Source of the DNA: Mycobacteriales bacterium
GTDB lineage: Bacteria > Actinomycetota > Actinomycetes > JAFAQI01
Assembly (NCBI GenBank): GCA_035547035.1
Contig: DASZVL010000013.1
Span: 66,503 to 130,502 of the forward strand
DNA: 64,000 nucleotides
Direction of reading: 5' to 3'
This document shows, one piece after another, positions 1 through 64,000 of this stretch (the first letter of the stretch is position 1; each line of letters begins with the position of its first letter). The notes below the pieces were generated by a model. The model was given only the letters and a program-made list of their open reading frames with translations. It had not been told where the DNA came from and did not search any database. Made by a program: the position numbers and the translations under genes.

Positions 1-56
1 GGCACTCACCGGCCGCCGCCGCGCGACCGGCATCGGCACGGCCGTCGTGACGGCGG

Positions 57-575
57 TCACGACAGCACCAGCAGGCTCGACGTTGCGGTGGCGAGAAGCG
101 AGCCGGTGTCCGCCTGGACCAACCGGCCTTCTGCGGTCGCGGTACGGCGACCGAGGTGGACGACCGTTCCGGTGGCCAGCACGATGCCGGTGCGAACGCT
201 GACCGGCTTCAGGTAGCGGACCTGCAGGTCCAAGGTCGTGTATCCGGTGCCGCGCGGAAGCCGGCAGTGCACGGCGCACCCGATCGCGGTGTCGAGCAGC
301 GTGGCGGCGATCCCGCCGTGCACCGACCCGATCGGGTTGTAGTGCTCGAGGCGTGGCCGCATCGCGACCATCACCCGGCCCGGCTCGATCTCGGTGATAT
401 CGAAGCCGACCAGCTCGGCGATCGGCGGCGCCGGGAGCTCGCCGGACGCGATGTCGCGCAGGAAGGCGATCCCGTCGTGGTCGCGGGCGAGCCGGGCGAG
501 CCGATCCGCCGCATGCTCGACGACGCCGGCCCGAAGTTCCGGGTCGGTTGGCCGGGTGTCGATCGTTGTGGTCAT
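57..575 (-). CDS. PaaI-family hotdog-fold acyl-CoA thioesterase
   Basis: 172-aa ORF; hotdog thioesterase-like core (GSVHGGIAATLLDTAIG), typical size of the PaaI/4HBT family. Confidence 0.75.
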   Translation of the reverse strand: MTTTIDTRPTDPELRAGVVEHAADRLARLARDHDGIAFLRDIASGELPAPPIAELVGFDITEIEPGRVMVAMRPRLEHYNPIGSVHGGIAATLLDTAIGCAVHCRLPRGTGYTTLDLQVRYLKPVSVRTGIVLATGTVVHLGRRTATAEGRLVQADTGSLLATATSSLLVLS

Positions 576-674
576 CGAGCCCTCCGGTATGAGTCAGTTT
601 GGTTTTCCAACTGATTAGTCGACACCGTAGAGCACTAGGTTGGATTTGCCAACCCACTATGCGACACTGATTAT

Positions 675-1106
675 GTGACTCCGGCAACAGCACCTCGTGA
701 GTGCTCGGTCGCCGCAGCACTCGAGGTCATCGGTGAGAAGTGGTCGCTGCTCGTCGTACGCGAGCTGATCCTCGGCACCGACAAGTTCAACGACATCGCG
801 GCGAACACCGGAGCGCCGCGCGACATTCTCACGGCGAGACTGCGCCGGCTCGAGGAGCTGGGAGTGATCGAACGCGAGGAGTACTCGTCGCGGCCGCCTC
901 GCTACTCCTATGTGCTCACCAAGAAGGGCAGAGATCTGCGGCCCGTGGTGATGGCGCTGAAGCACTGGGGCGACACCCACGTGATGGGCCGCACGATGCC
1001 CCCGGTCTACGAGCACAGCTGCGGCGAGATCTTCACACCCGCGACGCACTGCGCGGCGTGCGGTGAGAAGGCAGGCGGCGCGACGCTCACCCGCATCAAC
1101 CCCTAG
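675..1106 (+). CDS. HxlR-family winged-helix transcriptional regulator
   Basis: N-terminal CSVAAALEVIGEKWSLLVVRELILG...FNDI...TARLRRLEELGVIERE is the HxlR/MarR-like wHTH signature; C-terminal Cys pairs (CGEIFTPATHCAACGEKAGG) suggest an appended Zn ribbon. Confidence 0.8.
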   Translation: MTPATAPRECSVAAALEVIGEKWSLLVVRELILGTDKFNDIAANTGAPRDILTARLRRLEELGVIEREEYSSRPPRYSYVLTKKGRDLRPVVMALKHWGDTHVMGRTMPPVYEHSCGEIFTPATHCAACGEKAGGATLTRINP

Positions 1107-1140
1107 CGGACTGTGATGCCTCAGGTTTTAAAGTGCACCA

Positions 1141-2562
1141 GTGCTGGACCTGCGCACCGTCGCCGATGACCTGCTGGTCCGCGATCCCGACCGGCCTGCA
1201 TTGGTCGAGGCCGATACCAGCTGGACGTACGGCGACTATGCGGCAGCAGTTCGCGCGGCCGCCTCGCATCTGCGGGCCGCTGGGGCCGGCGTTGGTGACA
1301 AGGTCTATGTCATCGCCGGGCCCGGCCGCCTCGCCCTCACCGCCGCATTCGCCGCGCTTCGACTCGGCGCGACGCCGGCGCTGATCAACCCGCGGCTGAC
1401 GGCCGACGAGGTCGCGACGCTCGTCGAGCTGGCCGGCCAGGGCACCGCGGTCATGGTCGAACCACAGCGCAAGGACCGCGCCAGCGGGCTGTCGATGCCG
1501 GTACTGGGCATGGAAGCCCTCGAGTCGACGGCCGGCGATGACTCCCCTGGCGACGGCCAGGCCGCCGACGGCTTGGTGCTGTTCACGAGCGGCACCACCG
1601 GACTGCCCAAGCCGGTGCCGGTGCCGTGGGACACGCTGACCGCACGCCTCGAGCCGTACGTCCAGGTCGCCGATCCCCAGATGCGGTTGCTGTGCGTTCC
1701 GCTGCATCACGTCGGCGGCCTGATCGGGTCGATGGTGTGCCTGCTCGGCGGCCATAGCCTCGCGATCCAGGGCCGGTTCGACGCAGGCGAGTGGCTTCGG
1801 CTGATCGAGAGGCACCGCGTCCAGCTGACCTTCATGGTCCCGACGATGCTGGCCCGCGTCGTCGATCACCCCGACCTCGCGACGACCGACCTGTCGAGTC
1901 TGAAGATGATCACCTACGGCGCCAGCCCGATGTCCGGTGAGCTGGTGGAGCGGCTGACAGCCGCGATGCCGCACGTCGGACTGGTCAACACGTTCGGGCA
2001 GACCGAGACGCTCGGTGGCATCACCTTCACCACACCTGAGGACGCGCACGACCCGGTACACCGTGCATCGGTCGGCCGGCTCGTTCCCGGTGTCGAGATC
2101 CGCATCGTCGACTCCAGCACCGACGACGAGCTGCCTGCCGGCGAGATCGGCGAGCTGCTCGTGAAGTCGTCGCAGAACGTGGTCGACGGCTGGCTGCGAA
2201 CCGGTGACCTCGTGCGCGTCGACGCCGACGGCTACCTGTATCCCAACGGCCGGCTGGCGGACACGATCAACCGCGGTGGAGAGAAGTTCGGCCCGGTCGA
2301 GGTCGAAGCTGCGTTGCGATCACATCCGCTGGTAGTCGACTGCGCCGTTGCCGGCATCCCCGACCCGGAGATGAACGAAAGAGTCGGCGCCGTCGTGGTG
2401 ACCAGTGAGCCGGTCGATGTGGCCACGCTCCAACAGTGGTGCACGGATCGGATCGCGAAGTACAAGACGCCGGAGCTCGTCGTGTTCGCCGCCGAGGTCC
2501 CGCTGACCGACATGAGCAAGGTCGACCGCAAAGCGGTGGTCCGCATGGTGACAGGGGGCTGA
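1141..2562 (+). CDS. AMP-dependent acyl-CoA synthetase/ligase
   Basis: AMP-binding motif LFTSGTTGLPKPV, TFGQTET and DGYLY core motifs, about 470 aa. Confidence 0.85.
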   Translation: MLDLRTVADDLLVRDPDRPALVEADTSWTYGDYAAAVRAAASHLRAAGAGVGDKVYVIAGPGRLALTAAFAALRLGATPALINPRLTADEVATLVELAGQGTAVMVEPQRKDRASGLSMPVLGMEALESTAGDDSPGDGQAADGLVLFTSGTTGLPKPVPVPWDTLTARLEPYVQVADPQMRLLCVPLHHVGGLIGSMVCLLGGHSLAIQGRFDAGEWLRLIERHRVQLTFMVPTMLARVVDHPDLATTDLSSLKMITYGASPMSGELVERLTAAMPHVGLVNTFGQTETLGGITFTTPEDAHDPVHRASVGRLVPGVEIRIVDSSTDDELPAGEIGELLVKSSQNVVDGWLRTGDLVRVDADGYLYPNGRLADTINRGGEKFGPVEVEAALRSHPLVVDCAVAGIPDPEMNERVGAVVVTSEPVDVATLQQWCTDRIAKYKTPELVVFAAEVPLTDMSKVDRKAVVRMVTGG

Positions 2563-2570
2563 CAGTCGTA

Positions 2571-3272
2571 ATGCTGTTCATCCACGAGGTGCACGAGGTA
2601 AGAGGCCGCGCCGAAGACGACTTCGAGGCGGCGCTCCGCGACGAGTGGATGCCGACGCTCGCCAAGGAGGACGACGCGCGGTTGCTGTGGTACCTGCACT
2701 GGATCCACGGCACGGGCCCGGCGTACAACATCGTGACCGTCACCGCCGTCCGCGATGGCGCCGCCTGGCACCGGCTCGCGGACCGGTTGCAGCGCGGCGA
2801 TCTGCGCGACTGGCAGACCGGTCTCGACGCGATGCGTCACGGTGTGACGTCGAACATCATGCTGCCCGTGCCGTGGTCACCGCTGCAGGAAGCCGACTTC
2901 GCGACCGTACCGACGACACCGCAGGACCACGATCCGGTCGTCTACATGGAGGACACCGGCTGGCCGCATGCCTCCCTCATCGACTACACGACGTTCTGGG
3001 AGACCGGCTACTACACGCCGATGGCAGCGCGGCCGAAGGACTCGCGGTTGCTCGACATCGAGCTGTGCTTCCAGCCGGCGTACGGCGCAGGCCGCCGCAA
3101 GGAGGCGGTGCTCTGGCAGAAGGTGCTCGACAACAACCTGCTCATGACGCTCATCACGAAAGACACGCCTGCTGAGCTGAAGCAGCCCGGCATGTTCATG
3201 CACGAGGCGCTGAACTACCGCGACACGTGGCGCAGCCGCCTGCTGCGCACCGCAAGCTGGTCGCCGCTATAG
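2571..3272 (+). CDS. hypothetical protein (two-lobed alpha+beta protein, unknown function)
   Basis: Six-frame ORF 2436..3272 trimmed to internal ATG at 2571, directly after the ligase stop; protein-like composition; no family recognised. Confidence 0.5.
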   Translation: MLFIHEVHEVRGRAEDDFEAALRDEWMPTLAKEDDARLLWYLHWIHGTGPAYNIVTVTAVRDGAAWHRLADRLQRGDLRDWQTGLDAMRHGVTSNIMLPVPWSPLQEADFATVPTTPQDHDPVVYMEDTGWPHASLIDYTTFWETGYYTPMAARPKDSRLLDIELCFQPAYGAGRRKEAVLWQKVLDNNLLMTLITKDTPAELKQPGMFMHEALNYRDTWRSRLLRTASWSPL

Positions 3273-4574
3273 CCGGACGACGAGCCTGTCGTATCCGCGC
3301 AGCGCCTGAAGGTCTCGACGGCGACCCGAGTCGGGTACGACGGTGAGATCGGGGAAACGCTCGAAGAGCAACCGAAGGCCGAGCTGTCCTTCCATCCGCG
3401 CGAGGTTCGCGCCGAGGCAGTAGTGGATGCCGGCACTCAAGGCCAAGTGGTCGCGCGAGTTGGGTCGATCGAGGTCGAAGACGGTCGGGTTGTCGAAGAC
3501 TGCAGGATCTCGGTTCGCGCCGCCGAGCAAGCACAGCAACGGCGTCCCCTTCGGGATCTCCACGCCGTCGATCTCGGTGTCGGCCACCGCGAGCCGGCCG
3601 GTCATCTGCACCGGGCTCTCGAGCCGCAGGAGCTCTTCGACCGCCTGCTCCCACAGCGGGGGCTCAGCGGCCAGGCGCGACCGTGCCTTGTCGTCGTCGG
3701 CGATGACGGCAACGCCGCTGCCGAGCAGGTTCACCGTCGTCTCGAATCCTGCGCCGAGCAGCAACATCGCGGTGGCGCGCAGCTCGAGGTCGTTGAGCCG
3801 GTCGGCCGGGTCGGCGTTGACGAGCTGGCTGAGGATGTCCTCGCCTGGCTTGCGCCGGAGGTCAGCGAAGTGGCCCGCGAACCACTCGTTCATCGCCTTG
3901 AGCGCGCGGTTGACATCGCGGTACTCACGATGCGTGAGACCGACATCGAGCACCGGCGCGGCCGCGTGACCCCACTGCAGGAACTGGTCGCGCATGTCCA
4001 CGGGCACGCCGAGGATCTCCGCGATGACCGCAACCGGCAGCAGGTTCGCGTACTCGCGGACGATGTCGACCTGGTTGCGTCCCGCGAGCCCGTCCAGCAG
4101 CTCGACCGCGCGCTCCTCGACTCGTTCGGTGACCTTCTGCAAGGCACGCGGCGTGAACGGCTTGGAGACCAGTCGCCGATAGCGCGTATGAGCCGGCGGG
4201 TCGACGCCGAGCAACGCGGGCGCCTCGACAACGCTGGCAATGTCCGGATCGGGCGGACGGAACATCCACCGGACAGCTCGCGGCGTCTCGGACGACTCAC
4301 CGAAGTTGACGCTGAACGACGTCGCGTCGCGCAACGCGCCCGAGATGATCGCGTAGTCGACCGTCGCGTTTGCAATCGCGCCGCTCTTCACGATCCGGCC
4401 GCGGGCACGGAGCTCCTCGTAGAGCGGATACGGATTTGCGCGAGCACCCGGCGCAAAGAGCATTCGTTCGAGCGGCATGCCCTTGTTGGCATAGCGCTTG
4501 CTCACCGTCCGCGCGCCCCAGTGCAGGACCAACCAGCGGGCCTCGCGTCGTACGGCGATCGCGGCGCGGCTCAT
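3267..4574 (-). CDS. cytochrome P450 monooxygenase
   Basis: Heme-binding loop HLALSAGIHYCLGANLARMEG (FxxGxHxCxG type), I-helix AGFETT and ExxR motifs, 435 aa. Confidence 0.9.
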   Translation of the reverse strand: MSRAAIAVRREARWLVLHWGARTVSKRYANKGMPLERMLFAPGARANPYPLYEELRARGRIVKSGAIANATVDYAIISGALRDATSFSVNFGESSETPRAVRWMFRPPDPDIASVVEAPALLGVDPPAHTRYRRLVSKPFTPRALQKVTERVEERAVELLDGLAGRNQVDIVREYANLLPVAVIAEILGVPVDMRDQFLQWGHAAAPVLDVGLTHREYRDVNRALKAMNEWFAGHFADLRRKPGEDILSQLVNADPADRLNDLELRATAMLLLGAGFETTVNLLGSGVAVIADDDKARSRLAAEPPLWEQAVEELLRLESPVQMTGRLAVADTEIDGVEIPKGTPLLCLLGGANRDPAVFDNPTVFDLDRPNSRDHLALSAGIHYCLGANLARMEGQLGLRLLFERFPDLTVVPDSGRRRDLQALRGYDRLVVRL

Positions 4575-4637
4575 GACCTGAGACTAGGAGGGCACGCAAC
4601 TCGGCGCCGCGGCTAGGTTCCTACACATGGAGATGGC

Positions 4638-5564
4638 ATGAAGCTGTTCGTCACCGGCGCCTCCGGCTGGATCGGCGCGCCGACAGTCCGCAAGCTGATC
4701 GCAGCCGGACATGAGGTCATCGGCCTGGCTCGCTCCGACGAAGCGGCGTCGACGGTCGAGACTCTCGGCGCGCAGGTGGCGCGAGGCACCCTTGACGACG
4801 TCGACGTGCTTCGCGACGAAGCCACGAGATCCGATGGCGTCATCCACCTTGGCTTCCGCCACGACGTTGCGTTCACCGGCGACTTCGCCGCTGCCGCTGA
4901 CACCGATCGCCGCGCCATCGAGACGTTCGGGGAAGCCCTCGCCGGCACGGACCGGCCACTCCTGATCGCGTCGGGAACGCTCGGCCTTGCACCCGGCCGG
5001 ACTGCCAGCGAGACGGACATGCCCGACCCGCATTCGAATCCGCGGAGCGCGAACGCGCACACAGCGCTGGCACTTGCCGAGCGCGGCGTGCGTTCGATCC
5101 TCGTACGGTTCGCACCAACCGTGCACGGGGCGGGAGACCACGGCTTCGTCGCGACCCTTGTCGACGTCGCCCGCGAAGCCGGCTTCTCGGCGTACGTCGG
5201 CGACGGCAGCAACCGCTGGCCTGCCGTACACCGCGACGACGCCGCCGAGCTCGTGTTCCGGGCGATCGAGAACGCACCTACGGGCGCCCTGCTGCATGCG
5301 ACGGCCGAAGCGGGAGTCGAGCTCCGAGCCGTCGCTGAGGCGATCGGGCGCCAGCTCGATGTCCCCACACGGTCGATCGCCGCGAGTGACGTCGGCGGCC
5401 ACTTCCGCTTCCTGAGCGCCCTGGTCGGCTTGGACGCGCCGGCGTCGAGTGCGCTCACTCGGAGCCTGCTGGACTGGCGCCCGAGCGGGCCCGGGCTGGT
5501 CGAGGACCTCGACGCCGGGAGCTACACACCGCCCGGTCCAGTTCAAGGTCTCCCGCGCCGATAG
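4638..5564 (+). CDS. SDR-family NAD(P)-dependent epimerase/dehydratase
   Basis: N-terminal Rossmann motif MKLFVTGASGWIGAPTVRKLIAAGHEV, 308 aa. Confidence 0.8.
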   Translation: MKLFVTGASGWIGAPTVRKLIAAGHEVIGLARSDEAASTVETLGAQVARGTLDDVDVLRDEATRSDGVIHLGFRHDVAFTGDFAAAADTDRRAIETFGEALAGTDRPLLIASGTLGLAPGRTASETDMPDPHSNPRSANAHTALALAERGVRSILVRFAPTVHGAGDHGFVATLVDVAREAGFSAYVGDGSNRWPAVHRDDAAELVFRAIENAPTGALLHATAEAGVELRAVAEAIGRQLDVPTRSIAASDVGGHFRFLSALVGLDAPASSALTRSLLDWRPSGPGLVEDLDAGSYTPPGPVQGLPRR

Positions 5565-5579
5565 TTCAGATACGGCCAT

Positions 5580-6740
5580 ATGTGGTCGAAAGGGGCGCGG
5601 ACCGTGGCGAAGCTGCACGTCATCGTGCTCGGCGCTGGGTTCGGGGGTCTCGAAGTCGCCGCCCGCCTTTCCGACGCGGCGCCCGACCGGGTCGACGTCA
5701 CGATCATCGATCAGAGCGACTGCTTCGTGTTCGGCTATTCGAAGCTCGACGTGATGTTCGGCATCACCCGCGAGACGTGGCGGACCTACTACCGCGACCT
5801 TGCCCGCCCCGCGGTGACGTTCCGCCAGGAACGCATCACGGCGATCGACCCGGTCGCCAAATCCGTCGAGACAACTGGCGGCAGCTACTCCGGTGACGTG
5901 ATCGTCGCGGCGCTCGGCGCAGAACTCGACGTCGCGGCTACGCCCGGGCTCACGGTCAACGACGAGTTCTACTCGGTCGCTGGCGCGGAGGGCTTCGTGG
6001 ACCGGATTCGTGACTTCAGAGCGGGCCACGCGGTCATCGCCGTCGCGAGCACGCCGTACAAGTGCCCGCCCGCACCGAGCGAGGTCGCGCTGATGCTCGA
6101 CCACGTGCTCAGGCAGCGCGGCAAGCGAGGCGACACGCAGATCACGATCGTCAATCCGCTGCCGTCGCCGGTCCCGCCGTCGCCCGACACCTCCGCCGCG
6201 TTGCTGTCGGCGTTTGACGAGCGCGGGATCACGTTCCGCGGAGCGACGCGTATGACGGAGGTCGCGGGCGACCGGAAGGTCCTCACGCTCGACGGCGGGG
6301 AGCAGCTCGGTTACGACCTGCTACTCGCGGTGCCGCGACACAAGGCGCCCGATGCGTTGTCCAGCCTCCCGGTCGGCGCCGACGGCTGGGTGCGCGTCGA
6401 TCCACACACGCTGCAGACCGACTACCCCGACGTCTACGCGATCGGGGACTGCGCTGACGTTCCGGTACCGCGTGCCGGCGCCTTCGCGGAGCGAGCAGCG
6501 GTCGTCGTCGCCGATCGCATCCTGGCGCAGTTCGACGGGCGACCGGTGGCACCGTTCGACGGGCACGGCTCCTGTTACATCGACTTCGGTGGTGGGCGGG
6601 TCGCGCGGGTCGATGTCACGTTCGGGTCCGCCGAAGGCCCGAAGGGCGGCTCGTTCAGCGAGCCGTCATTGACGATCGGCCGGGAGAAGGAAGAGTCCGG
6701 GCCGGGGCGGATCGCCCACTGGTTCGGCGGCAGCGGTTAG
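5580..6740 (+). CDS. FAD/NAD(P)-binding oxidoreductase (pyridine-nucleotide-disulfide or sulfide:quinone oxidoreductase-like)
   Basis: FAD dinucleotide-binding motif HVIVLGAGFGGLEVAARL, second Rossmann-like AIGDCADV; alternative GTG start near 5607. Confidence 0.7.
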   Translation: MWSKGARTVAKLHVIVLGAGFGGLEVAARLSDAAPDRVDVTIIDQSDCFVFGYSKLDVMFGITRETWRTYYRDLARPAVTFRQERITAIDPVAKSVETTGGSYSGDVIVAALGAELDVAATPGLTVNDEFYSVAGAEGFVDRIRDFRAGHAVIAVASTPYKCPPAPSEVALMLDHVLRQRGKRGDTQITIVNPLPSPVPPSPDTSAALLSAFDERGITFRGATRMTEVAGDRKVLTLDGGEQLGYDLLLAVPRHKAPDALSSLPVGADGWVRVDPHTLQTDYPDVYAIGDCADVPVPRAGAFAERAAVVVADRILAQFDGRPVAPFDGHGSCYIDFGGGRVARVDVTFGSAEGPKGGSFSEPSLTIGREKEESGPGRIAHWFGGSG

Positions 6741-7855
6741 CCGGCTGCAGCCAGCGGGCGGCTGGCGCCCCAGTACTCCTTGTCGAGGTAGGAGTGCCGC
6801 AGGCTGACGATCTCGACCCGCGCACCCGTGTACGGCGACTGCAGCACCCGGCCTCGTCCGGCGTAGATCGCGACGTGGTGGATGTCGCCGCGCCGGTTCG
6901 TGTGCGAGAAGAAGACGAGGTCACCCGGGCGTAGCTTCCCGCGCGGAATCGGTGCGCCGATCAGCGACTGGTCCGCCGCATCGCGCGGCAGGGTGATGCC
7001 GAGCTGGGAGTACACCGCAGAGGTCAGGCCGGAGCAGTCGTAACCCCAGGCGGTCATCCCTGCCCACAGGTACGGCAAGCCGAGGAACCGCTTCGCCTGC
7101 GCCAGCACCTGGTGAGCGCTGGGGCGGATCGCCGGTGTGCCTGGCCGGTGCACCTTCACCGCGCTCGGGGACAGGTATCCGCGGCCGGCCGCGCCGGGCA
7201 CCGCGACGACGACGCGATGCGGGCGAACGCTGAGCACCGGCAGCGACGTGGCGTAGCTGATGGTGAGCGCATGGGCCGTTCCGGCAACCGTGCTGTGTAG
7301 CGTCGCCCACTTGCTCGTGACCGTGGCAACGTTCGCGGCGGAGGCCCAACCGGCCGGCTCCGGGGCCAGCTGGCTCGAAGCGATCCAGCCGATGATGCCG
7401 TCAGGGAACCGGCCGCCGGTCTGGTCCGGGATCCGAATCCGAGTGAGCGAGCCCCGCGTGCCGAGTACGACGACGTCCTCGCCGTACTTGACCTGCGTTG
7501 CCAGGCGCTGGAAGAGGTGGCTGCGCTGGTAGAAGGTCATGCCTCGCAGCCACGCGGAGATGTGGGCGGGGCGCTGCAGCGCCGGCGCGTCGTACGGCCG
7601 CACCTTGTGACGGCCAGCCCACACCTCGGCGACCGAGACGGCGACGACCGCCGTCTGCTCAGGTGCGGGCGCCGTCGCGGTGGGCGTCGGCGACGGGCTG
7701 ACGGCGGGACCGGCAGCTGCGTCGCGGATCGAGATCAGCGCGCCTGTCGCCGCTGCGACCGGCGCGGAGGTCGGCGGGTTGACGGCGACGAACACGGCAG
7801 TCCCGGCGACCGCAGCCAGGGCAGCCGAAAGCGCGAGGAAGCGTGTCTGGGGCAC
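6737..7855 (-). CDS. secreted NlpC/P60-family peptidoglycan endopeptidase
   Basis: Signal peptide, Pro/Thr/Ala-rich linker, C-terminal catalytic motif PYLWAGMTAWGYDCSGLTSAVY ... GDLVFF...HHVAIY (Cys-His NlpC/P60). Confidence 0.8.
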   Translation of the reverse strand: MPQTRFLALSAALAAVAGTAVFVAVNPPTSAPVAAATGALISIRDAAAGPAVSPSPTPTATAPAPEQTAVVAVSVAEVWAGRHKVRPYDAPALQRPAHISAWLRGMTFYQRSHLFQRLATQVKYGEDVVVLGTRGSLTRIRIPDQTGGRFPDGIIGWIASSQLAPEPAGWASAANVATVTSKWATLHSTVAGTAHALTISYATSLPVLSVRPHRVVVAVPGAAGRGYLSPSAVKVHRPGTPAIRPSAHQVLAQAKRFLGLPYLWAGMTAWGYDCSGLTSAVYSQLGITLPRDAADQSLIGAPIPRGKLRPGDLVFFSHTNRRGDIHHVAIYAGRGRVLQSPYTGARVEIVSLRHSYLDKEYWGASRPLAAAG

Positions 7856-7926
7856 CCGAACAAGGTGCCATGAATATCCCGTTTCAGGACGGGTAGGTAG
7901 GTGACTCCTTTTTCAGCCTCGATGGG

Positions 7927-8691
7927 TCAGGTGCCCGGCCCGCCCAGGATGTTGACCGCACGCGCTGCGACCACGCCGATCGTCACGAGAGCGGATCCCG
8001 ACTGCAGCAACATCAACATCTTCGCCCAGCTCGACAACGGCATCGTGTCGGTCGGGCTGAACGCCGTGGAGTTGGTGAACGACAGGAACAGGTAGTCGAT
8101 GAACGTCGGCCGCCAGTTGGGCCACTTCTCGCGCAAGTCGTCGGTCTGCTGCGGAAACAGGAAGTCGGCGCGCCCCTCGCCAGAGAGCCGCTTGAACGGA
8201 CCCCCTTGGTCGAGCTCGAAGAACGCGAGCGCGAAGACGATCACGTTGGTCAGCCACACGACGACGGCGACCCGGATCAAATCCTGACCGGTGAGCGCCG
8301 CGGCTGCCTTGGCCTTGTGGCCGTTGAGCAGCAGGTCGACCATGCGCACGATGCCGACGATGTCGTTGAACGCGATCGCACCGAGCATGACCAGGCCGAG
8401 CGTCCGGATCAACGGCGACTCCCGCGTGATCCGGAACGGGTTGCTGATGATGAGCGCGATCAGCAGGGCGATCTGGAACGCGGGAAGCAGCCACCGCTCG
8501 TGAATGATCACGATCGACCTCGGCAGCAGTAGCTGCAGGGCGATCGCGGCGACCAGCGCGAGCGTCAGCGGGATCCGGTTCTCCCCGACCACCGTCCCGT
8601 AGATGAGGTTGGCGCCCTTGTCGACGCTCTTGACGGTCGCGTCGACGATCTCCGTCGGACGAAGCCATCGTCGCCAACCGCGCTCAGCCAC
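7927..8691 (-). CDS. DUF1345-like integral membrane protein
   Basis: 254-aa polytopic hydrophobic protein; pattern resembles the DUF1345 family. Confidence 0.55.
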   Translation of the reverse strand: MAERGWRRWLRPTEIVDATVKSVDKGANLIYGTVVGENRIPLTLALVAAIALQLLLPRSIVIIHERWLLPAFQIALLIALIISNPFRITRESPLIRTLGLVMLGAIAFNDIVGIVRMVDLLLNGHKAKAAAALTGQDLIRVAVVVWLTNVIVFALAFFELDQGGPFKRLSGEGRADFLFPQQTDDLREKWPNWRPTFIDYLFLSFTNSTAFSPTDTMPLSSWAKMLMLLQSGSALVTIGVVAARAVNILGGPGT

Positions 8692-8741
8692 AACCGCAGT
8701 GTCCCGGCGCGAACCGATCCGACTGCGACGACGCGCGGTGA

Positions 8742-10196
8742 TCAGTCGCCCAGGTAGAGGAAGCCGACCGCTTCGTCTCGGAAGGGCACGCCCGCTTCCT
8801 GCAGCGGTGCGGTCCAGTCGCCGAGGCAGTCGACATCAGCGCCTTCCGACCCGTGGTCGGAGGTCAGCACGAAGGTCGTCTGGTCGAGCATGCCCATACG
8901 ATCAAGGTGGTCGAGGAAGACGCCGAGCCGCGCATCCGCGTCGCGCATCGCGGCATGGGCGACATCGGAGTGTGGGCCGCCCTCGTGGTGACCGGTGTCG
9001 GTGAGCAGCACGTTCCACCACGTGAGCGCCGGCGCCTGCGACGGCGACGCCCACTGCTCGAGCATCTGCACCAGACCGGCCGCGTCGACTGACGACGACC
9101 ACGCGTAGTCCTTGATGCCGACGAAATCTTGCGTCGTGTGCGGGTCGACCGTCGGATCGGGCAGCAGCGAGTTCATGTCGGACGCACCCCCGGAAGAGCC
9201 GGACTCGCGGATCAACCGGAACGTCGAGTACGACGCCCCCGAGTCGGCCGGCTCGTTGATGCACGCCGTCGGGCCGTCCACCCGCTCGAACGCCGTACGA
9301 ACTCCCGGCGCGAGCCACTCAGACCAGCGGTGCCAGGTGCGCGCATCGTTGGTGAGCCGCTGCACCGCCTCCGAGCGGTCGTAGTAGGCGTTGTTGACGA
9401 TGCCGTGTCTGCCGGGGCCGACACCGGTCAGAGCGCAGGTGTGGTTCACGAGCGTGACGCTGGGGAACTCCGCGATCGCGCCGCCCTGGAACGCACAGCC
9501 CTGTGTGAGCAGTCGCGCCACCGAAGGCAGCTCGCCTGCCGCGGCCAGCGCGTAGAGCGAGTTCGAGTTGCAGCCGTCCCACAGCAGACCGACCACCGGA
9601 CCGGGAGTCGGGACGAGGACGTCGACCAGCGCCTGACCTTCCATGTCGGCGAGGCCTGCGAGCGGGACGCCCGCGAGCCAAGCGAGCGTCGGCGCGACGT
9701 CAGGCACTCGTGCAGCGAGCGGGAGCATCCCGCGCGCCGTCACGGAAGGACCCGACAGCAGCAACGGCGCGCGGGACTGTACGACGTTCAACGAGCCGTG
9801 CTCGCCGCAGTGACCGCCGCGCTCCGGCCAGAAGTGCCTGCCCGTGTGCACTACCGCGATGTCGGGCGCCGCCGGTGCGGCAAACAGCGACGCAAGACGG
9901 CGACCCGCCCACGGGTAGGAGTTGCGCACGTTGGGCGGGGACAGGTCCGCGACCTCCTCGACGAGGGTCGAGTAGGCCAGTGGGTCCTGCCAGGCGACCG
10001 GGTCTCGACCGTGGATCACCTCCGCGGGCGAGTCGGGTTCGCTGCGGGAAAGTCGCGACGAGCCGTCGGAGTTCGCGACGACGATGCCGTCGCCATCGAC
10101 GTAGGCGACGAGGTCGACGACCTCGGCAAGGGATGCGTCGCAGAGCACGCCGACAGCGACGTCCCGCATCGCCAGCAGATCGGCCGTCGCGGTCAC
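8742..10196 (-). CDS. alkaline-phosphatase superfamily enzyme (nucleotide pyrophosphatase/phosphodiesterase-like)
   Basis: 484 aa; metal-site-like motif VLTSDHGSEGAD near the C-terminus typical of type I phosphodiesterase/AlkP-core enzymes. Confidence 0.6.
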   Translation of the reverse strand: MTATADLLAMRDVAVGVLCDASLAEVVDLVAYVDGDGIVVANSDGSSRLSRSEPDSPAEVIHGRDPVAWQDPLAYSTLVEEVADLSPPNVRNSYPWAGRRLASLFAAPAAPDIAVVHTGRHFWPERGGHCGEHGSLNVVQSRAPLLLSGPSVTARGMLPLAARVPDVAPTLAWLAGVPLAGLADMEGQALVDVLVPTPGPVVGLLWDGCNSNSLYALAAAGELPSVARLLTQGCAFQGGAIAEFPSVTLVNHTCALTGVGPGRHGIVNNAYYDRSEAVQRLTNDARTWHRWSEWLAPGVRTAFERVDGPTACINEPADSGASYSTFRLIRESGSSGGASDMNSLLPDPTVDPHTTQDFVGIKDYAWSSSVDAAGLVQMLEQWASPSQAPALTWWNVLLTDTGHHEGGPHSDVAHAAMRDADARLGVFLDHLDRMGMLDQTTFVLTSDHGSEGADVDCLGDWTAPLQEAGVPFRDEAVGFLYLGD

Positions 10197-10281
10197 ACGA
10201 CAAACCTAACGACGTCGAACCTGGCGGGCCGAGTGGGCGACCGTCCTTGTCGATCTTCGAAGGCCGGTGAATCCTCGATGA

Positions 10282-11544
10282 ATGAGGTTCGGCTCGGCTC
10301 GGTCGCGGGTGATCGCGGTCTCGCTTGTCGGTGTCGTCGTTGCCGACATCGTCGTGGCAGCGACGTCAGACCGTGGCTCAGCTCGAGATCGATCGGCGAC
10401 CCGGAGGACACCGGCCGCGGTGACCTGTCCGAGCTCGACTGCTCCGTCCGGCCCGATCCGCAGCACGCCTTTCGAAGGTCTGCCGCCCGGCCCGACCTTG
10501 GTCGCGATGTCCGCCACCGGCCCTCATGACGTCTGGGCACTAGGCGAGCGATCGAGCGGGGGATCCTCGGACCGCGTGTTCCTCATTCACTTCGACGGCA
10601 AGACGTGGTCCGTGACGAATGGCCCAACGCTCTACCAGCCAGTCGGCATCGCCGCGCCGACTCGGCGCGACGTGTGGGTCGTCGGTGCCTCTCGGACGAT
10701 CCTTCACTGGAACGGCACGGACTGGTCGCGAATCGCACTTCCAAAGGCACGCGGCGTCCAGCTCACCTCGGTTTCCGCGTCGGCGCCGGACAACGTCTGG
10801 GTTGTCGGCCAGCGCTACGGCGTCCGACTTCCAGCCAACAGCGTCGGCAGCCATACCCTGGCATACCGCTTCGACGGTCATCGCTGGTCGATCGTGCCGA
10901 CGCCAAACCCCGACTACGCCGCCAACTCACTCACGGCTGTCATGTCGATCTCCGACACCTACACCCTGGTCGCGGGATTCGCGGGTGAGGATGGCTACAC
11001 GTTGCAATGGGACGGAGCCACGTGGCGTCAGGCGTCCCTCCCCGCTCCAGAGCACCATCTGCATGTCATCGTCGTCGGCTTGGGCATGGCCGGTACACAG
11101 CCGTGGGCGGTCGGCGCGACCGGCGGCCCGGGCTTCGGCAACCCGGTGTACCTCAAATGGACGGGCGCACTTTGGCAGCTCGTGCCGATGAAGGCGATCG
11201 ACTACAACACACCTACCGCTCAGTCTGTCTCCGGCGGTACGCCGTTCGATGTGTGGGCGGTGGGCGCAGCCAACGGCGGTCGATACGTGCTCGCCCACAC
11301 CACGAACGCACGCGCGTTCGAGTACGTCCAGCTGCCTGTCCCCGCGCAGGTGGACCCGAACGAAGGCAGCCTCAACGCCGTGCGCGCCTTCAGTCCGGAC
11401 GACGTGTGGGCGGTGGGCGTCGCAACAACGATCTCACGGTCACCGTGCGCGACGAGCTCGGGCAACCTTGCACTGGTTGACCACTGGGACGGTCACTCCT
11501 GGACGCCAGTCCACATTCCGGGACTTGCCAGCGTGCGGCCGTAA
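10282..11544 (+). CDS. secreted beta-propeller repeat protein (Ycf48/BNR-like blades)
   Basis: N-terminal hydrophobic signal; five or more repeats of blade motif [DN]VW[AV][VL]G spaced about 45-60 aa apart (HDVWALGE, RDVWVVGA, DNVWVVGQ, FDVWAVGA, DDVWAVGV). Confidence 0.6.
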   Translation: MRFGSARSRVIAVSLVGVVVADIVVAATSDRGSARDRSATRRTPAAVTCPSSTAPSGPIRSTPFEGLPPGPTLVAMSATGPHDVWALGERSSGGSSDRVFLIHFDGKTWSVTNGPTLYQPVGIAAPTRRDVWVVGASRTILHWNGTDWSRIALPKARGVQLTSVSASAPDNVWVVGQRYGVRLPANSVGSHTLAYRFDGHRWSIVPTPNPDYAANSLTAVMSISDTYTLVAGFAGEDGYTLQWDGATWRQASLPAPEHHLHVIVVGLGMAGTQPWAVGATGGPGFGNPVYLKWTGALWQLVPMKAIDYNTPTAQSVSGGTPFDVWAVGAANGGRYVLAHTTNARAFEYVQLPVPAQVDPNEGSLNAVRAFSPDDVWAVGVATTISRSPCATSSGNLALVDHWDGHSWTPVHIPGLASVRP

Positions 11545-12114
11545 TCGAGCAAGACGACGACCGGTCGAAGGCCTTCTGGCGCTACTCCCGCCAGGTCGGG
11601 AGGTCCAGCCATTCGTAGATCTTGGCCTCGGATGCGCGGGAGTCTTTGCGAGGTTCCTGACCGCAGCGTCGATCCGCATGACGCCGCTCGGCGTCGGATT
11701 GCGCAGGCTCACCACGACGCCGCGGCCGGCGTTGCTGATAGACCCGCCGCCGTGTGCCTCGACGCTCTTCCATCGCCAGACTTCTCACTTTCCACTCATC
11801 TGAGTGGGATGGAACGGCCCCGTGGAGGCGTGATCCGCGGGGCCGTTCGGTGGTAACTCATCCCTTACCAAACCGAGAGCAGCTGGACGGCTCGGCGAGC
11901 GGCTTCTGCGCGTCGTTGCCGACGACGCATGACCGCCAACCGCCGTACGTACTCCTTACGCCGGTTCTCGTCGCTGACCCGTACTCGTTCACGGGTTTGC
12001 GCTTCAACCATCAGCTCTTGCAACATCTCGAAGACTCGTTTCTCGATTGCGGGCGGCGTCTGTGTAGACGACGGCCCGGCGTGGGCTTCATCGGGAGCGA
12101 GCCGCTGCGGCGCC

Positions 12115-12372
12115 TCAGGCGGCGATCACCTCGTCCTTACGAGGACGTCCGCGTGGCCGCTTGCGCGGCACGACTACGCCCTGAACGACGAGCTGGCCAC
12201 CCCACACACCCCACGGCTCGCGTCGCTCGAGCGCCTCGCTGAGGCAGGACAGCCGGAGGGGGCAGTCCAGACACAGCGCCTTGGCGCGCTCGACGTCAGC
12301 CGGCGACTCGGCGAAGAACAAATCCGGGTCTACCAGGTGACAGGGCAGTGCACATTCGATCGCGTGGGCCAT
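12115..12372 (-). CDS. whiB7: WhiB7-like transcriptional regulator (WhiB family with AT-hook)
   Basis: Four-Cys Fe-S motif (CALPC...CLDCPLRLSC), GVWGG turn, C-terminal AT-hook RKRPRGRPRK; ATG at 12372 with SD GGAGGTGG upstream; six-frame ORF has a spurious N-terminal extension. Confidence 0.8.
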   Translation of the reverse strand: MAHAIECALPCHLVDPDLFFAESPADVERAKALCLDCPLRLSCLSEALERREPWGVWGGQLVVQGVVVPRKRPRGRPRKDEVIAA

Positions 12373-12420
12373 CTGTACCCACCTCCTTCTCTCTCGTCGG
12401 GGGAAACGCTGTTGTTTCTT

Positions 12421-12461
12421 GGCAAACAAAAAGGCCGCGGACCCTTTCGGGTGCCGCGGCC
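12421..12461 (-). terminator. intrinsic terminator/attenuator in the whiB7 5' leader
   Basis: Minus-strand hairpin GGCCGCGGCACCCGAAAGGGTCCGCGGCC followed by TTTTTGTTTGCC, lying between the uORF stop (12488) and the whiB7 SD/start (12372). Confidence 0.65.
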
Positions 12462-12487
12462 TGTGGTTCGCCGGTCGTCGTACTGGT

Positions 12488-12685
12488 TCAGACCGGATCT
12501 CCGGAGGCTCTGGCACCCCTGCCGTGCTTGCGGTTGCGCTTTGCAGCAGCGGCGTTGGGTGCGATTGCGAGCTGGTCCATCCACTGGGACATGCCGAAGA
12601 CGGCGCCAGTCGCGCACGTCGACGTCGGCGATACCCACGTGGTGGCAGGGGTCGGCGCCGACGTCGAGATCGTGTAACCGCTCAT
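12488..12685 (-). CDS. whiB7 leader uORF (65-aa leader peptide, Thr/Ser/Ala-rich)
   Basis: ATG at 12685 preceded by strong SD AAGGAGGTG with 6-nt spacing; ends 27 nt before the attenuator hairpin; sequence MSGYTISTSAPTPATTWVSPTSTCATGAVFGMSQWMDQ... Confidence 0.5.
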   Translation of the reverse strand: MSGYTISTSAPTPATTWVSPTSTCATGAVFGMSQWMDQLAIAPNAAAAKRNRKHGRGARASGDPV

Positions 12686-12751
12686 CGTGGGCACCTCCTT
12701 CTTCTGCTCGCTTCCCGGCATGACGTGGTTGTCATTTCCGGTTGTCCTCGC

Positions 12752-12800
12752 ACGATAGAGGGCGGGCCAGACACTCGCAAAGGATTTATCGAAAGATCTT
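12752..12800 (-). promoter_or_regulatory. candidate whiB7 promoter with AT-rich upstream element
   Basis: Minus strand: -35 TTGCGA (12775-12780), 17-nt spacer, -10 TATCGT (12752-12757); AT-rich GATAAATCCTT directly upstream of the -35 in an otherwise 70% GC background, a plausible AT-hook binding site. Confidence 0.45.
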
Positions 12801-12828
12801 GGTCACAAGGTGATGTCGATGGGTCTGG

Positions 12829-13707
12829 TCACACTTGTTTGGAGCCGATGACGCGCAGCAGGCCCTCTTGCACCATAGAAACCACATGCGCGCCGTCTCG
12901 CGTGAACAGCCGCCCGATGCCGAGCCCGCGCCCGCCGGACACGCTCGGCGACTGCTGGTCGTAGAGCAACCAGTCGTCGGCGCGAAACGGCCGGTGGAAC
13001 CACATCGCATGGTCCAGGCTCGCGACCATCACCTCGCGGTCGTCGTCCCAGGTGAGCCCGCCGGCGAGCAGCGCCGAGTCCAGCAAGGTGAGGTCGCTGG
13101 CGTAGGTGACCGCGCAGACGTGGATCAGCGGGTCGTCGGGCATCTCGCCGGCCGCCTTCAGCCAGACCTGCTGGCGCTGGCGGTCCTTGGTGTCGCCGTT
13201 CGGCAGCCACGGCGGGTCGTCGACGTAGCGGAGGTCGACCGGCCGCGGCCTCGACCAGTGAGGTGACTCGGGCAGGCCCAGCGCCTTCGCCCGCTCGGTC
13301 AGCGTGGGGACGGTCTCCGGGTCCGGCGCGTCGGGCATCGGCGAGGCATAGTCCGCGCCCGGCTCGTCGACCTGGAACGACGCGGAGAGGTGGAAGATCG
13401 CCTCCCCGTGCTGTACGGCGACCACGCGTCGCGTCGTGAACGATCGGCCGTCGCGGATCCGGTCTACCTGGTAGACGATCGGGATCGTCGGGTCGCCGGG
13501 CCGCAGGAAGTAGGCGTGCAGCGAGTGCACGTGCCGCTGGTCCGGCACCGTCTTGCCAGCCGCTACCAGCGCTTGTCCGGCCACCTGCCCGCCGAAGACG
13601 CGCTGCACCGTCTCGTCAGGGCTCACACCGCGAAAGATGTTCACCTCGACCTGCTCGAGCTCGAGGATCGTCAGCAGGTTCGGCAGCTCGGCGGTCACGA
13701 AGCGCAA
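12829..13707 (-). CDS. tesB: acyl-CoA thioesterase II
   Basis: 292 aa, double hotdog; N-terminus MRFVTAELPNLLTILELEQVEVNIFRG and internal GGQVAGQALVAAG characteristic of TesB. Confidence 0.8.
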   Translation of the reverse strand: MRFVTAELPNLLTILELEQVEVNIFRGVSPDETVQRVFGGQVAGQALVAAGKTVPDQRHVHSLHAYFLRPGDPTIPIVYQVDRIRDGRSFTTRRVVAVQHGEAIFHLSASFQVDEPGADYASPMPDAPDPETVPTLTERAKALGLPESPHWSRPRPVDLRYVDDPPWLPNGDTKDRQRQQVWLKAAGEMPDDPLIHVCAVTYASDLTLLDSALLAGGLTWDDDREVMVASLDHAMWFHRPFRADDWLLYDQQSPSVSGGRGLGIGRLFTRDGAHVVSMVQEGLLRVIGSKQV

Positions 13708-13774
13708 CCTACCCAGGTAGCGCGAAGGTGCCCTACGCCGACCTATAGGGGGGTCCAGGGCACCTACGCCGACC

Positions 13775-15724
13775 TTAGCCGCGGATGACTTCCAAGACTT
13801 CGTCGGCGTACTGCTCGAGCTTCTTGGGGCCGACGCCCGACACCGCAGCGAGCTCGACGCGGTCCTGCGGTGCGCGCTCGGCGATCGCGACCAGCGTCTT
13901 GTTGTCGAACACCAGGAACGCCGCGATGCCGTCGTGTTGCGCCCGCTGCAGACGCCACTCGCGCAGTCGCGCGAACAGCGGATCGTCGGGCAGCTGCTGC
14001 TTCACCGACTTCGGTCGCTCGACGTACGCCGACGCCGGGCGGATGCCGTCGAGGAACCGCGACGGCTTGCGGCTGCGGCGGCCGCCGGGCGCGCGCGCGA
14101 GCGCCCAGGACAGGCTCAGATGACGGCGGGCGCGAGTGACGCCGACGTAGAGCAGGCGGCGTTCCTCCTCGACCTGCTCGGGAGTCGACGCGTGGGTGAT
14201 CGGCAGCGTGCCGTCGACCAGCCCGACGAGGTAGACCGCGTCCCACTCGAGACCCTTCGCGGCATGCAGCGAGGCGAGTGTCACGCCCTCGACGGGGGGC
14301 GCGTGCTGCGCATCCGCGCGGGCGACCAGCTCGGCGACGAACGCCGAGAGATCTGCATCGGGACGCGCGGCGGCGACCTCTTCGGCGAGACCGACGATCG
14401 CGCGCAGCGACTCCCACGCGTCGCGAAGCGCGCCGGCCCCGCTCGGCGGCGTGTCGGAGTAGCCCATCGCGGTCAGGACGTCAGCGACGACTGCCGGCAG
14501 CGAGTCACCCTCGGTCTCTGCTTCCGGCCGGGCCGCCCCGCGCAGGCGTGTCATCGCCTCGCGGACCTCGCGTCGCTCGAAGAACCGCTCGCCGCCGCGC
14601 ACGATGTACGGGATGCCGGCGTCGGCGAGCGCGGCTTCGTAGGCCTCCGACTGCGCGTTGACCCGGAACAGCACAGCCTGCTCGCGCAGCGGCACGCCGT
14701 CGTCGCGCAGCCGCGCAACCTGCCGCGCGACAGCCACCGCCTCCGCCGGCTCGTCGTCGTACGACGCGAACGTCGGTGCCGGGCCATCGCCCGCCTGCGC
14801 GCGCAGGCGCGACTCGGGCTCGACACGGTTGGCGAGGTCGACGACCTGGTTGGTCGAGCGGTAGTCACGGACCAGCCGGACGACGGCCGCGCCCGGGAAG
14901 CGGGAGCCGAATCGACGCAGGTACTGCGGCGATGCGCCGGTGAAGGAGTAGATGGTCTGGTTCGGGTCGCCGACGACGCACAAGTCGTCGCGGTCGCCGA
15001 GCCAGGCGTCGAGCAGCCGCTGTTGCAACGGGCTGACGTCCTGATACTCGTCGACCGTGAAGTTGCGGTAGCGCTCCCGCACCTCCCCGGCGACCGCCCG
15101 GTCGTTCTCGATCGCGGCGGCGGTCAGGAGCAGCAGGTCCTCGAAGTCGAGCTGGCCGCGGTCGGCGTTGACCTGCTCGTACGCCGCGAAGACCGCCTGC
15201 ACCGTCTCGAGCTCGAACGGCGGCTCCCGACCCGCGACCCGGGCCTGCCTCGCGTAGTCGGCCGGCTCGACGAGCGCCGCTTTCGCCCACTCGACCTCGC
15301 TCGCGAGGTCCCGTTGCTGCGGGGCGGCGACCGCCAGCTTGACCGACGCCGCCGCCGCGCGGATCGACGGCAGCTTGCTCTCGATCAGCGTGGGCCGTGC
15401 GCCGGAGGAGATCCGCGGCCAGAAGTAGGTGAGCTGGCGCAGCGCCGCGGAGTGGAAGGTGCGGGCCTGTACGCCGTCGGCGCCGAGCGCGCGCAACCGC
15501 GAGCGCAGCTCCCCCGCAGCGCGGGTGGTGAAGGTCACGGCGAGGACGTGCGTCGGTTTCACCTGACCGCCGAGCACCTGGTAGGCAATGCGGTGGGTGA
15601 CCGCGCGGGTCTTGCCGGTGCCGGCGCCGGCGAGGATGCAGACCGGTCCGCGCGGTGCCGTGACGGCCTCGCGCTGCTCGTCATCGAGACCCGCGAGCAC
15701 TCGCTCGAGTGGGTCGTCAGCCAC
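13775..15724 (-). CDS. uvrD2: UvrD2-like ATP-dependent DNA helicase with C-terminal HRDC domain
   Basis: Walker A AGAGTGKTRAVTHR, UvrD motifs, C-terminal HRDC-like LREWRLQRAQHDGIAAFLVFDNKTLVAIAER...VSGVGPKKLEQY; start trimmed to GTG 15724 preceded by GGAGGAC (ORF extends to 15883). Confidence 0.8.
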   Translation of the reverse strand: MADDPLERVLAGLDDEQREAVTAPRGPVCILAGAGTGKTRAVTHRIAYQVLGGQVKPTHVLAVTFTTRAAGELRSRLRALGADGVQARTFHSAALRQLTYFWPRISSGARPTLIESKLPSIRAAAASVKLAVAAPQQRDLASEVEWAKAALVEPADYARQARVAGREPPFELETVQAVFAAYEQVNADRGQLDFEDLLLLTAAAIENDRAVAGEVRERYRNFTVDEYQDVSPLQQRLLDAWLGDRDDLCVVGDPNQTIYSFTGASPQYLRRFGSRFPGAAVVRLVRDYRSTNQVVDLANRVEPESRLRAQAGDGPAPTFASYDDEPAEAVAVARQVARLRDDGVPLREQAVLFRVNAQSEAYEAALADAGIPYIVRGGERFFERREVREAMTRLRGAARPEAETEGDSLPAVVADVLTAMGYSDTPPSGAGALRDAWESLRAIVGLAEEVAAARPDADLSAFVAELVARADAQHAPPVEGVTLASLHAAKGLEWDAVYLVGLVDGTLPITHASTPEQVEEERRLLYVGVTRARRHLSLSWALARAPGGRRSRKPSRFLDGIRPASAYVERPKSVKQQLPDDPLFARLREWRLQRAQHDGIAAFLVFDNKTLVAIAERAPQDRVELAAVSGVGPKKLEQYADEVLEVIRG

Positions 15725-15882
15725 GTCCTCCGCCCCACCCACCACCCAAATCTCGTGCCGGCTCGCCGACCCCGTCGATGGCCATCCTCGCAGCCGCCTC
15801 GGACGCCCCCGCAGGGGAACATCCACGGAGGTGGAATGGTTGTTGAGGGTGCAACGACCAGGAACCCACTGAGGAGAGCGCA

Positions 15883-16128
15883 ATGTCGGGCCGGCTGACG
15901 ATGTACAGCACCAGCTGGTGCGGGGTTTGCGTGCGCCTGAAGCGTGGGCTGGAACGCGAGGGCGTCGAGTTCGACGAGGTCAACATCGAGGAGGACCCCG
16001 AGGCCGAGAAGTTCGTCCTCGAGACGAACAACGGCATGGCCCTGGTGCCGACGGTCGTGCTGCCGAACGGCGAGGTGCTGAGCAATCCACAGCTCCCCAC
16101 CCTCCTCGAGGCTCTCAGAGCCGCGTGA
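15883..16128 (+). CDS. glutaredoxin-like protein (NrdH/mycoredoxin type)
   Basis: 81 aa with CGVC active site (YSTSWCGVCVRLK), thioredoxin fold; divergent from uvrD2 as in mycobacteria. Confidence 0.8.
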   Translation: MSGRLTMYSTSWCGVCVRLKRGLEREGVEFDEVNIEEDPEAEKFVLETNNGMALVPTVVLPNGEVLSNPQLPTLLEALRAA

Positions 16129-16181
16129 TCTTGACGTAAGAGGCGCTTTGAGCCCCTCATAACGCCTTCCTCGTCAAGATC
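16127..16181 (+). terminator. stem-loop overlapping the glutaredoxin stop codon
   Basis: GATCTTGACGTAAGAGGCG ... CGCCTTCCTCGTCAAGATC, 10-bp perfect outer arms plus inner pairing; no U-tract. Confidence 0.35.
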
Positions 16182-16217
16182 ACCGCGGCTGCGTAGAGGC
16201 CCTGCTACGTTCCCGGC

Positions 16218-17006
16218 GTGGCTGACATCGCGGGAATGCTCGCCGATCTTCGGGCCGAGTCCGACGACCTCGATGCCGTGATCGCCGGCGTCGGACCTGA
16301 CGACCTGTCGCGCCCGACGCCCGCGGAAGGCTGGTCGGTCTCCGACACGCTGGGCCACCTGTGGTTCTTCGATCGCGAAGGCCGTCGTGCCCTGGAGGAC
16401 CCCGAGGGCTTCGCCGCGAGCATCGAGGCCCTGATGGCAGACCCGGCGGGCTATATGGAGCAGCACGTCGCGACGATCCGCGGTCTCGGCGATGCGCTCG
16501 TCCCGTCGTGGCAGGAGGAGCGCCGCAACATCATCGAGGCCCTCCGGGAGATCGACCCGAAGACGCGGGTGCCTTGGTACGGCCCGCCGATGTCTCCCAT
16601 GTCGTTCGGTACGGCGCGGCTCATGGAGACGTGGGCGCACGGCCAGGACATCGCGGACGCACTTGGGGTGCAGCGGGAGCCCACCGACCGGCTTCGTCAC
16701 ATCGCCTACCTGGGCGTCATCACCCGCGGCTTCTCCTACGTCGTACGAGGTCAGGAAGCACCTGATGTCCCGGTGTTCGTCGCACTCACCGCACCCAGCG
16801 GCGCGGAGTGGACCTGGGGTGACCCGTCGGCGCCGGACTCGGTCCGCGGCCCCGCGCTCGACTTCTGCCTGCGGGTTACCCAACGCCGGATGCTCGAGGA
16901 CCTCCAACTGGTCGTGACCGGCGACGCCGCGACGGAGTGGATGTCGATCGCTCAGGCCTTCGCCGGCGGCGCGACACTGACCGACGCGACCCGCCGCGGC
17001 CTCTAA
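16218..17006 (+). CDS. mycothiol-dependent maleylpyruvate isomerase N-terminal domain / DinB-like protein (TIGR03083-like)
   Basis: N-terminal MADIAGMLADLRAESDDLDAVIAGV...WSVSDTLGHLWFF pattern of the actinobacterial TIGR03083 family. Confidence 0.65.
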   Translation: MADIAGMLADLRAESDDLDAVIAGVGPDDLSRPTPAEGWSVSDTLGHLWFFDREGRRALEDPEGFAASIEALMADPAGYMEQHVATIRGLGDALVPSWQEERRNIIEALREIDPKTRVPWYGPPMSPMSFGTARLMETWAHGQDIADALGVQREPTDRLRHIAYLGVITRGFSYVVRGQEAPDVPVFVALTAPSGAEWTWGDPSAPDSVRGPALDFCLRVTQRRMLEDLQLVVTGDAATEWMSIAQAFAGGATLTDATRRGL

Positions 17007-17009
17007 GGC

Positions 17010-17084
17010 GGAAGCAATGTGGCATTGCCTCCGTAAATCGCGCGCTAAGAGCCGAAAAACCGGAGGCAATGCCACATTGCTTCC
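17010..17084. repeat. intergenic palindromic element copy A (24-bp perfect inverted-repeat arms, 27-nt spacer)
   Basis: GGAAGCAATGTGGCATTGCCTCCG ...27 nt... CGGAGGCAATGCCACATTGCTTCC; same element at 35818-35910 and 50671-50746. Confidence 0.8.
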
Positions 17085-17118
17085 GATGAGTTAGCGGGCG
17101 GGAGGACGTCGTACCGGT

Positions 17119-17649
17119 ATGCGATCGAAGAACCTCGGTGAGCTGTACAACCTGCCCCTCGTCGACTGGTCGACGATCACCGATCGGCTCGAGCGGGGCC
17201 TCACCGTCGCGCCGGGAACCGGTGGGCCCGATCACCACAGCCAGTGGCTGGTGACGACCAACGACGACGGCAGCCCGCATGTCAACGGCGTGGGCGCAGT
17301 CTGGCTCGACGGCACCTTCTGGTTCGTGACCGGCGCCACCAGCCGCAAAGGACGCAACCTCGCCCGCGACCCGCGATGCGCCATGAGTCTCGCCACGAGT
17401 GAGATGGAGCTCGTCGTCGAGGGCACCGCGCAGCGGGTCACCGACCATGCGACCGTCGCTCGCCTGTGCGCGCGGTACTCCGACGAGTGGCCGTGCAAGG
17501 TCGACGAGTCCGGCGAGGCGCTCACCGCTCCGTACAGTGCGCCTTCGGCCGGCCCTCCGCCGTGGGCGGTCTACCGCATGACCATCAGCAGCGCGCACGC
17601 GCTCACGATGGGAGACGGCGCCGGAGCAACCCGATGGGACTTCGACTAG
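17119..17649 (+). CDS. pyridoxamine 5'-phosphate oxidase-family (split-barrel, possibly F420/FMN-binding) protein
   Basis: 176 aa with GSPHVNGVGAVWLDGTFWFVTGATSRKGRNLARDPR motif of the PNPOx-like split-barrel family. Confidence 0.65.
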   Translation: MRSKNLGELYNLPLVDWSTITDRLERGLTVAPGTGGPDHHSQWLVTTNDDGSPHVNGVGAVWLDGTFWFVTGATSRKGRNLARDPRCAMSLATSEMELVVEGTAQRVTDHATVARLCARYSDEWPCKVDESGEALTAPYSAPSAGPPPWAVYRMTISSAHALTMGDGAGATRWDFD

Positions 17650-17650
17650 C

Positions 17651-19111
17651 TCAGTCGACAGCGGCAGCCAGCTCAGCCTCGGCCTGGCGCTCCTTGCCTT
17701 TCTTCACCCGCTTGACCATCGTCGGCGCAGCATCCGCGTCGACGACGGTGTAGGCGAAGCTCGCAGCGATCAACGCGATCCCCGCCGCGACGACGAACGC
17801 CCAGTGGAAGGCCGCGAGGTTCGGCCGCGGATGACCACCTACGACGTGTACGACGCCGACGGCGCTGATCACCGTCGTCAGGATCGCGACCCCGAGCGCG
17901 CTGCCGACCTGCCGAGCGGTGTTGAACAGCGTCGACCCCCGGCCGGTGGCAGCGTTGCTGATCGTCGCGAACGCCGCTGCCTGAGTCGGCGAGAAGACGT
18001 GTGCGATGGACACGCCGATGAAGAACATGATGATTCGCGGGACCCAGAGGCTGGTCGAGAAGCCCACCGCGGTCATCGCGAGTGCGAGCGCTGCCACGCC
18101 CGTCAAGCCGGCCATCATCAGCCGTCGAGGGCCGACATAGGGATAGGTCCGGGTGGCGATCTGGACGCCGACCATCACGCCGAGCGCCTCCGGGAAGGTG
18201 CTCAGTCCCGCGTTGAGCGCCGACAGGCCAAGTCCGTCCTGGAAGAACAGCGCGACGACGTACAACGTGCCGAGAAACGCCGCCATCGTGATGAACAAGA
18301 CGACTGTCGTCGAGCGGAACAACCGATTGCCCACGAGCCGCAGGTCGATCATCGGGGATTCCACACCTAGCTCGTAGCGCACGAGCACCGCCAGCAAGAC
18401 CAGCCCGGCGATCCCGATCCCGAGGATGAGCGGCGAGCTCCATCCTCTGCTCGGACCCTCTGACAGCGCGTACATCAGCGCCGGCAGCCCGGCGCCCGCG
18501 AGTAGGAAGCCGACGACGTCGAACCGGCCGGCGTCAGGCTCGCGGTGCTCCTTCAGGAACAGCGCCCCGAAGACGAGCGCCGCGACCCCGATCGGCAGGT
18601 TGACGAAGAACACCCAGCGCCACGAGACGTCGGTGACCAGCAAGCCGCCGAGAACCGGGCCGAGCGCAGGCGCGAACGCCGTGGGAATGATCAGGAGCCG
18701 CGCCGCTCTGACTCGCTCGGCAGGCGGAAACGTGCGATACAGCAACGCCATCCCGATCGGCGTCAGCATTCCGCCGCCGACGCCTTGCAGCACGCGGAAG
18801 ACAACGAGCTGCGGGAGCGACTGCGACGCTCCGCAGAGGGCCGATGCTCCGGTGAAGATCACGATCGCGAGCAGCAGCATCCGCTTCATCCCGAAGCGGT
18901 CACCGAGCCAGCCGGAAGCCGGGATGAAGATCGCCAGGCTCACCAGGAACCCGACGACAACCCCGTCGATGTGTGCCGGTGAGACACCGAACTGCTGGGC
19001 GAGCTTCGGCAACGTGACGTTGACGATGGTGATGTCCATGATCGCCATGAACATCGCCGAGACGTAGACCACGCTCACGGCGATCTTCTGCGGGATCCGG
19101 TCGGCGAGCAC
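17651..19111 (-). CDS. MFS transporter, DHA2 (EmrB/QacA) drug:H+ antiporter family
   Basis: 486 aa, 14 predicted TM segments; motif A GWLGDRFGMKRM, TM1 YVSAMFMAIMDITIVNVTLP. Confidence 0.85.
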   Translation of the reverse strand: MLADRIPQKIAVSVVYVSAMFMAIMDITIVNVTLPKLAQQFGVSPAHIDGVVVGFLVSLAIFIPASGWLGDRFGMKRMLLLAIVIFTGASALCGASQSLPQLVVFRVLQGVGGGMLTPIGMALLYRTFPPAERVRAARLLIIPTAFAPALGPVLGGLLVTDVSWRWVFFVNLPIGVAALVFGALFLKEHREPDAGRFDVVGFLLAGAGLPALMYALSEGPSRGWSSPLILGIGIAGLVLLAVLVRYELGVESPMIDLRLVGNRLFRSTTVVLFITMAAFLGTLYVVALFFQDGLGLSALNAGLSTFPEALGVMVGVQIATRTYPYVGPRRLMMAGLTGVAALALAMTAVGFSTSLWVPRIIMFFIGVSIAHVFSPTQAAAFATISNAATGRGSTLFNTARQVGSALGVAILTTVISAVGVVHVVGGHPRPNLAAFHWAFVVAAGIALIAASFAYTVVDADAAPTMVKRVKKGKERQAEAELAAAVD

Positions 19112-19180
19112 GTCTTAAGCCAACACCACCGACGCAACGGGGATTCCCGGCAGGTACGACGGCTCGCTGGACGAATCCTC

Positions 19181-20341
19181 GTGATCATGCGTCGGAGGGG
19201 ATGGCTGGCAGCGGCGTTCCTGCCTGCGCTGCTGGCAGGCCATGTTCCGACATCTGTTGCCGCGTCGCCGGCGGCGAAGAGTCCCTCGACCGCCGTGTCG
19301 TTGTGCCCGCCGGCAACGCCCACCGCCGACCCGACCCCGGCCGGCCCGATCCGGTTCGGCATCGACCCCGGCTTGGCGGGCAACCCGCTGCCCTCGCTCA
19401 ACGGCCCGGTCCCGATCAACCGACGGGGTGAGCGCGAGGCGCTGCACGCCCTCAAGCCGAAACACCGCGGGCTGGTGATCCGGCTGAACCGGCTCTTCTG
19501 GTCCGGCGGCGACACGCTGCTTCACACGTTCGCGCGTGAAGCCAGGTCCTACGCGAGGCAGGGATACGACGTCGAGGTCCAGGTGCGCTACCACCCGACC
19601 ACTGCCAACAACGGCAACCTGGACGGATGGTCGCGCTGGGTGCGCCACGTCGTCGACGTACTCGGCAAGAACAAGGCGCTCACCAGCTTGACGATCACCA
19701 ACGAGGTCAACCTCGCGATCTCGCCCAACACCTCGGACGGGTCGTTCAAGGCGGGCAAAGGCGCGCTGGTCCACGGCGTGGAGGCGGCGTACGACGAGCT
19801 TCGCGCGCACCACTGGGCGCATCGGGTGCTCGTCGGGTTCACCTTCGCCTACCGGCTCGACCCGACCGCCGACGCGCGACTGTTCGAGTTTCTGGCGAGC
19901 AACGGCGGCGCGAAGCTCCGCGCGGCGCTCGGCTTCGTGGGCCTCGACGCGTACCCGGGCACGGTGTATCCGCCGGCCCTGGTGCCACCGGTCGACACGG
20001 CCGAAACGGAGATGGCGTCCGCGATCGCGACGATGCGAACCTGCTACCTGCCGCTCGCGAAGATCCCGCCTACCACTCCGTTGTGGGTCACCGAGAACGG
20101 CTTCCCGTCCAACGGCAGCAGCAACACGTCACAGTCGAGCGCGCTGCGCGGCATGGTCGACGCGGTGCACGAGTACGGCGGCAGCTACAACGTCACCAAC
20201 TACCGCTGGTTCAACCTCCGCGACAACAGCTCACGCGGGAGCGGGTTGTTCGACCAGGACGGCCTGCTCCGCGACGACGACGTCAGAAAGCCGAGCTTCG
20301 CGCTCTACAAGAGCCTCATCGAGAAGTACGGCGCCCGCTAA
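19181..20341 (+). CDS. secreted TIM-barrel glycoside hydrolase-like protein (clan GH-A-like)
   Basis: Signal peptide MIMRRRGWLAAAFLPALLAGHV; putative acid/base ITNEVN and nucleophile WVTENGF spaced about 120 aa apart as in GH-A enzymes; family not assignable. Confidence 0.45.
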   Translation: MIMRRRGWLAAAFLPALLAGHVPTSVAASPAAKSPSTAVSLCPPATPTADPTPAGPIRFGIDPGLAGNPLPSLNGPVPINRRGEREALHALKPKHRGLVIRLNRLFWSGGDTLLHTFAREARSYARQGYDVEVQVRYHPTTANNGNLDGWSRWVRHVVDVLGKNKALTSLTITNEVNLAISPNTSDGSFKAGKGALVHGVEAAYDELRAHHWAHRVLVGFTFAYRLDPTADARLFEFLASNGGAKLRAALGFVGLDAYPGTVYPPALVPPVDTAETEMASAIATMRTCYLPLAKIPPTTPLWVTENGFPSNGSSNTSQSSALRGMVDAVHEYGGSYNVTNYRWFNLRDNSSRGSGLFDQDGLLRDDDVRKPSFALYKSLIEKYGAR

Positions 20342-20901
20342 CGCGCGACGCGGTAGCGGCTGTAGATGACGCCGCTGGTGAGCTCCGTGGATTCGACGAG
20401 CTCGAGATCCACGCGGCGTTCGTCCCGCGCGAAGAACGGGATGCCGCCGCCGAGCAGCACCGGGGACAGGCGGATCAGGTACTCATCGATCAGACCGAGC
20501 GCCGCGACCTGGGCCGCCAACCCGGCGCCACCGATTGCGATCGCACCCTCGCCCGGTTCGGCCCGCAATCGCTCGATCTCTTCGCCGACGCCGCCGGACG
20601 CAAGGCGGGCATTGCCGACAACGGCTGCCAGCGTCCTCGAGAAGACCACCTTCGGCAGTGGCTTCCACAACGACGTCCACTCCTGCTCCGGCTCGCTGAG
20701 CGCAGGATCCTGGTCGGCCGTCTCCCAGTAGAGCATCGTCTCGTAGAGGCGCCGCCCCATCAGGTGCACGTCGACCTGCTTGATCTCCTCGAGGGCGACG
20801 TTGAAGGCCTGCTCGTCCGGCGCCGTCCAGTCGATGGTGCCGTCCGATCCGACGATGTATCCGTCGAGCGAGACGCCCATCGAGTAGGTCACACGACGCA
20901 T
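20338..20901 (-). CDS. dihydrofolate reductase-family protein (RibD C-terminal domain)
   Basis: MRRVTYSMGVSLDGYIVGSDGTIDW... and C-terminal LIDEYLIRLSPVLLGGGIPFF typical of the RibD_C/DHFR-like family; start trimmed to the internal ATG. Confidence 0.75.
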   Translation of the reverse strand: MRRVTYSMGVSLDGYIVGSDGTIDWTAPDEQAFNVALEEIKQVDVHLMGRRLYETMLYWETADQDPALSEPEQEWTSLWKPLPKVVFSRTLAAVVGNARLASGGVGEEIERLRAEPGEGAIAIGGAGLAAQVAALGLIDEYLIRLSPVLLGGGIPFFARDERRVDLELVESTELTSGVIYSRYRVAR

Positions 20902-20914
20902 CGGTGCGACGCCA

Positions 20915-22282
20915 CTATCCCTGCGCGGCCGACAGGGCCCGCTTGCCACTGCCGGCGTCCAGCTCCGCGGGGTAGGTCTTGTGGTCGGTCGTGAACTCGG
21001 GTGTGCCGTAGGCCTTGAGCCGCTTCTTCAACACGCGGATCGCGTAGCGGTCGCAGACCCCGCGGAGCGCCGGCAGCTTGCTCGCGGCCGTGACGACCGT
21101 GTTGCGGCCGATGATGAACGGCGACGTGAGGCCGACCAGCGCGACGTCCCGGGCCCGCAGGCGCACCCCCATCCGTTCGGCCGCGCCCCGGTCACCGTTG
21201 CAGAACGCCCGGACGAACCCGACCCGGCTCCAGCTCTTCTCCACGGTCTCCAGCGCGCGATCGACCAAACCGTGCCCAGGGCGGACGTACGCCGCCATCG
21301 TTGAGCGCACCAGCTCACCGCACGTCGCATCGTCGAAGCCGTCGCGAAGCAGCGCGCCGCGGCCGTTGAAGACGTCGACGATCTCCCTCGGGTCACTCGG
21401 GAGCAGCTCGTCGGGCAGGCCGAGCAGGAAGCAGCGGTACCGGCTGAAGTCGACCACCGCGCGCTCGGCGTCGGTGAACTGCGTGTCGCCTCGCTTCAGC
21501 ACCTCGGCCGCCGCCATGTAGACGTTGATGAGTCCGGCCGGCATCTGGTCGACCTGCGGCACCGGCATGCCGTAGACCTCGGCATCCCACTTGTCCGAGC
21601 GCTTGAGCGCGTTGAAGCGGACCATCGAATGCATCAGCCGGACCATCGCTGCGGCAGCGAACCCGGGCCCGTAACGCTCCAGGGCGCCCGGCATCGTCGT
21701 CACCGAGAAGAAGCTCGAGGTCTCGTTGACCCGGTGCGCGGCGCGAGCCCCGGACAAAGCTCCGGTGAGCGCCATCGGCAGCGCGGCATAGCTGTTGATG
21801 AAGGTGCCGAGGAAGACCCCGCGGATGATGAACGGCGCGACGAATGCCGCAGGGATCCGGGCCTGGCGCGCGCCTTCCTCTACCACTCGCATGTCGACCC
21901 AGTCCGGCGTCGCCTCCATCGAGGCGATCAACGCCCGCAGCTCCTCCGGCGCATCGGGCACCGCGTCGATCCCCTCGCGGCAGGCCAGCGTGAGCATCGC
22001 GGTCAGTCCCCGGAGGCCGAACTCGTCCACTAGCGAGGCATACGGGTCCGCGACGACGTCACCCAGCATCGTCGCCGTGCGGATCAGCTCGACGACGCGC
22101 TCGTTGCGCAGGACCCGCTCGCGATCACCGAGCCACGACGGCAGCGCCGAGGGCACCGCCGGATCGGTCGTGTGACGGTACGGCGGTCGGGTGAAGTCGA
22201 TGCCACCGTAGAGGTCCGGTTGCAGCTCGGCCTGGCCGATGACTCGTTTCGCCAGCTCCGGGTAGTGCACCGTCACGAGCAC
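20915..22282 (-). CDS. MpaB/DUF2236-family oxygenase-like protein
   Basis: 455 aa; resembles the ER-bound oxygenase mpaB / rubber oxygenase-like family; weakly supported. Confidence 0.5.
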   Translation of the reverse strand: MLVTVHYPELAKRVIGQAELQPDLYGGIDFTRPPYRHTTDPAVPSALPSWLGDRERVLRNERVVELIRTATMLGDVVADPYASLVDEFGLRGLTAMLTLACREGIDAVPDAPEELRALIASMEATPDWVDMRVVEEGARQARIPAAFVAPFIIRGVFLGTFINSYAALPMALTGALSGARAAHRVNETSSFFSVTTMPGALERYGPGFAAAAMVRLMHSMVRFNALKRSDKWDAEVYGMPVPQVDQMPAGLINVYMAAAEVLKRGDTQFTDAERAVVDFSRYRCFLLGLPDELLPSDPREIVDVFNGRGALLRDGFDDATCGELVRSTMAAYVRPGHGLVDRALETVEKSWSRVGFVRAFCNGDRGAAERMGVRLRARDVALVGLTSPFIIGRNTVVTAASKLPALRGVCDRYAIRVLKKRLKAYGTPEFTTDHKTYPAELDAGSGKRALSAAQG

Positions 22283-22348
22283 CTCGCCTCATGTCCCTCT
22301 CAACGCGCCTGCTTGATATTGACAGATTGCCAGTACGGGCGCAGAAGG

Positions 22349-23206
22349 TCAGCCGTTGAGCCAGCCGGTGATCAACCAGTGAGCGATCGAGGTCGGGGGC
22401 GGCAGGATCGCATTCTCGGTGACCAGCTCGTCGCGGGTGAACCAGCGCACGTCTTCGAGCTCGTGGTCGCGGGTCGCGACGTCGCCCCCGACCACCCGCG
22501 CCTCGTAGCCGAGCATCAGCGACTGCGGGAACGGCCACGGCTGGCTCGCCTGGTAGGCCACCTCCTCGACGAGTACGCCGGTCTCCTCACGGACCTCGCG
22601 GTGCACCGCCTGCTCAGCGGACTCGCCCGCTTCGACGAAACCGGCAATCGTCGAGTAGCGGCCGCGTGGCCACGACGGCTGCCGGCCCAGCAGCGCGCGA
22701 TCTCCGCCGTCGTGCAGCAGGACGATGATCGCCGGATCCGTTCGCGGGAAGTGCTGCGAGCTGTCGACGTCGCACACCCGTGACCAGCCGGCCTGGGTGA
22801 TCCTCGTCTGGGCACCGCAGCGGGGACAGAACTGGTGTGAGGCGTGCCAGTTGCCCAGCGCGACCAACGTGACCAGCAAGCCCGCCTCGAGGTCTGACAA
22901 CGCGGCCCCGACCTCACGCAGACCCAGCAGCCGAGCGCCGAGCACGTTGCGCGGCGTACCGGTGGAGCCCCAGTAGGCGACCCCGTCGTCGCCGACGCCA
23001 AGGAGAACCCGCTCCCCCTCGCCGTCCCACGACGCGGGGCTGACGAACCGGAGCTCGGGACCGCCGTCCTCTGCGACCATCGCCCGGCCGTCGGCGTCGA
23101 GGACCAGCAGCTTGCCCGTCTCCCACGCCTCGGCAAGCCACTCGGCGTCGTCCCGCCGCTGTGCCGCACGATCGACCGCCGTGCGCGACAGCGCGGGAAT
23201 GCTCAC
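22349..23206 (-). CDS. nudC: NAD+ diphosphatase NudC (Nudix)
   Basis: Zn ribbon CPRCGAQT...C..D, Nudix box [23 protein letters not shown]; start ATG overlaps the adnB stop (ATGA). Confidence 0.9.
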   Translation of the reverse strand: MSIPALSRTAVDRAAQRRDDAEWLAEAWETGKLLVLDADGRAMVAEDGGPELRFVSPASWDGEGERVLLGVGDDGVAYWGSTGTPRNVLGARLLGLREVGAALSDLEAGLLVTLVALGNWHASHQFCPRCGAQTRITQAGWSRVCDVDSSQHFPRTDPAIIVLLHDGGDRALLGRQPSWPRGRYSTIAGFVEAGESAEQAVHREVREETGVLVEEVAYQASQPWPFPQSLMLGYEARVVGGDVATRDHELEDVRWFTRDELVTENAILPPPTSIAHWLITGWLNG

Positions 23207-26200
23207 GCAGTCACCGTAGAGCCCGACAGCAGGACGGCGAGCTCGTCGTGGCTCAGCAGGTGTCGCGGCCGCTCGACGTGGGAGTCGCGCACGTAGAGGA
23301 ATCCCGCGGTCACGACCTCCGGGGCGACCCCGGCCAGGTCAGCCCAGGCCAGCCGGTAGATCGACAGTTGCAGCGCCGCCGCTTCGAAGTCGGCGCCGGA
23401 CGGCTGCTTGCCGGTCTTGAAGTCGATGACGTCGAAGCCACCGCCGTCGGTCGGGTAGATCGCGTCGATGCGGCCGCGCAGGAGCCGCCCACCGACCGTC
23501 ATCTCGAACGGCGCCTCCACCTTGACCGGGATCCGCTGCGCCCAGCCGCTGGCGAGGAACTTCTCCTGCAGGCCGGTCAGCTCCGCGTCGCTGAGCTCCT
23601 CGTCGCCCGCGCCGGGAAGGTCGTCGGGGTCGAGCAGCGCGGCGCCGGCCACGCTGTAGAGACCCTCGACCCACTGATGGAACCGGGAGCCGCGCCGGGC
23701 CTGCGGCTGCGGCCGCGACGGCACCGGACGAGCGAGCGCCGCCGCGAACGCGTCCTCGTCGCGGGCGAGCGCCACCACCTGGCTCGTGGTGAGCCGCGCC
23801 GGGACCGCAACCGCGATGGTTCGCGAGCGGCGGCGATGGGCCTCGTCGATCAGCAGCGCCGTGTCGCGCCGCCAGTCAGCGGCGACGCCGGCGTCGTCGC
23901 CGGCCACTTCGACCATCGGCCGCAGCGCGCCGCGTGCCTGCTCGACGAGGCCGGCCGCCGCCCGCCGCCGCGCGGTCTCCGCCGGGTCCGGCAACGCCGG
24001 CCACGCGATGTCGATGACACCTGCCTCGACGATCGGGTTCGCGGTCGCGTCCTCAGGCATCTCGCACCACACGTCGACGCTGACGGTGGGCTCACCGAGC
24101 TCCGCGACCTCCGTGAGGAAAACCGACGTGGCGCACGGGTCCTTGCGCGTCGCGATCCAGGTGTACGCCGACAGCCACAGCCGGTGACGCGCGCGGGTGA
24201 AGGCGACGTAGGCGAGCCGCCGCTCCTCGTCGTCGGAGTCGGACTTGCACTCCTCCTTGAACGCCTTCTCGTCGGCGGTCGTCTCATACGCCCGCAGCAC
24301 CGGCAGATCCTCGCTGTCGCCACGGCAGGCGAACGGCAGCACGGCAGCGCCGGTGACCCAGCTCGACCGCGACAGACGCGTCGGGAAGACCTGGTCGACC
24401 AGTCCCGGCACCGCGACGACATCCCACTCGAGACCCTTCGCGGCATGGATCGTCATCAGCTTCACGGTGTCGGCGTCGGACACCGCACCGAGGTCGAGTC
24501 CGCGCTCGTTGTCCGCGGCTGCCTTGAGGTAGGCGAGGAACGCGACGAGATCGGCCTCCCCGTCGATGCCGTTGAACTGCGCGGTCACGTCGAGGAAGGC
24601 ATGGATGTTGGCGAGCCGGGCCGCGGCGAGGGCGGCATCGCCCGCTTCGACCTCGACGTCGAGACCTGATGCGGCGATCACCTCGGTGACCAGGTCGACG
24701 AGCGGCTGCCCGACGAGCCGCCGGAGCCGCCGGATCTCGGCGACGAAGCGCGCGAGCCGCTCGTACGCCTCCGGCGAGTACGCCGCGGGCGGGCCGGGCG
24801 ACTCGATCGCCTCGAGCAGGGACGGCGCCTCCACCGGGTCGGCCGTGCTGGTCGCCTGCGCCAGCACCTCGTTGAGTCCCTGCTTGACCGCCGGCTCGTC
24901 TGCGGGCGCCTCTTCCGCGCTGTCGATGACGAGACCATCGTCGGTTCCCGGTTGCTCGACCACGCGCAGCCGCGCGAGATGCCCGGCGCGCCGCCCGATC
25001 GCGGCCATGTCCCGCACGCCGATCCGCCAGCGCGGTCCGGTCAGCAACCGCACCGCCGATGCATTCGCGGTGCCGTCGGCGAGCAGTGTGAGCGTGGCGA
25101 CGATGTCACTGACCTCGGGCATCGCGAGCAGGCCGCCGAGTCCGACGACCTCGACCGGGATGTCGCGCAGCACCATCGCCTGGTGCAGCCGCGGGAAGTC
25201 GGTGCGACGCCGACCCAGGACCGCGATCTGGCCGGCCGGCGTACCGGCCTGCATCACCGCGACGATGCGCTGTGCGAGCCAGTCCGCCTCGTCGTGCGCC
25301 GTCGGCAGCCGGGCGATGCTCACCTCACCGGCGTCGTCGCGCCCTGCGACCGCCCGCAAGCCGGGCAGCACGAGGCGGGACCTGGCCTTGCGAACCAGCG
25401 AGTCGTGCAGCGGCGTCGCCACGACGTTCGCGACCGCGAGGATGCGCCCGTCGCAGCGGAAGCTCGTCATCAGCGGCATGGCCGCAACCTGCTTGCCTCG
25501 CACACCGAAGTGCTCCGAGAAGCGCGACAGGTTCGACGCGGACGCTCCGCGCCAGCCATAGATCGCCTGGTTCGCGTCACCGACCGCGGTGACCGCGTGC
25601 CCGTCGCCGAACAACGTCGAGAACAGCACGCGCTGAGCGACGCCGGTGTCCTGGTACTCGTCGAGCACCACCACCTGGTAGCGCTCCCGCTCGATCGTCG
25701 CGACCTCCGTGGACGCCTCGGCTACCGCACAGGCAAGCGCCACCTGGTCACCGAAGTCGATGAGGTCCAGCCGCGCCTTCTCCTCGCTGTAGAGCGAGAC
25801 CAGCGTGAGCAGCTCGTCGCGAGCGAGCGTCATCGAGACCATCTTCTTGGCCCACGCCAGCGGCTTCGCCAGCTCCTCGACGGCGCGGCGCACCGCTGCG
25901 TCGTGACGCCGGACGGCATCCGCCGTGCACAGGTGGTCTGACAGGTCGCCGGCGAGCGCGACAACCATCTCGGCGACGTACGGCGTGGTCCAGTCCAGGT
26001 TCGGGAACGGTCCGGGCGCGCGGCTCGCGACCCGCATCGCCAGCTGCCACTGCACGGCTTCGGTGAGCAGCGTGGCGCCGGGCTCGCGGCCGATCCGCAG
26101 CGCGTGGTCGCGCACGATCTGCGCGGCATAGGAGTTGTACGTCGCAACCGTCGGGAGGTCCTCGTGGTCCTCCACGTCGCTGCGCGCCGGGAGCGCCGCG

Positions 26201-26469
26201 AGACACAAGCGGACCCGCTCAGCCAGCTCAGCGGCTGCCTTGTTCGTGAAGGTCACGCCAAGGATCCGGTCCGCCGGCACCGCGTAGTGCGCAACCGCGT
26301 GGACGACGCGCGCCGCCATGACCATCGTCTTGCCCGAGCCCGCGCCTGCGATGACGAGCTGTGGCTCGAGCGGAGCGGTGATGACCGCCATCTGCTCGGC
26401 GGTGAAGTCCTTCCCGAGCAGGTCACGCAGGTAGGACCCGTCGGCCGTCGGCCGGATGCGCGCGCTCAC
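23203..26469 (-). CDS. adnB: AdnB-like helicase-nuclease subunit (UvrD-like motor plus RecB-like nuclease)
   Basis: Walker A IAGAGSGKTMVMAARVVH, UvrD helicase motifs, C-terminal PD-(D/E)XK nuclease GRIDAIY...DVIDFKTGK; start set to GTG 26469 overlapping the adnA stop (GTGA); six-frame ORF extends spuriously to 26709. Confidence 0.85.
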   Translation of the reverse strand: MSARIRPTADGSYLRDLLGKDFTAEQMAVITAPLEPQLVIAGAGSGKTMVMAARVVHAVAHYAVPADRILGVTFTNKAAAELAERVRLCLAALPARSDVEDHEDLPTVATYNSYAAQIVRDHALRIGREPGATLLTEAVQWQLAMRVASRAPGPFPNLDWTTPYVAEMVVALAGDLSDHLCTADAVRRHDAAVRRAVEELAKPLAWAKKMVSMTLARDELLTLVSLYSEEKARLDLIDFGDQVALACAVAEASTEVATIERERYQVVVLDEYQDTGVAQRVLFSTLFGDGHAVTAVGDANQAIYGWRGASASNLSRFSEHFGVRGKQVAAMPLMTSFRCDGRILAVANVVATPLHDSLVRKARSRLVLPGLRAVAGRDDAGEVSIARLPTAHDEADWLAQRIVAVMQAGTPAGQIAVLGRRRTDFPRLHQAMVLRDIPVEVVGLGGLLAMPEVSDIVATLTLLADGTANASAVRLLTGPRWRIGVRDMAAIGRRAGHLARLRVVEQPGTDDGLVIDSAEEAPADEPAVKQGLNEVLAQATSTADPVEAPSLLEAIESPGPPAAYSPEAYERLARFVAEIRRLRRLVGQPLVDLVTEVIAASGLDVEVEAGDAALAAARLANIHAFLDVTAQFNGIDGEADLVAFLAYLKAAADNERGLDLGAVSDADTVKLMTIHAAKGLEWDVVAVPGLVDQVFPTRLSRSSWVTGAAVLPFACRGDSEDLPVLRAYETTADEKAFKEECKSDSDDEERRLAYVAFTRARHRLWLSAYTWIATRKDPCATSVFLTEVAELGEPTVSVDVWCEMPEDATANPIVEAGVIDIAWPALPDPAETARRRAAAGLVEQARGALRPMVEVAGDDAGVAADWRRDTALLIDEAHRRRSRTIAVAVPARLTTSQVVALARDEDAFAAALARPVPSRPQPQARRGSRFHQWVEGLYSVAGAALLDPDDLPGAGDEELSDAELTGLQEKFLASGWAQRIPVKVEAPFEMTVGGRLLRGRIDAIYPTDGGGFDVIDFKTGKQPSGADFEAAALQLSIYRLAWADLAGVAPEVVTAGFLYVRDSHVERPRHLLSHDELAVLLSGSTVTA

Positions 26470-29400
26470 GACATGACCTGCGAGCCTTCGTCGGTTGCCG
26501 GGCACGAGGTCCGGAACCGGCAGTAGCCGCAGCCTTCGTTCGCTCTCGCCGGGAACGTCTCGGTGCGAATCCCGCCGGCGATGCCGTCCACGAGGTCGTC
26601 GACCCACTCGTCGCCTGCCTCGAGCGGGTCCTGTCGCTGCACCTTCACGGCGCCGCGAACCGACTTTCGCAGCTGCACCAGCTCCGCGCCGCCCGGGGTC
26701 GTCGACCAATCCTTGAACGCGCCGTGGCGGGTGACCAGCTGGTAGACGCCGAGCTGCGCGTCGGTCTTCACCCGCTCGTCGCTCGGAGGGTTGCGGCTCG
26801 TCTTGAGGTCGACGACGACGAGCCCGCCGTCGGCGTCGAGCTCGATGCGGTCGGCGCGACCGCGTACGACGACGTCGTCACCAACGGCGACCTCGAAGCC
26901 GACCTCCGCACTCGCGCACTCACGGTCGTTGAGGGCGTGCCAGGCGAGGAACCGCTCCAGCGCCGCGCGCGCCTCGACGTGGTCGCGCACCGCCTGCCAC
27001 TTCGCGTCGTACGGGAGCAGGTGCCAGACCTCGTCGAGGCGCTCGACCAGCACATCGATGTCAGCGGGGAGCTCGCCGACGACCACCGCCTCGGCGAGCG
27101 CATGAACGATCGACCCGAACCCCTGCGCGGTCGACGTCGACTCCGCCGCCTTGGCTTCGCGGTCGAGAAACCAGGCCCGCGGGCATCGGTCGAAAGCCGC
27201 GACGGCCGACGCGGACAGCTCGATCGGGCGGTCCGGGTCACGCACGGGTGCGGCGCCGGGAGTCGGCTCCGGCAGTCCCCACCAATGGTCCGGCGAGGCG
27301 GTCGGGACCAGCGGCGTGCCGTCCTCGTCGACCGCATCGGCAAGGTCGGCAAGACACTCTGCGGCCACCTGGCGGAGGCCCTCGCTGACGTCCGGGTCAC
27401 GCAAGGCCCGTCTCAGCCGCGCGACGAGAGACCCGACCGACAAGATCCCGGCCGTCGGGGTCACGGCGGCAGGGAGCACGACGCCGGTCTCCGTCAGCAA
27501 CCGCGAAGGGCGCTCTGCGAGGTCGTCGGTGCCCGACGTGGCGGTGAGCACGAGCCGCTTGCGCGCGCGGGTGACCGCGACATAGAAGAGGCGGCGCTCG
27601 TCGGTCAGCAGCGCGCCCGCGTCCGGCCCGGCCCCTGGCGAGTCCAACGCCAGGCCGTCGGCATCGAGCAGGCTGCCGCGCCGGCGCAGGTCGGGCCAGA
27701 CCGCCTCTTGCACGCCGGCCACGACGACGAGGTCCCACTCCAGGCCCTTGGACCGGTGAGCGGTCAGCAGGCGCACCGCGCCGAGCGCGCCGGCCTTCTC
27801 TTCGTACGGCGACGCCGGGATCTCTTGCGATGACACCTCGGCGAGGAGCGCACCCACCGTGGCCCTCGGCTGCTTGTCCTCCAATCGGCCCGCGAGCTCG
27901 AACAGAGCGAGGACTGCGTCGAGGTCGCGGTCAGCCGCCCGCCCCTCGGCGTCAGCCGACATCGCAGCGGCGCCGAGCCGGCGCGCCCAGTCCGAGCCGT
28001 CCCACAACGCCCACAGCACCTCTGCCGGGCTGCCGCCGCGTCGCTGCACCCCTGTGGCGGCGTCGAGCAAGCGCGTCAGTCTCACGACGGGCGCCGCGAT
28101 CCAGTCCTCGATCAGCGACGTCGCGGACGGGTCCTCCACCGCCTCGGCGATCAGCCTCGGCGACGGACGAGCGAGTCCGTCGTTCTCGATCCGGTCGAGC
28201 TCGCGCAACCGGCGACCCAGAGCGCGCAGCTGCGACGGCGTCGCGCCGGCCAGCGGGGACGTGAGCAGCATGCGCGCGATGTCCGGCGTCATCGGCTGCG
28301 CCGGGCGGACCTCTCGACCGACTGGTGCGCGCTCGCCGCGGGTCCGCTCATCGACGATCTCCAGTGCGCGCAACAGCGGTGCCACGGCGGGATCACGGGA
28401 CAGCGGAAGCTCGTCGGCGGCGACCGACACCGGGATGCCGGCCGACACCAGCGCCCGGCGAACCGTCGGGATGCTGCGGACACCGGAGCGGACCAGCACC
28501 GCCATCCGCGACCACGCGACGCCGTCGACCAGATGCGCACGGCGCAACAGGTCCGCGATGCCGGTGACCTCGGCCGCCACCGAGGCGTACAGCCGGATCT
28601 CGGGTGCCGCGTCGTCCGTCCCGGCGGCGCGCAGGTTGCGATGTGCTTCGCGCTTCGAGGTCAGCCGGCCGAGGGGGAGCTTCGTCGCGACCGCGCGCGA
28701 CAGCTTGACGAGCTCAGGACCCGAACGCCGGCAAACCTGGAGCTCGGTGACCGCAGCGGGCCGTCCGTCAGCCGTGCGGAACCGGTCCGGGAACTCGATG
28801 ATCCCGGTGACGTCGGCGCCGCGGAAGCCGTAGATGGACTGGTCCGGATCGCCGACCGCGACCAGCAGTCGTCCGTCGCCGGCCAGCATCCGCAGCAGCT
28901 GTTCCTGCGACGGGTCGGTGTCCTGGTACTCGTCGACGTACACCGCCTTGTACTTCTGGCAGACCGAGCTCGCGGATCCGGCGAGCAGGTCGAGGGCACG
29001 GTCGATGACACCCGAGTAGTCGACCTCGTTGCGAAGCGAGAGGACCTCGAGGTACTCCGCGAGAAAGTCGCCCGCGGCGACCCACGCGGGTCGGCCATGC
29101 GCCCGGCCGCGGGCGCGCAACGCAGCCGGGTCCAGGCCGCGCTCGCCGGCCCGGTCGAGCACATCGCAGACCTCTTTCGCGAACCCGCGCAGCCGCAGCG
29201 CCGGAGCCAGCTCGGCCGGCCATCTGGTCTTGCCCTCGCCGGCCGCGTCACCTTCGAGCAGCTCGCGCACCCGCAGTTCCCGCTCGGCCCCGGACAGCAG
29301 CCGCGGCAAGGTGTCACCGGGCGCGACGCCGTAGCTGCGCAGCAGCGAGTAGCAGTAGCTGTGAAAGGTCGCTGCGGACGGCTCGACGACCGTGCGGCCG

Positions 29401-29693
29401 AGCCGCCCGGCGATCCGGCTCCGCAGCTCGTCGGCGGCCTTCCGGCTGAACGTGAGGACGAGCACCTCGTCCGGCGCTGCGCCGCGTCGTACCCGCTCCA
29501 CTACGGACTCGACGAGCGTCGTCGTCTTGCCGGTGCCGGGTCCAGCCAGGACGAGCAGCGGACCCTGGTCGTGATCGACGACGCGCTGCTGAGTGGGGTC
29601 GAGCTCGGGAGCCGCGATCGGATCGACCGGTGGACGGACCAGTCGGTACGTCACGGCGGGCGGGCTCACGACGGCATCACAGCACGCCGGTAC
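26466..29693 (-). CDS. adnA: AdnA-like helicase-nuclease subunit (UvrD-like motor plus RecB-like nuclease with Cys cluster)
   Basis: Walker A LAGPGTGKTTTLVESVV, RecB-like nuclease GRADRIE...VVDLKTSR, C-terminal CGYCRFRTSC Cys cluster; start uncertain (GTG 29693 or 29654), ORF extends to 29870. Confidence 0.8.
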   Translation of the reverse strand, partial: VPACCDAVVSPPAVTYRLVRPPVDPIAAPELDPTQQRVVDHDQGPLLVLAGPGTGKTTTLVESVVERVRRGAAPDEVLVLTFSRKAADELRSRIAGRLGRTVVEPSAATFHSYCYSLLRSYGVAPGDTLPRLLSGAERELRVRELLEGDAAGEGKTRWPAELAPALRLRGFAKEVCDVLDRAGERGLDPAALRARGRAHGRPAWVAAGDFLAEYLEVLSLRNEVDYSGVIDRALDLLAGSASSVCQKYKAVYVDEYQDTDPSQEQLLRMLAGDGRLLVAVGDPDQSIYGFRGADVTGIIEFPDRFRTADGRPAAVTELQVCRRSGPELVKLSRAVATKLPLGRLTSKREAHRNLRAAGTDDAAPEIRLYASVAAEVTGIADLLRRAHLVDGVAWSRMAVLVRSGVRSIPTVRRALVSAGIPVSVAADELPLSRDPAVAPLLRALEIVDERTRGERAPVGREVRPAQPMTPDIARMLLTSPLAGATPSQLRALGRRLRELDRIENDGLARPSPRLIAEAVEDPSATSLIEDWIAAPVVRLTRLLDAATGVQRRGGSPAEVLWALWDGSDWARRLGAAAMSADAEGRAADRDLDAVLALFELAGRLEDKQPRATVGALLAEVSSQEIPASPYEEKAGALGAVRLLTAHRSKGLEWDLVVVAGVQEAVWPDLRRRGSLLDADGLALDSPGAGPDAGALLTDERRLFYVAVTRARKRLVLTATSGTDDLAERPSRLLTETGVVLPAAVTPTAGILSVGSLVARLRRALRDPDVSEGLRQVAAECLADLADAVDEDGTPLVPTASPDHWWGLPEPTPGAAPVRDPDRPIELSASAVAAFDRCPRAWFLDREAKAAESTSTAQGFGSIVHALAEAVVVGELPADIDVLVERLDEVWHLLPYDAKWQAVRDHVEARAALERFLAWHALNDRECASAEVGFEVAVGDDVVVRGRADRIELDADGGLVVVDLKTSRNPPSDERVKTDAQLGVYQLVTRHGAFKDWSTTPGGAELVQLRKSVRGAVKVQRQDPLEAGDEWVDDLVDGIAGGIRTETFPARANEGCGYCRFRTSCPATDEGSQVMS

Positions 29694-29703
29694 GACGGCA
29701 CAG

Positions 29704-30867
29704 TCATCTGTGTACGGCGAAGACGCTGACCTCGCGCAGCGAGGTGAAGAAGCCGCCGGTGTCGGTCTCGACGCGGACCGCGTCCACGCGCGTACCCGGC
29801 AGTGACGCGACCAGTACGTCGTCGGCGCTGCCGAACGGCTCCGTCGCGACGCGGGTGAACCGCCCGCCACCAGGACTGATCGACACTGTGCAGCTCAGAC
29901 ATCCGCGTACCACGAGCAAGGCGGCCGGTACCGGACGACGCAGGGTCACAGTGACATCGCGGTGGTCGTGCTGGGCAGACCCTGCGCACGGCCCGGCTGC
30001 GCATCGCGGGTCGTCAACCGGTTGCCAGTCCGAGTCGAGGACTCCGTCCGTCAGCCCGCACTTCGGCTGCCGGATCTGCTGACCGCGGCTGTCGGTGACG
30101 CTGCACCCAGCGCCTCGACTCGCGGGCACGTCCGTCCCTCGCAGCTCGAGACTGCTGCTGAACAACGCGTCCCGTCCGTGCAGCCGGCCGGACTGCGCCG
30201 TCGTCAGCAACAGGTGTTCGTCCTCGACGACGCGGGCGTCGTACCCGTTGGTGACAGTGAGGGCGTGGCCGTCAGCGACCGGTGGTGTGCCGGTCTCGGT
30301 CTCGAGTGAGGCTTCGAAACGCGACGGGCGATAACGGAGTGGAAGCGGCGGTGGCACGACGAAGCGACGGTTTCCGAGTGCCCGAACATGAGGCGCGCCC
30401 GCGGCCAACCGGATCCGCGCTTGCGTGGACCCGCGCCGCCAGGGCAGGACGACACTCGTCGCCACACGCGCCGGTCCACGAGCCGCGGCGGCGGTGATGT
30501 TGTAGTCGTCGTGCTCCGCGTTGCGTCCCGGCAGCGACAGCGCGAACGACCCATCTCGAGCCGTGAAGCCGCTGTCATGCGGAGCCGAGCAGCCGAGGAG
30601 GCAGTAGAAGCCGACTGTCGAGAAGGCTCCGATCGCGCGAACTGCCTGCTCTCCGCTCGACAGCGCGACTGAGACCACCACAGTCGCACCGGCGACCGGA
30701 TGGCCAGCCGTGTCGGTCACGAACCCGGTCACGGCACGGCCCTGCACCGGTTGCGCGTGCGGCGGCACCGACGGCGGTGTGGTTGCCGGAATCTGGCCCG
30801 CGGTTCGCGGCTGGGCGCATCCCGCCGCGAGCAGAAGCGCGGCAATCGAGGCGAGTCGCCACCGCAT
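29704..30867 (-). CDS. putative lipoprotein, function unknown
   Basis: Signal peptide with lipobox MRWRLASIAALLLAAGC; 387 aa Ser/Thr/Gly-rich, several Cys pairs. Confidence 0.5.
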   Translation of the reverse strand: MRWRLASIAALLLAAGCAQPRTAGQIPATTPPSVPPHAQPVQGRAVTGFVTDTAGHPVAGATVVVSVALSSGEQAVRAIGAFSTVGFYCLLGCSAPHDSGFTARDGSFALSLPGRNAEHDDYNITAAAARGPARVATSVVLPWRRGSTQARIRLAAGAPHVRALGNRRFVVPPPLPLRYRPSRFEASLETETGTPPVADGHALTVTNGYDARVVEDEHLLLTTAQSGRLHGRDALFSSSLELRGTDVPASRGAGCSVTDSRGQQIRQPKCGLTDGVLDSDWQPVDDPRCAAGPCAGSAQHDHRDVTVTLRRPVPAALLVVRGCLSCTVSISPGGGRFTRVATEPFGSADDVLVASLPGTRVDAVRVETDTGGFFTSLREVSVFAVHR

Positions 30868-31157
30868 CAGGTCAGGCCGTCCCAGCGGGCGCGGCGGAGA
30901 TCGACCCGCTCACCGTCCATCGGGACGCCCTCGGACCTGAGCAAGGCGACTTGCCGGTCGCGGACCTCGGGTGCGCAGGTGCCGTCGGCTCGCACCACGC
31001 GGTACCAGGGCACTTCGCCGCCGTACCGGCCCATCACCGTGCCCACCGTCCGACCGGTGCCCTTACCCATCCATTCGGCAACGTCGCCGTACACCATGAC
31101 CCTGCCCGCGGGGATCGAGTCGACGGCGTCGAGCACCTCGCGCGCGTAAGGCGTCAC
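30867..31157 (-). CDS. MGMT-family protein (methylated-DNA-protein-cysteine methyltransferase DNA-binding domain-like)
   Basis: C-terminal about 95 aa of ORF 30867..31979: IPAGRVMVYGDVAEWMG...GTVMGRYGGEVPWYRVVRADGT; upstream part of the long ORF is Arg-rich junk; start set to GTG 31157. Confidence 0.6.
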   Translation of the reverse strand: MTPYAREVLDAVDSIPAGRVMVYGDVAEWMGKGTGRTVGTVMGRYGGEVPWYRVVRADGTCAPEVRDRQVALLRSEGVPMDGERVDLRRARWDGLT

Positions 31158-31193
31158 GTCCAGAACAGTAGGGCGAACCACTAACGTTCGAGC

Positions 31194-32075
31194 ATGCGGA
31201 TTCTCGTGGTCGGAGGCACCCGGCTGGTCGGACGTCACATCGCGCAGGCTGCGCTCGACCGCGGCCACGAGGTGACGCTGTTCAACCGCGGCAAGACCGA
31301 TCCCGGCGCCTTTCCGAACGCAACCCATCTGGTCGGAGACCGCAACGGCGATCTGTCCGCTCTTGCCGAGGGCACCTGGGACGCCACGATCGACGTGAGC
31401 GCATACACCTCGAAGCAGGTCAGCTCGCTGCTTGCCGCGCTCGACGACCGCTCCGGCCACGTCACGTTCATCTCGACGATCAGCGTCTACAGCCCCGACA
31501 TCCCGAAGCGCGGCTTCACCGAGACGGCGCCCTTGCTCGCCGCTGACTTCGACGAGACGCCGAGCATGGAGAAGTACGGCGAGCTGAAGGTCGGCTGCGA
31601 GAAGACAGCGATGAAAGAGGCGCGACGGGCGCTGCTCACGATCCGCCCTGGATACGTCATCGGGCCCTACGACGAGACCGGCCGCTTCAACCACTGGGTG
31701 AAGGCGGTGGCGGCGGGCCGGCCGTTCATCGGTCCGGACCCCGAGCAGCCGCTGCAGACCGTCGACGGTCGCGACCTCGCCGCATTCACGATCGACGCGG
31801 TCGAACGCGGACGAGCCGGAGACTTCAACGTCACCGCGCCGCAGCAGCCGCCGACGTTCGCGCAGGTGCTCGACACGATCGCTGCGGCGCTCGACGTCAC
31901 GCTGCCCGAAGTCACATGGTCGGCGGCCGGCGACAAGCTGCCGCTGAGCGCCCCGCTCGACTGGTGGCCGTTCATGCACGCCGACGTGTCGAAGGCCGTC
32001 GGCGCCGGCTTCACCTGGCGGCCACTCGCGCAGACGGTCCGCGACATCGCGGACTACGCCGGCATCAAGACCTGA
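31194..32075 (+). CDS. SDR-family NAD-dependent epimerase/dehydratase
   Basis: MRILVVGGTRLVGRHIAQAALDRGHEVTLFNRGK Rossmann motif, 293 aa. Confidence 0.8.
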   Translation: MRILVVGGTRLVGRHIAQAALDRGHEVTLFNRGKTDPGAFPNATHLVGDRNGDLSALAEGTWDATIDVSAYTSKQVSSLLAALDDRSGHVTFISTISVYSPDIPKRGFTETAPLLAADFDETPSMEKYGELKVGCEKTAMKEARRALLTIRPGYVIGPYDETGRFNHWVKAVAAGRPFIGPDPEQPLQTVDGRDLAAFTIDAVERGRAGDFNVTAPQQPPTFAQVLDTIAAALDVTLPEVTWSAAGDKLPLSAPLDWWPFMHADVSKAVGAGFTWRPLAQTVRDIADYAGIKT

Positions 32076-32111
32076 CGTACGGCGGTCAGACCGCTGGTCG
32101 GCGGCTGAGCC

Positions 32112-33284
32112 TCAGTAGAGAGGTTCGTCTCCGACTACCTGGGTCTGCCAGGCGGTCACGCCGCCCTGCACGTGCTTCGCGTCACCGAAACCGGCGTTCT
32201 TCAGAAGCGCAAGCGCCTCCGCCGACCGCACACCGGACTTGCAATACAAGACCACCGGCTTGTTCTGCGGCAGCTCGGACAGCCGCGACGGCAGCTCACC
32301 CTTCGGGATGAGCACCGCGTCAGGAATGCGCACGATCTCCCACTCGGCAGGCTCGCGGACGTCGACGAGGTAAAGGTCGTCGCCGCGCTGCACCATCGCG
32401 TTGAGCTCTCCGGCGGTGATCGTCGAACCCGCAGCAGCCGCTGAGGCCTCCTCGGACACGACGCCGCAGAACGCCTCGTAGTCGATGAGCTCGGTGATCG
32501 TCGGGTTCTTGCCGCAGATCGCGCACTCCGGGTCCTTGCGGACCTTGACCGAGCGGTAGGTCATCTCGAGCGCGTCGTAGATCATCAGCCGGCCGACGAT
32601 CGGCTCACCGATGCCGGTGATGACCTTGATCGCCTCGTTGACCTGGATCGAGCCGATGGAGGCGCAGAGCACACCGAGCACCCCGCCCTCGGCGCACGAC
32701 GGCACCATGCCGGGCGGCGGCGGCTCCGGGTACAGGCAGCGGTAGCAGGGTCCGTGCTCCGACCAGAAGACCGACGCCTGGCCGTCGAACCGGTAGATCG
32801 AGCCCCACACGTAGGGCTTGTTGAGCAGCACGCACGCGTCGTTGACGAGGTAGCGGGTCGCGAAGTTGTCGGTGCCGTCGACGATCAGGTCGTACCGGCT
32901 GAAGATCTCCATGACATTGGAGGAGTCGAGCCGCTCCAGGTGCAGATCGACCTGCACGAGCGGGTTGATCTCAGCGACCGACGCCTTCGCACTCTCCGCC
33001 TTGGATCGACCGACGTCACTCTGGCCGTGGATGACCTGGCGCTGCAGGTTCGACTCGTCGACGACGTCGAAGTCGATGATGCCGAGCGTCCCGACACCGG
33101 CGGCGGCGAGGTACATGAGAGCGGGCGAGCCGAGGCCGCCGGCGCCGACGCAGAGGACCTTGGCGTTCTTCAGCCGCTTCTGCCCATCCATCGCGACGTC
33201 CGGGATGATCAAGTGCCGCGAATAGCGCCGGATCTCGTTCGGCGTCAGCTCAGCAGCAGGCGCAACGAGCGGGGGAAGCGGCAC
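32112..33284 (-). CDS. moeZ: adenylyltransferase/sulfurtransferase MoeZ (MoeB/ThiF E1-like plus rhodanese)
   Basis: YSRHLIIPDVAMDGQKRLKNAKVLCVGAGGLGSPALMYLAAAGVG ThiF motif, CxxC pairs, C-terminal rhodanese with CKSG active-site loop. Confidence 0.9.
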   Translation of the reverse strand: MPLPPLVAPAAELTPNEIRRYSRHLIIPDVAMDGQKRLKNAKVLCVGAGGLGSPALMYLAAAGVGTLGIIDFDVVDESNLQRQVIHGQSDVGRSKAESAKASVAEINPLVQVDLHLERLDSSNVMEIFSRYDLIVDGTDNFATRYLVNDACVLLNKPYVWGSIYRFDGQASVFWSEHGPCYRCLYPEPPPPGMVPSCAEGGVLGVLCASIGSIQVNEAIKVITGIGEPIVGRLMIYDALEMTYRSVKVRKDPECAICGKNPTITELIDYEAFCGVVSEEASAAAAGSTITAGELNAMVQRGDDLYLVDVREPAEWEIVRIPDAVLIPKGELPSRLSELPQNKPVVLYCKSGVRSAEALALLKNAGFGDAKHVQGGVTAWQTQVVGDEPLY

Positions 33285-33419
33285 AACGTCACCTCAGATG
33301 CAAGATCGGCCAACGGATCGGTACCCGCGGATTTTTCGGCGATCCGAGAAACCTCGGGGGTTCCAAGGGTTGCACAGCGAACAACCCCGCTGCCGAGGCG
33401 TTTCTTCCCGGTCGGGGAC

Positions 33420-35000
33420 CTACCAGGAGAACCAGCGACGGCGCCGCTCGGGCACGACGGTCGCGGGCGCGTCAGGTGAGGCCGGCATCGGCGGGGTTCC
33501 CCATACGGCTTCCTGGTCGAACGGCACTTCCACGCCGGACACCGGCGCCGGCCCTGGCGCGCCGCCCTCGTCAGCCGGGTGGCCGCCGTACGGCGGCTCG
33601 GGCACCCATCGCGCGGCGCGTTGCTCGGCATCGTCGACCGCGGGCCGCTCGATGGACGTCGTGTCGGCGTCATCGTCATCGCCGGCGTCATCGTCGTCGT
33701 CAAGACCGGCCCGGCTGAAGTCGATCTGCGCGACGTCGGCGGCGCCCTCGTCGTCCCCGTCGTCGCCGTACCTGTCGTCGACCTCGTCAGCGCGGGCATC
33801 GTCGCCGTGCCGGCTGTCGCCCTCGTCGTGGTGCGCGGCGGCGATGGGGGCCGGCGGCTCGGGCTGCGGCGGAGCAGGGGCATCGACGAGTGCGACTGCG
33901 CCCGCCCGGCCAAGCAGCGTCTGCGCTAGCGCGAAGACGGCGTCATCCACGTGGGTCGTGATCCGCTGCTCGAGGGCGTTGATCGCGGCGTCGAGGTCGC
34001 CGCTCGGCGCCGGCGACGCCTCGCCGCCGGCAGGCGGGGCGGCCGCCAGCGCGGCGAGCTGGTCGGACAGGCCGGAGAGCTGCTCGCTGATCGGCGACAG
34101 GTCGACCGGCTCGCTCCCGCCGTCGCTGCTCGCGCGGGCCGCGACCACGCCGGCCACGTCCGAGCGCAGCGTCTGCAGCTCGTCGGACAGCTCCGCGAGC
34201 TGCCTGGTCACCGGGGCCAGATCGACCGGGGCACCGGCCGGAGCCGAGGCGGAGCTTTCGCGGGCGGCGACGACGCCGGCCACGTCCGACCGCAGCGACT
34301 GGATCTCACCGGCGAGGGCGCTGAGCTTGGGCTCGAGGCCGGCAAGAGCGCCCTCGTCGATCGTGGCCGGCTGGGCGAGCGCGGCCTGAGTGCCCGCCGC
34401 AAGCGACTCGAGCTTGCCGTGAAGCGACTGCAGGGAGGCGGCGTGGTCGTTGTGCGCCTGCGCGAGGCGCTGCGCGAGCGGGCCCAGCATTCCCTCGATG
34501 GCGGACAGCCGCTCGCTGACCTGGGCGTCCGTCGGGCGCGCCAGGGCCTGTTCGATCCCGCCCAGGCGCTGGCCGAGCGAGCCCTCGATGCCGCCGAGGC
34601 GCTGTTGGAGGCCGTTGAGACTCTCCTGCACGGCCGAGACCTGCTGTCCGTACGACGGCAGCGCCTGCATACCCGTGGTGAGCACGCCGATCGTCTCCGC
34701 CTGGGACCGGACGTGGGCGTCGATCGCACCGAGTGCGCCGCGGGTGTCGGCAAGCTCCTCGCCTCGCTGCGCGACCATGCGGGCGACCCCGTCGAGCCGC
34801 TCGGCCAGGAACCGGACGGCCTCCCGCAGCTCGGCCGTGACCGAGTTGATCGCGTCAGGGTTCTGCGCGGGCTGCTCAGCGCGGAGGGCGGCGACCTCCT
34901 GCCCCAGCCGGATGACCTGGTTGCGAATGTCGACCAAGGCCGACATCGGGTCCGGCGCGGGCACCGGAGCACCCGTGGCGGGGTCAGTGGTCACCGACAT
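33420..35000 (-). CDS. acidic coiled-coil protein with internal tandem repeats (unknown function)
   Basis: Long heptad-like Leu/Ala/Gln-rich region; direct repeat L[AS]ELSDELQTLRSDVAGVVAAR[EA]SS twice; poly-Asp tract DDDDDAGDDDDAD; Pro-rich tail. Start ATG 35000 (or GTG 34994 with better SD spacing); ORF extends to 35231. Confidence 0.6.
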   Translation of the reverse strand: MSVTTDPATGAPVPAPDPMSALVDIRNQVIRLGQEVAALRAEQPAQNPDAINSVTAELREAVRFLAERLDGVARMVAQRGEELADTRGALGAIDAHVRSQAETIGVLTTGMQALPSYGQQVSAVQESLNGLQQRLGGIEGSLGQRLGGIEQALARPTDAQVSERLSAIEGMLGPLAQRLAQAHNDHAASLQSLHGKLESLAAGTQAALAQPATIDEGALAGLEPKLSALAGEIQSLRSDVAGVVAARESSASAPAGAPVDLAPVTRQLAELSDELQTLRSDVAGVVAARASSDGGSEPVDLSPISEQLSGLSDQLAALAAAPPAGGEASPAPSGDLDAAINALEQRITTHVDDAVFALAQTLLGRAGAVALVDAPAPPQPEPPAPIAAAHHDEGDSRHGDDARADEVDDRYGDDGDDEGAADVAQIDFSRAGLDDDDDAGDDDDADTTSIERPAVDDAEQRAARWVPEPPYGGHPADEGGAPGPAPVSGVEVPFDQEAVWGTPPMPASPDAPATVVPERRRRWFSW

Positions 35001-35125
35001 CTCCTCGATCGCGGCTGCTTGGCAAGAAGTATCTCTGTTCTCGCCGACTAACGCAGCCTTCTCCTCCGCAGCATCTGTAACTGGCGCTACGCCCCGATAT
35101 CGCGGATCGTAGTCGGGCGGGCGCG

Positions 35126-35142
35126 CCAGGTATACGACCTGG
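35126..35142. promoter_or_regulatory. candidate TetR operator palindrome in the divergent intergenic region
   Basis: CCAGGTATACGACCTGG (6-bp perfect arms) 44 bp upstream of the TetR start, between divergent genes. Confidence 0.3.
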
Positions 35143-35185
35143 CTGGCCCCGACCCGGGTGGCGAGTCGATACGCTTCGGACCACC

Positions 35186-35821
35186 GTGACCCAAAGCCCT
35201 GGCGCCACCGAGCGCAGCCGCAGGCTGCCACGCTCGGCCCGGCGGGAACAGCTGCTCGGCGCTGCGCAGGAGGTTTTCGTTGCGCACGGCTACCACGCGG
35301 CCGCCATGGACGACATCGCCGAGCGTGCCGGAGTCAGCAAGCCGGTCCTCTATCAGCACTTTCCCAGCAAGCTCGAGCTCTACCTTGCGCTGCTCGAGCT
35401 CCACGCCGACGCGCTGGAGCGCCAGGTTCGCCACGCGTTGGAGAGCACCAGCGACAACCACGACCGGGTGTTCCGCTGCGTCCAGGTCTACTTCGACTTC
35501 GTCGACGAGCCGGGCGGTGCGTTCCGGCTGGTCTTCGAGTCCGACCTGCGCAACGAGCCGATGGTCCGCGAGCGCGTCGACCGCGCCCTGCAACGTTCGG
35601 TCGAGGCGATCGCCGACACGATCGCGAGGGACACCGGTCTGGACCGGGAGCAGGCTGAGCTGCTGTCGTGCGGACTGGCGGGCGCAGCGGAGATCAGCGC
35701 CCGCTGGTGGCTCGACGCGGGCGGTCGGGTCGACAAGCAACGGGCGATCGAGCTGATCCAGGCCCTCGCCTGGCGAGGGATCAGCGGCTACCCCCTCGCC
35801 GCCTTCCCGCCGCTCTCCTAG
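35186..35821 (+). CDS. TetR/AcrR-family transcriptional regulator
   Basis: HTH AAMDDIAERAGVSKPVLYQHFPSKLELYLALLE; 211 aa; GTG start. Confidence 0.85.
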   Translation: MTQSPGATERSRRLPRSARREQLLGAAQEVFVAHGYHAAAMDDIAERAGVSKPVLYQHFPSKLELYLALLELHADALERQVRHALESTSDNHDRVFRCVQVYFDFVDEPGGAFRLVFESDLRNEPMVRERVDRALQRSVEAIADTIARDTGLDREQAELLSCGLAGAAEISARWWLDAGGRVDKQRAIELIQALAWRGISGYPLAAFPPLS

Positions 35822-35910
35822 AAGCAATGTGGCCTAGAAGCAATGTGGCATTGCGTTCGGTTTTCGGCCCGAAACAAGGCCGATCGCGGATGCAATGTGG
35901 CATTGCTTCC
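35818..35910. repeat. intergenic palindromic element copy B (with partial extra half-site)
   Basis: TAGAAGCAATGTGGCC + TAGAAGCAATGTGGCATTGCG ...37 nt... GCAATGTGGCATTGCTTCC; overlaps the TetR stop codon. Confidence 0.75.
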
Positions 35911-35963
35911 GGGGGATGGAGCGCCGTTCACCCTCGGCTGAGCGGTTTCAGCCGACACGATTC

Positions 35964-36215
35964 ATGTCGTCCACTAGCCTGACCGCCGTGGAGGTACGCA
36001 TCGGCGTCAAGGGCGCTCCCCGAGAGCTCACCATCGAAAGCGCGCAGAGTGCTGACGAGATCCAGCAGGCGGTCGAGGCCGCGCTGGTGAAGGGCGAGCC
36101 GATCGTCACGCTGATCGACGAGAAGGGCCGGCGCGTGATCATCTCCGCCGACAAGCTCGCGTACGTCGAGATCGCGGACACCGACTCCCGCAGGGTGGGC
36201 TTCGGCGCCCTCTAG
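35964..36215 (+). CDS. DUF3107-family small protein (TB9.4-like)
   Basis: VEVRIGVKGAPRELTIESAQSADEIQQAVEAAL...YVEIADTDSRRVGFGAL; real start may be GTG 35988 (MEVRIGV). Confidence 0.7.
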   Translation: MSSTSLTAVEVRIGVKGAPRELTIESAQSADEIQQAVEAALVKGEPIVTLIDEKGRRVIISADKLAYVEIADTDSRRVGFGAL

Positions 36216-36285
36216 AGACTGCCTATGCGGCCATCGGCGGTCTCGCTGAGCCCGCAGGGTGGGCTTCGGCGCCCTCTAGAGGCTG
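36187..36285 (+). repeat. 33-bp direct duplication of the DUF3107 gene 3' end
   Basis: CCCGCAGGGTGGGCTTCGGCGCCCTCTAGAG occurs at the gene end and again about 58 bp downstream, followed by an imperfect hairpin GCTGCTGAACAG...CTGTTTCAGCAG between convergent genes. Confidence 0.7.
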
Positions 36286-36331
36286 CTGAACAGCACACTG
36301 GCCCGCGGCCGGCCTGTTTCAGCAGACTCCT

Positions 36332-37006
36332 CTAGGCCCGCAAGCCGAGCGCTTCCATCCGCTCGCTGTGCCGATGCGTCAGTCGCGCCAGCAGCTCTCC
36401 GACCGCGGTCAGGTCGCCGACGCCGCCCACGATCAACCTCGCGAGCGCATCGCGGTCGACCGCGACCCGTTGCGCCTGCACCAGCGCCTCTCCCACCAGC
36501 CGGCGCGCCCAGAGCGCGAGCCGGCCGGCGACGGCGGGGTCCGCCTCGATCGCAGATCTCACGTGGGCGACCGCGAACTCCGCGTGGCCGGTGTCATCCA
36601 GCACGTCGCCGACCAGGGACTGGGTGCCGTCGTCCATCAGCTCCGCGATCTCGCGGTAGAAGTCCGCTGCGAACCCGTCGCCGACGTAGGCCTTGACCAA
36701 GCTCTCGAGCCAGTCCGCCGGCGTCGTCGAGTCGTGAAAGGTGTCCAGCGGCGCGACAAACGGCGCCATCGCCTCGTTCGAGTCGACGCCCAGCGCCGCG
36801 AGCCGCTCGTGGAGCACCTGGTAGTGCCCGAACTCCGCAACCGCCATGGCGCCGAGCGCGGCCTTGTCCGCCAGGCTCGGGGCGAGCGATGCATCCACCG
36901 CCAGGCGCTCGAACGCGGTCAGCTCGGCATAGGCGAGCACGGCCAGCAAGTCGACGTTGGCCTCGCGCCGATCCTCCTCGGTCATCGGATCGGTCCACTC
37001 GGCCAC
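36332..37006 (-). CDS. ferritin-like domain protein
   Basis: 224 aa, four-helix-bundle-like pattern with spaced E/H residues (AVAEFGHYQV..., DDTGHAEFAVAH). Confidence 0.55.
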   Translation of the reverse strand: MAEWTDPMTEEDRREANVDLLAVLAYAELTAFERLAVDASLAPSLADKAALGAMAVAEFGHYQVLHERLAALGVDSNEAMAPFVAPLDTFHDSTTPADWLESLVKAYVGDGFAADFYREIAELMDDGTQSLVGDVLDDTGHAEFAVAHVRSAIEADPAVAGRLALWARRLVGEALVQAQRVAVDRDALARLIVGGVGDLTAVGELLARLTHRHSERMEALGLRA

Positions 37007-37165
37007 CAGGGAACCTTAGTGGAGCGAGATCACTACACTTGACGGCGCAAGACCCGAATCACCGCGGAGAGCCGTGTGGTGTGTCGGCCCCCCGCGCAGA
37101 TCGCGGGCGCGGGCCCACCAAAGGCAAGTTGACGGACTCCGCACGTAGCCAGGAGTCCGCTCACC

Positions 37166-38731
37166 ATGAAGACCTTTGCCGAACTGGGCGTCGCCGACGA
37201 CATCGTCGCGACCCTCGCGAGTCACGACATCAACGCTCCATTCCCGATCCAAGCGCTCGCCGTACCCCTGGCCATCAAGGGCCACGACCTGATCGGCCAG
37301 GCCCGTACCGGCACCGGCAAGACCCTTGCCTTCACGATCCCACTGCTGCATCGAGTCACGCCTGGAAATGACAGCGGCAAGCCTCAGGCACTCGTCGTCG
37401 TGCCCACCCGCGAGCTCGCTTCCCAGGTTGCGCGAGACGTCGACCTTGCCGGCGGTCCCCGCGGCACACGGGTCCTCGTCATCTACGGCGGGCGCTCGTA
37501 CGAGCCACAGCTCGAGGCACTGCGCAAGGGCGTCGACATCGTCGTCGGCACCCCGGGCCGTTTGCTCGACCTCGCCAACCAGAAGGCGCTCGACCTTTCC
37601 GAGGTCAAGGCCCTCGTCCTGGACGAGGCCGACGAGATGCTCGACCTCGGGTTCCTGCCGGACGTCGAGCGCATCGTGTCGCTGCTGCCGGAAGCGCGGC
37701 AGACGATGCTGTTCTCGGCGACCATGCCGGGCCCGGTGGTCACGCTGGCGCGGCGCTACCTCAGGCACCCCACGCACGTCCGTGCCGAGTCGCCGGACGA
37801 GAGCGCGACCGTCCCGACAACCAGCCAGTTCGTCTTCCGCGCCCATCACCTCGACAAGCCCGAGGTGCTCGCCCGGGTGATGCAGGCCGAAGGTCGGGGG
37901 CTCGCCATGGTCTTCACCCGCACCAAGCGCTCGGCCGATCGGATCGCCGCCGACCTCAGCGAGCGCGGTTTCGCCGCCGCGGCCGTACACGGCGACCTCG
38001 GGCAGGGCGCTCGGGAGCGCGCGCTTCGGGCCTTCCGCAACGGCAAGGTGGACATCCTCGTCGCGACCGACGTCGCGGCACGCGGCATCGACGTCCAGGG
38101 CGTCACGCACGTAGTGAACTACGAGTGCCCGGACGACGAGAAGACCTACCTGCATCGGATCGGCCGCACCGGGCGCGCCGGCGAGACCGGATCGGCGATC
38201 ACCTTCGTCGACTGGGAAGACGGCTATCGCTGGGGAATGATCAACAAGGCGCTCGACCTGCCGTTCCCTGAGCCGGAGGAGACCTACTCCACCTCCGACG
38301 TCCTCTACGAGGAGCTCGACATCCCGCGCAACGCGACCGGGCGGTTGTCAGCGGCGGAGCGCACGCGCGCCGGTCTCGAGGCCGAAGAGCTCGAGGACCT
38401 CGGTGAGACCGGCCGCCGTACGGCGCCCCGCAAGCCCGCCGGTAGCGGGGGGAAGTCGAGTGCACTGGGGCAGCGCAAGAGCGAGAGCGCAGGCGGCAGC
38501 CGGAGCGCCGGCGGCGCGCCACGACAGCGGCAGCGAACCCGCGGCGGCGTCGCGAACAGTGCGGGCAGCGCGGAGCCGGCCGCGCCACGTCCGCGCGCAA
38601 CGACGCCGAGCGAGAGCGAGGCAGGCGACGGCGTCCGCCGCCGCCGTCGGCGCCGGCGCCGCCCGAGCGGATCGAGCGCAGCGAGCGGCGAGGCTAGGCC
38701 AGAAGGCGGAGCAAGCGAGCTCGGTTCCTAG
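37166..38731 (+). CDS. rhlE: DEAD-box ATP-dependent RNA helicase (RhlE-like) with Arg/Gly/Ser-rich C-terminal tail
   Basis: Q motif FPIQA, Walker A ARTGTGKT, DEAD (VLDEADEM), SAT, HRIGRTGRAG motifs. Confidence 0.9.
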   Translation: MKTFAELGVADDIVATLASHDINAPFPIQALAVPLAIKGHDLIGQARTGTGKTLAFTIPLLHRVTPGNDSGKPQALVVVPTRELASQVARDVDLAGGPRGTRVLVIYGGRSYEPQLEALRKGVDIVVGTPGRLLDLANQKALDLSEVKALVLDEADEMLDLGFLPDVERIVSLLPEARQTMLFSATMPGPVVTLARRYLRHPTHVRAESPDESATVPTTSQFVFRAHHLDKPEVLARVMQAEGRGLAMVFTRTKRSADRIAADLSERGFAAAAVHGDLGQGARERALRAFRNGKVDILVATDVAARGIDVQGVTHVVNYECPDDEKTYLHRIGRTGRAGETGSAITFVDWEDGYRWGMINKALDLPFPEPEETYSTSDVLYEELDIPRNATGRLSAAERTRAGLEAEELEDLGETGRRTAPRKPAGSGGKSSALGQRKSESAGGSRSAGGAPRQRQRTRGGVANSAGSAEPAAPRPRATTPSESEAGDGVRRRRRRRRRPSGSSAASGEARPEGGASELGS

Positions 38732-38784
38732 GGCAGACTGGACGCCGGCAGACCGTCACCCAACGGCACGCGAAGGGAACCATC

Positions 38785-39228
38785 GTGGTCGTGCGATCCG
38801 TCGGCCCACGGCTGATCAGCGAGAGCGTCGACGATGTCGTCGACTGGGTGAAGACGCTCGAGGGCTGCCCACCCGTCACTCGGACCAAGGTCGCCCTCTG
38901 CCAGCACCCGAGCCATGGCGCCGATCCCGCAAACTGGTTCTACATCGAGGCTGACGTCCACGAGGGCGTCGCCCGGTTGCGATGCCTCGCCGGCGGTCAC
39001 GTGAACGACCTGCTCGACTCGACGGAGCACTGGACGTATCCGGGCGTGTGGGCGTGTCCAGGCTGCGGTCAGTCCATCGCCGAAGCAGTCTTCGGGATCA
39101 GCGAATCAGGCGGAATCGGCCGCTGGCTCGCCCTCGTGGCGCGCTGCGTCGAGTGCGGCGAGGTCGCCGGCGTCGCGGACATGGTCGTCGGCGACCTGCC
39201 GATCGACGAGCTCCTCGCCAAGCTCTAG
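38785..39228 (+). CDS. hypothetical Zn-ribbon protein
   Basis: 147 aa; two CxxC pairs (CPGCGQ...CVECGE). Confidence 0.45.
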   Translation: MVVRSVGPRLISESVDDVVDWVKTLEGCPPVTRTKVALCQHPSHGADPANWFYIEADVHEGVARLRCLAGGHVNDLLDSTEHWTYPGVWACPGCGQSIAEAVFGISESGGIGRWLALVARCVECGEVAGVADMVVGDLPIDELLAKL

Positions 39229-39352
39229 CTCGCCGCTCCGCCCAGCAATGCGACATCGCTGGGCGTCTTCCGCCGGGAACACGGCGTGTCCCGCCAGCAA
39301 TGTCACATCGCCGGCGCGAGGAGCCGGGAGCCCGTGAGTTGCGCTCTTCGCT

Positions 39353-39697
39353 CTAGATCTGCCAGGTGAATCTGACCCAGCTGGGTCGGTTGCAGGCCGG
39401 GCAGCGCATGTATGTCGGATAGTCGCGCTCGCCCAGTCCGATCGAGCGCACGGCGTCGCGGTGACCCACGCGCAGCGCAAGGTGCAGCGACGGAAGCGAC
39501 GCGCGCAGGGCACGCATCGGGCCGAGCACGGTGCGCTCGCCGCATCGCGAGCACTCGACAAGCGCCGAGCCCACGCTCGGCACGGCCATCTCTGCCGCAG
39601 ACGAGAACAACGCGCGCTTGCCCTCCGCGTCGACGGCAGCCGGCGGCGAAGCCGGGCGTGGCGCCGTGCGAGGTCGGACCCGGTCGAAGCTCGTCAT
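39353..39697 (-). CDS. hypothetical Zn-ribbon protein
   Basis: 114 aa; CSRCGERT ... CPACNRPSW; 4-nt overlap with the parA-like stop. Confidence 0.4.
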   Translation of the reverse strand: MTSFDRVRPRTAPRPASPPAAVDAEGKRALFSSAAEMAVPSVGSALVECSRCGERTVLGPMRALRASLPSLHLALRVGHRDAVRSIGLGERDYPTYMRCPACNRPSWVRFTWQI

Positions 39698-40707
39698 GCC
39701 GGGTCACCGCCAACCTGCCCGAGCTCGGCGTACGCCGAGACCCCGCCCTGGGTGAGCTCGATCGTGCGCGGTGACGCGGCCTCGGGCGGCAAGCCGACCA
39801 GCGACCGCGCGAAGCTGCGGTAAGCAAGGGCCCCGGGCGTACGACGACCCGCCCGCATGATCGTCTTGCCGGCGGCCGGAGCCTCGGCGAACCGGACCGA
39901 CCGTGGGATCGGCGGCTCGAGCACGTCGACGCCGTAACGCGTCGCGATGTCGGACAGCACGGCCTTCGCGTGCAGCGTGCGGGCGTCGAACAACGTCGGC
40001 AGCACACCGCGCACCTTCAGCGACGGGTTGGTCAGCCGCTGCACGTCCTGGACGGTGTCGAGCAGCTGGCCGACACCGCGGTGGGAAAGCGTCTCGCACT
40101 GCAAAGGCACGATGACCTCGTCCGCCGCAGTCAGCGCATTGAGCGTCAGGACGCCCAACGTCGGGGCGCAGTCGAAGAGGATGACGTCGTACCCGGAGCG
40201 GATCTCGTCGAGCGCCTGCCGCAGGACGTACTCCCGACCGGTGCGCATCAGGAGCTGCGCCTCGCAGCCCGCGAGGTCGATCGTCGAGGGCAGCAGGTCC
40301 GGGCCCTCCGCAGTCGTCTGCACGGCCATCCGCGCCGAGACCCGGCCGAGCAGCACGTCGTGGACCGACAGCTCGAGGTTGTCAGGGTCGAGACCGAGCG
40401 AGAACGTCAGGCATGCCTGCGGGTCGAGGTCGACGACCAGCACCGACTTGCCGAGCTCGGCCAGCGCCGCCGCCACCGAGGCGACAGTCGTCGTCTTCGC
40501 GACACCGCCCTTCTGATTGGCGACGGCGTACGTGCGGCAGATCGTCACAACTTCCTGCCATTGGCTCGGGGTCGGCGGACCTTCGCGAAGCGTCCCCAGG
40601 CTACCGGTAGCGTCCGTGCGTGCCTGAAGGCCAGGAAACCGACCGGCGACGCCGGCTCCGCTATTGGGCGGCGGGTGGGGCGGTGGACGTGCGGTGAGCG
40701 TCCCCAA
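39694..40707 (-). CDS. ParA/Soj-family ATPase (orphan partition-type)
   Basis: Deviant Walker A AVANQKGGVAKTT, DLDPQ motif; Pro-rich N-terminal extension may be spurious (alternative GTG about 40548). Confidence 0.75.
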   Translation of the reverse strand: MGTLTARPPPHPPPNSGAGVAGRFPGLQARTDATGSLGTLREGPPTPSQWQEVVTICRTYAVANQKGGVAKTTTVASVAAALAELGKSVLVVDLDPQACLTFSLGLDPDNLELSVHDVLLGRVSARMAVQTTAEGPDLLPSTIDLAGCEAQLLMRTGREYVLRQALDEIRSGYDVILFDCAPTLGVLTLNALTAADEVIVPLQCETLSHRGVGQLLDTVQDVQRLTNPSLKVRGVLPTLFDARTLHAKAVLSDIATRYGVDVLEPPIPRSVRFAEAPAAGKTIMRAGRRTPGALAYRSFARSLVGLPPEAASPRTIELTQGGVSAYAELGQVGGDPA

Positions 40708-41548
40708 GCACCTGGATCCGGACCCGCAGGTGGCGCGGGCAAGAGTGTCAGCGCCCTCAGGTGAGCTCGCCGCCCTGGTGGCGTCGGCCGCGCCTGGGAT
40801 CCCGGTACGCCGCGGCGCCCTGCTCGTCCCCGGCTACACGGGAAGCAAGGAGGACTTCTGGCACCTCCTGCCCCTGCTGGCTCACGCCGGCAGGCCGGCA
40901 ACCGCCATCGACCTGCGGGGTCAGTGCGACTCGGGCGGACCCGAGGATCTCACCACCTACACGATCGACGCGTTGGCCGCTGACGTCTCCGCTGTGCTCA
41001 ACGCGGCCGACGAGCCCCTTCACCTCGTCGGGCACTCCTTCGGCGGCCTGGTCTGCCGAGCCGCCGTTCTTTCCGGCGCGCCGGTCCGGTCCTTGACCTT
41101 GCTGGGGTCCGGTCCGGGTGCACTTGGCGGGTATCGCGCCTCGCTGGTCGAGGCGATGCGCCCGATCCTGCTCGGCGGCGGCGGGGTGCCCGAGCTGTGG
41201 CAGATCACCGCCGAGCTCAACGCCGCCGCGACCGCCCTCCAACCTCCCGCGGTCCAGGAGTACGTCAGGCGCCGCTTTCTTGCCTCACCCGCCGCAGCCT
41301 TGCTCGGCATGGGCGAGGCGGTCACGCAAGCAGCCGACCGCACCGACGAGCTCGCGAAGACCGACGTGCCGGTGCTCGTCGCGTGCGGTGAGAACGACGA
41401 CGCGTGGTCGCCGGCAGAACAGCAAGACATGGCCGACCGCCTCGGCACGGAGCTCGTGACCTTCCCCGGTACGGGCCACTCCCCCAACGTCGACACACCC
41501 GAAGCCGTAGCCGACACGCTCACGTCGTTCTGGAACGCCGTCGACTGA
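40664..41548 (+). CDS. alpha/beta-fold hydrolase
   Basis: Nucleophile elbow LVGHSFGG, 294 aa; likely true start GTG about 40697. Confidence 0.75.
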   Translation: MGGGWGGGRAVSVPKHLDPDPQVARARVSAPSGELAALVASAAPGIPVRRGALLVPGYTGSKEDFWHLLPLLAHAGRPATAIDLRGQCDSGGPEDLTTYTIDALAADVSAVLNAADEPLHLVGHSFGGLVCRAAVLSGAPVRSLTLLGSGPGALGGYRASLVEAMRPILLGGGGVPELWQITAELNAAATALQPPAVQEYVRRRFLASPAAALLGMGEAVTQAADRTDELAKTDVPVLVACGENDDAWSPAEQQDMADRLGTELVTFPGTGHSPNVDTPEAVADTLTSFWNAVD

Positions 41549-41650
41549 GCAAGCGCCGCGATGACCGGAAGGCCGAGCGAACGGCGTAGGAACTATCGAC
41601 GCGAAGCGGCGGTCGTTCCTCGAGCCGCGAGCCGGGCTCCGGTCAACGCC

Positions 41651-42538
41651 CTACTCGACGACGTCGTCCACGTGCGACGCGATGTCGGGGGCGAGGCCCG
41701 CCCACGGCTTGAGACGTTGGGGCGCCGCCTGCTTCCCTTCAGAACAGTGCTCGACGAAGTCGCACCACTTGCACAGCGGTCCGGATCGCGCCGGGAACAA
41801 CGAATCCAGGGCGTCCGCGTCGCCGCCTGCCGCGTCGAGCTGAGCGTGCATCTCCGACGCCTCGATGCCGATCGACTCGATCCGCTCGAGATGGCGAGTA
41901 AGCGACGCCTCGGTGTACTCCCACTCGATCACCTCGCCGGTCGGCAAGTGGTGCAGCTCGACCCGGTTGCACGGCATCCGGAACATCCGCGCGGAGGCGG
42001 CGGCGTACACCGCGAGCGCCAGCGAGCCGCGGGCATCATCCGTGCTCAGCAGATGCCGTCCGGTCTTGTAGTCGACGACCACCAGCTCGTCGCCTCGCCG
42101 GTCGAGCCGGTCGATCCGCCCTGACAACGCCAGCCGCGGTGTTCGCATCGCGACGGTGCGCTCCACGCCCAGGGGCTCGTCGGTCGGGTCCAGCGTCGCG
42201 ACGTACCGCTCGACCATGTCGCAGGCGCGGTCACGCCACTCGTCAGCCTGCTGGTCGTCACGAAAGCCGTTGGTCACCCACTTCTCATGGAGCAGCCGGC
42301 GCGCCGCGGAGACGGTGCGGTCCTGGACCGGCAGCGCCCACCACCCGGCCAGCGCGGTGTGGACGGCGGCGCCGAGGGAGTTGTGCGCCCACGGCGGTCC
42401 CTTGGGCGGCGTCGGCCGGTCGACGTAGGAGAACCGGTAACGACGGGGACAGTCGAGCCAGGTGTCGAGCTTCGACGGCGTCGCGGTGAACAAGCGAGGC
42501 GGCAACTCGACGGCAAGCTCGCCTTGCACCGGGGTCAC
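41651..42538 (-). CDS. RecB-family PD-(D/E)XK nuclease (Cas4-like fold with C-terminal Cys cluster)
   Basis: VVVDYKTGR (D..EVK-type) nuclease motif; C-terminal CKWCDFVEHC Cys cluster. Confidence 0.7.
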   Translation of the reverse strand: MTPVQGELAVELPPRLFTATPSKLDTWLDCPRRYRFSYVDRPTPPKGPPWAHNSLGAAVHTALAGWWALPVQDRTVSAARRLLHEKWVTNGFRDDQQADEWRDRACDMVERYVATLDPTDEPLGVERTVAMRTPRLALSGRIDRLDRRGDELVVVDYKTGRHLLSTDDARGSLALAVYAAASARMFRMPCNRVELHHLPTGEVIEWEYTEASLTRHLERIESIGIEASEMHAQLDAAGGDADALDSLFPARSGPLCKWCDFVEHCSEGKQAAPQRLKPWAGLAPDIASHVDDVVE

Positions 42539-43221
42539 CCGGTCAGTGTCTCGGGGACCTCCGACAATCGCGGGGAGACGCTCCCGAAGTCGATGTCCGG
42601 CTCGTTCTCGGCGTCACGCAGGTCGGTGAGCACGACGCCGTCGTACATCAGCACCCCTGCGGTCTCCGGCCACACGAGCGCCCACAGCCACAGCCCCTTC
42701 GCCTCGCCGACGAACGCCGCGCTCCGCCAGGCCTCCGGCAGGCACCACAGCGCGGTGGGATGGCCGGCCGCGATGACCTTGGCGTCGGCGGCGGCGCTGT
42801 CGAAGCCGTTGCCGGGATCGGCCTCAGTGAGTCCCGCGTGGCGCGCCCCGAGCCCGACGCCGGGCTCTTCGGCGATGACGAACAGCTCGGCCGGGCCACC
42901 GAGCGGGCTCGGCCCCGACATCGCGGTCACTGTCGCTCGCGCCCCCGACCTGTCGTCGCCGGCGTAGGCGAAGCCGCTGCACACCCAGCCGGGGGGCAGG
43001 CCGCCCGCGAGCCACAGCGGTACGCCGGCCCGGCCGACCACATGGGAGACGGCGTCCGGCCCGGTGTGGGCGAGGACGCTGTAAGGCGCGACGGCGCCGT
43101 GTCTCGGACACCGCCACTCGCTGGACCACAACCCCGGTTCGCGCAGGTCGCTGCCGCATCGTGGGCACGTGGGAAGGGCGTGCACCCTTGAACAGTCCTC
43201 ACCGGAAAGGGACAGAGTCAA
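42535..43221 (-). CDS. hypothetical protein with N-terminal Zn ribbon
   Basis: CPRCGS...CPRHG at N-terminus; 4-nt overlap with the downstream nuclease gene start (same operon). Confidence 0.5.
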
Positions 43222-43224
43222 TAC

Positions 43225-43647
43225 GTGACTTCCCCTGATGCCTCAAATCAACACGGCGAACCGGGCGAACCCGTCGTTTGTGCCGGCGCGGTGATCCGTG
43301 ACGGCGCAGGCCGCGTGCTGCTGGTCCGGCGCGGGCGGCCGCCGGCAGAGGGCACCTGGTCGCTGCCCGGGGGCCGGGTCGAGCCGGGCGAGACGCCACC
43401 GGAGGCTGCCGCCCGGGAGGTGCGCGAGGAGACCGGGCTCGACGTCGTCGTGGGCGTGCTGCTGCAGAGCGTGACGATCTGGGATGGCCGCTACCTCGTC
43501 CACGACTTCGCCGCCACCGTTTCCGGGGGCACGTTGCGAGCCGGCGACGACGCGGCCGACGTCAGGTGGTGTCACCCGGCCGAGGTCGAGTCGTTGCCGC
43601 TTTCTCCGGGATTGCTCACGGAGCTTCGAAGGATGGGCGTGCTGTGA
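43225..43647 (+). CDS. NUDIX hydrolase
   Basis: Nudix box [24 protein letters not shown]. Confidence 0.85.
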
Positions 43648-43653
43648 GCCGAC

Positions 43654-44118
43654 CTACGACGCGGCGGTCGCCGGAACCTTCACGGTGCAGAAGGCACACC
43701 GGGTTGCCTCTTCGGGGATCGAGCTCTTGCACTCCGGGCAGATCTTGGTCGGCGTGGCCGGCTCCGGGCTCGGCTTGAACCGCTCCATCAGCACGTTCAC
43801 CGGTCGCACCACGAAGTAGTAGACGACGAAGCCGATCAGGATCAGTGAGAGCACCGAGTTCAGGAAGTCGCCGTAGAAGAACTTCGCACCGCCGAGACTC
43901 CAGTGGCGAGTGGCGAAGTCCGACGCCTTGCCGAGCGGGATGCTGACGAGCGGCGTGATGAAGTCCTTCACCAGCGACTGCACGACTGCGGTGAAGGCAG
44001 CACCGATGACGATGCCGACGGCAAGGTCGACGACATTGCCGCGCAGGATGAAGCTGCGGAAGCCGGACAGGTCCAGCCGACGTACGCCGTGGCGCACAAC
44101 GCTTTCCAACCGTTCCAT
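43654..44118 (-). CDS. mscL: large-conductance mechanosensitive channel MscL
   Basis: LDLSGFRSFILRGNVVDLAVGIVIGAAFTAVVQSL TM1 signature; C-terminal CPEC...CAFC Zn-ribbon-like tail; start trimmed from ORF 43654..44448. Confidence 0.75.
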   Translation of the reverse strand: MERLESVVRHGVRRLDLSGFRSFILRGNVVDLAVGIVIGAAFTAVVQSLVKDFITPLVSIPLGKASDFATRHWSLGGAKFFYGDFLNSVLSLILIGFVVYYFVVRPVNVLMERFKPSPEPATPTKICPECKSSIPEEATRCAFCTVKVPATAAS

Positions 44119-44213
44119 CGGGTCAGGATCAGTCACGTCCACCACCCCGCCATCCGCCTGTAGAAGGAGCCGGCTACTCCGGCACTGACAGCGGGAGGCT
44201 ATTCCCCTTGCAG

Positions 44214-44975
44214 TCAGGTGATCGTTACGCCCCCGTCGACCGCGATGGTCTGGCCCGTGACGTAGCCACCCGCGTCGGAGACGAGCCACACGAGCGTCGC
44301 CGCCAGCTCCTCGGGGTCGCCCATGCGACCTGCGACGACGCGGTCCATCACCGACTCGATGTAGCCGGGCTTGTACTGGTCGCTCATCTCGGACTTGAAG
44401 AAGCCCGGCGCGATGCAGTTGACCCGGACCCCCTTCCGGCTGCCCCACTGCTGTGCAAGATCGCGAGTCAGCCCGACCAACCCCGCCTTCGACGCGGAGT
44501 ACGCCGCCTGCGGCAGGCCGGCGGTGGTGAGGCCCAGGATGCTCCCGATGTTGACGATCGCGCCGCCTCGGGTCGAGGCGCGAGCGAAGGCCTGTGCCAT
44601 CCAGTAGCAGCCGTTGAGATTGATCTCGATGACGTTGCGGAACTCCTCCGGTGTCTCTCGGGTGCTCGGCACCGCTGCCCCGACGCCGGCGTTGTTGACG
44701 AGGATGTCGACGCCGCCCAGCTCACTCACAGCCGCCGCGACAAGCGCCTCGCAGTCCTCGGGCTTCGCGACATCGGTCGCCACGGCAATCGCGCGACGGC
44801 CCAGCGACGCGACCATCGCGCGTATCTCCTCGAGCTTGTCGACGCGGCGGGCACCGAGGACGACATCGGCACCGGCTTCGGCGAGGGCTTTCGCGAATGC
44901 GACACCGAGCCCCGACGAGGCGCCGGTGACGATCGCGACCTTGCCGTCCAGGGCGAACCGATCCATCACCGTCAT
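44214..44975 (-). CDS. SDR-family oxidoreductase (3-oxoacyl-ACP reductase-like)
   Basis: GKVAIVTGASSGLG, NNAG, YSASKAG catalytic tetrad region. Confidence 0.85.
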   Translation of the reverse strand: MTVMDRFALDGKVAIVTGASSGLGVAFAKALAEAGADVVLGARRVDKLEEIRAMVASLGRRAIAVATDVAKPEDCEALVAAAVSELGGVDILVNNAGVGAAVPSTRETPEEFRNVIEINLNGCYWMAQAFARASTRGGAIVNIGSILGLTTAGLPQAAYSASKAGLVGLTRDLAQQWGSRKGVRVNCIAPGFFKSEMSDQYKPGYIESVMDRVVAGRMGDPEELAATLVWLVSDAGGYVTGQTIAVDGGVTIT

Positions 44976-45117
44976 ACGTCCTCCACCCCACCCCACCGCC
45001 CAACACGGGTGCCGGCTCCGCCGGCGCTGCCCGAGACCTTATTTGGCTTGAGATCACACGCGTCCGACGGGCGCAGCGTCCCGGGTTTCAGGGGACGGCG
45101 GCGGTAACCTCCGGAGC

Positions 45118-46386
45118 ATGGCGACGGGTACGACCACGCGGGTTTTCCTTGCGCGCCTCGCGGATCTGACCGTCCTCGATCCGCAGGCCGACCAGGTCGG
45201 CCGAGTCCGCGACGCCGTGGTCGCGCTGCGCGGTGCCGGGGTCCAGCCGCGGGTGCTCGGGCTGGTCGTCGAGGTTCAGCCACGTCGCCGGGTCTTCGTT
45301 CCGATCGGACAGGTCACGAGCATCGACGCGGATGCGGTGATCGTCCGCGGCCGGATCAACCTGCGCCGGTTCGAGCGCCGCGCCGGCGAGACGCTGGCGA
45401 TCACCGAGCTGCTCGACCGCAAGGTCACCGTCATCGAGGACGGCAGTGCCGTCACCGTGGTCGACGTCGCCATGGAGCAGAGCCGCACCCGTGACTGGTT
45501 CATCACCCGCGTCGCGGTTCGGTCGCACGGGTCCGGGTTTCGCCGCCGCGGTCCGCTGCGCACCCTTGACTGGGAGGCGGTCAGCGGCTTCGCCCAGCAC
45601 GAGGAGGAGCAGGGCGCGGCGAACCTGCTCGCCGCCTTCGACCAGCTGTCGGCGCCCGACCTCGCCCACGTGCTGCACGAGCTGTCCGACAAGCGCCGCC
45701 ACGAGGTCGTCGCGGCACTCGACGACGCCCGCCTCGCCGATGTCCTCGAGGAGCTGCCCGAGGACGACCAGGTGGAGATCCTGGCGAGGCTGGAAGGCGA
45801 GCGAGCCGCTGACGTGCTCGAGGCCATGGGTCCGGACGACGCCGCCGACCTCCTCGGCGACCTCCCGTCGGATGAGGCGGAGCGCCTGCTCGGTCTGATG
45901 GAACCTGATGAGGCCGAGCCGGTGCGACGGCTGCTGAAGTACGCCGACAACTCGGCCGGCGGCATGATGACGAGCGAACCGGTGATCCTCCCTCCGGACG
46001 CGACAGTCGCTGAAGCCCTCGCGCGGGTTCGCGATCCGGAGCTGAGCCCGGCCCTCGCGGCACAGGTCTACGTGTGCCGGCCGCCGACGGAGACCCCGAC
46101 CGGGAAGTACGTCGGCACGGCTCACATTCAACGGCTGCTGCGAGAGCCGCCGTCCTCCCTCGTCTCCGGCGTCGTCGACACCCAGATCGACCCGCTCGGT
46201 CCGGACTGCTCGCTGCAGGAGGTCACTGCCTACCTGGCGACCTACAACCTCGTCGCCGTACCAATCGTGGACGACGCCGACCACCTGCTCGGGTCGGTGA
46301 CCGTCGACGACGTGCTCGACCACCTGCTGCCGGAGGACTGGCGCGAGCGTCCGACCGATGAGGCCGGAGCTGCGCATGGCACGTGA
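45118..46386 (+). CDS. MgtE N-terminal domain plus tandem CBS-domain protein (no transmembrane domain)
   Basis: MgtE_N-like acidic helical repeats followed by two CBS motifs; lacks the MgtE pore domain. Confidence 0.75.
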   Translation: MATGTTTRVFLARLADLTVLDPQADQVGRVRDAVVALRGAGVQPRVLGLVVEVQPRRRVFVPIGQVTSIDADAVIVRGRINLRRFERRAGETLAITELLDRKVTVIEDGSAVTVVDVAMEQSRTRDWFITRVAVRSHGSGFRRRGPLRTLDWEAVSGFAQHEEEQGAANLLAAFDQLSAPDLAHVLHELSDKRRHEVVAALDDARLADVLEELPEDDQVEILARLEGERAADVLEAMGPDDAADLLGDLPSDEAERLLGLMEPDEAEPVRRLLKYADNSAGGMMTSEPVILPPDATVAEALARVRDPELSPALAAQVYVCRPPTETPTGKYVGTAHIQRLLREPPSSLVSGVVDTQIDPLGPDCSLQEVTAYLATYNLVAVPIVDDADHLLGSVTVDDVLDHLLPEDWRERPTDEAGAAHGT

Positions 46387-46888
46387 GCGCCGCGCAACCT
46401 CTCGCCTCGACCAACCGCAGGAAACCCGGCGCGGCATCGTGCTGCCCCGCTACAACCCCGAGTCGATGGGACGGCTCTCCGAGCGGGTAGCGCGGTTCCT
46501 CGGCACCTGGCGGTTCATCGGCTACATGACGCTGTTCATCGGCGTCTGGCTGCTCTGGAACGTCGTCGCGCCGCACGGCTGGCGGTTCGACCCGCGATCG
46601 AAGAACTTCACGCTCCTCACGCTGCTGCTCTCGCTCCAGGCGTCGTACGCCGCACCCCTGATCCTGCTGGCGCAGAACCGGCAGGCCGACCGAGACCGAG
46701 TCCAGTACGAGCAGGACCGCGCGCTGTCCGAGCGGGCGGTCGACGACACGGAGTACCTCGCTCGCGAGATCGCGGCGGTCCGCGTGTCCTTGGGCGAGGT
46801 CGCGACGCGCGACTACCTCCGTGGCGAGCTGCAGCGCCTGTTGGAGGAGCTCAAACCCGACGACAACGAAGCGGATCCGAACGGGTAG
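46358..46888 (+). CDS. DUF1003-family membrane protein
   Basis: Two TM helices (FIGYMTLFIGVWLLWNVV, LLTLLLSLQASYAAPLILLA) plus charged coiled tail; overlaps the upstream gene (operon). Confidence 0.7.
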   Translation: MRPELRMARERRATSRLDQPQETRRGIVLPRYNPESMGRLSERVARFLGTWRFIGYMTLFIGVWLLWNVVAPHGWRFDPRSKNFTLLTLLLSLQASYAAPLILLAQNRQADRDRVQYEQDRALSERAVDDTEYLAREIAAVRVSLGEVATRDYLRGELQRLLEELKPDDNEADPNG

Positions 46889-46959
46889 CTGGCCGGGCCG
46901 CCGCAGAGTCCTGAGCGAAGCGAATGGCTTTGTGGGGTTGGACGTAATCTGGACTCATC

Positions 46960-48099
46960 ATGAGTGAGTCCACCTTGCCGAGCGTCGACGCCGTCACTGC
47001 CGCCCTCGCCACGGTCAAGGATCCCGAGATCCACCGCCCGATCACCGATCTCGGAATGGTCGATGACGTCGCGATCGCACTCGACGGGACGGTCGACGTC
47101 AAGATCCTGCTGACGACAGCGGGCTGCCCGCTGCGCGATCGCATCACCAACGACGTGACGACCGCGGTCGCTGCCGTCGCCGGAGTGACCAGCGTCCGGG
47201 TCGCACTCGACGTGATGAGCGACGAGCAGAAGCAGGCGCTGCGCAGCAAGCTGCAGGGCGGCCGGCCGCAACGCGAGATCAGCTTCGCCAAGGCCGGCTC
47301 GTTGACGAGGGTCTACGCCATCGCGAGCGGCAAGGGCGGGGTCGGCAAGTCCTCGACCACCGTCAACCTCGCGGCCGCGATGGCGCAGCAGGGTTTCACG
47401 GTCGGCATCGTCGATGCGGACGTCTACGGCCACTCGATGCCGCGCATGCTCGGGATCGAGACGCCCCCCGCCATCGTCGACGGCATGATCGTGCCTCCGG
47501 AGGCGCACGGCGTGCGCGTCGTGTCGCCTGGCATGTTCGTCGAAGGCAACCGGCCGATCGCCTGGCGCGGACCGATGCTGCACCGCGCTCTCGAGCAGCT
47601 GCTCGCCGACGTCTTCTGGGGCGACCTGGACGTGCTGCTGCTCGACCTCCCGCCGGGGACCGGCGACATCGCCATCTCGACCGCGCAGCTGCTTCCGGGT
47701 TGCGAGGTCGTCGTGGTCACCACTCCGCAGCTTGCCGCGCGTGAGGTGGCAGAGCGCGCCGGCGCCATCGCGACGCAGACCCGGCAACGACTGGCGGGCG
47801 TCATCGAGAACATGGCCGGCTTCGCCTGCCCGCACTGCGGTGAGCTCGTCGAGGTGTTCGGCTCAGGGGGCGGCCAAGCGGTTGCCGACAGCCTCACTCG
47901 GCTGATCGGCGCGCCGGTCCCGCTGCTCGGTTCCGTGCCGATCGAGCCGACAGTGCGTGAGGGCGGCGACTCCGGCACGCCTGTCGTCGTGAGCCACCCG
48001 GACTCGGCGGCGGCAAGGATGTTCGCTCAGATCGCGAGCACCCTCGCCGGCAAGGCCCGCGGCCTGGCCGGGCGTCCGCTGACCCTCACCCCGGTCTGA
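46960..48099 (+). CDS. mrp: Mrp/ApbC Fe-S cluster carrier ATPase with N-terminal DUF59
   Basis: IASGKGGVGKSSTTVNLAAAMA deviant Walker A, CPHCG Fe-S ligand motif. Confidence 0.9.
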   Translation: MSESTLPSVDAVTAALATVKDPEIHRPITDLGMVDDVAIALDGTVDVKILLTTAGCPLRDRITNDVTTAVAAVAGVTSVRVALDVMSDEQKQALRSKLQGGRPQREISFAKAGSLTRVYAIASGKGGVGKSSTTVNLAAAMAQQGFTVGIVDADVYGHSMPRMLGIETPPAIVDGMIVPPEAHGVRVVSPGMFVEGNRPIAWRGPMLHRALEQLLADVFWGDLDVLLLDLPPGTGDIAISTAQLLPGCEVVVVTTPQLAAREVAERAGAIATQTRQRLAGVIENMAGFACPHCGELVEVFGSGGGQAVADSLTRLIGAPVPLLGSVPIEPTVREGGDSGTPVVVSHPDSAAARMFAQIASTLAGKARGLAGRPLTLTPV

Positions 48100-48236
48100 C
48101 CTTCTTCAGCAACTTGGCCAACCGCTGGAGCATCCCACCCAACGATCCGGTGCTATCGCCCCTTCGTTGAGTTCGAGGTAGCACACAGAGGTGCGGGGGT
48201 GGAGCGCTCCAGCAACGTGACATTGCTGGGCAAGGT

Positions 48237-48566
48237 TCAGGTCGCGTCAGCGTCGTACGGCGGGCGCTCGCCCGGCTCGAGCACGGCGGTCACCGCCCGC
48301 CCCTGCGCTGCGGCTCTCGGCTCGTCGTCACCGAACAGCGCGTCCTCGACGAAGCGGCGCGGGTGCAGACCGCGCAGGTCGAGGTCGGCGAGCTCCGGGC
48401 CGAGCTCGGCCTTGAGGTCGGTCGCCGCGCCACGTGCCATCGCGCGCAGCTCACGCAACATCTTCGCCGCATCAGCGGCAGCCTTTGGGAGACGCTCGGG
48501 CCCGAAGACGATCAGACCGATGATCGCAAGCAGGAGGACCTCTTCCCAGCCGAGGTTCCCGAGCAC
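48237..48566 (-). CDS. tatB: Sec-independent translocase subunit TatB/TatA-like
   Basis: N-terminal TM plus amphipathic helix WEEVLLLAIIGLIVFGPERLPKAAADAAKMLREL. Confidence 0.75.
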   Translation of the reverse strand: MLGNLGWEEVLLLAIIGLIVFGPERLPKAAADAAKMLRELRAMARGAATDLKAELGPELADLDLRGLHPRRFVEDALFGDDEPRAAAQGRAVTAVLEPGERPPYDADAT

Positions 48567-48632
48567 GCCCTGAGCCTACGCGGGCTGCCTCGCCGGATCA
48601 CAGCAGCGCCGGACCGCAGCGGCGCCGAAGTA

Positions 48633-49892
48633 CTAACTGCTGCGCTGCGAGCCCAGCACCACGCTGACGGTCGACCGGTGCCCGTTCCGCAGGTAGGACA
48701 CCTGGATGGTCGAGCCCGGCAACCGCCGGCGGATCGCGACGATCAGCTCGTCCGCACTCGTGATTCGCTCGCCGTCCACCGCGACGATGACGTCACCCGG
48801 CTTGAGGCCCGCCCTGGCAGCCGGTCCGCCCGTCTTGATCGCCGAGCTGCCCGCGGTGCTGATCTTCGCGCCCTCACCGGCGTAGCCGGGGTCGAGGCTC
48901 ACACCGATGATCGCGTGGGTCGCGAACCCGCTGGTGATGATCTGCTCGGCGATGCGCTTCGCCTCGTTGATGGGAATGGCGAAGCCGAGCCCGATGCTTC
49001 CCGACTGCTGGTTCGTCAGCGACGCCGTGGACAGCGAGGCGATGGCCGAGTTGACGCCGACGACGCGACCTTGGTCATCGACAAGGGGCCCGCCGGAGTT
49101 GCCGGGATTGATCGCGGCGTCGGTCTGGATCGCATCGATGACGTCGTCGGCAACACCGGGTGCGCCACCTGCCTCCACCGGCCGGTTGAGTGCAGACACG
49201 ATTCCGCTGGTCACGGTGCCGGCGAGGCCGAGTGGTGAGCCGACCGCAACGACGGTGTCGCCGACCGCGAGGTCATCGGAGTTGCCGAGCGCGGCCGGCA
49301 TCAGGCCGCTGACGCCGGAGACCTTGATGACCGCGATGTCATCAACCGTGTCCGGCTCGCCGACAACTGTCGCGTGCACCTTCGACTTGTCGGGCAGAAC
49401 AACCGAGAGCGATCCGCCCTGCTTCGCCGCGGCGATCACGTGGTTGTTCGTCATGATGTAGCCGGACTTGCTCATCACGATCCCCGAGCCGGTGTCGCCG
49501 CCGGGGCCGAGCTTCACCTCGATCGACACGACGCTGGGCAGAATCCGGCTCGCGACAGCAGCGACCGAGTTGTCGGCACGGCCGGTCCGACCGACCGGTG
49601 CGGAGCTGGCGCCGAGGGTGATGGTCGTGACGTTTCCGTGCGCCGAACCATCGTGGTTGCGGGAGATCAACCCACCGATCGCTCCGCCGAGCACGGCGCA
49701 CAACAGTGCCATCAGGGCGGCGACGGTCCATGGGATGCCGACCGGGGACGGCTTCGAGCCCGGTTGCCGCGACGCGGGTTGGTGGGACTCCCACCACTGC
49801 GGCGGCGGCGGTTGAACCGCCGGAGGCGTCGGCGGCGGCAGCTGCGGGGGCGGCACGGGCGTCGGCGGCGGCCAGCTCCCCTGGTCTGTCAT
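48633..49892 (-). CDS. htrA: HtrA/DegP-family trypsin-like serine protease with PDZ domain
   Basis: Pro-rich cytoplasmic N-terminus, TM, catalytic GNSGGPL, His/Asp motifs (NNHV, DIAVIKV), C-terminal PDZ. Confidence 0.9.
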   Translation of the reverse strand: MTDQGSWPPPTPVPPPQLPPPTPPAVQPPPPQWWESHQPASRQPGSKPSPVGIPWTVAALMALLCAVLGGAIGGLISRNHDGSAHGNVTTITLGASSAPVGRTGRADNSVAAVASRILPSVVSIEVKLGPGGDTGSGIVMSKSGYIMTNNHVIAAAKQGGSLSVVLPDKSKVHATVVGEPDTVDDIAVIKVSGVSGLMPAALGNSDDLAVGDTVVAVGSPLGLAGTVTSGIVSALNRPVEAGGAPGVADDVIDAIQTDAAINPGNSGGPLVDDQGRVVGVNSAIASLSTASLTNQQSGSIGLGFAIPINEAKRIAEQIITSGFATHAIIGVSLDPGYAGEGAKISTAGSSAIKTGGPAARAGLKPGDVIVAVDGERITSADELIVAIRRRLPGSTIQVSYLRNGHRSTVSVVLGSQRSS

Positions 49893-49937
49893 GCGTACAT
49901 TCTCGCAACCGTCGCATCGGTCGTTACGCTGACGTCC

Positions 49938-50672
49938 GTGACCGAGCGCAGCGAGGCCGAGATCGCGCTTGCCAACTGGCAGTACGTCGAGGCGTGGCTC
50001 GAGGAGGACGCGCCCGCCACACAGGCACGCCCGAAGGGCCAGAGTCTGGGTGCGGTGCCGGTCGGCGCCGGTGGTGGCGCGATGCTGCGGTTCCTGGCAG
50101 CCAGCATCAACGCCCGCGCCGTCGTCGAGATCGGCACCGGAGCGGGCGTGTCCGGCACCTGGCTGCTACGCGGCATGGCGCCGGACGGCCTGCTGACATC
50201 GATCGACATCGAGCCCGAGCACCAGCGCGTCGCGAAGCAGACCTTCTTGTCGGCGGGCTTTCAGCTGTCCCGGTTCCGGCTGATCGCCGGCAACGCACTC
50301 GACGTACTGCCGCGCCTGACCGACGGCGCCTACGACATGGTGTTCGGCGACGCCAGCAAGGAGGAGTACGTCGGCTACTTCGACGAGGCGATCCGACTGC
50401 TCCGGCCAGGCGGCGTCGTCGCGTTCGACAACGCGCTGTGGCACGGTCGGGTCGCCGATCTCGGCAACCGCGACGCACCGACCGTCGCGGTGCGGGAGCT
50501 GCTCAAGCGAGTCCGCGACGACGAGCGCCTCATCCCGCTCCTCGTCCCGAACGGCGACGGGCTGCTCGCCGCGATCGTCCGCGGCGAGCCGGGCAACGCC
50601 GAGCCGGCGATCACGTCAGACCCAAAGAGCGCAGTTACAGAAGACCCGGCCACAGGCTCGCTCACCTTGTGA
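49938..50672 (+). CDS. class I SAM-dependent O-methyltransferase (caffeoyl-CoA OMT-like)
   Basis: VVEIGTGAGVSGTWLL SAM motif, DMVFGDASKEEY, VAFDNALW; GTG start at 49938, 45 bp from the divergent htrA start; six-frame ORF extends spuriously upstream. Confidence 0.7.
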   Translation: MTERSEAEIALANWQYVEAWLEEDAPATQARPKGQSLGAVPVGAGGGAMLRFLAASINARAVVEIGTGAGVSGTWLLRGMAPDGLLTSIDIEPEHQRVAKQTFLSAGFQLSRFRLIAGNALDVLPRLTDGAYDMVFGDASKEEYVGYFDEAIRLLRPGGVVAFDNALWHGRVADLGNRDAPTVAVRELLKRVRDDERLIPLLVPNGDGLLAAIVRGEPGNAEPAITSDPKSAVTEDPATGSLTL

Positions 50673-50746
50673 AAGCAATGTGGCATCGCATCCGCTTTTA
50701 GGCGCTGAAACAGCGAAAAAACGGAGTCAATGCCACATTGCTTCGG
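50671..50746. repeat. intergenic palindromic element copy C
   Basis: GAAAGCAATGTGGCATCGCATCCG ...27 nt... CGGAGTCAATGCCACATTGCTTCGG between the convergent OMT and glgC genes. Confidence 0.8.
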
Positions 50747-50750
50747 CAAC

Positions 50751-51989
50751 TCAGGTGGTGGGGATGATCTGACCCTTGCCGACGACGACGATTCCGCCCT
50801 CACTGACATAGAACCCGCGAGCGCGGTCCGCGGCGTGGTCGACGCCGACGTGCACACCGGGTGGGACGACGACGCCCTTGTCGATGATCGTCTTGCGCAA
50901 CACCGCGCCGCGCCCCACGTCGACGCCGTCGAGCAGGATGCTCTCGTCGACCTCGGAACCGGAGTGGATGTCGACCTTCGGCGACAGTACCGAGCGCCGA
51001 ACTCGAGCACCCGACACGACACATCCGGGCGACACGAGCGACTCGATCGCGCTTCCGATCCGGCCCGGCTCGTCGTACACGAACTTCGCCGGCGGCAGCG
51101 GCGGCGTTGCGGTGAGGATCGGCCACTGCGCGTTCCACAGGTTGAACGCCGGCCGCGCCGAGACCAGGTCCATGTGCGCATCGTGGTAGGAGTCGATGCT
51201 TCCGACGTCCCGCCAATAGCCGGCGTCACGTTCAGTCGCACCTGGGATGATGTTCGACGCGAAGTCGTACACGCCGACCTCGCCCGTCGCGACCAGAGCC
51301 GGGATGACGTCACCGCCGAGGTCGTGGTTGGACCGCTCGTCGAAGGCATCGCGTTTGACCGCGTCGACGAGCAACCGGGCGTCGAAGACGTAGTTGCCCA
51401 TCGATGCCAGCGTCATGTCGGGGTCGTCGGACAGTCCGGGTGGGTCGGCCGGCTTCTCCAGGAAGCTGTCGACCTTGCGGCCGTCGCTCGTGTGGATCAC
51501 ACCGAACGCGCTCGCTTGCTCGCGAGGCACCCGCAACCCGGCGACCGTGACACCAGCGCCCGATGCGATGTGGGCCTCGAGCATCTGGCGCGCGTCCATG
51601 CGATAGACGTGATCGGCGCCGAACACGACAACGTGTCGAGGCTGCTCGTCGTACACGAGGTTCAGCGACTGGTAGATCGCGTCGGCGGAGCCGGCGAACC
51701 AACGCGGGCCGAGGCGTTGCTGGGCCGGCACCGGCGTGACGTAGGTGCCGAGCATCGACGACATTCGCCAGTTCATCGAGATGTGGCGGTTGAGCGAGTG
51801 CGACTTGTACTGCGTGAGTACGACGATGCGTAACAGGTCGGAGTTGACCAGGTTGGACAGGACCATGTCGATCAGCCGGTAGATCCCGCCGAACGGCACC
51901 GCGGGCTTCGCCCGGTCCGCGGTCAGCGGCCACAACCGCTTGCCCTCACCGCCGGCGAGGACCATTCCCAGCACCCCGCGTGCCGCCAT
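50751..51989 (-). CDS. glgC: glucose-1-phosphate adenylyltransferase
   Basis: [42 protein letters not shown] motif; start trimmed from ORF end 52085. Confidence 0.9.
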
Positions 51990-52047
51990 CTGATCATCTT
52001 TGCAGGTGACGACGCCACATCGCGGTTTACTACCGACGTGGTCGGCA

Positions 52048-52419
52048 ATGCGAAAGGAAGTCATGATCACTTGTCGAAGCGCCACGCCGCGCTACCTTGC
52101 CGTTGCCGCAGCGCTGGGCGTCGCGGTCCTCACTGGTTGCTCGAGCGCGTCGTCGGGCGGCAATCTGTCCCAGCACACCGGGTCCGCTGACAGCTCAGAG
52201 ACGTTCCACAACATCTCGCCGCGCGCCAACCACCTGATCCAGCGCACGCTGCCCCTGATGCGCGGGGTGGCGAGCAACACCTACCAGAATCGCGACCTGG
52301 TCGTGCGGTTCACCTCGTCCGCGGCCAAGGTCGACCAGACGAACGTGGAGAACGTCGTACACAACGACATCCAGGCCGCGCTCGCCAAACCCACCTCGAC
52401 GAGCAGCAAGAAGAAATGA
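52048..52419 (+). CDS. putative small lipoprotein
   Basis: Signal peptide with lipobox AVLTGCSS; 124 aa. Confidence 0.5.
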
Positions 52420-52420
52420 G

Positions 52421-53935
52421 CTAGGCGGACTCGAGCCAGCGCAGGAAGGTCCGCACGCCGAAGCCTGTGGCGCCTTTCGTCACCTCGTCCTCGTCGCCGT
52501 CGGCTCGGGCCGGTCCAGCGACGTCGAAGTGCGCCCACGGCAGGCGGCCGGCGAACTCGCGGAGGAACAACGCTGCGGAGATCGACCCTCCGCTGTAGTG
52601 CTTGGCGGGATCGCCGATGTTGCGCAGGTCCGCGATCTCGGAGTCGAGGCCGTCGCGGTAGTCCTCGACGAGCGGCATCTGCCAGACCCGCTCACCGGCA
52701 TCAGCAGCAGCGGCGAGGAGCTCGTCGCGCAGGCCGCCCGCCGTCGCGTAGAAGGCGGCGTGCCGCTTGCCCAAGCCCAGGTACGCCGCTCCGGTCAGCG
52801 TCGCAATGTCCACCACGGCGTCGGGATTCAGCTCCGCTGCGGCGTAGGCGAGAGCGTCGGCAAGGACGAGCCGGCCCTCGGCATCGGTGTTGAGCACCTC
52901 ACTGGTCCGGCCGCCGTAGTGACGCAACACGTCGCCCGGCCGCATCGACGCCGCACCCGGCATGTTCTCGGCCATGGGCACCAGCGCGGTGACCCTCACC
53001 CCGATCTCGAGCGCGGCGAGTGCTGTCATGGTCGCGATCACCGCGGCGCCGCCTGCCATGTCGGTCTTCATGCTCGGCATGCCGTCGGGCGGCTTGATCG
53101 ACAGGCCGCCGCTGTCGAAGGTGATGCCCTTGCCGATCAGGACGACATGGCGGGTCGCGCCCTCCGGCGACCAGCTCGCTTCGAGCAGCCGCGGCGGCCG
53201 GGCCGAGCCCTGGCCCACGCCGACGATGCCGCCGAACCCCTCGGCTTGCAGCTCTGCCTCGTCGCGGACCCGGACCGTCACGCCGGCTGCCCGGCAGAGC
53301 TCTCCGGCGCGCATCGCGAGCCAGTCAGGAGACTTCTCCAGCGACGGCGTGTTGGCCAGGTCACGCGCGAGGTGTACGGCGTCGACGACAGCCGGTGCCT
53401 GGCGAAGCGCGGTGCGCACCGCGCGAGGATCTTCGACAAGGAGCTTCACGCGACGCAGCACGGGCGCCTCGGCCGCCTTGGCGACCGAGAACCGGTACGC
53501 CGCCAGCCCGATGCCCTCAGCCACGGCGCGCACGCCGGCGGCATCACGGCCGTCGGCGAGCGTCGTCGCGAGGGAGCGCGAAGCCTTCGCCCGCCGTACG
53601 ACGGCGGCAGCCGCCTTGCGCAACGCCCCCGTCGAGCCCTCGCCCGTTCCGGCGAGCAGGACGACGTCGACGCCGTCGCGGTGGACCGGGATGGCGACGA
53701 TCTCCCCGGGCTTGCCTGTCGCCTTCTCGGCCTTGAGGAACGCCGCGGCGTCGAGCTTGAGCGCTTTCAGCGCATCCGCGCCGCTTCCCAGCTCGGGGAG
53801 CCCGCGCTGCCGCGGGCTCGTGGGGATGGCGAGGACCGCGCCCGCGCCGAGGAGCGGGCCGCGGGCAGCGGTGATCGAAGGCGCGCCTGCCACCGGAGAG
53901 CGGCTAGCCGACTGCGGTCTTGAGGGCGTCTCCAA
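52421..53935 (-). CDS. pepA: leucyl aminopeptidase (M17 family)
   Basis: NTDAEGRL motif and M17 metal-ligand pattern, 504 aa; true start may lie downstream of 53935. Confidence 0.9.
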   Translation of the reverse strand: METPSRPQSASRSPVAGAPSITAARGPLLGAGAVLAIPTSPRQRGLPELGSGADALKALKLDAAAFLKAEKATGKPGEIVAIPVHRDGVDVVLLAGTGEGSTGALRKAAAAVVRRAKASRSLATTLADGRDAAGVRAVAEGIGLAAYRFSVAKAAEAPVLRRVKLLVEDPRAVRTALRQAPAVVDAVHLARDLANTPSLEKSPDWLAMRAGELCRAAGVTVRVRDEAELQAEGFGGIVGVGQGSARPPRLLEASWSPEGATRHVVLIGKGITFDSGGLSIKPPDGMPSMKTDMAGGAAVIATMTALAALEIGVRVTALVPMAENMPGAASMRPGDVLRHYGGRTSEVLNTDAEGRLVLADALAYAAAELNPDAVVDIATLTGAAYLGLGKRHAAFYATAGGLRDELLAAAADAGERVWQMPLVEDYRDGLDSEIADLRNIGDPAKHYSGGSISAALFLREFAGRLPWAHFDVAGPARADGDEDEVTKGATGFGVRTFLRWLESA

Positions 53936-54071
53936 GTGCGGTTGCCTCGTCGGGAGTCATCGCGACGACCAGACGGCCACCACCCTCGAGGGGCACGCGC
54001 ATGAGGATGTCACGTCCCTCCTTGGTCACCTCGAGCGGACCATCGCCCGTCCGCGGCTTCATGGCAGCCAT
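53904..54071 (-). CDS. DUF3117-family small protein
   Basis: MAAMKPRTGDGPLEVTKEGRDILMRVPLEGGGRLVVAMTPDEATALGDAL, conserved actinobacterial small protein; 3' end overlaps the annotated pepA start. Confidence 0.6.
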   Translation of the reverse strand: MAAMKPRTGDGPLEVTKEGRDILMRVPLEGGGRLVVAMTPDEATALGDALKTAVG

Positions 54072-54279
54072 GCGCGTGCTCCTTCGTTCGTCAGCTCGTC
54101 TGCGGGCCCGCAAGGGCCGGAGACCTCCATTATCGCGGACATTTGGGCCGCCTAGCGTCCTGAGTCAGAAGTTCGCCACCCAGGACACAAGCCGGCCGGC
54201 GTCACCGTCGGGCCCTGAACTGCGTCGGCCGGCACCACGCAGATGCGCGATACCGGCCGATGCAGAACTCAGTCGAGTG

Positions 54280-57200
54280 CTACTTGACGTGCACCTTCAC
54301 CACGTTGCTGTAGCCGCTACGAACCCCGGCACGGCCCTTGACCTTGGCCTGGAACCTCAGGTGCAGGCCCTTCGCGGCCTTCAGCGTGCCCTTGACCTTG
54401 CCCTTCGGGCCGGTGACGCCGGTCCCGATCTTGTGGCGGGCTCCGCTCTTGCTGAGCTGGTAGAAGACCACCTTCGCGGCAACGAGCTTCGGGTGGCTCG
54501 TGACGGTCAGCGTGAGCTTCTCCCGGTGGTGGGCCGCCCGCTTCTGGCTGACCGTAAGCGCCGGCTTCTCCTTCGTGCTGCTGCCGCCGCAGTTCGACGT
54601 GCAGCCGCTGCCGCCTGAGCCGAACGTCACTACCGCCGTCGCCGGGTTGTGGCTGCCGACGCCGCTCGGGGCGTTGGTGCTCGCGTCGAGCACCGTCACC
54701 GTGTCACTGCCGCTGCTTCCGGTGTCGAGGTAGTTGAACGACGCGGTTCCGGCCGAGCCGGTCGTCGCCGTGCCCGACTGACTGTTGCGGCCGCTGACGG
54801 CCCACTGGAGCGTCTGGCCGGACACGCCCACACCGAACTGGTCGACCACCCGACCGGTGAGGCTGACCTCGCCGCCTGGCGCGACCTTCTGGGACGCCGG
54901 AGTCACGCCGACCGCCGCGGGGTGAGGCGCCTGGAACGTCGCCACTGCCGTATCCGGTCCCAGGCCGCCCTTCGTCGGGTCGCCCACGCTCGCCTGGACG
55001 GTGACCTTGTTGCCGGCAGCCGGGCTGGGCACGCTCACGACGAACAGCGCGTTGCCCTTGGCGTTGGTGTTGACCTGCGTCGCGGTCGTGGTGGACCCGC
55101 TCGGCGAGCCGCTCATCACGAACGTCACGGGAATGTTCGCCAGCGCAGCGTTGCTCGCGTCAGCGACATGCGCAGCGAAGATGATCGACTGCACGCCGCC
55201 ACTGCCTGTCGTGACGGTGCAGGCCGGGACGATCTGATTGGCGTCACTGGTCAGCTCGTCCGGGCAGCCGAACGTCAGAGTGCTGCCGGCCGGCGGAAGT
55301 GCCTGAACCGTGACCGTGGTGGTGGTCTGCGGGTCATTCGTGGCCGGAGCAGTCTCGTTGGCCGCCAGCGGGGAGAAGAACGTCACGTGGTCCACACCGA
55401 CGTTCTGGTTGTTGATCAATGAGCACTTCGCCTGACCGAACTGGTCGGCGGCCTGGCAGGCGACCGCCTTCGACGTGGCGTCCGGGCCCCCCGACGCGAC
55501 GACGTAGGAGACTGCCGCACCCGGCAGCGGTGTGCCGTTTGCGTCCTGCACGAGGACCGTGAACGTCGCCGTGCCGCCTTGCGCGATCGTCGGGTTTGCC
55601 GGCGTCACCGTCACCGTGTGCGCGGGACCCGGGGTCACGACGGTGAGCGTCTGGTTCGAGCTCACCTTGTTGTTGGCGCTGGTCGCCAGCGTCGTCTGGG
55701 CGAAGACGTTGACGGTTCCGGCGGTCTTTCCGCTGATCCCGACGATGATCTGGCCGGGATGCGCCGGGTCCTGAGCCGAGGTGCTGTTGATCGTGAGGGT
55801 GTCGGTCCAGGTCGGGTTGGTCAGCGGCGGCAGGCCCCCGCTCGACTTGACGCTGTTCGTCGAAGACTCGGTGGAGCCGCCGGGAACAGCGCACGTCGAC
55901 AGCGATGCCGCCGGCGCGCTGGCTGCCGTGCCGAGGCCCTGCGTGGCGACGATCGCCACCGGGTACTGCACGCCGGGTGCAACGGTGACCGTGTACGCCT
56001 GGCAACCGCCAGTGGCGATCTGCGCCTGACCTTGACCGGGCGAGAGGTCCGGGGCGAGCGTCACAGACGACGGGTTCGCAAAGGTGATGGTCACGGTCGC
56101 CTTCTGCGATGCAGGAAGCGTCGTCGGGTCCGTGACAGTCCCGCTCGGGTCGTTGTAGATCAGGACTGTGTCGGTTCCGGCGGTCCCGCTGTTGGCGACG
56201 TCGCAGACCCAGCTCGTGGTGCCGCCGCTGCTCGTGCAGGCGTGCGAGACATTGGCGCCGTCGAGATCCGATCCGGTGCTGGCCGTGACCTTGTAGCGCA
56301 CGTTGGGCGTCTGGGCGCTGCCGCTCGTGACGGTCACGTTGATCCGGCCGATGCCGCTGCCGGAGTTGGCGGAGTCCTTGGTCGGGAACGTCGTCGCCGT
56401 CGGCGTAGCGGTCACCGAGTCGCCGAACGTCACGTTCAACGTCGTCATCGGCTCGGGAAGCGGGTTCGTCGGGTTGTTGCCGTCGTAGACGCCGTTGTTG
56501 TTGGCGTCGTCGAAGATCGTGAGGTGGTCGGTGCCGCCCGTCCCGTTGTTCTTCAAGGTGCACGTGAACGTCGAGCCGGTCTGCGGGCAGATCACGGAGG
56601 TCGTCGTGTGGTCCGGGTCGCCGGCCGGCGTGATGACGTAGTCGATGTTCGCGGTCTGACCGGACGGGACACCCGCGGCCGTGACCGTGATGGTTGCGGT
56701 GCTGCCGGCCGAGTGGTTCGGGCCACCCGCGTCCTGTGCCGTCAGGACCTCGAAGTTGGCGGTCGCGGTCGCCGACGGCTCGGTGCTGCTGGGCGCCTTG
56801 TTCTGGTCGAGGTCGTCGTAGACCTCGACCGTCGCCGAGTCAGCGCGGCCGTTGTTGACGACGCTGCACGTCCAGGACGTCATCGGGTCGGGGTTCTTGC
56901 CCGCGTCGTTGTCGGTGCAGGTGCCGGGGCTGCTGAACTGGCCGCCGACGATCACCTCACGCAGGTGCGGCTGCCAGGTCGCGAGCCTCCCTGTGAGCTC
57001 GACGTCGAAGGCCGCCGAGCCTGCCGGCGAGGTGTTGCTGCGCGGGAGAAGCGGCGTGGAGGTCATCCCCTCGAAGCTGATCGTGATGGTCGTCTTGGCC
57101 TCGTCGGTGTCCGCCTGGTTTGGCGTCCCGTTCGCCGAGTCGTCGTCGAAGAGCTGGACGGTGTCCGTGCCGGCGGTGCCGCCGTTGGTAAGCGGGCAGG

Positions 57201-57786
57201 CCCAGTTGGCGGGCTGGGTCTGCGACTGGGTGCACTGGATCAGCGTGCCGTTGTCCGGTCCGGCAGTGACCAGGCCCTTGAGGGCCGGGGTGGTCGAGGC
57301 GCCCGTGAAGGTCACGTTGATGGTGGCCTTCTCGCCCGCGCCGTAGAGGTACGTCGGCGTTCCGGCAGGCGTGACGTTCTGGTCCGCCGTCGCCACCATC
57401 GTCTCGAAGCTGATCGCGGTAGGTGCCGAGGACACGTTCTGGGTGGGGTCGGTGACCACGACCTGGTCGGTGCCCGCGCCGCCGGTGTTGGTGAGCGAGC
57501 AGGTCGCGCCGCTCGCGCTGATGGTCGTGCAGCTGGCGCTCGGCGCGGCGTGGTCCGGGCCGCTCACCACGCTCAGGACGAGCGCGTCACCAGCCACCGG
57601 GTTCGTCACCGAGACGGTGATGACCGCGGTCTGGCCCACCGGGTACCGCGCCTGCTGACCGACTGCGGAGATGCTCTCCGAGCCGGCCGCCGAGGCGGCG
57701 GTGGCAAGGGGGACTGTCGACCCCAACGTGGCAGCCGCGATCGCCGCGACCGAACTCAGCCACCGCACCGCCCGCTTCGTGTGCAT
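54280..57786 (-). CDS. giant secreted repeat protein 1: Cys-pair/DxDxNG modules, Big_1-type Ig-like domain array, basic C-terminal domain
   Basis: Signal peptide MHTKRAVRWLSSVAAIAAATLGSTVPLATAASA; six or more modules C..C.[LV].N.G.AGTD.[VL].[IVL][FY]DD..NG; Big_1 signatures (VQDANGTPLPGAAVSY, VVDQFGVGVSGQTLQW); antisense frame is Arg-rich junk. Confidence 0.75.
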   Translation of the reverse strand: MHTKRAVRWLSSVAAIAAATLGSTVPLATAASAAGSESISAVGQQARYPVGQTAVITVSVTNPVAGDALVLSVVSGPDHAAPSASCTTISASGATCSLTNTGGAGTDQVVVTDPTQNVSSAPTAISFETMVATADQNVTPAGTPTYLYGAGEKATINVTFTGASTTPALKGLVTAGPDNGTLIQCTQSQTQPANWACPLTNGGTAGTDTVQLFDDDSANGTPNQADTDEAKTTITISFEGMTSTPLLPRSNTSPAGSAAFDVELTGRLATWQPHLREVIVGGQFSSPGTCTDNDAGKNPDPMTSWTCSVVNNGRADSATVEVYDDLDQNKAPSSTEPSATATANFEVLTAQDAGGPNHSAGSTATITVTAAGVPSGQTANIDYVITPAGDPDHTTTSVICPQTGSTFTCTLKNNGTGGTDHLTIFDDANNNGVYDGNNPTNPLPEPMTTLNVTFGDSVTATPTATTFPTKDSANSGSGIGRINVTVTSGSAQTPNVRYKVTASTGSDLDGANVSHACTSSGGTTSWVCDVANSGTAGTDTVLIYNDPSGTVTDPTTLPASQKATVTITFANPSSVTLAPDLSPGQGQAQIATGGCQAYTVTVAPGVQYPVAIVATQGLGTAASAPAASLSTCAVPGGSTESSTNSVKSSGGLPPLTNPTWTDTLTINSTSAQDPAHPGQIIVGISGKTAGTVNVFAQTTLATSANNKVSSNQTLTVVTPGPAHTVTVTPANPTIAQGGTATFTVLVQDANGTPLPGAAVSYVVASGGPDATSKAVACQAADQFGQAKCSLINNQNVGVDHVTFFSPLAANETAPATNDPQTTTTVTVQALPPAGSTLTFGCPDELTSDANQIVPACTVTTGSGGVQSIIFAAHVADASNAALANIPVTFVMSGSPSGSTTTATQVNTNAKGNALFVVSVPSPAAGNKVTVQASVGDPTKGGLGPDTAVATFQAPHPAAVGVTPASQKVAPGGEVSLTGRVVDQFGVGVSGQTLQWAVSGRNSQSGTATTGSAGTASFNYLDTGSSGSDTVTVLDASTNAPSGVGSHNPATAVVTFGSGGSGCTSNCGGSSTKEKPALTVSQKRAAHHREKLTLTVTSHPKLVAAKVVFYQLSKSGARHKIGTGVTGPKGKVKGTLKAAKGLHLRFQAKVKGRAGVRSGYSNVVKVHVK

Positions 57787-57977
57787 CGTGTTGCGCTCCT
57801 CCCGGAAAGCCTTCATCTGATCGGCTCTTCGTCGTAACCCCAGCGCACCGGTGCCCTGAAGCCCAGCAATGCGAATCCACCCAAATGGGCGGATATCCCA
57901 ACCGGGACATCATACGGGCGCGCGTCGCGCCACGCTGGGAAGGTTGGGCGGTTAGTTGTCACTGTCTCCGGCCGCCG

Positions 57978-60900
57978 TCAGGCCTTGACTCGGATCGACT
58001 TCGTCCGCGACTTCCCCGACCGCACGCCGGACTTGCCCGACACCTTCGCGCGGAACTTGAGCTTCTTGCCGACCTTCGCGTGGACGAACAGGTGCGCCCG
58101 TCCGGCCGAGCCCGTCCGGCTCACCCCGATCTTGTGGAAGTGCCCGAGCCGCTCGACGTAGTACGTCACCTTCGCGTGGGCCAGAGCCGGGTGGCTCGAG
58201 ACGTGGATCGTGACGACGCCCGCGTGAGAGGTCAGGCGGATGCCCGGGTGCTCCTTGGCCCCGCCCGCGACCGAGACGTTCAACGTGCCGCTGGGCTCGC
58301 CGCTGCCGGCGCTGCCGTTGTTGTTGACGTCGTCGTAGGCGAACACGTGGTCGGTCCCGCCAACGACCGGGGTGTAGGCGAAGAACGCCACGCCCTTCGG
58401 CGTCGTCGTACCGGACCCGGAGGCGGAGTTCGCTCCGGTGATCCGGAACCGGACGAGCTGACCGACCGCGGGGGTGCCGTCGGAGTTCGTCACGGTTGCC
58501 GCGATCAGCTCCTGGTCGCCGACCTTGCGCGGGCCGGCGGCCTGGACCACGACGCTGGTCGCCACGACCGGGGCGCTCACGGTGTACGTCGCGGTCGCGG
58601 TGCACGCGCCCGCGGTGGCAGCGGGCGGCGTGCCCTGGTTGGCAAGCTGGCCGCACTGGCTTCCCGCGCCCCCGGCGGAGATCGTGGCGACGACCGAGCC
58701 GGGCCCGCTGTCCGTCGCCGCGGTCGTGACCGTCACGCTCGCCGTACCGTCCGCGGCGGTCGTCAGCGTCGCCGACGACGAGCCCGCGATGTTGCCGGGC
58801 CCGCTCTGGGTGAACTGCAGTCCGACGTTCGCCACCGGGTTGCCGAAGGCATCCGTGACGGTGGCGGTGAACTTGCCCGAGGTCCCGCGGGTGATGGTCG
58901 TCGATGCCGGCGCGATCTTGATCGTGCGCGCCTTGTCGGACGTCGGCGTCTGGTAGGTCACCGTGCTCGAGGCGGTCGCCGAGTCGGCACTGGCGGTGAC
59001 GGTGTGGGCGCCCGACTTCGTCGACGTCACGTCCGCGAACGCAAAGCCTGCGGCATCCGCGGCGACGGTGACACTCGTCGTGCTCGTCGGTGTGAGGGCG
59101 CCCTGCTTGGCGACCTGGCCGTTCGACATGGTGAAGGTCACCGGCTTGCCGGCGAGCACCTCGCCGGTCGAGTTCTTCACGAGCGCACACACGGTGGTCG
59201 TGGTCCCGAGCGCGACGTTGGTCGCCGCCGTGTGGCCCGTCGCGGTGCAGGTGGCGTCCGACGTGCCACTCCCGCTCGTGTCGATCGTGATCACCGACGC
59301 GGCGGTCGAGCCGTTGACGTACTGCACGGTCGCGGAGCCGTTGAACGGGTGCGTGGTGTCGATGACGCTGATCGTGTCCGACGTGGACGCGGCGTTCACG
59401 CCGGTGTCGGTGTAGCTGATCGTCGCAGTGCCGGCGGGACCGGTCGTGACGGTTCCGCCCTTGCCGTTGTTGCGCCCCACCACGGAGTAGTTCAGGGCCT
59501 CCGACCCGGACACCCCGGCGCCGAACTGGTCGGTGACCTGTGCGGTCACCGTGACCACGCCGCCCTTCGTGACGGTCTGAAGCTGAGGTGTCACAGCCAG
59601 CGCGGTCGCCACTGGTGTCTGCCAGCTTGCGCTGGAGGTTCCGGCGGATGTCGCACCAACCTTCGCCTGAATGATCGCGCCGTCGCCGGCGGCCGGGTTC
59701 GGATCGTTGATCGTGAAGGTCGCGATGCCGTTCACGTCGGTCGTGGCGCTCCCGGACGGCAGGTTCGCCGCGCTGATCGCCTGACCACCGACCACCGCTG
59801 CGGTCGCGGTGAAGTCGACGATGGCACCGGAGACCGGCGTCCCGTTGTTCTTGAGGATCTCGGCGAACGTCACCGACTTCTGCGTGGTCGGCACGGTGCA
59901 GTTCTGGACGCCGGTGCCCTGGTTCGCACCGGCCAGCTGCTGGACGCAAGTGAGGGCATCGCTGGTGAAGGTGGGTTGCGCGTTGAAGACAGCGGTTGCC
60001 GTGGTCTGCGGCTCGTTCGAGTCCGGGCCCGTCGTGTGGTTGCCCGGCGCGTTGTTGTCCACCCAGAAAGTGATCGCATCGGTTCCGGGGCTGCCACCGT
60101 TCGGCACCGAGCATGTGGTGGTGCCGTCGGCGTGCGTGGTGCCACACGCCGCAGGGGTCAGGCTGTCCGGCCCGCTCGTGGTCTCACGGTTGACTTGGAC
60201 GCCCTCGATCGGGTTGTTGGTCGAGTCGGTGACGCCGACGGTGTAGGACGCGACGGTGCTGGTGTACTGCGTCCGGCTCGCCGGTACCGCGAGCAGCTTC
60301 GCCGCTCCCGCGACGCCGCCGACGCTCCAGTTCATCGGCTGGGAGCCGCTGATGTTGCCCGCGGCGGTAGCCGTCACGCTCCCGGGACCGGCGTTCCCGG
60401 CCGCAACGCCGATCTTGACCGTGCCGTCGCTGCCGGTCTGGACCGTCTTCGTCTGGCTGACCGTAAACGTGCCGTCGCCGTTGTCGGTAGCCCCGGTCCG
60501 CTGGTCGGCACCCGTCGAGCAGTCGGCGTTGAAGAACGTCACCTCAGGAGCGCTCGGCGTGCCGGTGACGGTCTGGTTCATGGTCACCGTGATCGGATCG
60601 CCGGCCGACGCCCGCCCCCCGGCGTCGGTCGCGGTGATCGTGTAGACGATGCAGGTTCCCGTGGTGGCGGAGTTGCTCGGGGCGGTGATGGTCACCCCGG
60701 CCGCCGCGCCCGAGAACGTCACGAGCGTGGAGGGCGACACCACGTCGGCGGGCGCGGGCGTCGCGTCGTCCACGCCGTCGTTGTTGTTGTCGGCCAACGC
60801 CTCGACCGTGTCCTGGCCGGCGCCGTTGGCGTTGCGCAACGAGCAGGTGGCCGTGCCATCAAGCCTGGTCAGGCACGGCGCTCCCGCGGGGAACGCGGTG

Positions 60901-61514
60901 CCGTCGGTGCCGCTGGGATTCGGGCCGCCGAGGTTCGTGAGCCGGATCAGCGGCGCATCCTGCCCGGCGACGACGGGCGAGTAGTGCACGTTGAGGGTCG
61001 CGGTGGAGCCGGCCGGCTGGTTGGTGTTCTGGCTGTTCGCGTCGATGGTGACCGACGTGTCGGTCGTCTCGGCGCCGGTGAGCGCAACCGTGGCGTCCGC
61101 GTGCTGCGCGCCGTTCGTGATGCGCAGCACGTCAGGGCCTGCCCCGGCGTAGACGTTGGTGAAGGTGCAGCTGCCGCTGAAGACGTTGGCCACCGGGGCC
61201 GTCTCCGAACAGCTCAGGGTCGGGTTGGGCCCGGCGCCGTCGGGGCCGCTGGCGAACGCGAACGTCGAGGCACCCGTCTCCGTGCCGTCCGTGGTGACGG
61301 TGTAGTTGACGGTCGCCGTGCCGCCGTGAGCCATCGTCGTGGTGGTGCCGGCGGGGTTGATCGTCACTGCCGTCGTGGCGGCCGCCGCCGTTCCGAGCGA
61401 CAGCGGAGAGGCCAGTACGGCGGTCGTCGCGCCGATCACCGTGGCGGCGGAGGCCCACCGCTTCAGCGCACGACGAAGACTCCCCGTACCGGTCATGTGC
61501 ATCCCTTCCGACAC
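57978..61514 (-). CDS. giant secreted repeat protein 2 (paralog): Cys-pair modules plus Big_1 array plus basic C-terminal domain
   Basis: Signal peptide; Big_1 signatures VTDQFGAGVSGSEALNY, VKNSTGEVLAGKPVTF, VTDAFGNPVANVGLQF, VTNSDGTPAVGQLVRF; C-terminal domain alignable to proteins 1 and 3. Confidence 0.75.
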   Translation of the reverse strand: MSEGMHMTGTGSLRRALKRWASAATVIGATTAVLASPLSLGTAAAATTAVTINPAGTTTTMAHGGTATVNYTVTTDGTETGASTFAFASGPDGAGPNPTLSCSETAPVANVFSGSCTFTNVYAGAGPDVLRITNGAQHADATVALTGAETTDTSVTIDANSQNTNQPAGSTATLNVHYSPVVAGQDAPLIRLTNLGGPNPSGTDGTAFPAGAPCLTRLDGTATCSLRNANGAGQDTVEALADNNNDGVDDATPAPADVVSPSTLVTFSGAAAGVTITAPSNSATTGTCIVYTITATDAGGRASAGDPITVTMNQTVTGTPSAPEVTFFNADCSTGADQRTGATDNGDGTFTVSQTKTVQTGSDGTVKIGVAAGNAGPGSVTATAAGNISGSQPMNWSVGGVAGAAKLLAVPASRTQYTSTVASYTVGVTDSTNNPIEGVQVNRETTSGPDSLTPAACGTTHADGTTTCSVPNGGSPGTDAITFWVDNNAPGNHTTGPDSNEPQTTATAVFNAQPTFTSDALTCVQQLAGANQGTGVQNCTVPTTQKSVTFAEILKNNGTPVSGAIVDFTATAAVVGGQAISAANLPSGSATTDVNGIATFTINDPNPAAGDGAIIQAKVGATSAGTSSASWQTPVATALAVTPQLQTVTKGGVVTVTAQVTDQFGAGVSGSEALNYSVVGRNNGKGGTVTTGPAGTATISYTDTGVNAASTSDTISVIDTTHPFNGSATVQYVNGSTAASVITIDTSGSGTSDATCTATGHTAATNVALGTTTTVCALVKNSTGEVLAGKPVTFTMSNGQVAKQGALTPTSTTSVTVAADAAGFAFADVTSTKSGAHTVTASADSATASSTVTYQTPTSDKARTIKIAPASTTITRGTSGKFTATVTDAFGNPVANVGLQFTQSGPGNIAGSSSATLTTAADGTASVTVTTAATDSGPGSVVATISAGGAGSQCGQLANQGTPPAATAGACTATATYTVSAPVVATSVVVQAAGPRKVGDQELIAATVTNSDGTPAVGQLVRFRITGANSASGSGTTTPKGVAFFAYTPVVGGTDHVFAYDDVNNNGSAGSGEPSGTLNVSVAGGAKEHPGIRLTSHAGVVTIHVSSHPALAHAKVTYYVERLGHFHKIGVSRTGSAGRAHLFVHAKVGKKLKFRAKVSGKSGVRSGKSRTKSIRVKA

Positions 61515-61699
61515 CCCCGCGGGCGCCGTGGCAGGCGTTGACGCACGCGTGCGCTACCTCTATCGACGCCGAGAACCGGTGTTGGTCGCGGCCAGTTGTC
61601 GACTTCGTACCACATCGCAGGCAGGCGATCGGGGAGGCTGAACGCAGTTCGGGATGACCAGTGCCGCAAACCGGGAGTTTTGTCCTGGTCTGCGAAAAC

Positions 61700-61735
61700 G
61701 CTGAAGGCCGGCCCCTGATGGGACCGGCCTTCAGC
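61700..61735 (-). terminator. intrinsic terminator downstream of giant gene 3
   Basis: GCTGAAGGCCGG-(12 nt)-CCGGCCTTCAGC, 12-bp perfect stem; on the minus strand followed by CGTTTTCG. Confidence 0.55.
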
Positions 61736-61751
61736 GTTACTTGCGGGTGAG

Positions 61752-63995
61752 CTACCGCTTGACGTGGATCGACCGCGCCGGCGACGTGCCCGACGTCGTG
61801 ATCGACGTGGCGCTCACCTTCACCCGGAACTTGCGGTGCGAGCCGCGCTTCTCCGCGAAGGAGTGCGAGGCCTTGCCGCTGAGCGAGCCCGTCCGGTTGT
61901 GGTGGATCAGCACCCACGACCCGTGGCGCTTCACGTAGTAGCGCACGTTGGCCTGGAAGGCCTTCGGGTGCGTCGTGACGTGAACCCGCACGTGGCCAGG
62001 CGTCGAGCTGAGCGAGATCGACGGGTGCTCGATGCCGTGCACATGCCCGGTCGCGAACGCCTGCGGCTCGTCAGCCTGACGGATCTGGTCGTCGTTGGTG
62101 TCGACGAACGCCGCGAGGTGAACCGTGCCGTGGTGGGTGACCAGGATCGACACGTGGGTGTTGCCCAGCGGACCGGTCGTCGCGCTTGCAGCGGCCGTGT
62201 CCGCACCCTTCATGTAGAACCGGACGACCTGGTGGGCCGCCGGCGTGCCGTCGGAGTTCGTCGCGTTGGCCTCGATCCGCATGTGCGTACCGGACCTGAC
62301 GCTCTTCTCAGGCGTGATCGTCAGACCGCTCGGCGTCACCGTGGTGCCCACGGTGTACGTCGAGGTCGCGGTGCAGGTGCTCGCCGGCGTCCCGGTCGGG
62401 GCGCTCGAGCACTGCGTGCCCGTCGTGGCGATGGTCGCCGTGACGGAACCCGAGCCCTTGTCCGTCGCCGCCGTACCGAGCGTCACACTCGCGGTGCCGT
62501 CGGATGCGGTGGTGACCGAAGCGGACGACGCGCCGCCGATCGAGCCCGGGCCGCTCTGCGTGAAGCTCACGCTCACGCCGGGGACCGGGTTGCCGAACTT
62601 GTCGGTAACCGTGGCGGTGAACTTCTGCTGACCGGCCGGCGCCACCGTCGCGGTGGCCGGAGCCAACGCGATGGCGTAGGCCTGGCTTGCGGCCGGTCCC
62701 GCGTAGGTCACGGTGCCCGTGCCGCTCACGCCATCAGCAGTCGCCGTGACGGTCTGCGCGCCGGCCTTCGTCGAGGTGACGTCAGCGAACGCGACACCTG
62801 CGGCATCGGTCGTCGCCTGGTAGGTCGTGCCGCTGCTGCTGGTCAGCCCGCCATGAGCCGCCACCTGGCCGTTGCTGACCGTGAAGGTCACGGCCTTGCC
62901 CGCCAGCACCTCACCTGTCGAGTTCTTCACCACGGCGCAGACCTCGGTCGTGTGCTGCAGCGCGACGTTGGTCGCCGCAGTGTTGCCACTCAGGCCACAC
63001 GTCGCGTCGCTGACGCCGAGACCGCTCGTGTCAACCGTGACGGTGCCGGCCGATGTAGAGCCGGTCACGTAGTCGACCGTCGCGGTGCCGTTGAAGTGGT
63101 CAGTGTTGTCCGTCACCTGGATGGTGTCGGTCTTCTGAGTCGGCACGGTGCCTGCGTCAGTGTAGGTGATGGTGCCGTCGGCCGCCGCCGTACCCGTCTT
63201 GGCGTTGTTGCGCCCGGTGACGAAGTACGTGATGTTCGGCGAACCTGCCACCGCGGTCCCGAACTGGTCGGTGACCGTTGCCTTGACCGTCACGGTGCCG
63301 CCCACCTGGACCGTCTGCAGCGCAGGCGTGACCGTGAGGCCGGTGGCCGTCGGCGATGCCCAGTGTGCAGTGGCGGACCCGATGTTGGTCGCACCGACCG
63401 CCGCGGACACCGTGACGTTGTCACCGTTGGCCGGCGTCGGGTCATTGACGACGTACGTCGCGGTCCCGTCAGCACCGGTCGTCTTGGTGGCCGACGCCGG
63501 CAGGTTGGACCCGGTCAGGGTCGTGCCACCGAGCTTCGCCGAGGTCGCCGTGAAAGTGACCGGAGCGCCCGAGATCGGGTTGCCGTTGGCGTCCTTGACC
63601 GTCGCCGTGAACGTCACCGACGTGGTGCTCGTCGGGACGGTGCAGTCGGTCTGCGCGGTGCCCTTGTTGGCACCTGACAGCTGCTGCGTGCAGGTCACCG
63701 AGCTCTTCGCCGCAGACACCGCCGGCGCGGCGTTGAACGTCGCAGTTGCGGTGCCCTTCGGCTCACAAGTGTCGGCACCGCTGGTGTGGCTGCAGCCCGA
63801 GGCCGTGTTGTCCACCCAGAAGACGAGCGAGTCGGTGCCCGCCGTGCCGCCGTTGTGGACCGTGCAGGTGGCCTGACCGGAGGAGTTCGTCGTCCCGCAC
63901 GAGGTCACGGGAACGTTGTCCGGGTTGGTGGTGCCGGTCGTCGCCTCGTTGATGGTGACGCCCTGCACCGGGCTGGTGCCGTTGGTGGCGGTCAC
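61752..63995 (-). CDS. giant secreted repeat protein 3 (paralog, 5' end beyond window)
   Basis: Big_1 signatures VKDANGNPISGAPVTF, VTDQFGTAVAGSPNITY, VKNSTGEVLAGKAVTF, VTDKFGNPVPGVSVSF; long blocks about 80% identical to protein 2; same basic C-terminal domain. Confidence 0.75.
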   Translation of the reverse strand: MTATNGTSPVQGVTINEATTGTTNPDNVPVTSCGTTNSSGQATCTVHNGGTAGTDSLVFWVDNTASGCSHTSGADTCEPKGTATATFNAAPAVSAAKSSVTCTQQLSGANKGTAQTDCTVPTSTTSVTFTATVKDANGNPISGAPVTFTATSAKLGGTTLTGSNLPASATKTTGADGTATYVVNDPTPANGDNVTVSAAVGATNIGSATAHWASPTATGLTVTPALQTVQVGGTVTVKATVTDQFGTAVAGSPNITYFVTGRNNAKTGTAAADGTITYTDAGTVPTQKTDTIQVTDNTDHFNGTATVDYVTGSTSAGTVTVDTSGLGVSDATCGLSGNTAATNVALQHTTEVCAVVKNSTGEVLAGKAVTFTVSNGQVAAHGGLTSSSGTTYQATTDAAGVAFADVTSTKAGAQTVTATADGVSGTGTVTYAGPAASQAYAIALAPATATVAPAGQQKFTATVTDKFGNPVPGVSVSFTQSGPGSIGGASSASVTTASDGTASVTLGTAATDKGSGSVTATIATTGTQCSSAPTGTPASTCTATSTYTVGTTVTPSGLTITPEKSVRSGTHMRIEANATNSDGTPAAHQVVRFYMKGADTAAASATTGPLGNTHVSILVTHHGTVHLAAFVDTNDDQIRQADEPQAFATGHVHGIEHPSISLSSTPGHVRVHVTTHPKAFQANVRYYVKRHGSWVLIHHNRTGSLSGKASHSFAEKRGSHRKFRVKVSATSITTSGTSPARSIHVKR

Positions 63996-64000
63996 GGTGA

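Follow-up and report, generated by a model that had tools for sequence, protein, structure and literature searches.

A complete copy of the whiB7 (wblC) switch, with uORF and attenuator hairpin, in an uncultured Mycobacteriales/Frankiales-like actinobacterium

As judged from its sequence, the minus-strand region that we analysed is a whiB7 (wblC) operon from an uncultured, Mycobacteriales/Frankiales-like actinobacterium. It holds a complete copy of a well-known actinobacterial antibiotic-stress switch, which consists of a self-activated promoter, a translated leader, an attenuator hairpin and the regulator gene. In mycobacteria and streptomycetes WhiB7 is the master control of intrinsic resistance to drugs that target the ribosome, and finding its locus here is an ordinary result. 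The best explanation, in which we have high confidence, is ribosome-sensing transcription attenuation of the published kind combined with WhiB7 autoactivation, the mode of control known from Mycobacterium and Streptomyces. Established for this locus are the elements in the sequence, the homology, conservation and covariation that they show, and, in silico, the alternative pairings. Positions (Table 1) refer to the window, the whole 64-kb stretch of DNA analysed.

Table 1. Features of the whiB7 locus and its surroundings, by position in the window
Feature	Position	Strand	Basis
uvrD2-type helicase (UvrD + HRDC)	13775..15883	-	upstream neighbour of whiB7
tesB (acyl-CoA thioesterase II), between uvrD2 and whiB7 promoter	12829..13707	-	NCBIfam, Pfam
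AT-rich GATAAAT, predicted WhiB7 AT-hook site, 3 bp from -35	12784..12790	-	relatives; published WblC motif position
-35 hexamer TTGCGA	12775..12780	-	TTGC(G/A) invariant in close relatives
-10 hexamer TATCGT (TANNNT type), 17-nt spacer	12752..12757	-	invariant in all close relatives
5'-proximal stem-loop of leader, CCGG..AUGAC-N6-GUCAU..CCGG	12715..12741	-	MFE fold
uORF Shine-Dalgarno AAGGAGGTG, 6 nt before ATG	12692..12700	-	strong SD in nearly all loci
uORF, 65 codons, ATG at 12685, TGA at 12490-12488	12488..12685	-	read in sequence; relatives
GCACCC (12562-12557), possible anti-antiterminator strand, then Ala run GCC GCU GCU GCA (codons 45-48, 12553-12542)	12542..12562	-	full-length fold
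Predicted antiterminator 5' strand in last uORF codons (GGGUGCC, G, GCCU, GG)	12501..12518	-	truncated folds
Small hairpin CCGGUC...GACCGG, uORF stop UGA in loop	12471..12496	-	relatives; folds
Intrinsic terminator (attenuator), 13-bp bulged GC stem, GAAA loop, U-rich tail UUUUUGUUU	about 12462-12423	-	fold; homology
whiB7 Shine-Dalgarno AAGGAGGTG	12380..12388	-	read in sequence, relatives compared
whiB7 CDS, 85 aa, ending ...RKRPRGRPRKDEVIAA	12115..12372	-	Pfam, orthologue alignment, structure match
53-aa Arg-rich small ORF, conserved	11865..12026	-	alignment, dN/dS, HMM
GC-rich hairpin after small ORF, without U-tract	11812..11848	-	fold

The comparison set consisted of 89 related whiB7 loci, with subsets of 81 for the hairpin, 58 for the promoter and the upstream open reading frame (uORF), and 61 sequences for RNA pairing. 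An earlier note on this DNA had claimed all four hallmarks of a whiB7 locus; each is present, at the place proposed or within a few bases of it, and comparison with the 89 loci shows homology to the known whiB7/wblC control region. The gene order is syntenic (mycoredoxin, uvrD2, (tesB), uORF, whiB7).

The 85-aa product matches Pfam Whib (PF02467, E=1.2e-15) and, at residues 71-81, Pfam AT_hook (18.9 bits, cut-off 17.4), in good agreement with the earlier reading of a Wbl gene with a C-terminal RGRPRK AT-hook. Four cysteines, Cys11, Cys34, Cys37 and Cys43 (pattern C-Xn-C-X2-C-X5-C), and the AT-hook region RKRPRGRPRK (RPRGRPRK, RGRP core) are invariant in the orthologue alignment. So is EPWGVWGG (E52-P53-W54-G55-V56-W57-G58-G59), whose EPW triplet in the G(V/I)WGG turn region we take to be the WhiB7 signature for SigA contact. 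This segment aligns to Mycobacterium tuberculosis WhiB7 in structure 7KIF, which was also the top match among solved structures (109.5 bits, E=6.5e-31); other Wbl paralogues reached E=3e-9 or worse, the next non-WhiB7 match being WhiB in 8DY7 (40.2 bits). By homology, the protein is a WhiB7 orthologue of the WhiB7/WblC subfamily of Wbl Fe-S transcription factors, predicted as such to bind a [4Fe-4S] cluster and region 4 of SigA and to activate AT-rich promoters.

The promoter TTGCGA-17-TATCGT with an AT-rich element near the -35 was borne out as well, being unique in the window and conserved in relatives. The close relatives compared for the promoter (L081-L086) keep ATAAAT; an AT-rich block lies 3 nt before TTG in 46 of the 58 loci, and TTGYNN is the usual form of the -35 across loci. 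Over both strands of the 64-kb window, the composite pattern (AT-rich, 3 nt, TTGNNN, 16-18 nt, TANNNT) has exactly one occurrence, with 0.04 expected. In published WhiB7/WblC targets the motif lies 3 bp ahead of the -35, the spacer measures 16-19 bp and the -10 is of the TANNNT form (PMC7157823), and the geometry of the window's promoter equals theirs. The promoter thus contains a predicted WhiB7 site, as an autoregulated promoter would, and transcription is predicted to start near 12745. A generic sigma-70 consensus scan did not call this promoter (8/12 hexamer matches) and called none elsewhere in the region, and a generic terminator scan did not call the bulged stem of the attenuator. Since the stem is bulged and actinobacterial -35 and -10 hexamers are weak, generic consensus scanning was set aside as a test.

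The leader of ~373 nt contains the uORF that had been proposed at 12685..12488 with a very strong Shine-Dalgarno sequence (SD), and reading the minus strand confirmed both. Almost all of the 58 loci, and the close relatives, have a uORF preceded by an SD. Lengths run from 40 to 124 codons, and in most loci the stop lies 19-33 nt ahead of the hairpin (28 nt in the window). With a dN/dS of 0.78-0.91, vs 0.07-0.19 for whiB7 and 0.15-0.39 for the small ORF downstream, the leader peptide evolves almost neutrally while the ORF persists. Conserved within the clade are the first ~10 codons (Y/H-S-T-S/P-A) and the last ones (..DPV); across clades no similarity of the leader peptide was detectable apart from short C-terminal codons, and the uORF had no match in Pfam or NCBIfam. 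Of the composition described earlier as Thr/Ser/Ala-rich, the Thr/Ser part is real but modest (23% vs 12% background, p=0.011; 13 of the first 30 residues), whereas Ala, at 18.5% vs 12.8% in neighbouring proteins (p=0.12; one AAAA run, codons 45-48), is the average for whiB7 uORFs. Ala makes up 25-40% of the uORFs in the mycobacterial loci sampled, and its enrichment has been reported as universal in mycobacteria (PMC10274678). The 5'-proximal stem-loop of the leader (TGAC..GTCA) is kept only in the window, L081, L085 and L087. We regard the uORF as the putative translated sensor of the attenuator.

Between the uORF stop and the whiB7 SD, a GC hairpin with a U-tract had been placed at 12461..12421; it is there, shifted by a few bases, and reads AGGCCGCGG(c)ACCC-GAAA-GGGUCCGCGGCCU followed by UUUUUGUUUG (dG -30.5 kcal/mol, z = -4.5). 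A stricter terminator criterion (6 T in 9) missed most loci, and the counts come from a motif-based search, which found a homologous hairpin ahead of whiB7 in 60 of the 81 loci. Across the 61 sequences pairing in the stem amounts to 89.9%, with compensatory replacement of G:C by A:U, a score that none of 500 shuffles reached. An Rfam scan of 11000-13200 matched the leader to no family, leaving no curated model to score against. The homology identifies the hairpin as the conserved actinobacterial whiB7 terminator.

Folding of the leader predicts an alternative antiterminator pairing, both here and in 49 of the 61 relatives. In truncated folds the antiterminator strand pairs with the 5' arm of the terminator (12462-12449), and the 49 loci are those in which 8 or more of the 14 arm nucleotides pair with uORF codons; the mean number paired is 9.1, vs 4.8 in shuffles. 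In the window's register the antiterminator helix is 60.7% paired across the 61 sequences, vs at most 49% when slid, with little clean covariation, so that the register evidently differs between clades; because the covariation in this register is only modest, the case is built on truncated folds of each sequence, controlled by shuffles. In folds in which the nucleotides under a ribosome were masked, a ribosome at the stop codon abolished the antiterminator, while a ribosome stalled upstream, or absent, led to antiterminator formation. In full-length RNA the terminator was always the thermodynamic winner, and the switch therefore has to be kinetic. An antiterminator that would recruit the uORF's 3' end and preclude the terminator is accordingly a prediction made in silico only. 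Full-length folds also pair GCACCC with GGGUGC, as such only in the window and L081, other relatives having different competing hairpins; GCACCC is thus a possible anti-antiterminator strand. The stop-codon hairpin is 68% paired in the 61 sequences, with both-sided changes at 5 of its 6 pairs.

Translation-dependent attenuation has been published for orthologues (PMC10274678, PMC9618640, bioRxiv 2025.10.10.681568). These three reports all cite Lee, Lee and Roe 2022. By analogy with the characterised orthologues, on which we base the transcription start, the action of the terminator, autoactivation and the response to drugs and amino acids alike, the SigA-type promoter would fire at a low basal level, and the leader would present the uORF, with its strong SD, to ribosomes. 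When translation runs smoothly to the UGA, the lead ribosome would cover the stop-codon hairpin together with the final codons of the uORF; the 5' arm of the terminator would then be free to pair with the 3' arm, and transcription would stop in the U-tract, ~50 nt before whiB7. A ribosome slowed or stalled further upstream, by ribosome-targeting drugs or by a shortage of charged tRNA (e.g. in the Thr/Ser-rich first half or at the Ala run), would leave the GGGUGCC...GCCU strand (12518-12505) naked. This strand could capture the newly made 5' arm to form the antiterminator, and RNA polymerase would read on into whiB7 and the 53-aa gene. WhiB7 bound to region 4 of SigA, with its AT-hook on GATAAAT 3 bp from the -35, would then amplify its own promoter.

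Could the hairpin instead terminate a uvrD2-tesB unit, with whiB7 transcribed from a separate promoter just before its own SD and without attenuation? It does lie on the tesB strand downstream of tesB, and the generic scan found no promoter anywhere in the region. However, it is located 366 nt past the tesB stop, beyond both a conserved promoter of the WhiB7 type and a uORF that is presumably translated; the same hairpin occupies the same place in loci without tesB; the ~35 nt from the U-tract to the whiB7 SD lack an AT-rich/TTG/TANNNT motif; and the uORF stop has a conserved position with respect to the hairpin. We therefore consider such an arrangement very improbable. That the 65-codon ORF is an ordinary gene for a small protein with a function of its own, the hairpin being just an intercistronic structure, we hold to be highly unlikely. 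Gene callers do annotate it as a gene in relatives and in Streptomyces coelicolor (SCO5189), its SD is very strong, and its first ~10 and last codons are conserved within the clade, but the 3' codons that are conserved coincide with RNA pairing partners, and a dN/dS far above those of whiB7 and the small ORF, a length varying from 40 to 124 codons, a peptide dissimilar across clades save for short C-terminal codons, and the lack of a Pfam or NCBIfam match all speak against such a gene.

As to the regulator itself, every Wbl protein carries the Cys motif together with the G(V/I)WGG turn, and other WhiB structures were also matched, as would be the case for another paralogue of the WhiB1-6 type with a chance basic tail and coincidental upstream features. 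Against this stand the score of the WhiB7 structure (109.5 bits vs about 40 bits or less for WhiB, WhiB1, WhiB3 and WhiB4), an AT_hook match over the Pfam cut-off, the invariance of EPWGVWGG and RGRPRK among orthologues, the retained uvrD2 synteny and the homologous leader, and we give a different paralogue practically no chance. The reading we prefer remains an attenuated, autoactivated whiB7.

The region after whiB7 had been described as a structured intergenic stretch of ~570 bp. It holds one strong hairpin (11848-11812), but most of the stretch is the conserved 53-aa ORF, and the 88-nt spacer between whiB7 and this ORF is unstructured (z=0.02). The small ORF is under purifying selection (dN/dS 0.15-0.39), and its HMM matches only directly after whiB7 on the same strand, at ~46 of the 89 loci. 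It is present in Streptomyces, Kitasatospora, Frankiales, Nocardioidaceae, Kribbella, Pseudonocardiaceae and the window's clade, and the HMM did not find it in the Mycobacterium or Rhodococcus whiB7 loci sampled. Searches of Pfam and NCBIfam returned nothing for it, even at E<=10; the AlphaFold model of its Arg-rich product, which has the motif M.L..EALAR...RRxQRRAE, is a single helix (pLDDT 95). The ORF is probably the third cistron of the whiB7 operon and, as its position and the HMM matches in other Streptomyces genomes suggest, probably the counterpart of SCO5191. Its product might conceivably be an unstudied working partner of the WhiB7 response, e.g. a ribosome-, RNA- or WhiB7-binding modulator lost by mycobacteria, an idea we put forward tentatively and with more doubt than conviction. 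The hairpin that follows (z = -5.7 on both strands; an equivalent follows the small ORF in L081) is likely the operon-end, bidirectional terminator. Sub-threshold Rfam matches of this hairpin, sodF_sRNA-like on the plus strand and astrovirus frameshift-like, were dismissed as chance resemblance between GC hairpins. A 68-aa frame at 11788-11582 was likewise rejected as a gene, tblastn giving only Arg-rich low-complexity matches without synteny; it is non-coding or unsupported.

On the upstream side, uvrD2 precedes whiB7 in ~80 of the 89 loci. The earlier note had counted tesB as a difference in downstream gene content; it does lie between whiB7 and uvrD2, but upstream of whiB7. The insertion is common only to the window, L081-L089, L003, L004, L013 and L014, and is a clade-level variant.

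That an uncultured soil lineage of Mycobacteriales has the whole switch is a further data point for an ancient and strongly conserved promoter-uORF-attenuator design, with conservation that extends to the terminator sequence; no new principle emerges from it. Specialists may find two by-products useful: a cross-phylum table showing, for most lineages, predicted pairing of the 5' arm of the terminator with the final uORF codons, alongside neutral drift of the leader peptide, and the 53-aa whiB7-linked gene that is missing from the mycobacterial loci sampled.

The locus resembles mycobacterial whiB7 in its protein (matching 7KIF residues 8-82), in its upstream neighbour uvrD2, in the AT-rich site abutting the -35, in an SD-led uORF with its end ~20-30 nt ahead of a homologous terminator, GGCC(G/A)CGG...CCG(C/T)GGCC with a U-tract, and in a predicted antiterminator overlapping the uORF end. 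It differs in having tesB between uvrD2 and the promoter, in a uORF with less Ala (18.5% vs 25-40%) and more Thr/Ser, in a terminator stem with G:C where mycobacteria have A:U, and in the 53-aa gene after whiB7, which was not detected in the Mycobacterium loci. The S. coelicolor wblC operon comprises SCO5189-SCO5190-SCO5191, with SCO5191 co-regulated with wblC (Lee et al. 2020, PMC7157823), and the window shares its three-cistron order of uORF, wblC/whiB7 and small hypothetical gene. Also shared are the promoter rule (motif 3 bp upstream of the -35, 17-18 bp spacer, TANNNT -10) and, with Streptomyces wblC loci, a nearly identical terminator sequence. However, the uORFs of Streptomyces, at 88-109 codons, exceed the window's in length and have the C-terminus ..MWAFRG(L/P)EPW(R/S)DPA, their antiterminator register is different, and the sampled Streptomyces loci lack tesB. 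With the trp, his and leu attenuators of E. coli there is no homology; what the window's leader would share is the principle that translation of a leader ORF chooses between mutually exclusive antiterminator and terminator hairpins, the possible 1:2, 2:3 and 3:4 pairings being GCACCC:GGGUGC, GGGUGCC:GGCACCC and the terminator. Compared with those attenuators, the window's leader is far longer and does not consist of a single regulatory codon repeated; its proposed input is general translation stress, and it would control a transcription factor instead of a biosynthetic operon.

Reading the minus strand of 11400-13000 gave the order of elements listed in the table, and the coordinates and sequences that the earlier note had assigned to promoter, uORF, hairpin and gene proved correct. 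Since both the promoter (8 of 12 hexamer matches) and the terminator, whose stem is bulged, escaped a scan for E. coli-like consensus elements, significance was sought by other measures. Counting both strands, the 64-kb, 69% G+C window contains a single instance of a composite promoter pattern (AT-rich block, 3 nt, TTGNNN, 16-18 nt, TANNNT), with 0.04 expected from shuffles. In close relatives the block ATAAAT-NNN-TTGC(G/A)-N17-TATCGT is conserved, as are the SD, the start and the last codons (GGAUCCGGUCUGA) of the uORF, the hairpin and the SD of whiB7, with variable leader between these islands. Of 58 whiB7 loci, 46 share this promoter geometry (spacer of 18 in 37 and of 17 in nine), which agrees with the published rule for promoters activated by WblC/WhiB7, in which the motif lies 3 bp before the -35, the spacer is 16-19 (17-18 optimal) and the -10 is TANNNT (PMC7157823). 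The proposed sigma-A-like promoter with its AT-rich element is supported.

Features of the whiB7 locus in window coordinates; promoter to whiB7 are from sequence reading
Feature	Position	Strand	Remarks
Mycoredoxin-type glutaredoxin	15883-16128	+	divergent from uvrD2
UvrD/HRDC helicase (uvrD2)	13775-15883	minus	upstream of whiB7, same strand
tesB	12829-13707	minus	upstream of whiB7, same strand
AT-rich GATAAAT	12790-12784	minus	then CCT
-35 TTGCGA	12780-12775	minus	then 17 nt
-10 TATCGT	12757-12752	minus
Leader 5' part, ~50 nt	stem-loop 12741-12715	minus	with small stem-loop
uORF SD AAGGAGGTG	12700-12692	minus	6 nt before ATG
uORF	ATG at 12685, TGA 12490-12488	minus	65 codons, then 25 nt
Bulged hairpin AGGCCGCGG(c)ACCC-GAAA-GGGUCCGCGGCCU	12462-12423	minus	then UUUUUGUUUG
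whiB7 SD AAGGAGGTG	12388-12380	minus
whiB7	12372-12115	minus	85 codons
whiB7-sORF spacer	directly after whiB7		88 nt; unstructured, z=0.02
Arg-rich sORF	12026-11865	minus	53 aa; conserved in relatives
Strong GC hairpin GAACGGCCCCG...CGGGGCCGUUC	11848-11812	both	z=-5.7 either strand
Remainder, ~265 nt	after hairpin		only unsupported 68-aa frame
420-aa ORF	10282-11544	+
Phosphodiesterase gene	8742-10196

The stem-loop near the leader's 5' end contains a palindrome, AUGAC-N6-GUCAU. TGAC..GTCA recurs at the same place in three close metagenomic relatives (L081, L085, L087) and is absent in a fourth, L082, and in other clades. The stem-loop may act as a 5' hairpin that stabilises the mRNA, or as an operator for a protein.

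Pfam Whib recognises the 85-aa product (1.2e-15), which also scores above the curated cut-off of the AT_hook model. Among solved structures the product matches M. tuberculosis WhiB7 best (7KIF, 6.5e-31, residues 8-82), with other Wbl paralogues at 3e-9 or worse, which bears out a whiB7-like gene with an AT-hook. Aligned with 17 database relatives, it shows no variation at the four cluster cysteines, EPWGVWGG or RKRPRGRPRK. The nearest database proteins are 96-80% identical, and wherever a name is attached the source is a metagenome-assembled 'Mycobacteriales' or 'Frankiales' genome, which places the host among the uncultured members of that group.

For comparison, species-representative genomes supplied 80 whiB7 loci and close metagenomic relatives another nine. 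The terminator hairpin folds alone at -30.5 kcal/mol (z = -4.5). Of 81 loci, 60 have its core GGCC(G/A)CGG...CCG(C/T)GGCC and T-rich tail at 80-270 nt before whiB7, among them loci of Streptomyces, Kitasatospora, Mycobacterium, Rhodococcus, Cellulosimicrobium, Nocardioides, Kribbella and Frankiales. Across 61 aligned sequences, pairing in the helix amounts to 89.9%, with a G:C to A:U double change in mycobacteria, and its covariation score was reached by none of 500 shuffles. An Rfam search of the leader matched no family. In nearly all hairpin-bearing loci a strong SD precedes a uORF of 40-124 codons that ends 19-33 nt before the hairpin (28 nt in the window). Both the uORF and the hairpin with its U-tract accordingly hold, and the leader comparison that the earlier note had proposed finds a homologous terminator in Mycobacterium, Rhodococcus and Streptomyces alike.

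The folding check suggested there likewise predicts an antiterminator. In folds stopped at the terminator loop, which represent the RNA before the 3' arm exists, the 5' arm pairs with the last uORF codons: GGGUGCC (12518-12512) with GGCACCC, G12510 with C12458 and GCCU (12508-12505) with AGGC. These pairs enclose a small hairpin, CCGGUC/GACCGG, whose loop opens with the stop codon and which shows both-sided changes at five of six pairs. Such pairing recurs in relatives from every clade, involving at least 8 of 14 arm nucleotides in 49 of 61 loci (mean 9.1, vs 4.8 with the upstream part shuffled). In the window's exact register, 60.7% of positions pair across all taxa, vs at most 49% in slid controls, which fits a structure whose register would differ between sub-clades. 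In ribosome-masked folds, a ribosome on the stop codon removes the antiterminator and leaves GGGUGC to pair instead with upstream GCACCC (12562-12557); with the ribosome at the Ala run (codons 45-48), further upstream or absent, the antiterminator forms. Once the RNA is complete, the terminator is invariably the thermodynamically favoured fold; the choice must hence be made kinetically, as in classical attenuators.

Against four close relatives, dN/dS is 0.78-0.91 for the uORF, vs 0.07-0.19 for whiB7 and 0.15-0.39 for the sORF; as expected of a translated sensor, the uORF is kept while its peptide drifts. The last codons are conserved within clades (L001-L080, the species-representative loci, e.g. 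L062 3195-3302 and L067 3283-3387), so that many lineages show ..AW(S/R)PP(V/I), Streptomyces ..EPW(R/S)DPA, Mycobacterium ..S(V)(D/N)RG.. and the window's clade ..(F/S)xDPV. Since the conserved codons fall on the strand that pairs with the terminator 5' arm, they reflect conservation of RNA, not peptide. Of the Thr/Ser/Ala richness ascribed to the leader peptide, the Thr/Ser part stands: 23%, vs 12% in neighbouring proteins (p=0.011), with 13 of the first 30 residues, a richness equalled by only 6% of other whiB7 uORFs. Ala, at 18.5%, is average for whiB7 uORFs and lower than in those of mycobacteria (25-40% in the loci sampled). Because uORF composition determines which amino-acid shortages induce whiB7 in M. 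smegmatis (PMC10274678), a bias towards Thr/Ser sensing is plausible by analogy.

The gene order does differ from M. tuberculosis through a clade-level rearrangement, but tesB lies upstream of whiB7, not downstream. A divergent mycoredoxin-uvrD2 pair next to whiB7 is conserved in most of the 89 loci. In about 80 of the 89, whiB7 has uvrD2 as its upstream neighbour, and the tesB insertion is confined to the window's clade, L003 (Frankiales), L004 and L014 (Streptosporangiaceae) and L013 (uncultured actinomycete). All available flanks of the nine close-relative loci carry mycoredoxin, uvrD2, tesB, uORF, whiB7 and a 52-53-aa ORF, followed in most by a phosphodiesterase. In the window, a 420-aa ORF with a hydrophobic N-terminus separates the phosphodiesterase gene from the whiB7 operon; it matches no Pfam or NCBIfam family, with only faint propeller-like matches, and since the closest relative, L081, lacks it at that place, it looks like an insertion in this genome.

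The 570-bp structured intergenic region that the earlier note saw after whiB7 contains one strong hairpin, but its first 88 nt are unstructured and the 53-aa sORF lies inside it. The hairpin separates the convergent sORF and the + strand ORF ending at 11544, has an equivalent after the sORF in L081 and is likely a bidirectional terminator without U-tract; in Rfam it drew only a sub-threshold sodF_sRNA-like match (31.3 bits, gathering score 46). The sORF is conserved in length and sequence under purifying selection, and a single long helix is predicted for its product (pLDDT 95). Derived from 15 copies and searched against stop-to-stop frames, an HMM matched in about 46 of 89 loci from many actinobacterial families, always directly after whiB7 and on its strand, with no match in the remainder of the window or elsewhere in ~600 kb of loci, nor in the sampled Mycobacterium, Rhodococcus or Cellulosimicrobium loci. 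Pfam and NCBIfam offer no family for the sORF, and of its 122 database relatives hardly any carries a name other than 'hypothetical'. On these patterns it looks like a real gene. Its position makes it the probable counterpart of S. coelicolor SCO5191, which follows wblC and is listed with SCO5189 and wblC as one WblC-dependent operon (PMC7157823 supplement).

The earlier note's observation is confirmed and its interpretation supported. The locus belongs to the well-characterised whiB7 switch type and keeps the known design except for lineage-specific detail, namely the tesB insertion, the Thr/Ser-rich leader and the 5' stem-loop; the whiB7-linked small protein is the only lead with some novelty. 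For orthologues in Mycobacterium and Streptomyces, experiments have established that efficient uORF translation leads to termination, and stalling to antitermination and then WhiB7 autoactivation (PMC10274678, PMC9618640 and bioRxiv 2025.10.10.681568, all citing Lee, Lee and Roe 2022). The switch in the window would operate by this mechanism.

Follow-up and report, generated by a model that had tools for sequence, protein, structure and literature searches.

A family of short, hairpin-forming repeats closely follows genes of an uncultured actinobacterial lineage, and our analysis establishes them as real REP-like elements. The repeat unit is a 15-bp palindrome, GCAATG-N3-CATTGC, which is mostly paired, with a start-to-start distance of exactly 52 bp. 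In several genomes such doublets bracket a gene for a predicted winged-helix/nuclease protein of about 318 amino acids, and the product of this gene is probably the partner protein of the repeats. Our leading interpretation, for which we see the case as evenly balanced, is that the doublets are lineage-specific REP/REPIN-like elements and the cognate DNA sites of this protein, in a partnership resembling that of REP and RAYT.

Few non-coding features of bacterial genomes are as common as REP-like repeats. To our knowledge, the sole kind of cognate enzyme described for them is the HUH transposase RAYT, mostly in Proteobacteria, and we know of no explanation for the origin and persistence of conserved-sequence hairpins in high-G+C Gram-positives. 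If the pairing proposed here is functional, it would represent another molecular means, independent of RAYT, by which REP-like repeats are spread and maintained, would explain what a very large group of "hypothetical" AbiEi_4/DUF559 proteins does and would offer a testable system in cultured, tractable Rhodococcus. If it is not functional, the elements are an ordinary new REP-like family of one uncultured clade.

The window, that is, the whole 64-kb stretch of DNA that was analysed, is actinobacterial chromosome with a G+C content of about 69%. Searching it for GCAATG-N3-CATTGC with up to two mismatches gave nine sites, against 1.04 expected from 100 dinucleotide shuffles, none of which reached nine. 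The nine sites form four palindrome pairs (starting at 17014/17066, 35840/35892, 39245/39297 and 50675/50727) and one solo site (48212). The elements, an additional half-site within copy B and an isolated half-site are as follows.

17010-17084, copy A: palindromes at 17014-17028 (centre TGG) and 17066-17080 (centre CCA), 52 bp apart; 7 bp past the stop of an MDMPI_N/DinB gene (16218-17006, + strand) and 38 bp ahead of a PNPOx-like gene (17119-17649, + strand).
35819-35911, copy B: palindromes at 35840-35854 and 35892-35906, both with centre TGG, 52 bp apart; between a TetR gene (35186-35821, + strand) and a DUF3107 gene (35964-36215, + strand).
35819-35834, extra partial half-site of copy B: overlaps the stop codon of the TetR gene, the TAG of the half-site being that stop.
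39242-39314, copy D: palindromes GCAATGCGACATCGC at 39245-39259 and GCAATGTCACATCGC at 39297-39311, 52 bp apart; 16 bp past the stop of a gene at 38785-39228 (+ strand), the next gene being on the - strand and so convergent.
48209-48229, solo palindrome E: CCAGCAACGTGACATTGCTGG, core at 48212-48226; between convergent mrp/apbC-like (46960-48099, + strand) and tatB-like (48237-48566, - strand) genes.
50671-50746, copy C: palindromes GCAATGTGGCATCGC at 50675-50689 and TCAATGCCACATTGC at 50727-50741, 52 bp apart; occupies the gap between a convergent O-methyltransferase gene (stop at 50670-50672) and glgC (50751-52085, - strand).
57864-57875, isolated half-site: CCAGCAATGCGA, in the gap between two large Big_1-repeat genes.

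The sequences quoted in a preliminary description of this DNA lie where it placed them, and its extra half-site in copy B is real, as is the contact of copies B and C with stop codons. Its picture of three near-identical copies with perfect 24-bp arms holds for the arms of copy A (GGAAGCAATGTGGCATTGCCTCCG and CGGAGGCAATGCCACATTGCTTCC) and for no other copy: the arms of B (AGAAGCAATGTGGCATTGCGTTCG and CGGATGCAATGTGGCATTGCTTCC) and of C (GAAAGCAATGTGGCATCGCATCCG and CGGAGTCAATGCCACATTGCTTCG) carry substitutions, and the spacers of A and C agree at about half of their positions when counted position by position. Copy B is inverted relative to A and C. Two supposed degenerate relatives, at 39242-39262 and 39290-39310, together make up a fourth full element (copy D), and a third, given as 48215-48235, is the solo palindrome, whose position we amend to 48212-48226. 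A fourth, at 57866, amounts to a half-site (CCAGCAATGCGAATCC) that does not match the full palindrome even when three mismatches are allowed; chance or the decay of a former element probably accounts for it. The constant 52-bp spacing of the palindromes was a feature that the description had missed.

All copies in the window are predicted to fold stably (-36 to -57 kcal/mol, z = -4 to -11). Copy A reaches -56.4 kcal/mol (z = -11), and copy B -52.4 kcal/mol on the + strand and -36.1 kcal/mol on the - strand. Single substitutions in the palindromes are uncompensated. Rfam covariance models run over the window gave no match at gathering score, and a tRNA search found none there, nor was a tRNA-derived element found. 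A phage origin was rejected, with no match in a phage collection and none among viral contigs, as was a restriction-site-like avoidance of GCAATG, since the hexamer occurs outside the elements at about its expectation (9 against 7.1).

Pieces of four MAGs are 78-91% identical to the window. Copies A, C and D lie at the same intergenic positions there, with counterparts of A at three loci (L039, L006 and L075), of C at two (L015 and L026) and of D at L054, where both palindromes are perfect. At the site orthologous to solo palindrome E, L015 carries a different repeat, which shares the ATGTGACAT core, and L026 lacks one. Across orthologous sites, in genomes that share about 80-86% identity, the half-sites are identical at 232 of 240 positions (97%) and the spacers at 148 of 370 (40%), and the spacing is always 52 bp, without indels. 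Half-sites and spacing are kept while the spacers diverge, from which we conclude that sequence and spacing are maintained, and not a hairpin alone.

Scanning 185,579 species genomes for the paired pattern returned 89 stretches, mostly from one clade; the elements are not restricted to the window. Nearly all come from uncultured Frankiales, Mycobacteriales or Frankiaceae MAGs, and the match is almost always 67 nt long, which corresponds to the 52-bp spacing; six matches in unrelated phyla differ in length and are probably due to chance. As the MAGs are fragmentary, the copy numbers of the elements are lower bounds. Among 183 distances between neighbouring palindromes, 80 are 52 bp and 13 more are 51 or 53 bp, with minor peaks at 30-32 bp (28 cases), 20 bp and 84 bp. 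Spacings of 52, about 31, 20 and 84 bp correspond to about 5, 3, 2 and 8 turns of 10.4 bp.

Strong conservation is limited to the 15-mer, with the consensus aGCAATG-TGR/YCA-CATTGCt. Palindrome centres are TGG/CCA in 57% and TGA/TCA in 20%. The flank logo has A at -1 and T at +1 (58%) and nothing further; a tetranucleotide head of GTAG/CGTC type beside the palindrome is absent from it. Among 78 unique 52-bp doublets the centres read TGR...YCA in 41 and YCA...TGR in 4, and in all but one of the 78 the minimum-energy fold is a single long hairpin. The spacers are more self-complementary than their shuffles (mean z = -0.94, p = 1e-10) and share a loose consensus of c-N5-GAWWTC, about 12 nt, then GAAATCRC-N3-gg. 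Outside the palindromes, position-locked complementarity is weak and stops after about 4 bp on the outer side and 1 bp on the inner side; the inner stem changes register, and RNAalifold retrieves the arms only.

The placement of the elements at the 3' ends of genes, and between rather than within them, was upheld by codon-model gene calls and Pfam in the window, where neighbours are co-directional for copies A and B and convergent for C, D and E. We extended the analysis to the element loci of related genomes with a codon-usage gene caller trained on these loci. The 73 element-bearing intergenic regions comprise 37 convergent, 31 co-directional and 5 divergent ones, against a background of 21, 58 and 21%, respectively (binomial p = 1e-8 for the enrichment of convergent regions and 0.0014 for the scarcity of divergent ones). 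Stop codons lie at a median distance of 18-27 bp. We rejected the idea that the elements are operators of one regulon on two grounds, the scarcity of divergent regions and the lack of any functional relation among the flanking genes.

A role as terminator or mRNA-stabilising stem-loop, which the preliminary description had proposed from this placement, is not supported by the sequence features examined. In the 18 kb scanned for T-runs after element arms (34000-52000), the sole case is the first palindrome of copy B; the remaining terminator-like sites in that interval are unrelated to the elements, and their count lies under the shuffle mean. The elements do not have the structure of an intrinsic terminator, a G+C-rich stem-loop followed directly by a U-tract. 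A strand-specific RNA function was also dropped: an early 7:1 count disappeared once gene calls were improved, and neither the A-rich strand (14:16) nor the more stable strand (19:15) shows a bias.

Two genomes provide evidence of multiplication. The MAG DASZOU carries at least six dispersed copies of a unit of about 122 bp, which are 89-97% identical, have sharp borders and lie in unrelated flanks; these copies indicate recent multiplication. No consistent target-site duplication was found at the borders of the six copies. In the MAG JAICXJ the 52-bp unit occurs in tandem arrays and also in tight clusters. Taken with the intergenic dispersal in relatives, the convergent enrichment and the long hairpin fold, this multiplication supports well the REP/MITE-like reading that had been put forward. 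The alternative offered beside it, a reiterated site for a DNA-binding protein, gains support as well, from the conservation of sequence and spacing and from a candidate cognate protein.

This candidate came from loci at which two doublets lie close together. At L061 and L079 they are about 1.05 kb apart, and the interval is filled by a single ORF of 318-332 amino acids. The two ORFs are 59% identical and come from different species and non-orthologous loci; each has a doublet on both sides. The gene is likewise bracketed in all the close relatives examined (L090, L093, L095 and L102). Upstream, the distance from the start of the doublet to the ATG is 153-155 bp and is constant across paralogues, and the downstream doublet overlaps the stop codon or begins at most 16 bp after it. 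Neighbouring genes encode a histidine kinase, DJ-1, MFS, PerM, sucD, PSP1, holB and others. Each MAG has one to three diverged paralogues. The arrangement HK-gene-DJ-1 is orthologous in three species, from which we conclude that this copy is inherited vertically; the bracketed gene in general appears mostly vertical in inheritance and is not visibly jumping. An element-gene-element order is also expected if a module of gene plus element inserted into a pre-existing element.

Different paralogues have different flanking palindromes. Paralogue P0082 has its own variant, CGGATGTGCCATCCG, on both sides, and the same MAG carries the canonical P0001. Since no dispersed palindromes of the P0082 variant were found in the examined DNA of this MAG, a bracketing repeat need not proliferate. 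Paralogue P0039 is flanked by the variant AACGATGTGRCAGCGTT, with a canonical doublet also on its contig, and P0050 by GC(A/G)ATGTGACAT(C/T)GC, in three copies per side. Members that are 30-39% identical have unrelated bracketing hairpins of 44-70 nt, among them a DUF559 protein of cultured Catellatospora. A homologue in Rhodococcus ruber, WP_029540190.1 (28.7% identity), has bracketing hairpins of 54 nt that keep a AATGTCACATT core; this hairpin occurs 5.5 times in a 74-kb record, and of its six sites, four are between convergent genes and follow stop codons directly.

Of 64 members from a separate metagenome sample, 21 had an upstream/downstream repeat score of at least 40, and none of the internal controls did. 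These 21 are nearly all the members with at least 39% identity to P0001; most members that are 34-38% identical to P0001 have no flank repeat within -260/+200 bp. Bracketing is thus typical of a large subfamily and not universal. A database search returned 105 close relatives of the bracketed protein, every one of them annotated "hypothetical" and of metagenome or MAG origin, many on contigs of 1-2.5 kb. The wider family comprises 7,772 clusters at E <= 1e-30 and is common in cultured Nocardiaceae, where it is always annotated as hypothetical. The 64-kb window itself encodes no family member. Carriage on plasmids was rejected, with one match in 72,556 plasmid records, itself chromosomal-looking.

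The L061 and L079 proteins have no Pfam or NCBIfam match. An AF2 model of the bracketed protein has a pLDDT of 94.3. By Foldseek the N-terminal two-thirds resemble AbiEi (6y8q, 3e-6) and Rv2827c (1zel, 7e-5), and the C-terminal part resembles the catalytic domain of I-Bth0305I (3r3p, TM 0.75), TT1808 and Vsr (1vsr). A profile of the family matches 3hrl (4e-6) and 3r3p (0.04), which belong to one Vsr/DUF559 clade (PMC3424549). Distant members match Pfam AbiEi_4, DUF559 and MTES_1575, AbiEi_4 being found in 11 of 41 aligned members. Across the 41-sequence alignment E196 and H247 never vary, and at least 90% of the sequences share D229, E240 and R263. As modelled, the bracketed protein is an AbiEi-type winged helix joined to a Vsr/DUF559-type PD-(D/E)xK domain, and we refer to it as a predicted nuclease. 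AbiEi and Rv2827c autoregulate by binding inverted repeats in the promoters of their own genes (PMC7319586).

We take the elements to be putative cognate sites of this predicted nuclease because the gene that they bracket encodes a winged-helix/Vsr-like nuclease, bracketing being the criterion by which RAYTs are paired with REPs. By analogy with REP and RAYT, the winged helix would bind the palindromes, with sites arranged in helical phase, and the nuclease domain would nick or cut at or near them. Repair or copying from other copies would then spread the elements and keep the palindromes uniform, and copies would persist where they do least harm, right after stops and especially between convergent genes. 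The hairpin of about 80 nt probably also aids the ending or stabilising of transcripts on both strands. A protein that recognises double-stranded DNA would account for the conserved sequence, the exact spacing and the helical-phase distances; a part played by it in copying or homogenising the elements would agree with the conserved nuclease core and the recent copies; and survival at gene ends fits tolerance there, possibly also use as two-way transcript ends. We infer binding, cleavage, which partner mobilises the other and any effect on transcripts from genomic association. A bolder generalisation, which we advance with more doubt than belief, is that Actinomycetota have an unrecognised class of repeat-protein system in which a winged-helix/Vsr-like nuclease recognises, homogenises and multiplies hairpins, as a counterpart of RAYT with a different catalytic fold.

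The main rival to a partnership is that the nuclease gene, either as a module with one element or as a homing-type gene, parasitises pre-existing REP-like hairpins as landing pads, the hairpins being spread and maintained in another way. At L090 and L095 the gene sits within a convergent HK/DJ-1 (or MFS) pair, and without the gene and one doublet the usual stop-element-stop arrangement would remain; moreover, the nuclease domain resembles a homing endonuclease, and the many members on short contigs are expected of repeat-flanked insertions. Insertion sequences that target REPs exist, namely IS1397 and ISKpn1. However, despite dozens of potential targets, MAGs contain a few diverged paralogues and not many identical copies, the fixed distance from the upstream doublet to the ATG recurs across paralogues, and the P0082 variant stands on both sides of its gene with no free copies seen, so that the flanks look like part of the gene's own unit. 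We consider such parasitism unlikely. That a host protein binds the doublets on the chromosome and acts there in structure or regulation (insulating convergent ends or controlling their topology, for instance), that the nuclease-like protein autoregulates and that there is no present mobility would account for orthologous sites that keep sequence and exact spacing around a randomised spacer, for spacings of whole helical turns and for the lack of strand bias, and autoregulation through inverted repeats has its precedent in AbiEi and Rv2827c (PMC7319586). It sits badly with the six near-identical copies in unrelated flanks of one genome and with tandem arrays of the whole 52-bp unit, and the conserved acidic and histidine residues of the predicted nuclease core argue for catalysis, not binding alone; we find this reading quite improbable.

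Bidirectional terminators, or hairpins that stabilise RNA 3' ends, could have arisen by duplication and have no dedicated protein; they would explain the position right after stops, the convergent enrichment, the very stable hairpins and the excess self-complementarity of the spacers; the link to the gene would then be incidental, the gene being insulated by terminators. Yet structure alone needs neither 97% identity nor an exact 52-bp spacing beside a spacer that is 40% identical, the substitutions in the palindromes are uncompensated, and in the 18 kb scanned a T-run follows just one arm. Nor would generic host terminators be expected to differ between paralogues of the gene within one genome. 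We give this explanation very little weight. A classical REP/REPIN mobilised by a RAYT, that is, an IS200/IS605-type HUH tyrosine transposase encoded elsewhere, would match in its inverted doublet of a short palindrome, its intergenic dispersal and its long vertical persistence. But no IS200/RAYT-like ORF was found in 720 kb around the 89 element loci (a weak search), the palindromes have no head of the GTAG/CGTC type, and the gene actually bracketed, which is the hallmark of RAYT-REP pairing, has another fold; mobilisation by a RAYT is extremely improbable.

The REP/REPIN systems of Proteobacteria are the closest parallel to the partnership that we favour. In both, a short palindrome is arranged in inverted doublets with a long hairpin fold, intergenic copies number dozens or more, lie at gene 3' ends and persist vertically for long periods, and a low- or single-copy gene is bracketed by the same repeats, which co-diversify with its protein. 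The present elements differ in that the bracketed protein combines an AbiEi-type winged helix with a Vsr/DUF559-type nuclease and is not an HUH/Y1 transposase, in lacking a GTAG/CGTC head, in their actinobacterial hosts and in a strict 52-bp distance with helical-phase spacings, which points to recognition of double-stranded DNA.

Other known systems share parts of this organisation. AbiE type IV toxin-antitoxin systems have the AbiEi-fold DNA-binding part, and AbiEi and Rv2827c bind paired inverted repeats beside their own genes (PMC7319586). Unlike in those systems, no AbiEii/DUF1814 toxin gene lies beside the bracketed genes in the neighbourhoods examined, the C-terminal domain has a nuclease fold and is not the antitoxicity domain, and the putative cognate repeats are also dispersed around the chromosome. 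The C-terminal domain is allied to Vsr/DUF559/I-Bth0305I nucleases by profile (3hrl and 3r3p) and by fold (3r3p), but the protein is free-standing, outside any intron or intein and not beside a cytosine methyltransferase, is fused to an AbiEi-type DNA-binding module and is flanked by hairpin repeats. With regard to MITEs, the unit of about 122 bp in DASZOU has sharp borders and no consistent target-site duplication; doublets also flank the winged-helix/nuclease gene, each side of the gene has a complete doublet and not one half, and the enzyme is no known transposase.

BIME/REP clusters of Escherichia coli and TRIT-type hairpins of Mycobacterium tuberculosis are likewise conserved-sequence elements that follow genes, often convergent ones, and occur singly, as doublets or in arrays. 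The sequences described here are unrelated to these elements and come with a candidate cognate protein of a new type. In the literature searched, the coverage of which was incomplete so that an earlier description elsewhere is possible, the palindrome was absent and DUF559/AbiEi_4 proteins were not tied to repeats; articles containing short strings of the R. ruber motif dealt with unrelated subjects. TetR was also considered as the binding protein and rejected: the TetR proteins encoded beside copy B and at L018 are unrelated to each other, homologues were not found near other elements, and TetR genes abound in these genomes. At L018 the TetR gene lies amid ten palindrome sites.

Across all loci of the element, the distances between neighbouring GCAATG-N3-CATTGC palindromes peak at 20, 30-32, 52 and 84 bp, corresponding to about 2, 3, 5 and 8 helical turns. 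Because these distances lie near whole numbers of turns, they suggest that the palindromes are held on one face of the duplex.

A TetR locus in the metagenome-assembled genome (MAG) JAICXJ is rich in palindromes:

L018 (JAICXJ010000061.1) 1364-1575 and 2275-2401: palindrome-rich TetR locus
L018 1627-2286, minus strand: TetR-family gene

The 3' end of this gene carries a tandem array of five copies of the 52-bp unit, and five single palindromes spaced by 30, 20, 32 and 30 bp lie immediately upstream of its start. The encoded protein is unrelated to the TetR protein whose gene adjoins copy B in the window. Coverage of the contig is 74x, compared with about 22x for most contigs of the same MAG.

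Site E, a solo palindrome, was compared with its counterparts in two related MAGs. In one of them, L015 4130-4260 is orthologous to window 48100-48240 and holds another short repeat in four copies, with the same core as site E (ATGTGACAT / ATGTCACAT). In the other, L026, no repeat was found at the orthologous position.

Variant palindrome arrays lie beside two members of the family of AbiEi-type winged-helix and Vsr/DUF559-type nuclease proteins, both 56-58% identical to the canonical member P0001:

L113 992-1068: variant palindrome array
L114 1284-1393: variant palindrome array

Tandem copies of ACGGCG-TCA/TGA-CGCCGT flank these genes; it is a different palindrome with the same 6-3-6 layout as GCAATG-N3-CATTGC. 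These arrays show that the half-site has been switched and the centre kept. In L100, the distant member P0096 and its flank repeat are followed directly by five tandem units of 20 bp, GGACGGTGCCGTGGGTCGTG, at 4198-4318. According to the protein tables, many family members are known solely from contigs of 1.0-2.5 kb, hardly longer than the gene, which is the expected assembler output for a gene flanked by repeats found elsewhere in the genome.

The Rhodococcus ruber MSA14 record NZ_CP145323.1 (L110/L111) is filed as 'plasmid pmega_4'. It looks like a chromosome fragment deposited as a plasmid, since its genes include pks13, fadD32, serS, emb-type arabinosyltransferases and genes of the dprE1/E2 type. 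At record positions 16264, 19466, 26961, 55446, 56585 and 57195 it contains copies of a dispersed hairpin family, gGCCGAATGTCACAT...ATGTGACATTCGGcc.

Other genes in the window include:

13775-15883, minus strand: UvrD-type helicase with HRDC domain
23203-29870, minus strand: UvrD-helicase/PD-(D/E)xK nuclease gene pair
54280-63998, minus strand: three large paralogous ORFs of 1178, 1178 and at least 747 aa, with Big_1 Ig-like repeats

The gene pair looks like AdnAB and, together with the HRDC helicase gene, lies near copy A of the element. The Big_1 ORFs contain long DNA repeats, and AT skew across their interval is marked, at about -0.2.

Follow-up and report, generated by a model that had tools for sequence, protein, structure and literature searches.

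A candidate coiled-coil protein family with an acidic disordered region and an Arg/Trp tail, encoded beside moeZ in uncultured actinobacteria

The gene and its start codon

The window analyzed here is a 64,000-nucleotide stretch of a Mycobacteriales genome, and it carries on its reverse strand a coding sequence for a coiled-coil protein at positions 33420-34994 (524 amino acids), with a GTG start codon at 34992-34994 and a stop codon at 33420-33422. The moeZ gene for an adenylyltransferase/sulfurtransferase (NCBIfam MoeZ, 709 bits) lies downstream on the same strand at 32112-33284, 135 bp after this stop codon. On the other side, a FasR-like regulator of the TetR family (Pfam TetR_N, 64 bits), the positional orthologue of Rv3208, is encoded on the forward strand at 35186-35821. 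The region between the divergent genes (34995-35185) was examined by aligning 10 orthologous regions, by inverted-repeat scans and by pattern search.

The frame at 33420-34994 on the reverse strand is a real gene, and its GC content at the three codon positions (0.81/0.53/0.90) is typical of real genes in high-GC genomes. The enclosing open reading frame in the ORF list spans 33420-35231 on the same strand and offers several starts. An earlier note on this DNA had described a protein of 526 amino acids, which corresponds to the ATG at 35000 and is two residues longer than the GTG reading. The GTG at 34994 appears the more likely start, since a ribosome binding site (GAGGAG, 35001-35006, reverse strand) lies 6 nt upstream of it, the ATG reads AAG in one relative (L003), and the NCBI model of a 100% identical protein (P0001) has 524 amino acids. 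Across the 10 aligned intergenic regions the ribosome binding site and the GTG are conserved and the ATG is not. The protein itself is thus confirmed, with its length corrected to 524 amino acids. We rejected the 603-amino acid frame starting at the GTG at 35231 as the true gene, because it overlaps the start of the TetR gene and because relatives L006-L009 have a 1-nt indel in the part of the frame that lies further upstream. A scan of 33200-35300 for sigma-70 promoters and terminators returned no sites, and an Rfam scan of 32900-35500 for riboswitches or leader RNAs returned nothing meaningful.

Protein architecture, conservation and homologues

Two AlphaFold2 models were examined, one of the full-length protein and one of residues 1-364 built with a 40-sequence alignment. 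Helices were predicted at residues 18-42, 48-153, 159-209, 216-250, 262-292, 302-320 and 334-364, followed by disorder from residue 365 to the C-terminus, which amounts to about a third of the protein (31%). The 106-residue helix shows a hydrophobic periodicity of 3.5 residues (z = 15 against shuffled sequences). The long N-terminal coiled coil described earlier is therefore borne out by the predicted helicity up to about residue 364 and by the heptad periodicity. The protein has a net charge of -50, a pI of 4.25 and two Lys residues, and neither a signal peptide nor a transmembrane helix is visible in its sequence.

The highly conserved N-terminal heptad coiled-coil domain (34374-34949, reverse strand; residues 16-207 in the 524-amino acid numbering) has the core AELREAVRFLAERLDGVARMVAQRGEELADTRGALGAIDAHVRSQAETIGVL..GMQALPSYG, with columns invariant in alignments A1, A2 and A6 and pLDDT values of 80-92. 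It is followed by a variable repeat region (34041-34352, reverse strand) consisting of copies at 34227-34352 and 34101-34226, which encode residues 217-258 and 259-300, and a partial third copy at 34041-34100. Self-comparison gave 20 identical residues out of 36 in the best register, and the repeat core is conserved at the DNA level, with a mean column identity of 69% in a three-way alignment including the partial copy. The tandem repeat reported in the earlier note is real, but its period is 42 amino acids rather than about 35. Among homologues the repeat unit has been gained, lost or replaced. Next comes a conserved helix, LEQRITTHVDDAVFALAQTLLGR (33912-34001, reverse strand), carrying the family motif E-x-R-x3-H-[VI]-D-[ED]-A-[VI]-x-A-L-A. 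The acidic disordered linker (33561-33902, reverse strand) comprises 114 amino acids with a net charge of -28 and pLDDT values below 50, and includes a poly-Asp block as well as two short motifs, DFS and PFDQE..W. Both features pointed out previously, the acidic block DDDDDAGDDDDADTTSIERPAVDD and PPYGG, occur in the protein. Finally, the chain ends in the cationic-aromatic tail RRRRWFSW (33423-33446, reverse strand), which is invariant or nearly so in alignment A1 and recalls Arg/Trp-rich membrane-active peptides such as tritrpticin (VRRFPWWWPFLRR). The charge of the tail is +4, and its interfacial partitioning term of -1.5 kcal/mol is favourable, although this hydrophobic term is weak beside the -4 to -6 kcal/mol at which real Arg/Trp peptides partition.

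High-GC genomes yield long spurious reading frames, several frames overlap this gene on the opposite strand, and the protein is largely of low complexity, all of which would fit a degenerating or spurious frame with no function. This reading is refuted by the selection and conservation data and retains practically no chance of being correct. All nine close orthologues are intact, and comparisons with L001-L004 gave dN/dS values of 0.23-0.33 for the whole gene, 0.08-0.12 for the N-terminal domain, 0.34-0.42 for the repeat region, 0.46-0.73 for the acidic disordered region and 0.23-0.5 for the C-terminal tail. In addition, the third-position GC content is 0.90, the ribosome binding site is conserved, and many metagenome-assembled genomes (MAGs) carry intact orthologues with an invariant tail. 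The gene is under purifying selection and is not decaying. The earlier note had named absent or frameshifted orthologues in close relatives as the sign of a degenerating frame; instead they are present, intact and under purifying selection. The gene is real, and the strand assigned to it is correct.

Beyond generic coiled-coil similarity, the protein appears to contain no enzymatic or known domain. Scans against Pfam, NCBIfam, PHROGs and PADLOC returned only sub-threshold coiled-coil noise, from families such as Baculo_PEP_C, NPV_P10, Dynamitin, Apolipoprotein and SMC. DivIVA (PF05103) was absent from the 14 sub-threshold coiled-coil families found by hmmscan against Pfam at E<=0.1, and six distant family members likewise gave sub-threshold coiled-coil matches and no DivIVA in Pfam. 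No ATPase head of the SMC/MukB type was detected: NCBIfam SMC_prok_B reached 18.4 bits against a cut-off of 567 over the coiled coil only, and no globular domain was modelled. The apolipoprotein A1/A4/E domain (PF01442), known from lipid-binding helical proteins and built of amphipathic 11- or 22-residue repeats, scored 17.1 bits against a cut-off of 90, and the main helix repeats every 3.5 residues rather than every 3.67. PspA_IM30 (PF04012), which has a helical hairpin fold, was absent from the Pfam matches, and no PspA/IM30 protein occurred among the 50 Foldseek matches listed. Foldseek searches of the PDB with both models found nothing at E<=0.001, the best E value being about 1. PHROGs revealed no phage context, and no DNA- or RNA-binding domain was found in Pfam or NCBIfam. 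In a profile search of the PDB, all matches were either coiled coils of trimeric fibres or designed helical bundles, the best sequence matches to the family profile being the reovirus sigma-1 tail and T4 fibritin (E 1e-6 to 8e-4 over about 115-130 residues). These matches cover only the generic coiled-coil repeat, and the protein has no head or foldon; we judge the likeness to be compositional. The absence of an enzymatic motif, as stated in the earlier note, thus agrees with the Pfam, NCBIfam, PDB and Foldseek results, and the profile and fold searches run did not place the protein in a known family. The earlier note had found the protein reminiscent of polar or division scaffolds or of nucleoid-associated proteins, but no similarity to DivIVA/Wag31, MukB/SMC or nucleoid proteins turned up in these searches.

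An exhaustive profile search, with clusters defined at 50% identity, retrieved 569 cluster representatives at E<=1e-3, of which 197 remained at E<=1e-10 and 70 at E<=1e-30. The window protein belongs to a sizeable and apparently undescribed family of coiled-coil proteins. The organism-named matches all come from Mycobacteriales, Frankiales or Actinobacteria MAGs, except for a 501-amino acid match (P0006) labelled Candidatus Limnocylindria. Word-indexed homology searches and cluster look-up for a named or cultured homologue yielded only hypothetical proteins encoded in MAGs and metagenomes. As far as these searches reach, the family is so far confined to soil actinobacterial lineages with no cultured representative.

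The helix motif is present in 215 of 276 retrieved proteins, with its E, R, H, D, A, A, L and A residues invariant across alignments A2, A3 and A6, and the window protein matches it with LEQRITTHVDDAVFALA. The C-terminal tail motif follows in 181 of these 215 proteins, and takes the form [RK]3-4-(P)-W-[WF] followed by RPGG, RPGD or SW; most members contain the Pro (PWWRPGG), and the window protein conforms through RRRRWFSW. RPGG is the commonest ending, the chains terminating in GG in 27%, GD in 18% and SW in 15% of the family. The coiled-coil part ranges from 67 to 768 amino acids and the disordered region from 50 to 546 amino acids across the family, the latter with a median net charge of -29. 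The wide variation of both lengths suggests that these parts behave like spacers. The family follows a fixed plan, with a variable coiled coil, the invariant helix H-V-D-E-A-V-x-A-L-A, an acidic disordered region and an Arg/Trp tail. Distant members also carry an N-terminal motif, S-E-R-M-Q-A-L-L-S-R-A-V-E-E-Q-x-x-E-Q-R, which neither the window protein nor its closest clade has; this clade may thus have diverged in function.

Neighbouring genes and the intergenic region

By tblastn, moeZ was located just downstream of the coiled-coil gene in each of the 26 family loci with sufficient flanking sequence, at protein identities as low as 25%, and it is the only neighbour common to them. However, the two genes are often separated by a DUF3152 gene or by a CsbD gene of opposite orientation, which argues against an obligate operon, and the linkage of the family with moeZ is positional only. 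Rv3207c of mycobacteria has been assigned to DUF3152 (PMC3726780). Like the coiled-coil gene, it lies upstream of moeZ on the same strand, but the two are unrelated in sequence and the window protein has no match to DUF3152 (PF11350), as the earlier note had indicated in placing an unrelated mycobacterial gene at this position. Some relatives (L032, L025) have the two genes next to each other, so that the coiled-coil gene is not simply a diverged or replacement DUF3152 gene. In relatives, a conserved gene of 216 amino acids lies upstream of the coiled-coil gene and gave nothing above threshold in a Pfam scan. Distant family members also adjoin Peptidase_S51 and alpha/beta-hydrolase genes; together with moeZ, this adjacency hints at a possible metabolic link that a scaffold model leaves unexplained.

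Gly-Gly is the terminus activated by enzymes of the MoeB/ThiF type. The constant presence of moeZ immediately downstream on the same strand, together with RPGG as the commonest family terminus, would fit a functional coupling in which MoeZ adenylates or thiocarboxylates the C-terminus as a non-canonical ubiquitin-like substrate, or in which the protein localizes MoeZ. We regard this coupling as very unlikely, given the genes that often intervene, the many family tails ending in GD or SW, a window protein that ends in Trp, and a model with no beta-grasp fold. The features of MoaD, CysO and ThiS, the ubiquitin-like sulfur carriers on which MoeZ acts, are also missing, as the protein is all-helical and ends in Ser-Trp, and as GG is found in 27% of the family. 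A role of the tail as Gly-Gly substrate of the adjacent E1-like MoeZ was rejected on the terminal-residue statistics.

The divergent regulator is probably a FasR orthologue. It scored 259.7 bits against NCBIfam FasR (NF053731), which falls short of the cut-off of 330 although the next family reached no more than 62 bits, its best PDB matches were the FasR entries 6O6P and 6O6N (E 1e-54), and the gene order TetR-DUF3107-MiaE_2-DEAD is conserved as in the Rv3208-Rv3211 type of synteny. The orthology and the conserved gene order indicate that its adjacency to the coiled-coil gene is ancestral synteny. In Mycobacterium tuberculosis the same regulator adjoins the unrelated Rv3207c, which makes the adjacency positional. 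Distant family members have a TetR gene 1-6 kb away with other genes between, or none within 6 kb. Based on these observations, the adjacency is probably inherited synteny confined to the closest clade.

The intergenic region holds several elements besides the ribosome binding site, namely an invariant GATACT block (35028-35033, reverse strand), a sequence resembling a FasR site (ACTGGCGCTACG, 35080-35091), an imperfect inverted repeat CTACG..CGTAG (35087-35112), a palindrome with the core CCAGGTATACGACCTGG (35126-35142) and, directly in front of the TetR start, the block TCGATACGCTTCGG. The palindrome extends to 35119-35149 with 13-nt arms that are 85% complementary, and chance alone would give 0.12 matches with no more than one mismatch in the window. 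The 17-bp palindrome described in the earlier note therefore exists as a statistically unusual inverted repeat, and the genes are divergent as stated there, but the gap of 185 bp becomes 191 bp when measured from the GTG at 34994 to the TetR start at 35186.

These features could be read as a regulatory arrangement, in which the TetR protein binds the palindrome and represses or otherwise controls the gene, making its product a TetR-controlled scaffold. The short divergent spacing, the unusual inverted repeat and the conserved blocks, including ACTGGCGCTACG, speak for such control. Nevertheless, we consider it doubtful. First, none of the nine close relatives (L001-L009) has the palindrome in its aligned intergenic region, and it is specific to the window genome. 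Second, ACTGGCGCTACG matches both ends of the FasR co-crystal oligonucleotide (PMC7382501) with a chance expectation of 0.05, but 4 nt are missing, so that its spacing is wrong. Third, the described target of FasR is the fas-acpS promoter, on which it acts as an activator (PMC7382501). Finally, the synteny described above, with the TetR gene distant from the target or not within 6 kb in more distant members and the unrelated gene beside it in M. tuberculosis, places the regulator there by inheritance. Control of the coiled-coil gene by its TetR neighbour, as put forward in the earlier note, is not supported.

A possible scaffold and its alternatives

Our best guess, to which we give a probability of about 0.4, is that the protein forms an oligomeric scaffold in the cytoplasm and is held in place through its cationic-aromatic tail. 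The oligomerization, the binding partner of the tail and the scaffold role are what we infer. The protein would be cytoplasmic, non-enzymatic and elongated, with the N-terminal heptad coiled coil as the probable module for oligomerization and partner binding. Dimeric or trimeric assembly of the coiled coils would bring two or three of the cationic-aromatic tails together, and the clustered tails may anchor the assembly to an anionic surface, with the inner face of the cytoplasmic membrane as the first choice. The acidic tether, repelled by such a surface, would keep the N-terminal platform at a distance, where it could recruit or organize other proteins, and the length of the coiled-coil spacer may change by gain or loss of repeat units. 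A structural or scaffold role had been suggested in the earlier note, and the coiled coil, the acidic disordered region and the terminal motif fit such a role. By homology, none of the family members can be connected with membranes, division or polarity. In addition, the weak hydrophobic term of the tail implies that membrane binding would need avidity.

The tail, 8-11 residues long and containing Pro, might just as well dock onto a protein or bind nucleic acid. If the Arg/Trp tail docks onto a specific protein or binds nucleic acid instead of lipid, the protein would be an adaptor or a nucleoid- or RNA-associated factor, with the acidic region autoinhibitory or mimicking nucleic acid. In FtsZ and SSB, an acidic disordered region is followed by a conserved terminal peptide that docks onto partners, and the layout of our protein resembles theirs. 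Moreover, the tail is short and in most members contains Pro, what is conserved in it is a sequence motif and not an amphipathic helix, and it adds little hydrophobic drive for membrane binding. Against this, no partner can be named, no nucleic-acid-binding domain turned up in Pfam or NCBIfam, and the pI of 4.25 and net charge of -50 make bulk nucleic-acid binding unlikely. The FtsZ and SSB peptides also differ in being acidic or hydrophobic and in sitting on globular enzymes or DNA-binding domains, while the present one is cationic-aromatic and is attached to a coiled coil, although both end a disordered linker of variable length. We hold docking of this kind to be possible but somewhat unlikely.

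The proposed tethered scaffold can be compared with known coiled-coil systems. DivIVA/Wag31, a polar scaffold of actinobacteria, is likewise a cytoplasmic oligomeric coiled coil with no enzymatic domain, and its combination of a coiled coil with a short surface-binding element is the logic we propose here. However, DivIVA binds the membrane via a folded N-terminal domain, whereas the candidate anchor of our protein is a C-terminal peptide behind a 114-residue acidic region, and our protein is much longer, bears repeats and has no DivIVA-domain match. Scy, FilP and RsmP, actinobacterial proteins that are rich in coiled coil and resemble intermediate filaments, share long rod-like coiled coils of repeated units whose length varies between species. 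They are almost wholly rod, with unusual 51-residue or hendecad repeats, whereas the main helix here is heptad (3.50, z = 15), the repeat is 42 amino acids long and 31% of the chain is disordered, so that the architecture sets it apart. PopZ, the polar organizer of Caulobacter, combines an acidic disordered linker rich in Pro, Ala, Glu and Asp with helical modules for oligomerization and interaction. Its module order is reversed, it is unrelated in sequence, lacks an Arg/Trp tail and comes from another phylum; by analogy only, the comparison would suggest a hub or condensate-type scaffold.

Taken further, the family might represent a new organizing scaffold specific to uncultured Frankiales-like actinobacteria, in which clustered Arg/Trp tails hold coiled-coil multimers at the membrane or at some other anionic surface, the acidic regions form a charged brush or condensate that positions partners, and the spacer is tuned by gain and loss of repeats. 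We put this fuller picture forward as a speculation that is rather improbable as a whole.

Coiled-coil scaffolds such as DivIVA, Scy, FilP and PopZ organize bacterial growth, division and polarity, and new ones are rarely recognized because profile searches see only a generic coiled coil. The present analysis also corrects an attractive regulatory story, in that the TetR neighbour appears to be the fatty-acid-synthase regulator FasR in an inherited position. Should it turn out to be an ordinary structural protein, better annotation would be the only practical gain. The family as now defined comprises about 200 or more clusters at 50% identity, can be diagnosed by three motifs and keeps a constant position beside moeZ, which makes it a concrete target for heterologous localization and lipid-binding tests and a candidate for a Pfam/DUF entry. 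If the proposed function is true, these actinobacteria would possess a scaffold comparable in function to PopZ or DivIVA but of separate evolutionary origin.

The gene, its start and its relatives

The target gene lies on the minus strand in a reading frame that extends from 33420 to 35231 in the ORF list, and the 526-aa reading of the earlier note begins at the ATG at 35000. The GTG that follows GAGGAG after 6 nt is kept in ten orthologous upstream regions, while the ATG is replaced by AAG in L003, one of the nine loci of the closest clade (L001-L009). Since this GTG is conserved and the NCBI model of the identical protein has 524 aa, we place the gene at 33420-34994, with a gap of 191 bp to the TetR start at 35186. 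The gene and its strand were correctly assigned, and the GTG start (524 aa) is favoured over the ATG. As described, the protein contains the PPYGG motif and the acidic block DDDDDAGDDDDADTTSIERPAVDD and ends in ...VVPERRRRWFSW; its net charge is -50, its pI is 4.25, and it has only two lysines. The codon-position GC of 0.81/0.53/0.90 is typical of a real gene at a genomic GC of ~70%. The GC content inside the gene (33500-34500) was 0.74-0.77, compared with 0.65-0.70 on either side; this rise is accounted for by the Ala/Gly/Pro/Asp-rich composition and so is no evidence of foreign origin.

The first homology search retrieved 51 proteins, all from metagenomes or MAGs, and any names were 'hypothetical protein' or generic automatic labels such as 'predicted nucleic acid-binding Zn-ribbon protein'. 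Those with an organism label were assigned to 'Mycobacteriales bacterium' or 'Frankiaceae bacterium', except P0006 (501 aa, 74% identity), whose label is Candidatus Limnocylindria. Among genomes sampled at one per GTDB species, 30 loci were found, all in MAGs and none in isolates. When we searched 1.84 billion cluster representatives exhaustively with a profile, 569 matches were obtained at E<=1e-3, 197 at E<=1e-10 and 70 at E<=1e-30, and no cultured organism or informative name emerged from further profile searches and a cluster look-up. The earlier note had raised the possibility that orthologues are absent or frameshifted, and this was refuted: the nine close orthologues are intact and share the C-terminal tail. 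When the window gene was compared with L001-L004 (Nei-Gojobori), dN/dS was 0.08-0.12 in the N-terminal domain and 0.13-0.35 in the conserved helix; the repeat region gave 0.34-0.42, the last 46 residues 0.23-0.50 and the acidic region 0.46-0.73. Codon GC, intact orthologues and purifying dN/dS bear out the observation of a real gene, and the target is a functional gene with many relatives.

Modular plan and predicted fold

The family alignments (A1, A2, A3, A5 and A6) revealed a single modular plan. An N-terminal coiled coil, of which ~100 residues are nearly invariant in the clade of the window (AELREAVRFLAERLDGVARMVAQRGEELADTRGALGAIDAHVRSQAETIGVL..GMQALPSYG), is followed by a coiled-coil stretch of very variable length and by an invariant helix, E-x-R-x3-H-[VI]-D-[ED]-A-[VI]-x-A-L-A, with RRRR next in most members. 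A disordered, acidic and Pro/Ala-rich region then leads to the C-terminal tail [RK]3-4-(P)-W-[WF], which continues with RPGG, RPGD or SW. The helix motif was present in 215 of the 276 retrieved proteins, and 181 of these 215 carry the tail; the tail-less examples printed, P0207 and P0088 among them, have unrelated sequence at their C-termini, which would fit truncation of the gene model by the end of a contig. The segment before the helix motif spans 67-768 aa and the disordered region 50-546 aa (median net charge -29). The N-terminal heptad coiled coil is strongly constrained and the terminal peptide is constrained, and the spacer and disordered region are free to vary in length. More distant members also contain an N-terminal S-E-R-M-Q-A-L-L-S-R-A-V-E-E-Q-x-x-E-Q-R motif, which the clade of the window has lost.

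The internal repeat had been described with a period of ~35 aa; the repeat is real, and its measured period is 42 residues. Two copies (aa 217-258 and 259-300) share 20 of 36 residues in the best register, and a partial third copy follows aa 300. At the DNA level the relationship of the copies is clear (mean column identity 69% in a three-way alignment). Tandem Repeats Finder did not report the 42-aa repeats; its only finds were short arrays of Asp codons within the acidic block. This unit is confined to the closest relatives and is missing altogether in more distant homologues; P0011 has an additional repeated segment containing its VDL-to-SDQL portion, and the repeat of P0018 is unlike it.

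Two AlphaFold2 runs agreed in predicting a protein that is helical to residue 364 and disordered beyond, with helices at 18-42, 48-153, 159-209, 216-250, 262-292, 302-320 and 334-364. Fourier analysis of the 106-residue helix gave a 3.50-residue period of core hydrophobics with a power 15 standard deviations above shuffled sequences, indicating a canonical heptad coiled coil.

Mapping to a known family had been raised as a refutation, and none was found by Pfam, NCBIfam, PHROGs, PADLOC, a PDB profile search or Foldseek. Pfam and NCBIfam scans of the target, and Pfam scans of distant members, gave nothing but coiled-coil families below threshold (Baculo_PEP_C at 30.6 bits, cut-off 38; Apolipoprotein at 17, cut-off 90; SMC at 18, cut-off 567); DivIVA, PspA and DUF3152 were absent from the listings for the target, and PHROGs and PADLOC gave no match to it. 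Against PDB sequences, the family profile matched only designed bundles and trimeric fibre coiled coils (reovirus sigma-1, E 1e-6, and fibritin), in every case inside the generic repeat region, and Foldseek of both models against the PDB gave no match below E of about 1. The target is a member of a new motif-defined coiled-coil family of uncultured actinobacteria.

Genomic neighbourhood and the FasR-like regulator

The window order is moeZ (-), target (-), FasR-like TetR (+), DUF3107 (+), MiaE_2-like (-) and DEAD-box helicase (+), which is the Rv3206c-Rv3211 arrangement of M. tuberculosis with Rv3207c in place of the target. Rv3207c is a DUF3152 protein (PMC3726780), and the target has no DUF3152 match, in agreement with the claim that mycobacteria carry an unrelated gene at this position. 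The target and a DUF3152 fragment both occur in L032 and L025, so the target does not merely stand in for DUF3152.

When the 30 loci were examined by tblastn, moeZ was the sole constant neighbour, downstream on the same strand in 26 of 26 loci with sufficient contig, even where the encoded protein is only ~25% identical to the target. That the target is coupled to MoeZ by way of a Gly-Gly terminus is unlikely, because only 27% of family tails end in GG, the window protein terminates in Trp, and the fold is helical.

The wider-family order is Ku, a 216-aa protein, Peptidase_S51, an alpha/beta-hydrolase, the target, CsbD on the opposite strand, sometimes DUF3152, and moeZ. The run from Ku to the target is on one strand in L031 (4549-11720), L032 (3700-13563), L016, L023 and L025-L028. 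In distant relatives the Peptidase_S51-like and hydrolase genes overlap by 4 nt, suggesting an operon, and LigD is nearby. In the clade of the window, the Ku, 216-aa, S51, hydrolase, CsbD and LigD genes have been lost from this interval. A conserved protein of ~215 aa (VTVTDYAEIVAALR...), with genes at L012 5001-5642, L031 5625-6275, L010 2459-3085 and L011 5156-5782, is encoded directly upstream of the target in L010-L015 and L018; nothing in Pfam matched it above threshold, the sole match being a weak LeuA_dimer (E 7e-4), and it represents a second uncharacterised family tied to the locus. In L032 (8001-11180; P0221, 1059 aa) an alpha/beta-hydrolase domain is fused in frame with a family member. 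This may be an assembly or frameshift artefact, not a true domain fusion, since the contig also has moeZ broken into separate ThiF and Rhodanese genes and a DUF3152 fragment of only 109 aa. Elsewhere in the window, a 370-aa ORF (30867-31979, minus strand) overlaps an epimerase gene on the opposite strand; probably only the last ~100 codons of this ORF are real, and by eye these resemble the DNA-binding domain of methylated-DNA-protein-cysteine methyltransferase of the Rv3204 type. An adjacent 387-aa ORF (29704-30867, minus strand) has a lipoprotein-like N-terminus and weak CarboxypepD_reg/Big_1 matches, and is conserved in L004, L007, L009 and L011.

The best NCBIfam model of the TetR protein was FasR (260 bits, equivalog cut-off 330; next family 62), and its best PDB matches were 6O6P (E 1e-54) and 6O6N (E 2e-52), the M. 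tuberculosis FasR structures. FasR has been described as a fas-acpS activator that long-chain acyl-CoA releases from DNA (PMC7382501). The earlier note proposed that this regulator controls the target through a 17-bp palindrome. The palindrome is present at 35126-35142, extends to 13-nt arms, and has a chance expectation of 0.12 per window for a match with <=1 mismatch. When ten orthologous intergenic regions were aligned, however, its arms proved not to be conserved; the window and L001-L004 have only a CGT(R)TAC core in common, and L006-L009 lack the segment. The TetR block adjoins the target only in L001-L009; 1-6 kb of other genes separate the two in L010-L012, L020, L029, L031 and L032, and in L013-L018 the search to 6 kb from the target found none. 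TetR control of the target is thus not supported.

Other elements of this region are invariant in all ten intergenic regions, namely TCGATACGCTTCGG (35164-35177), directly upstream of the TetR GTG start, and GATACT (35028-35033, minus strand), ~21 nt upstream of the target RBS. The former contains TACGCT, a TANNNT-type -10 that would yield a near-leaderless TetR mRNA. An imperfect inverted repeat, CTACGATCCG ... CGTAGCGCCAGTT (CTACGCCCCGATATCGCGGATCGTAG, 35087-35112), has arms conserved in the window and L001-L005 and a variable spacer of 16-20 nt. Its second arm gives ACTGGCGCTACG (35080-35091), which overlaps this repeat and agrees at both ends with the M. tuberculosis FasR co-crystal oligonucleotide, TACTGGCGAGTTCTACGTACGGGTA (PMC7382501), with 4 bases missing. 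The ACTGGCGCTACG pattern was found a single time in the window, where 0.05 are expected; it provides a lead for FasR autoregulation and does not speak for control of the target by the regulator. The element at 35080-35112 may serve in FasR autoregulation or form an RNA hairpin. Scans around the target for Rfam families, sigma-70-type promoters (consensus promoter scan) and intrinsic terminators found none.

A possible scaffold function

The target is a non-enzymatic, cytoplasmic protein, in whose sequence no signal peptide or transmembrane helix is visible. We suggest that the coiled coil would oligomerise, and that the clustered tails, with a +4 charge each, would hold the assembly on an anionic surface, for which the inner membrane leaflet is the most plausible candidate, with the acidic tether keeping the N-terminal platform off that surface. 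The interfacial partitioning term of RRRRWFSW is -1.5 kcal/mol, compared with -4 to -6 kcal/mol for true Arg/Trp antimicrobial peptides. Since this hydrophobic term is much weaker, membrane anchoring would depend on avidity, and a tail for protein docking or nucleic-acid binding is a serious rival to the membrane anchor. The scaffold reading is reasonable and unproven. DivIVA, Scy/FilP and PopZ are the closest functional analogies, and the target fell in none of these families when membership was tested or considered. In kind, it would belong with the bacterial coiled-coil-rich scaffold proteins.
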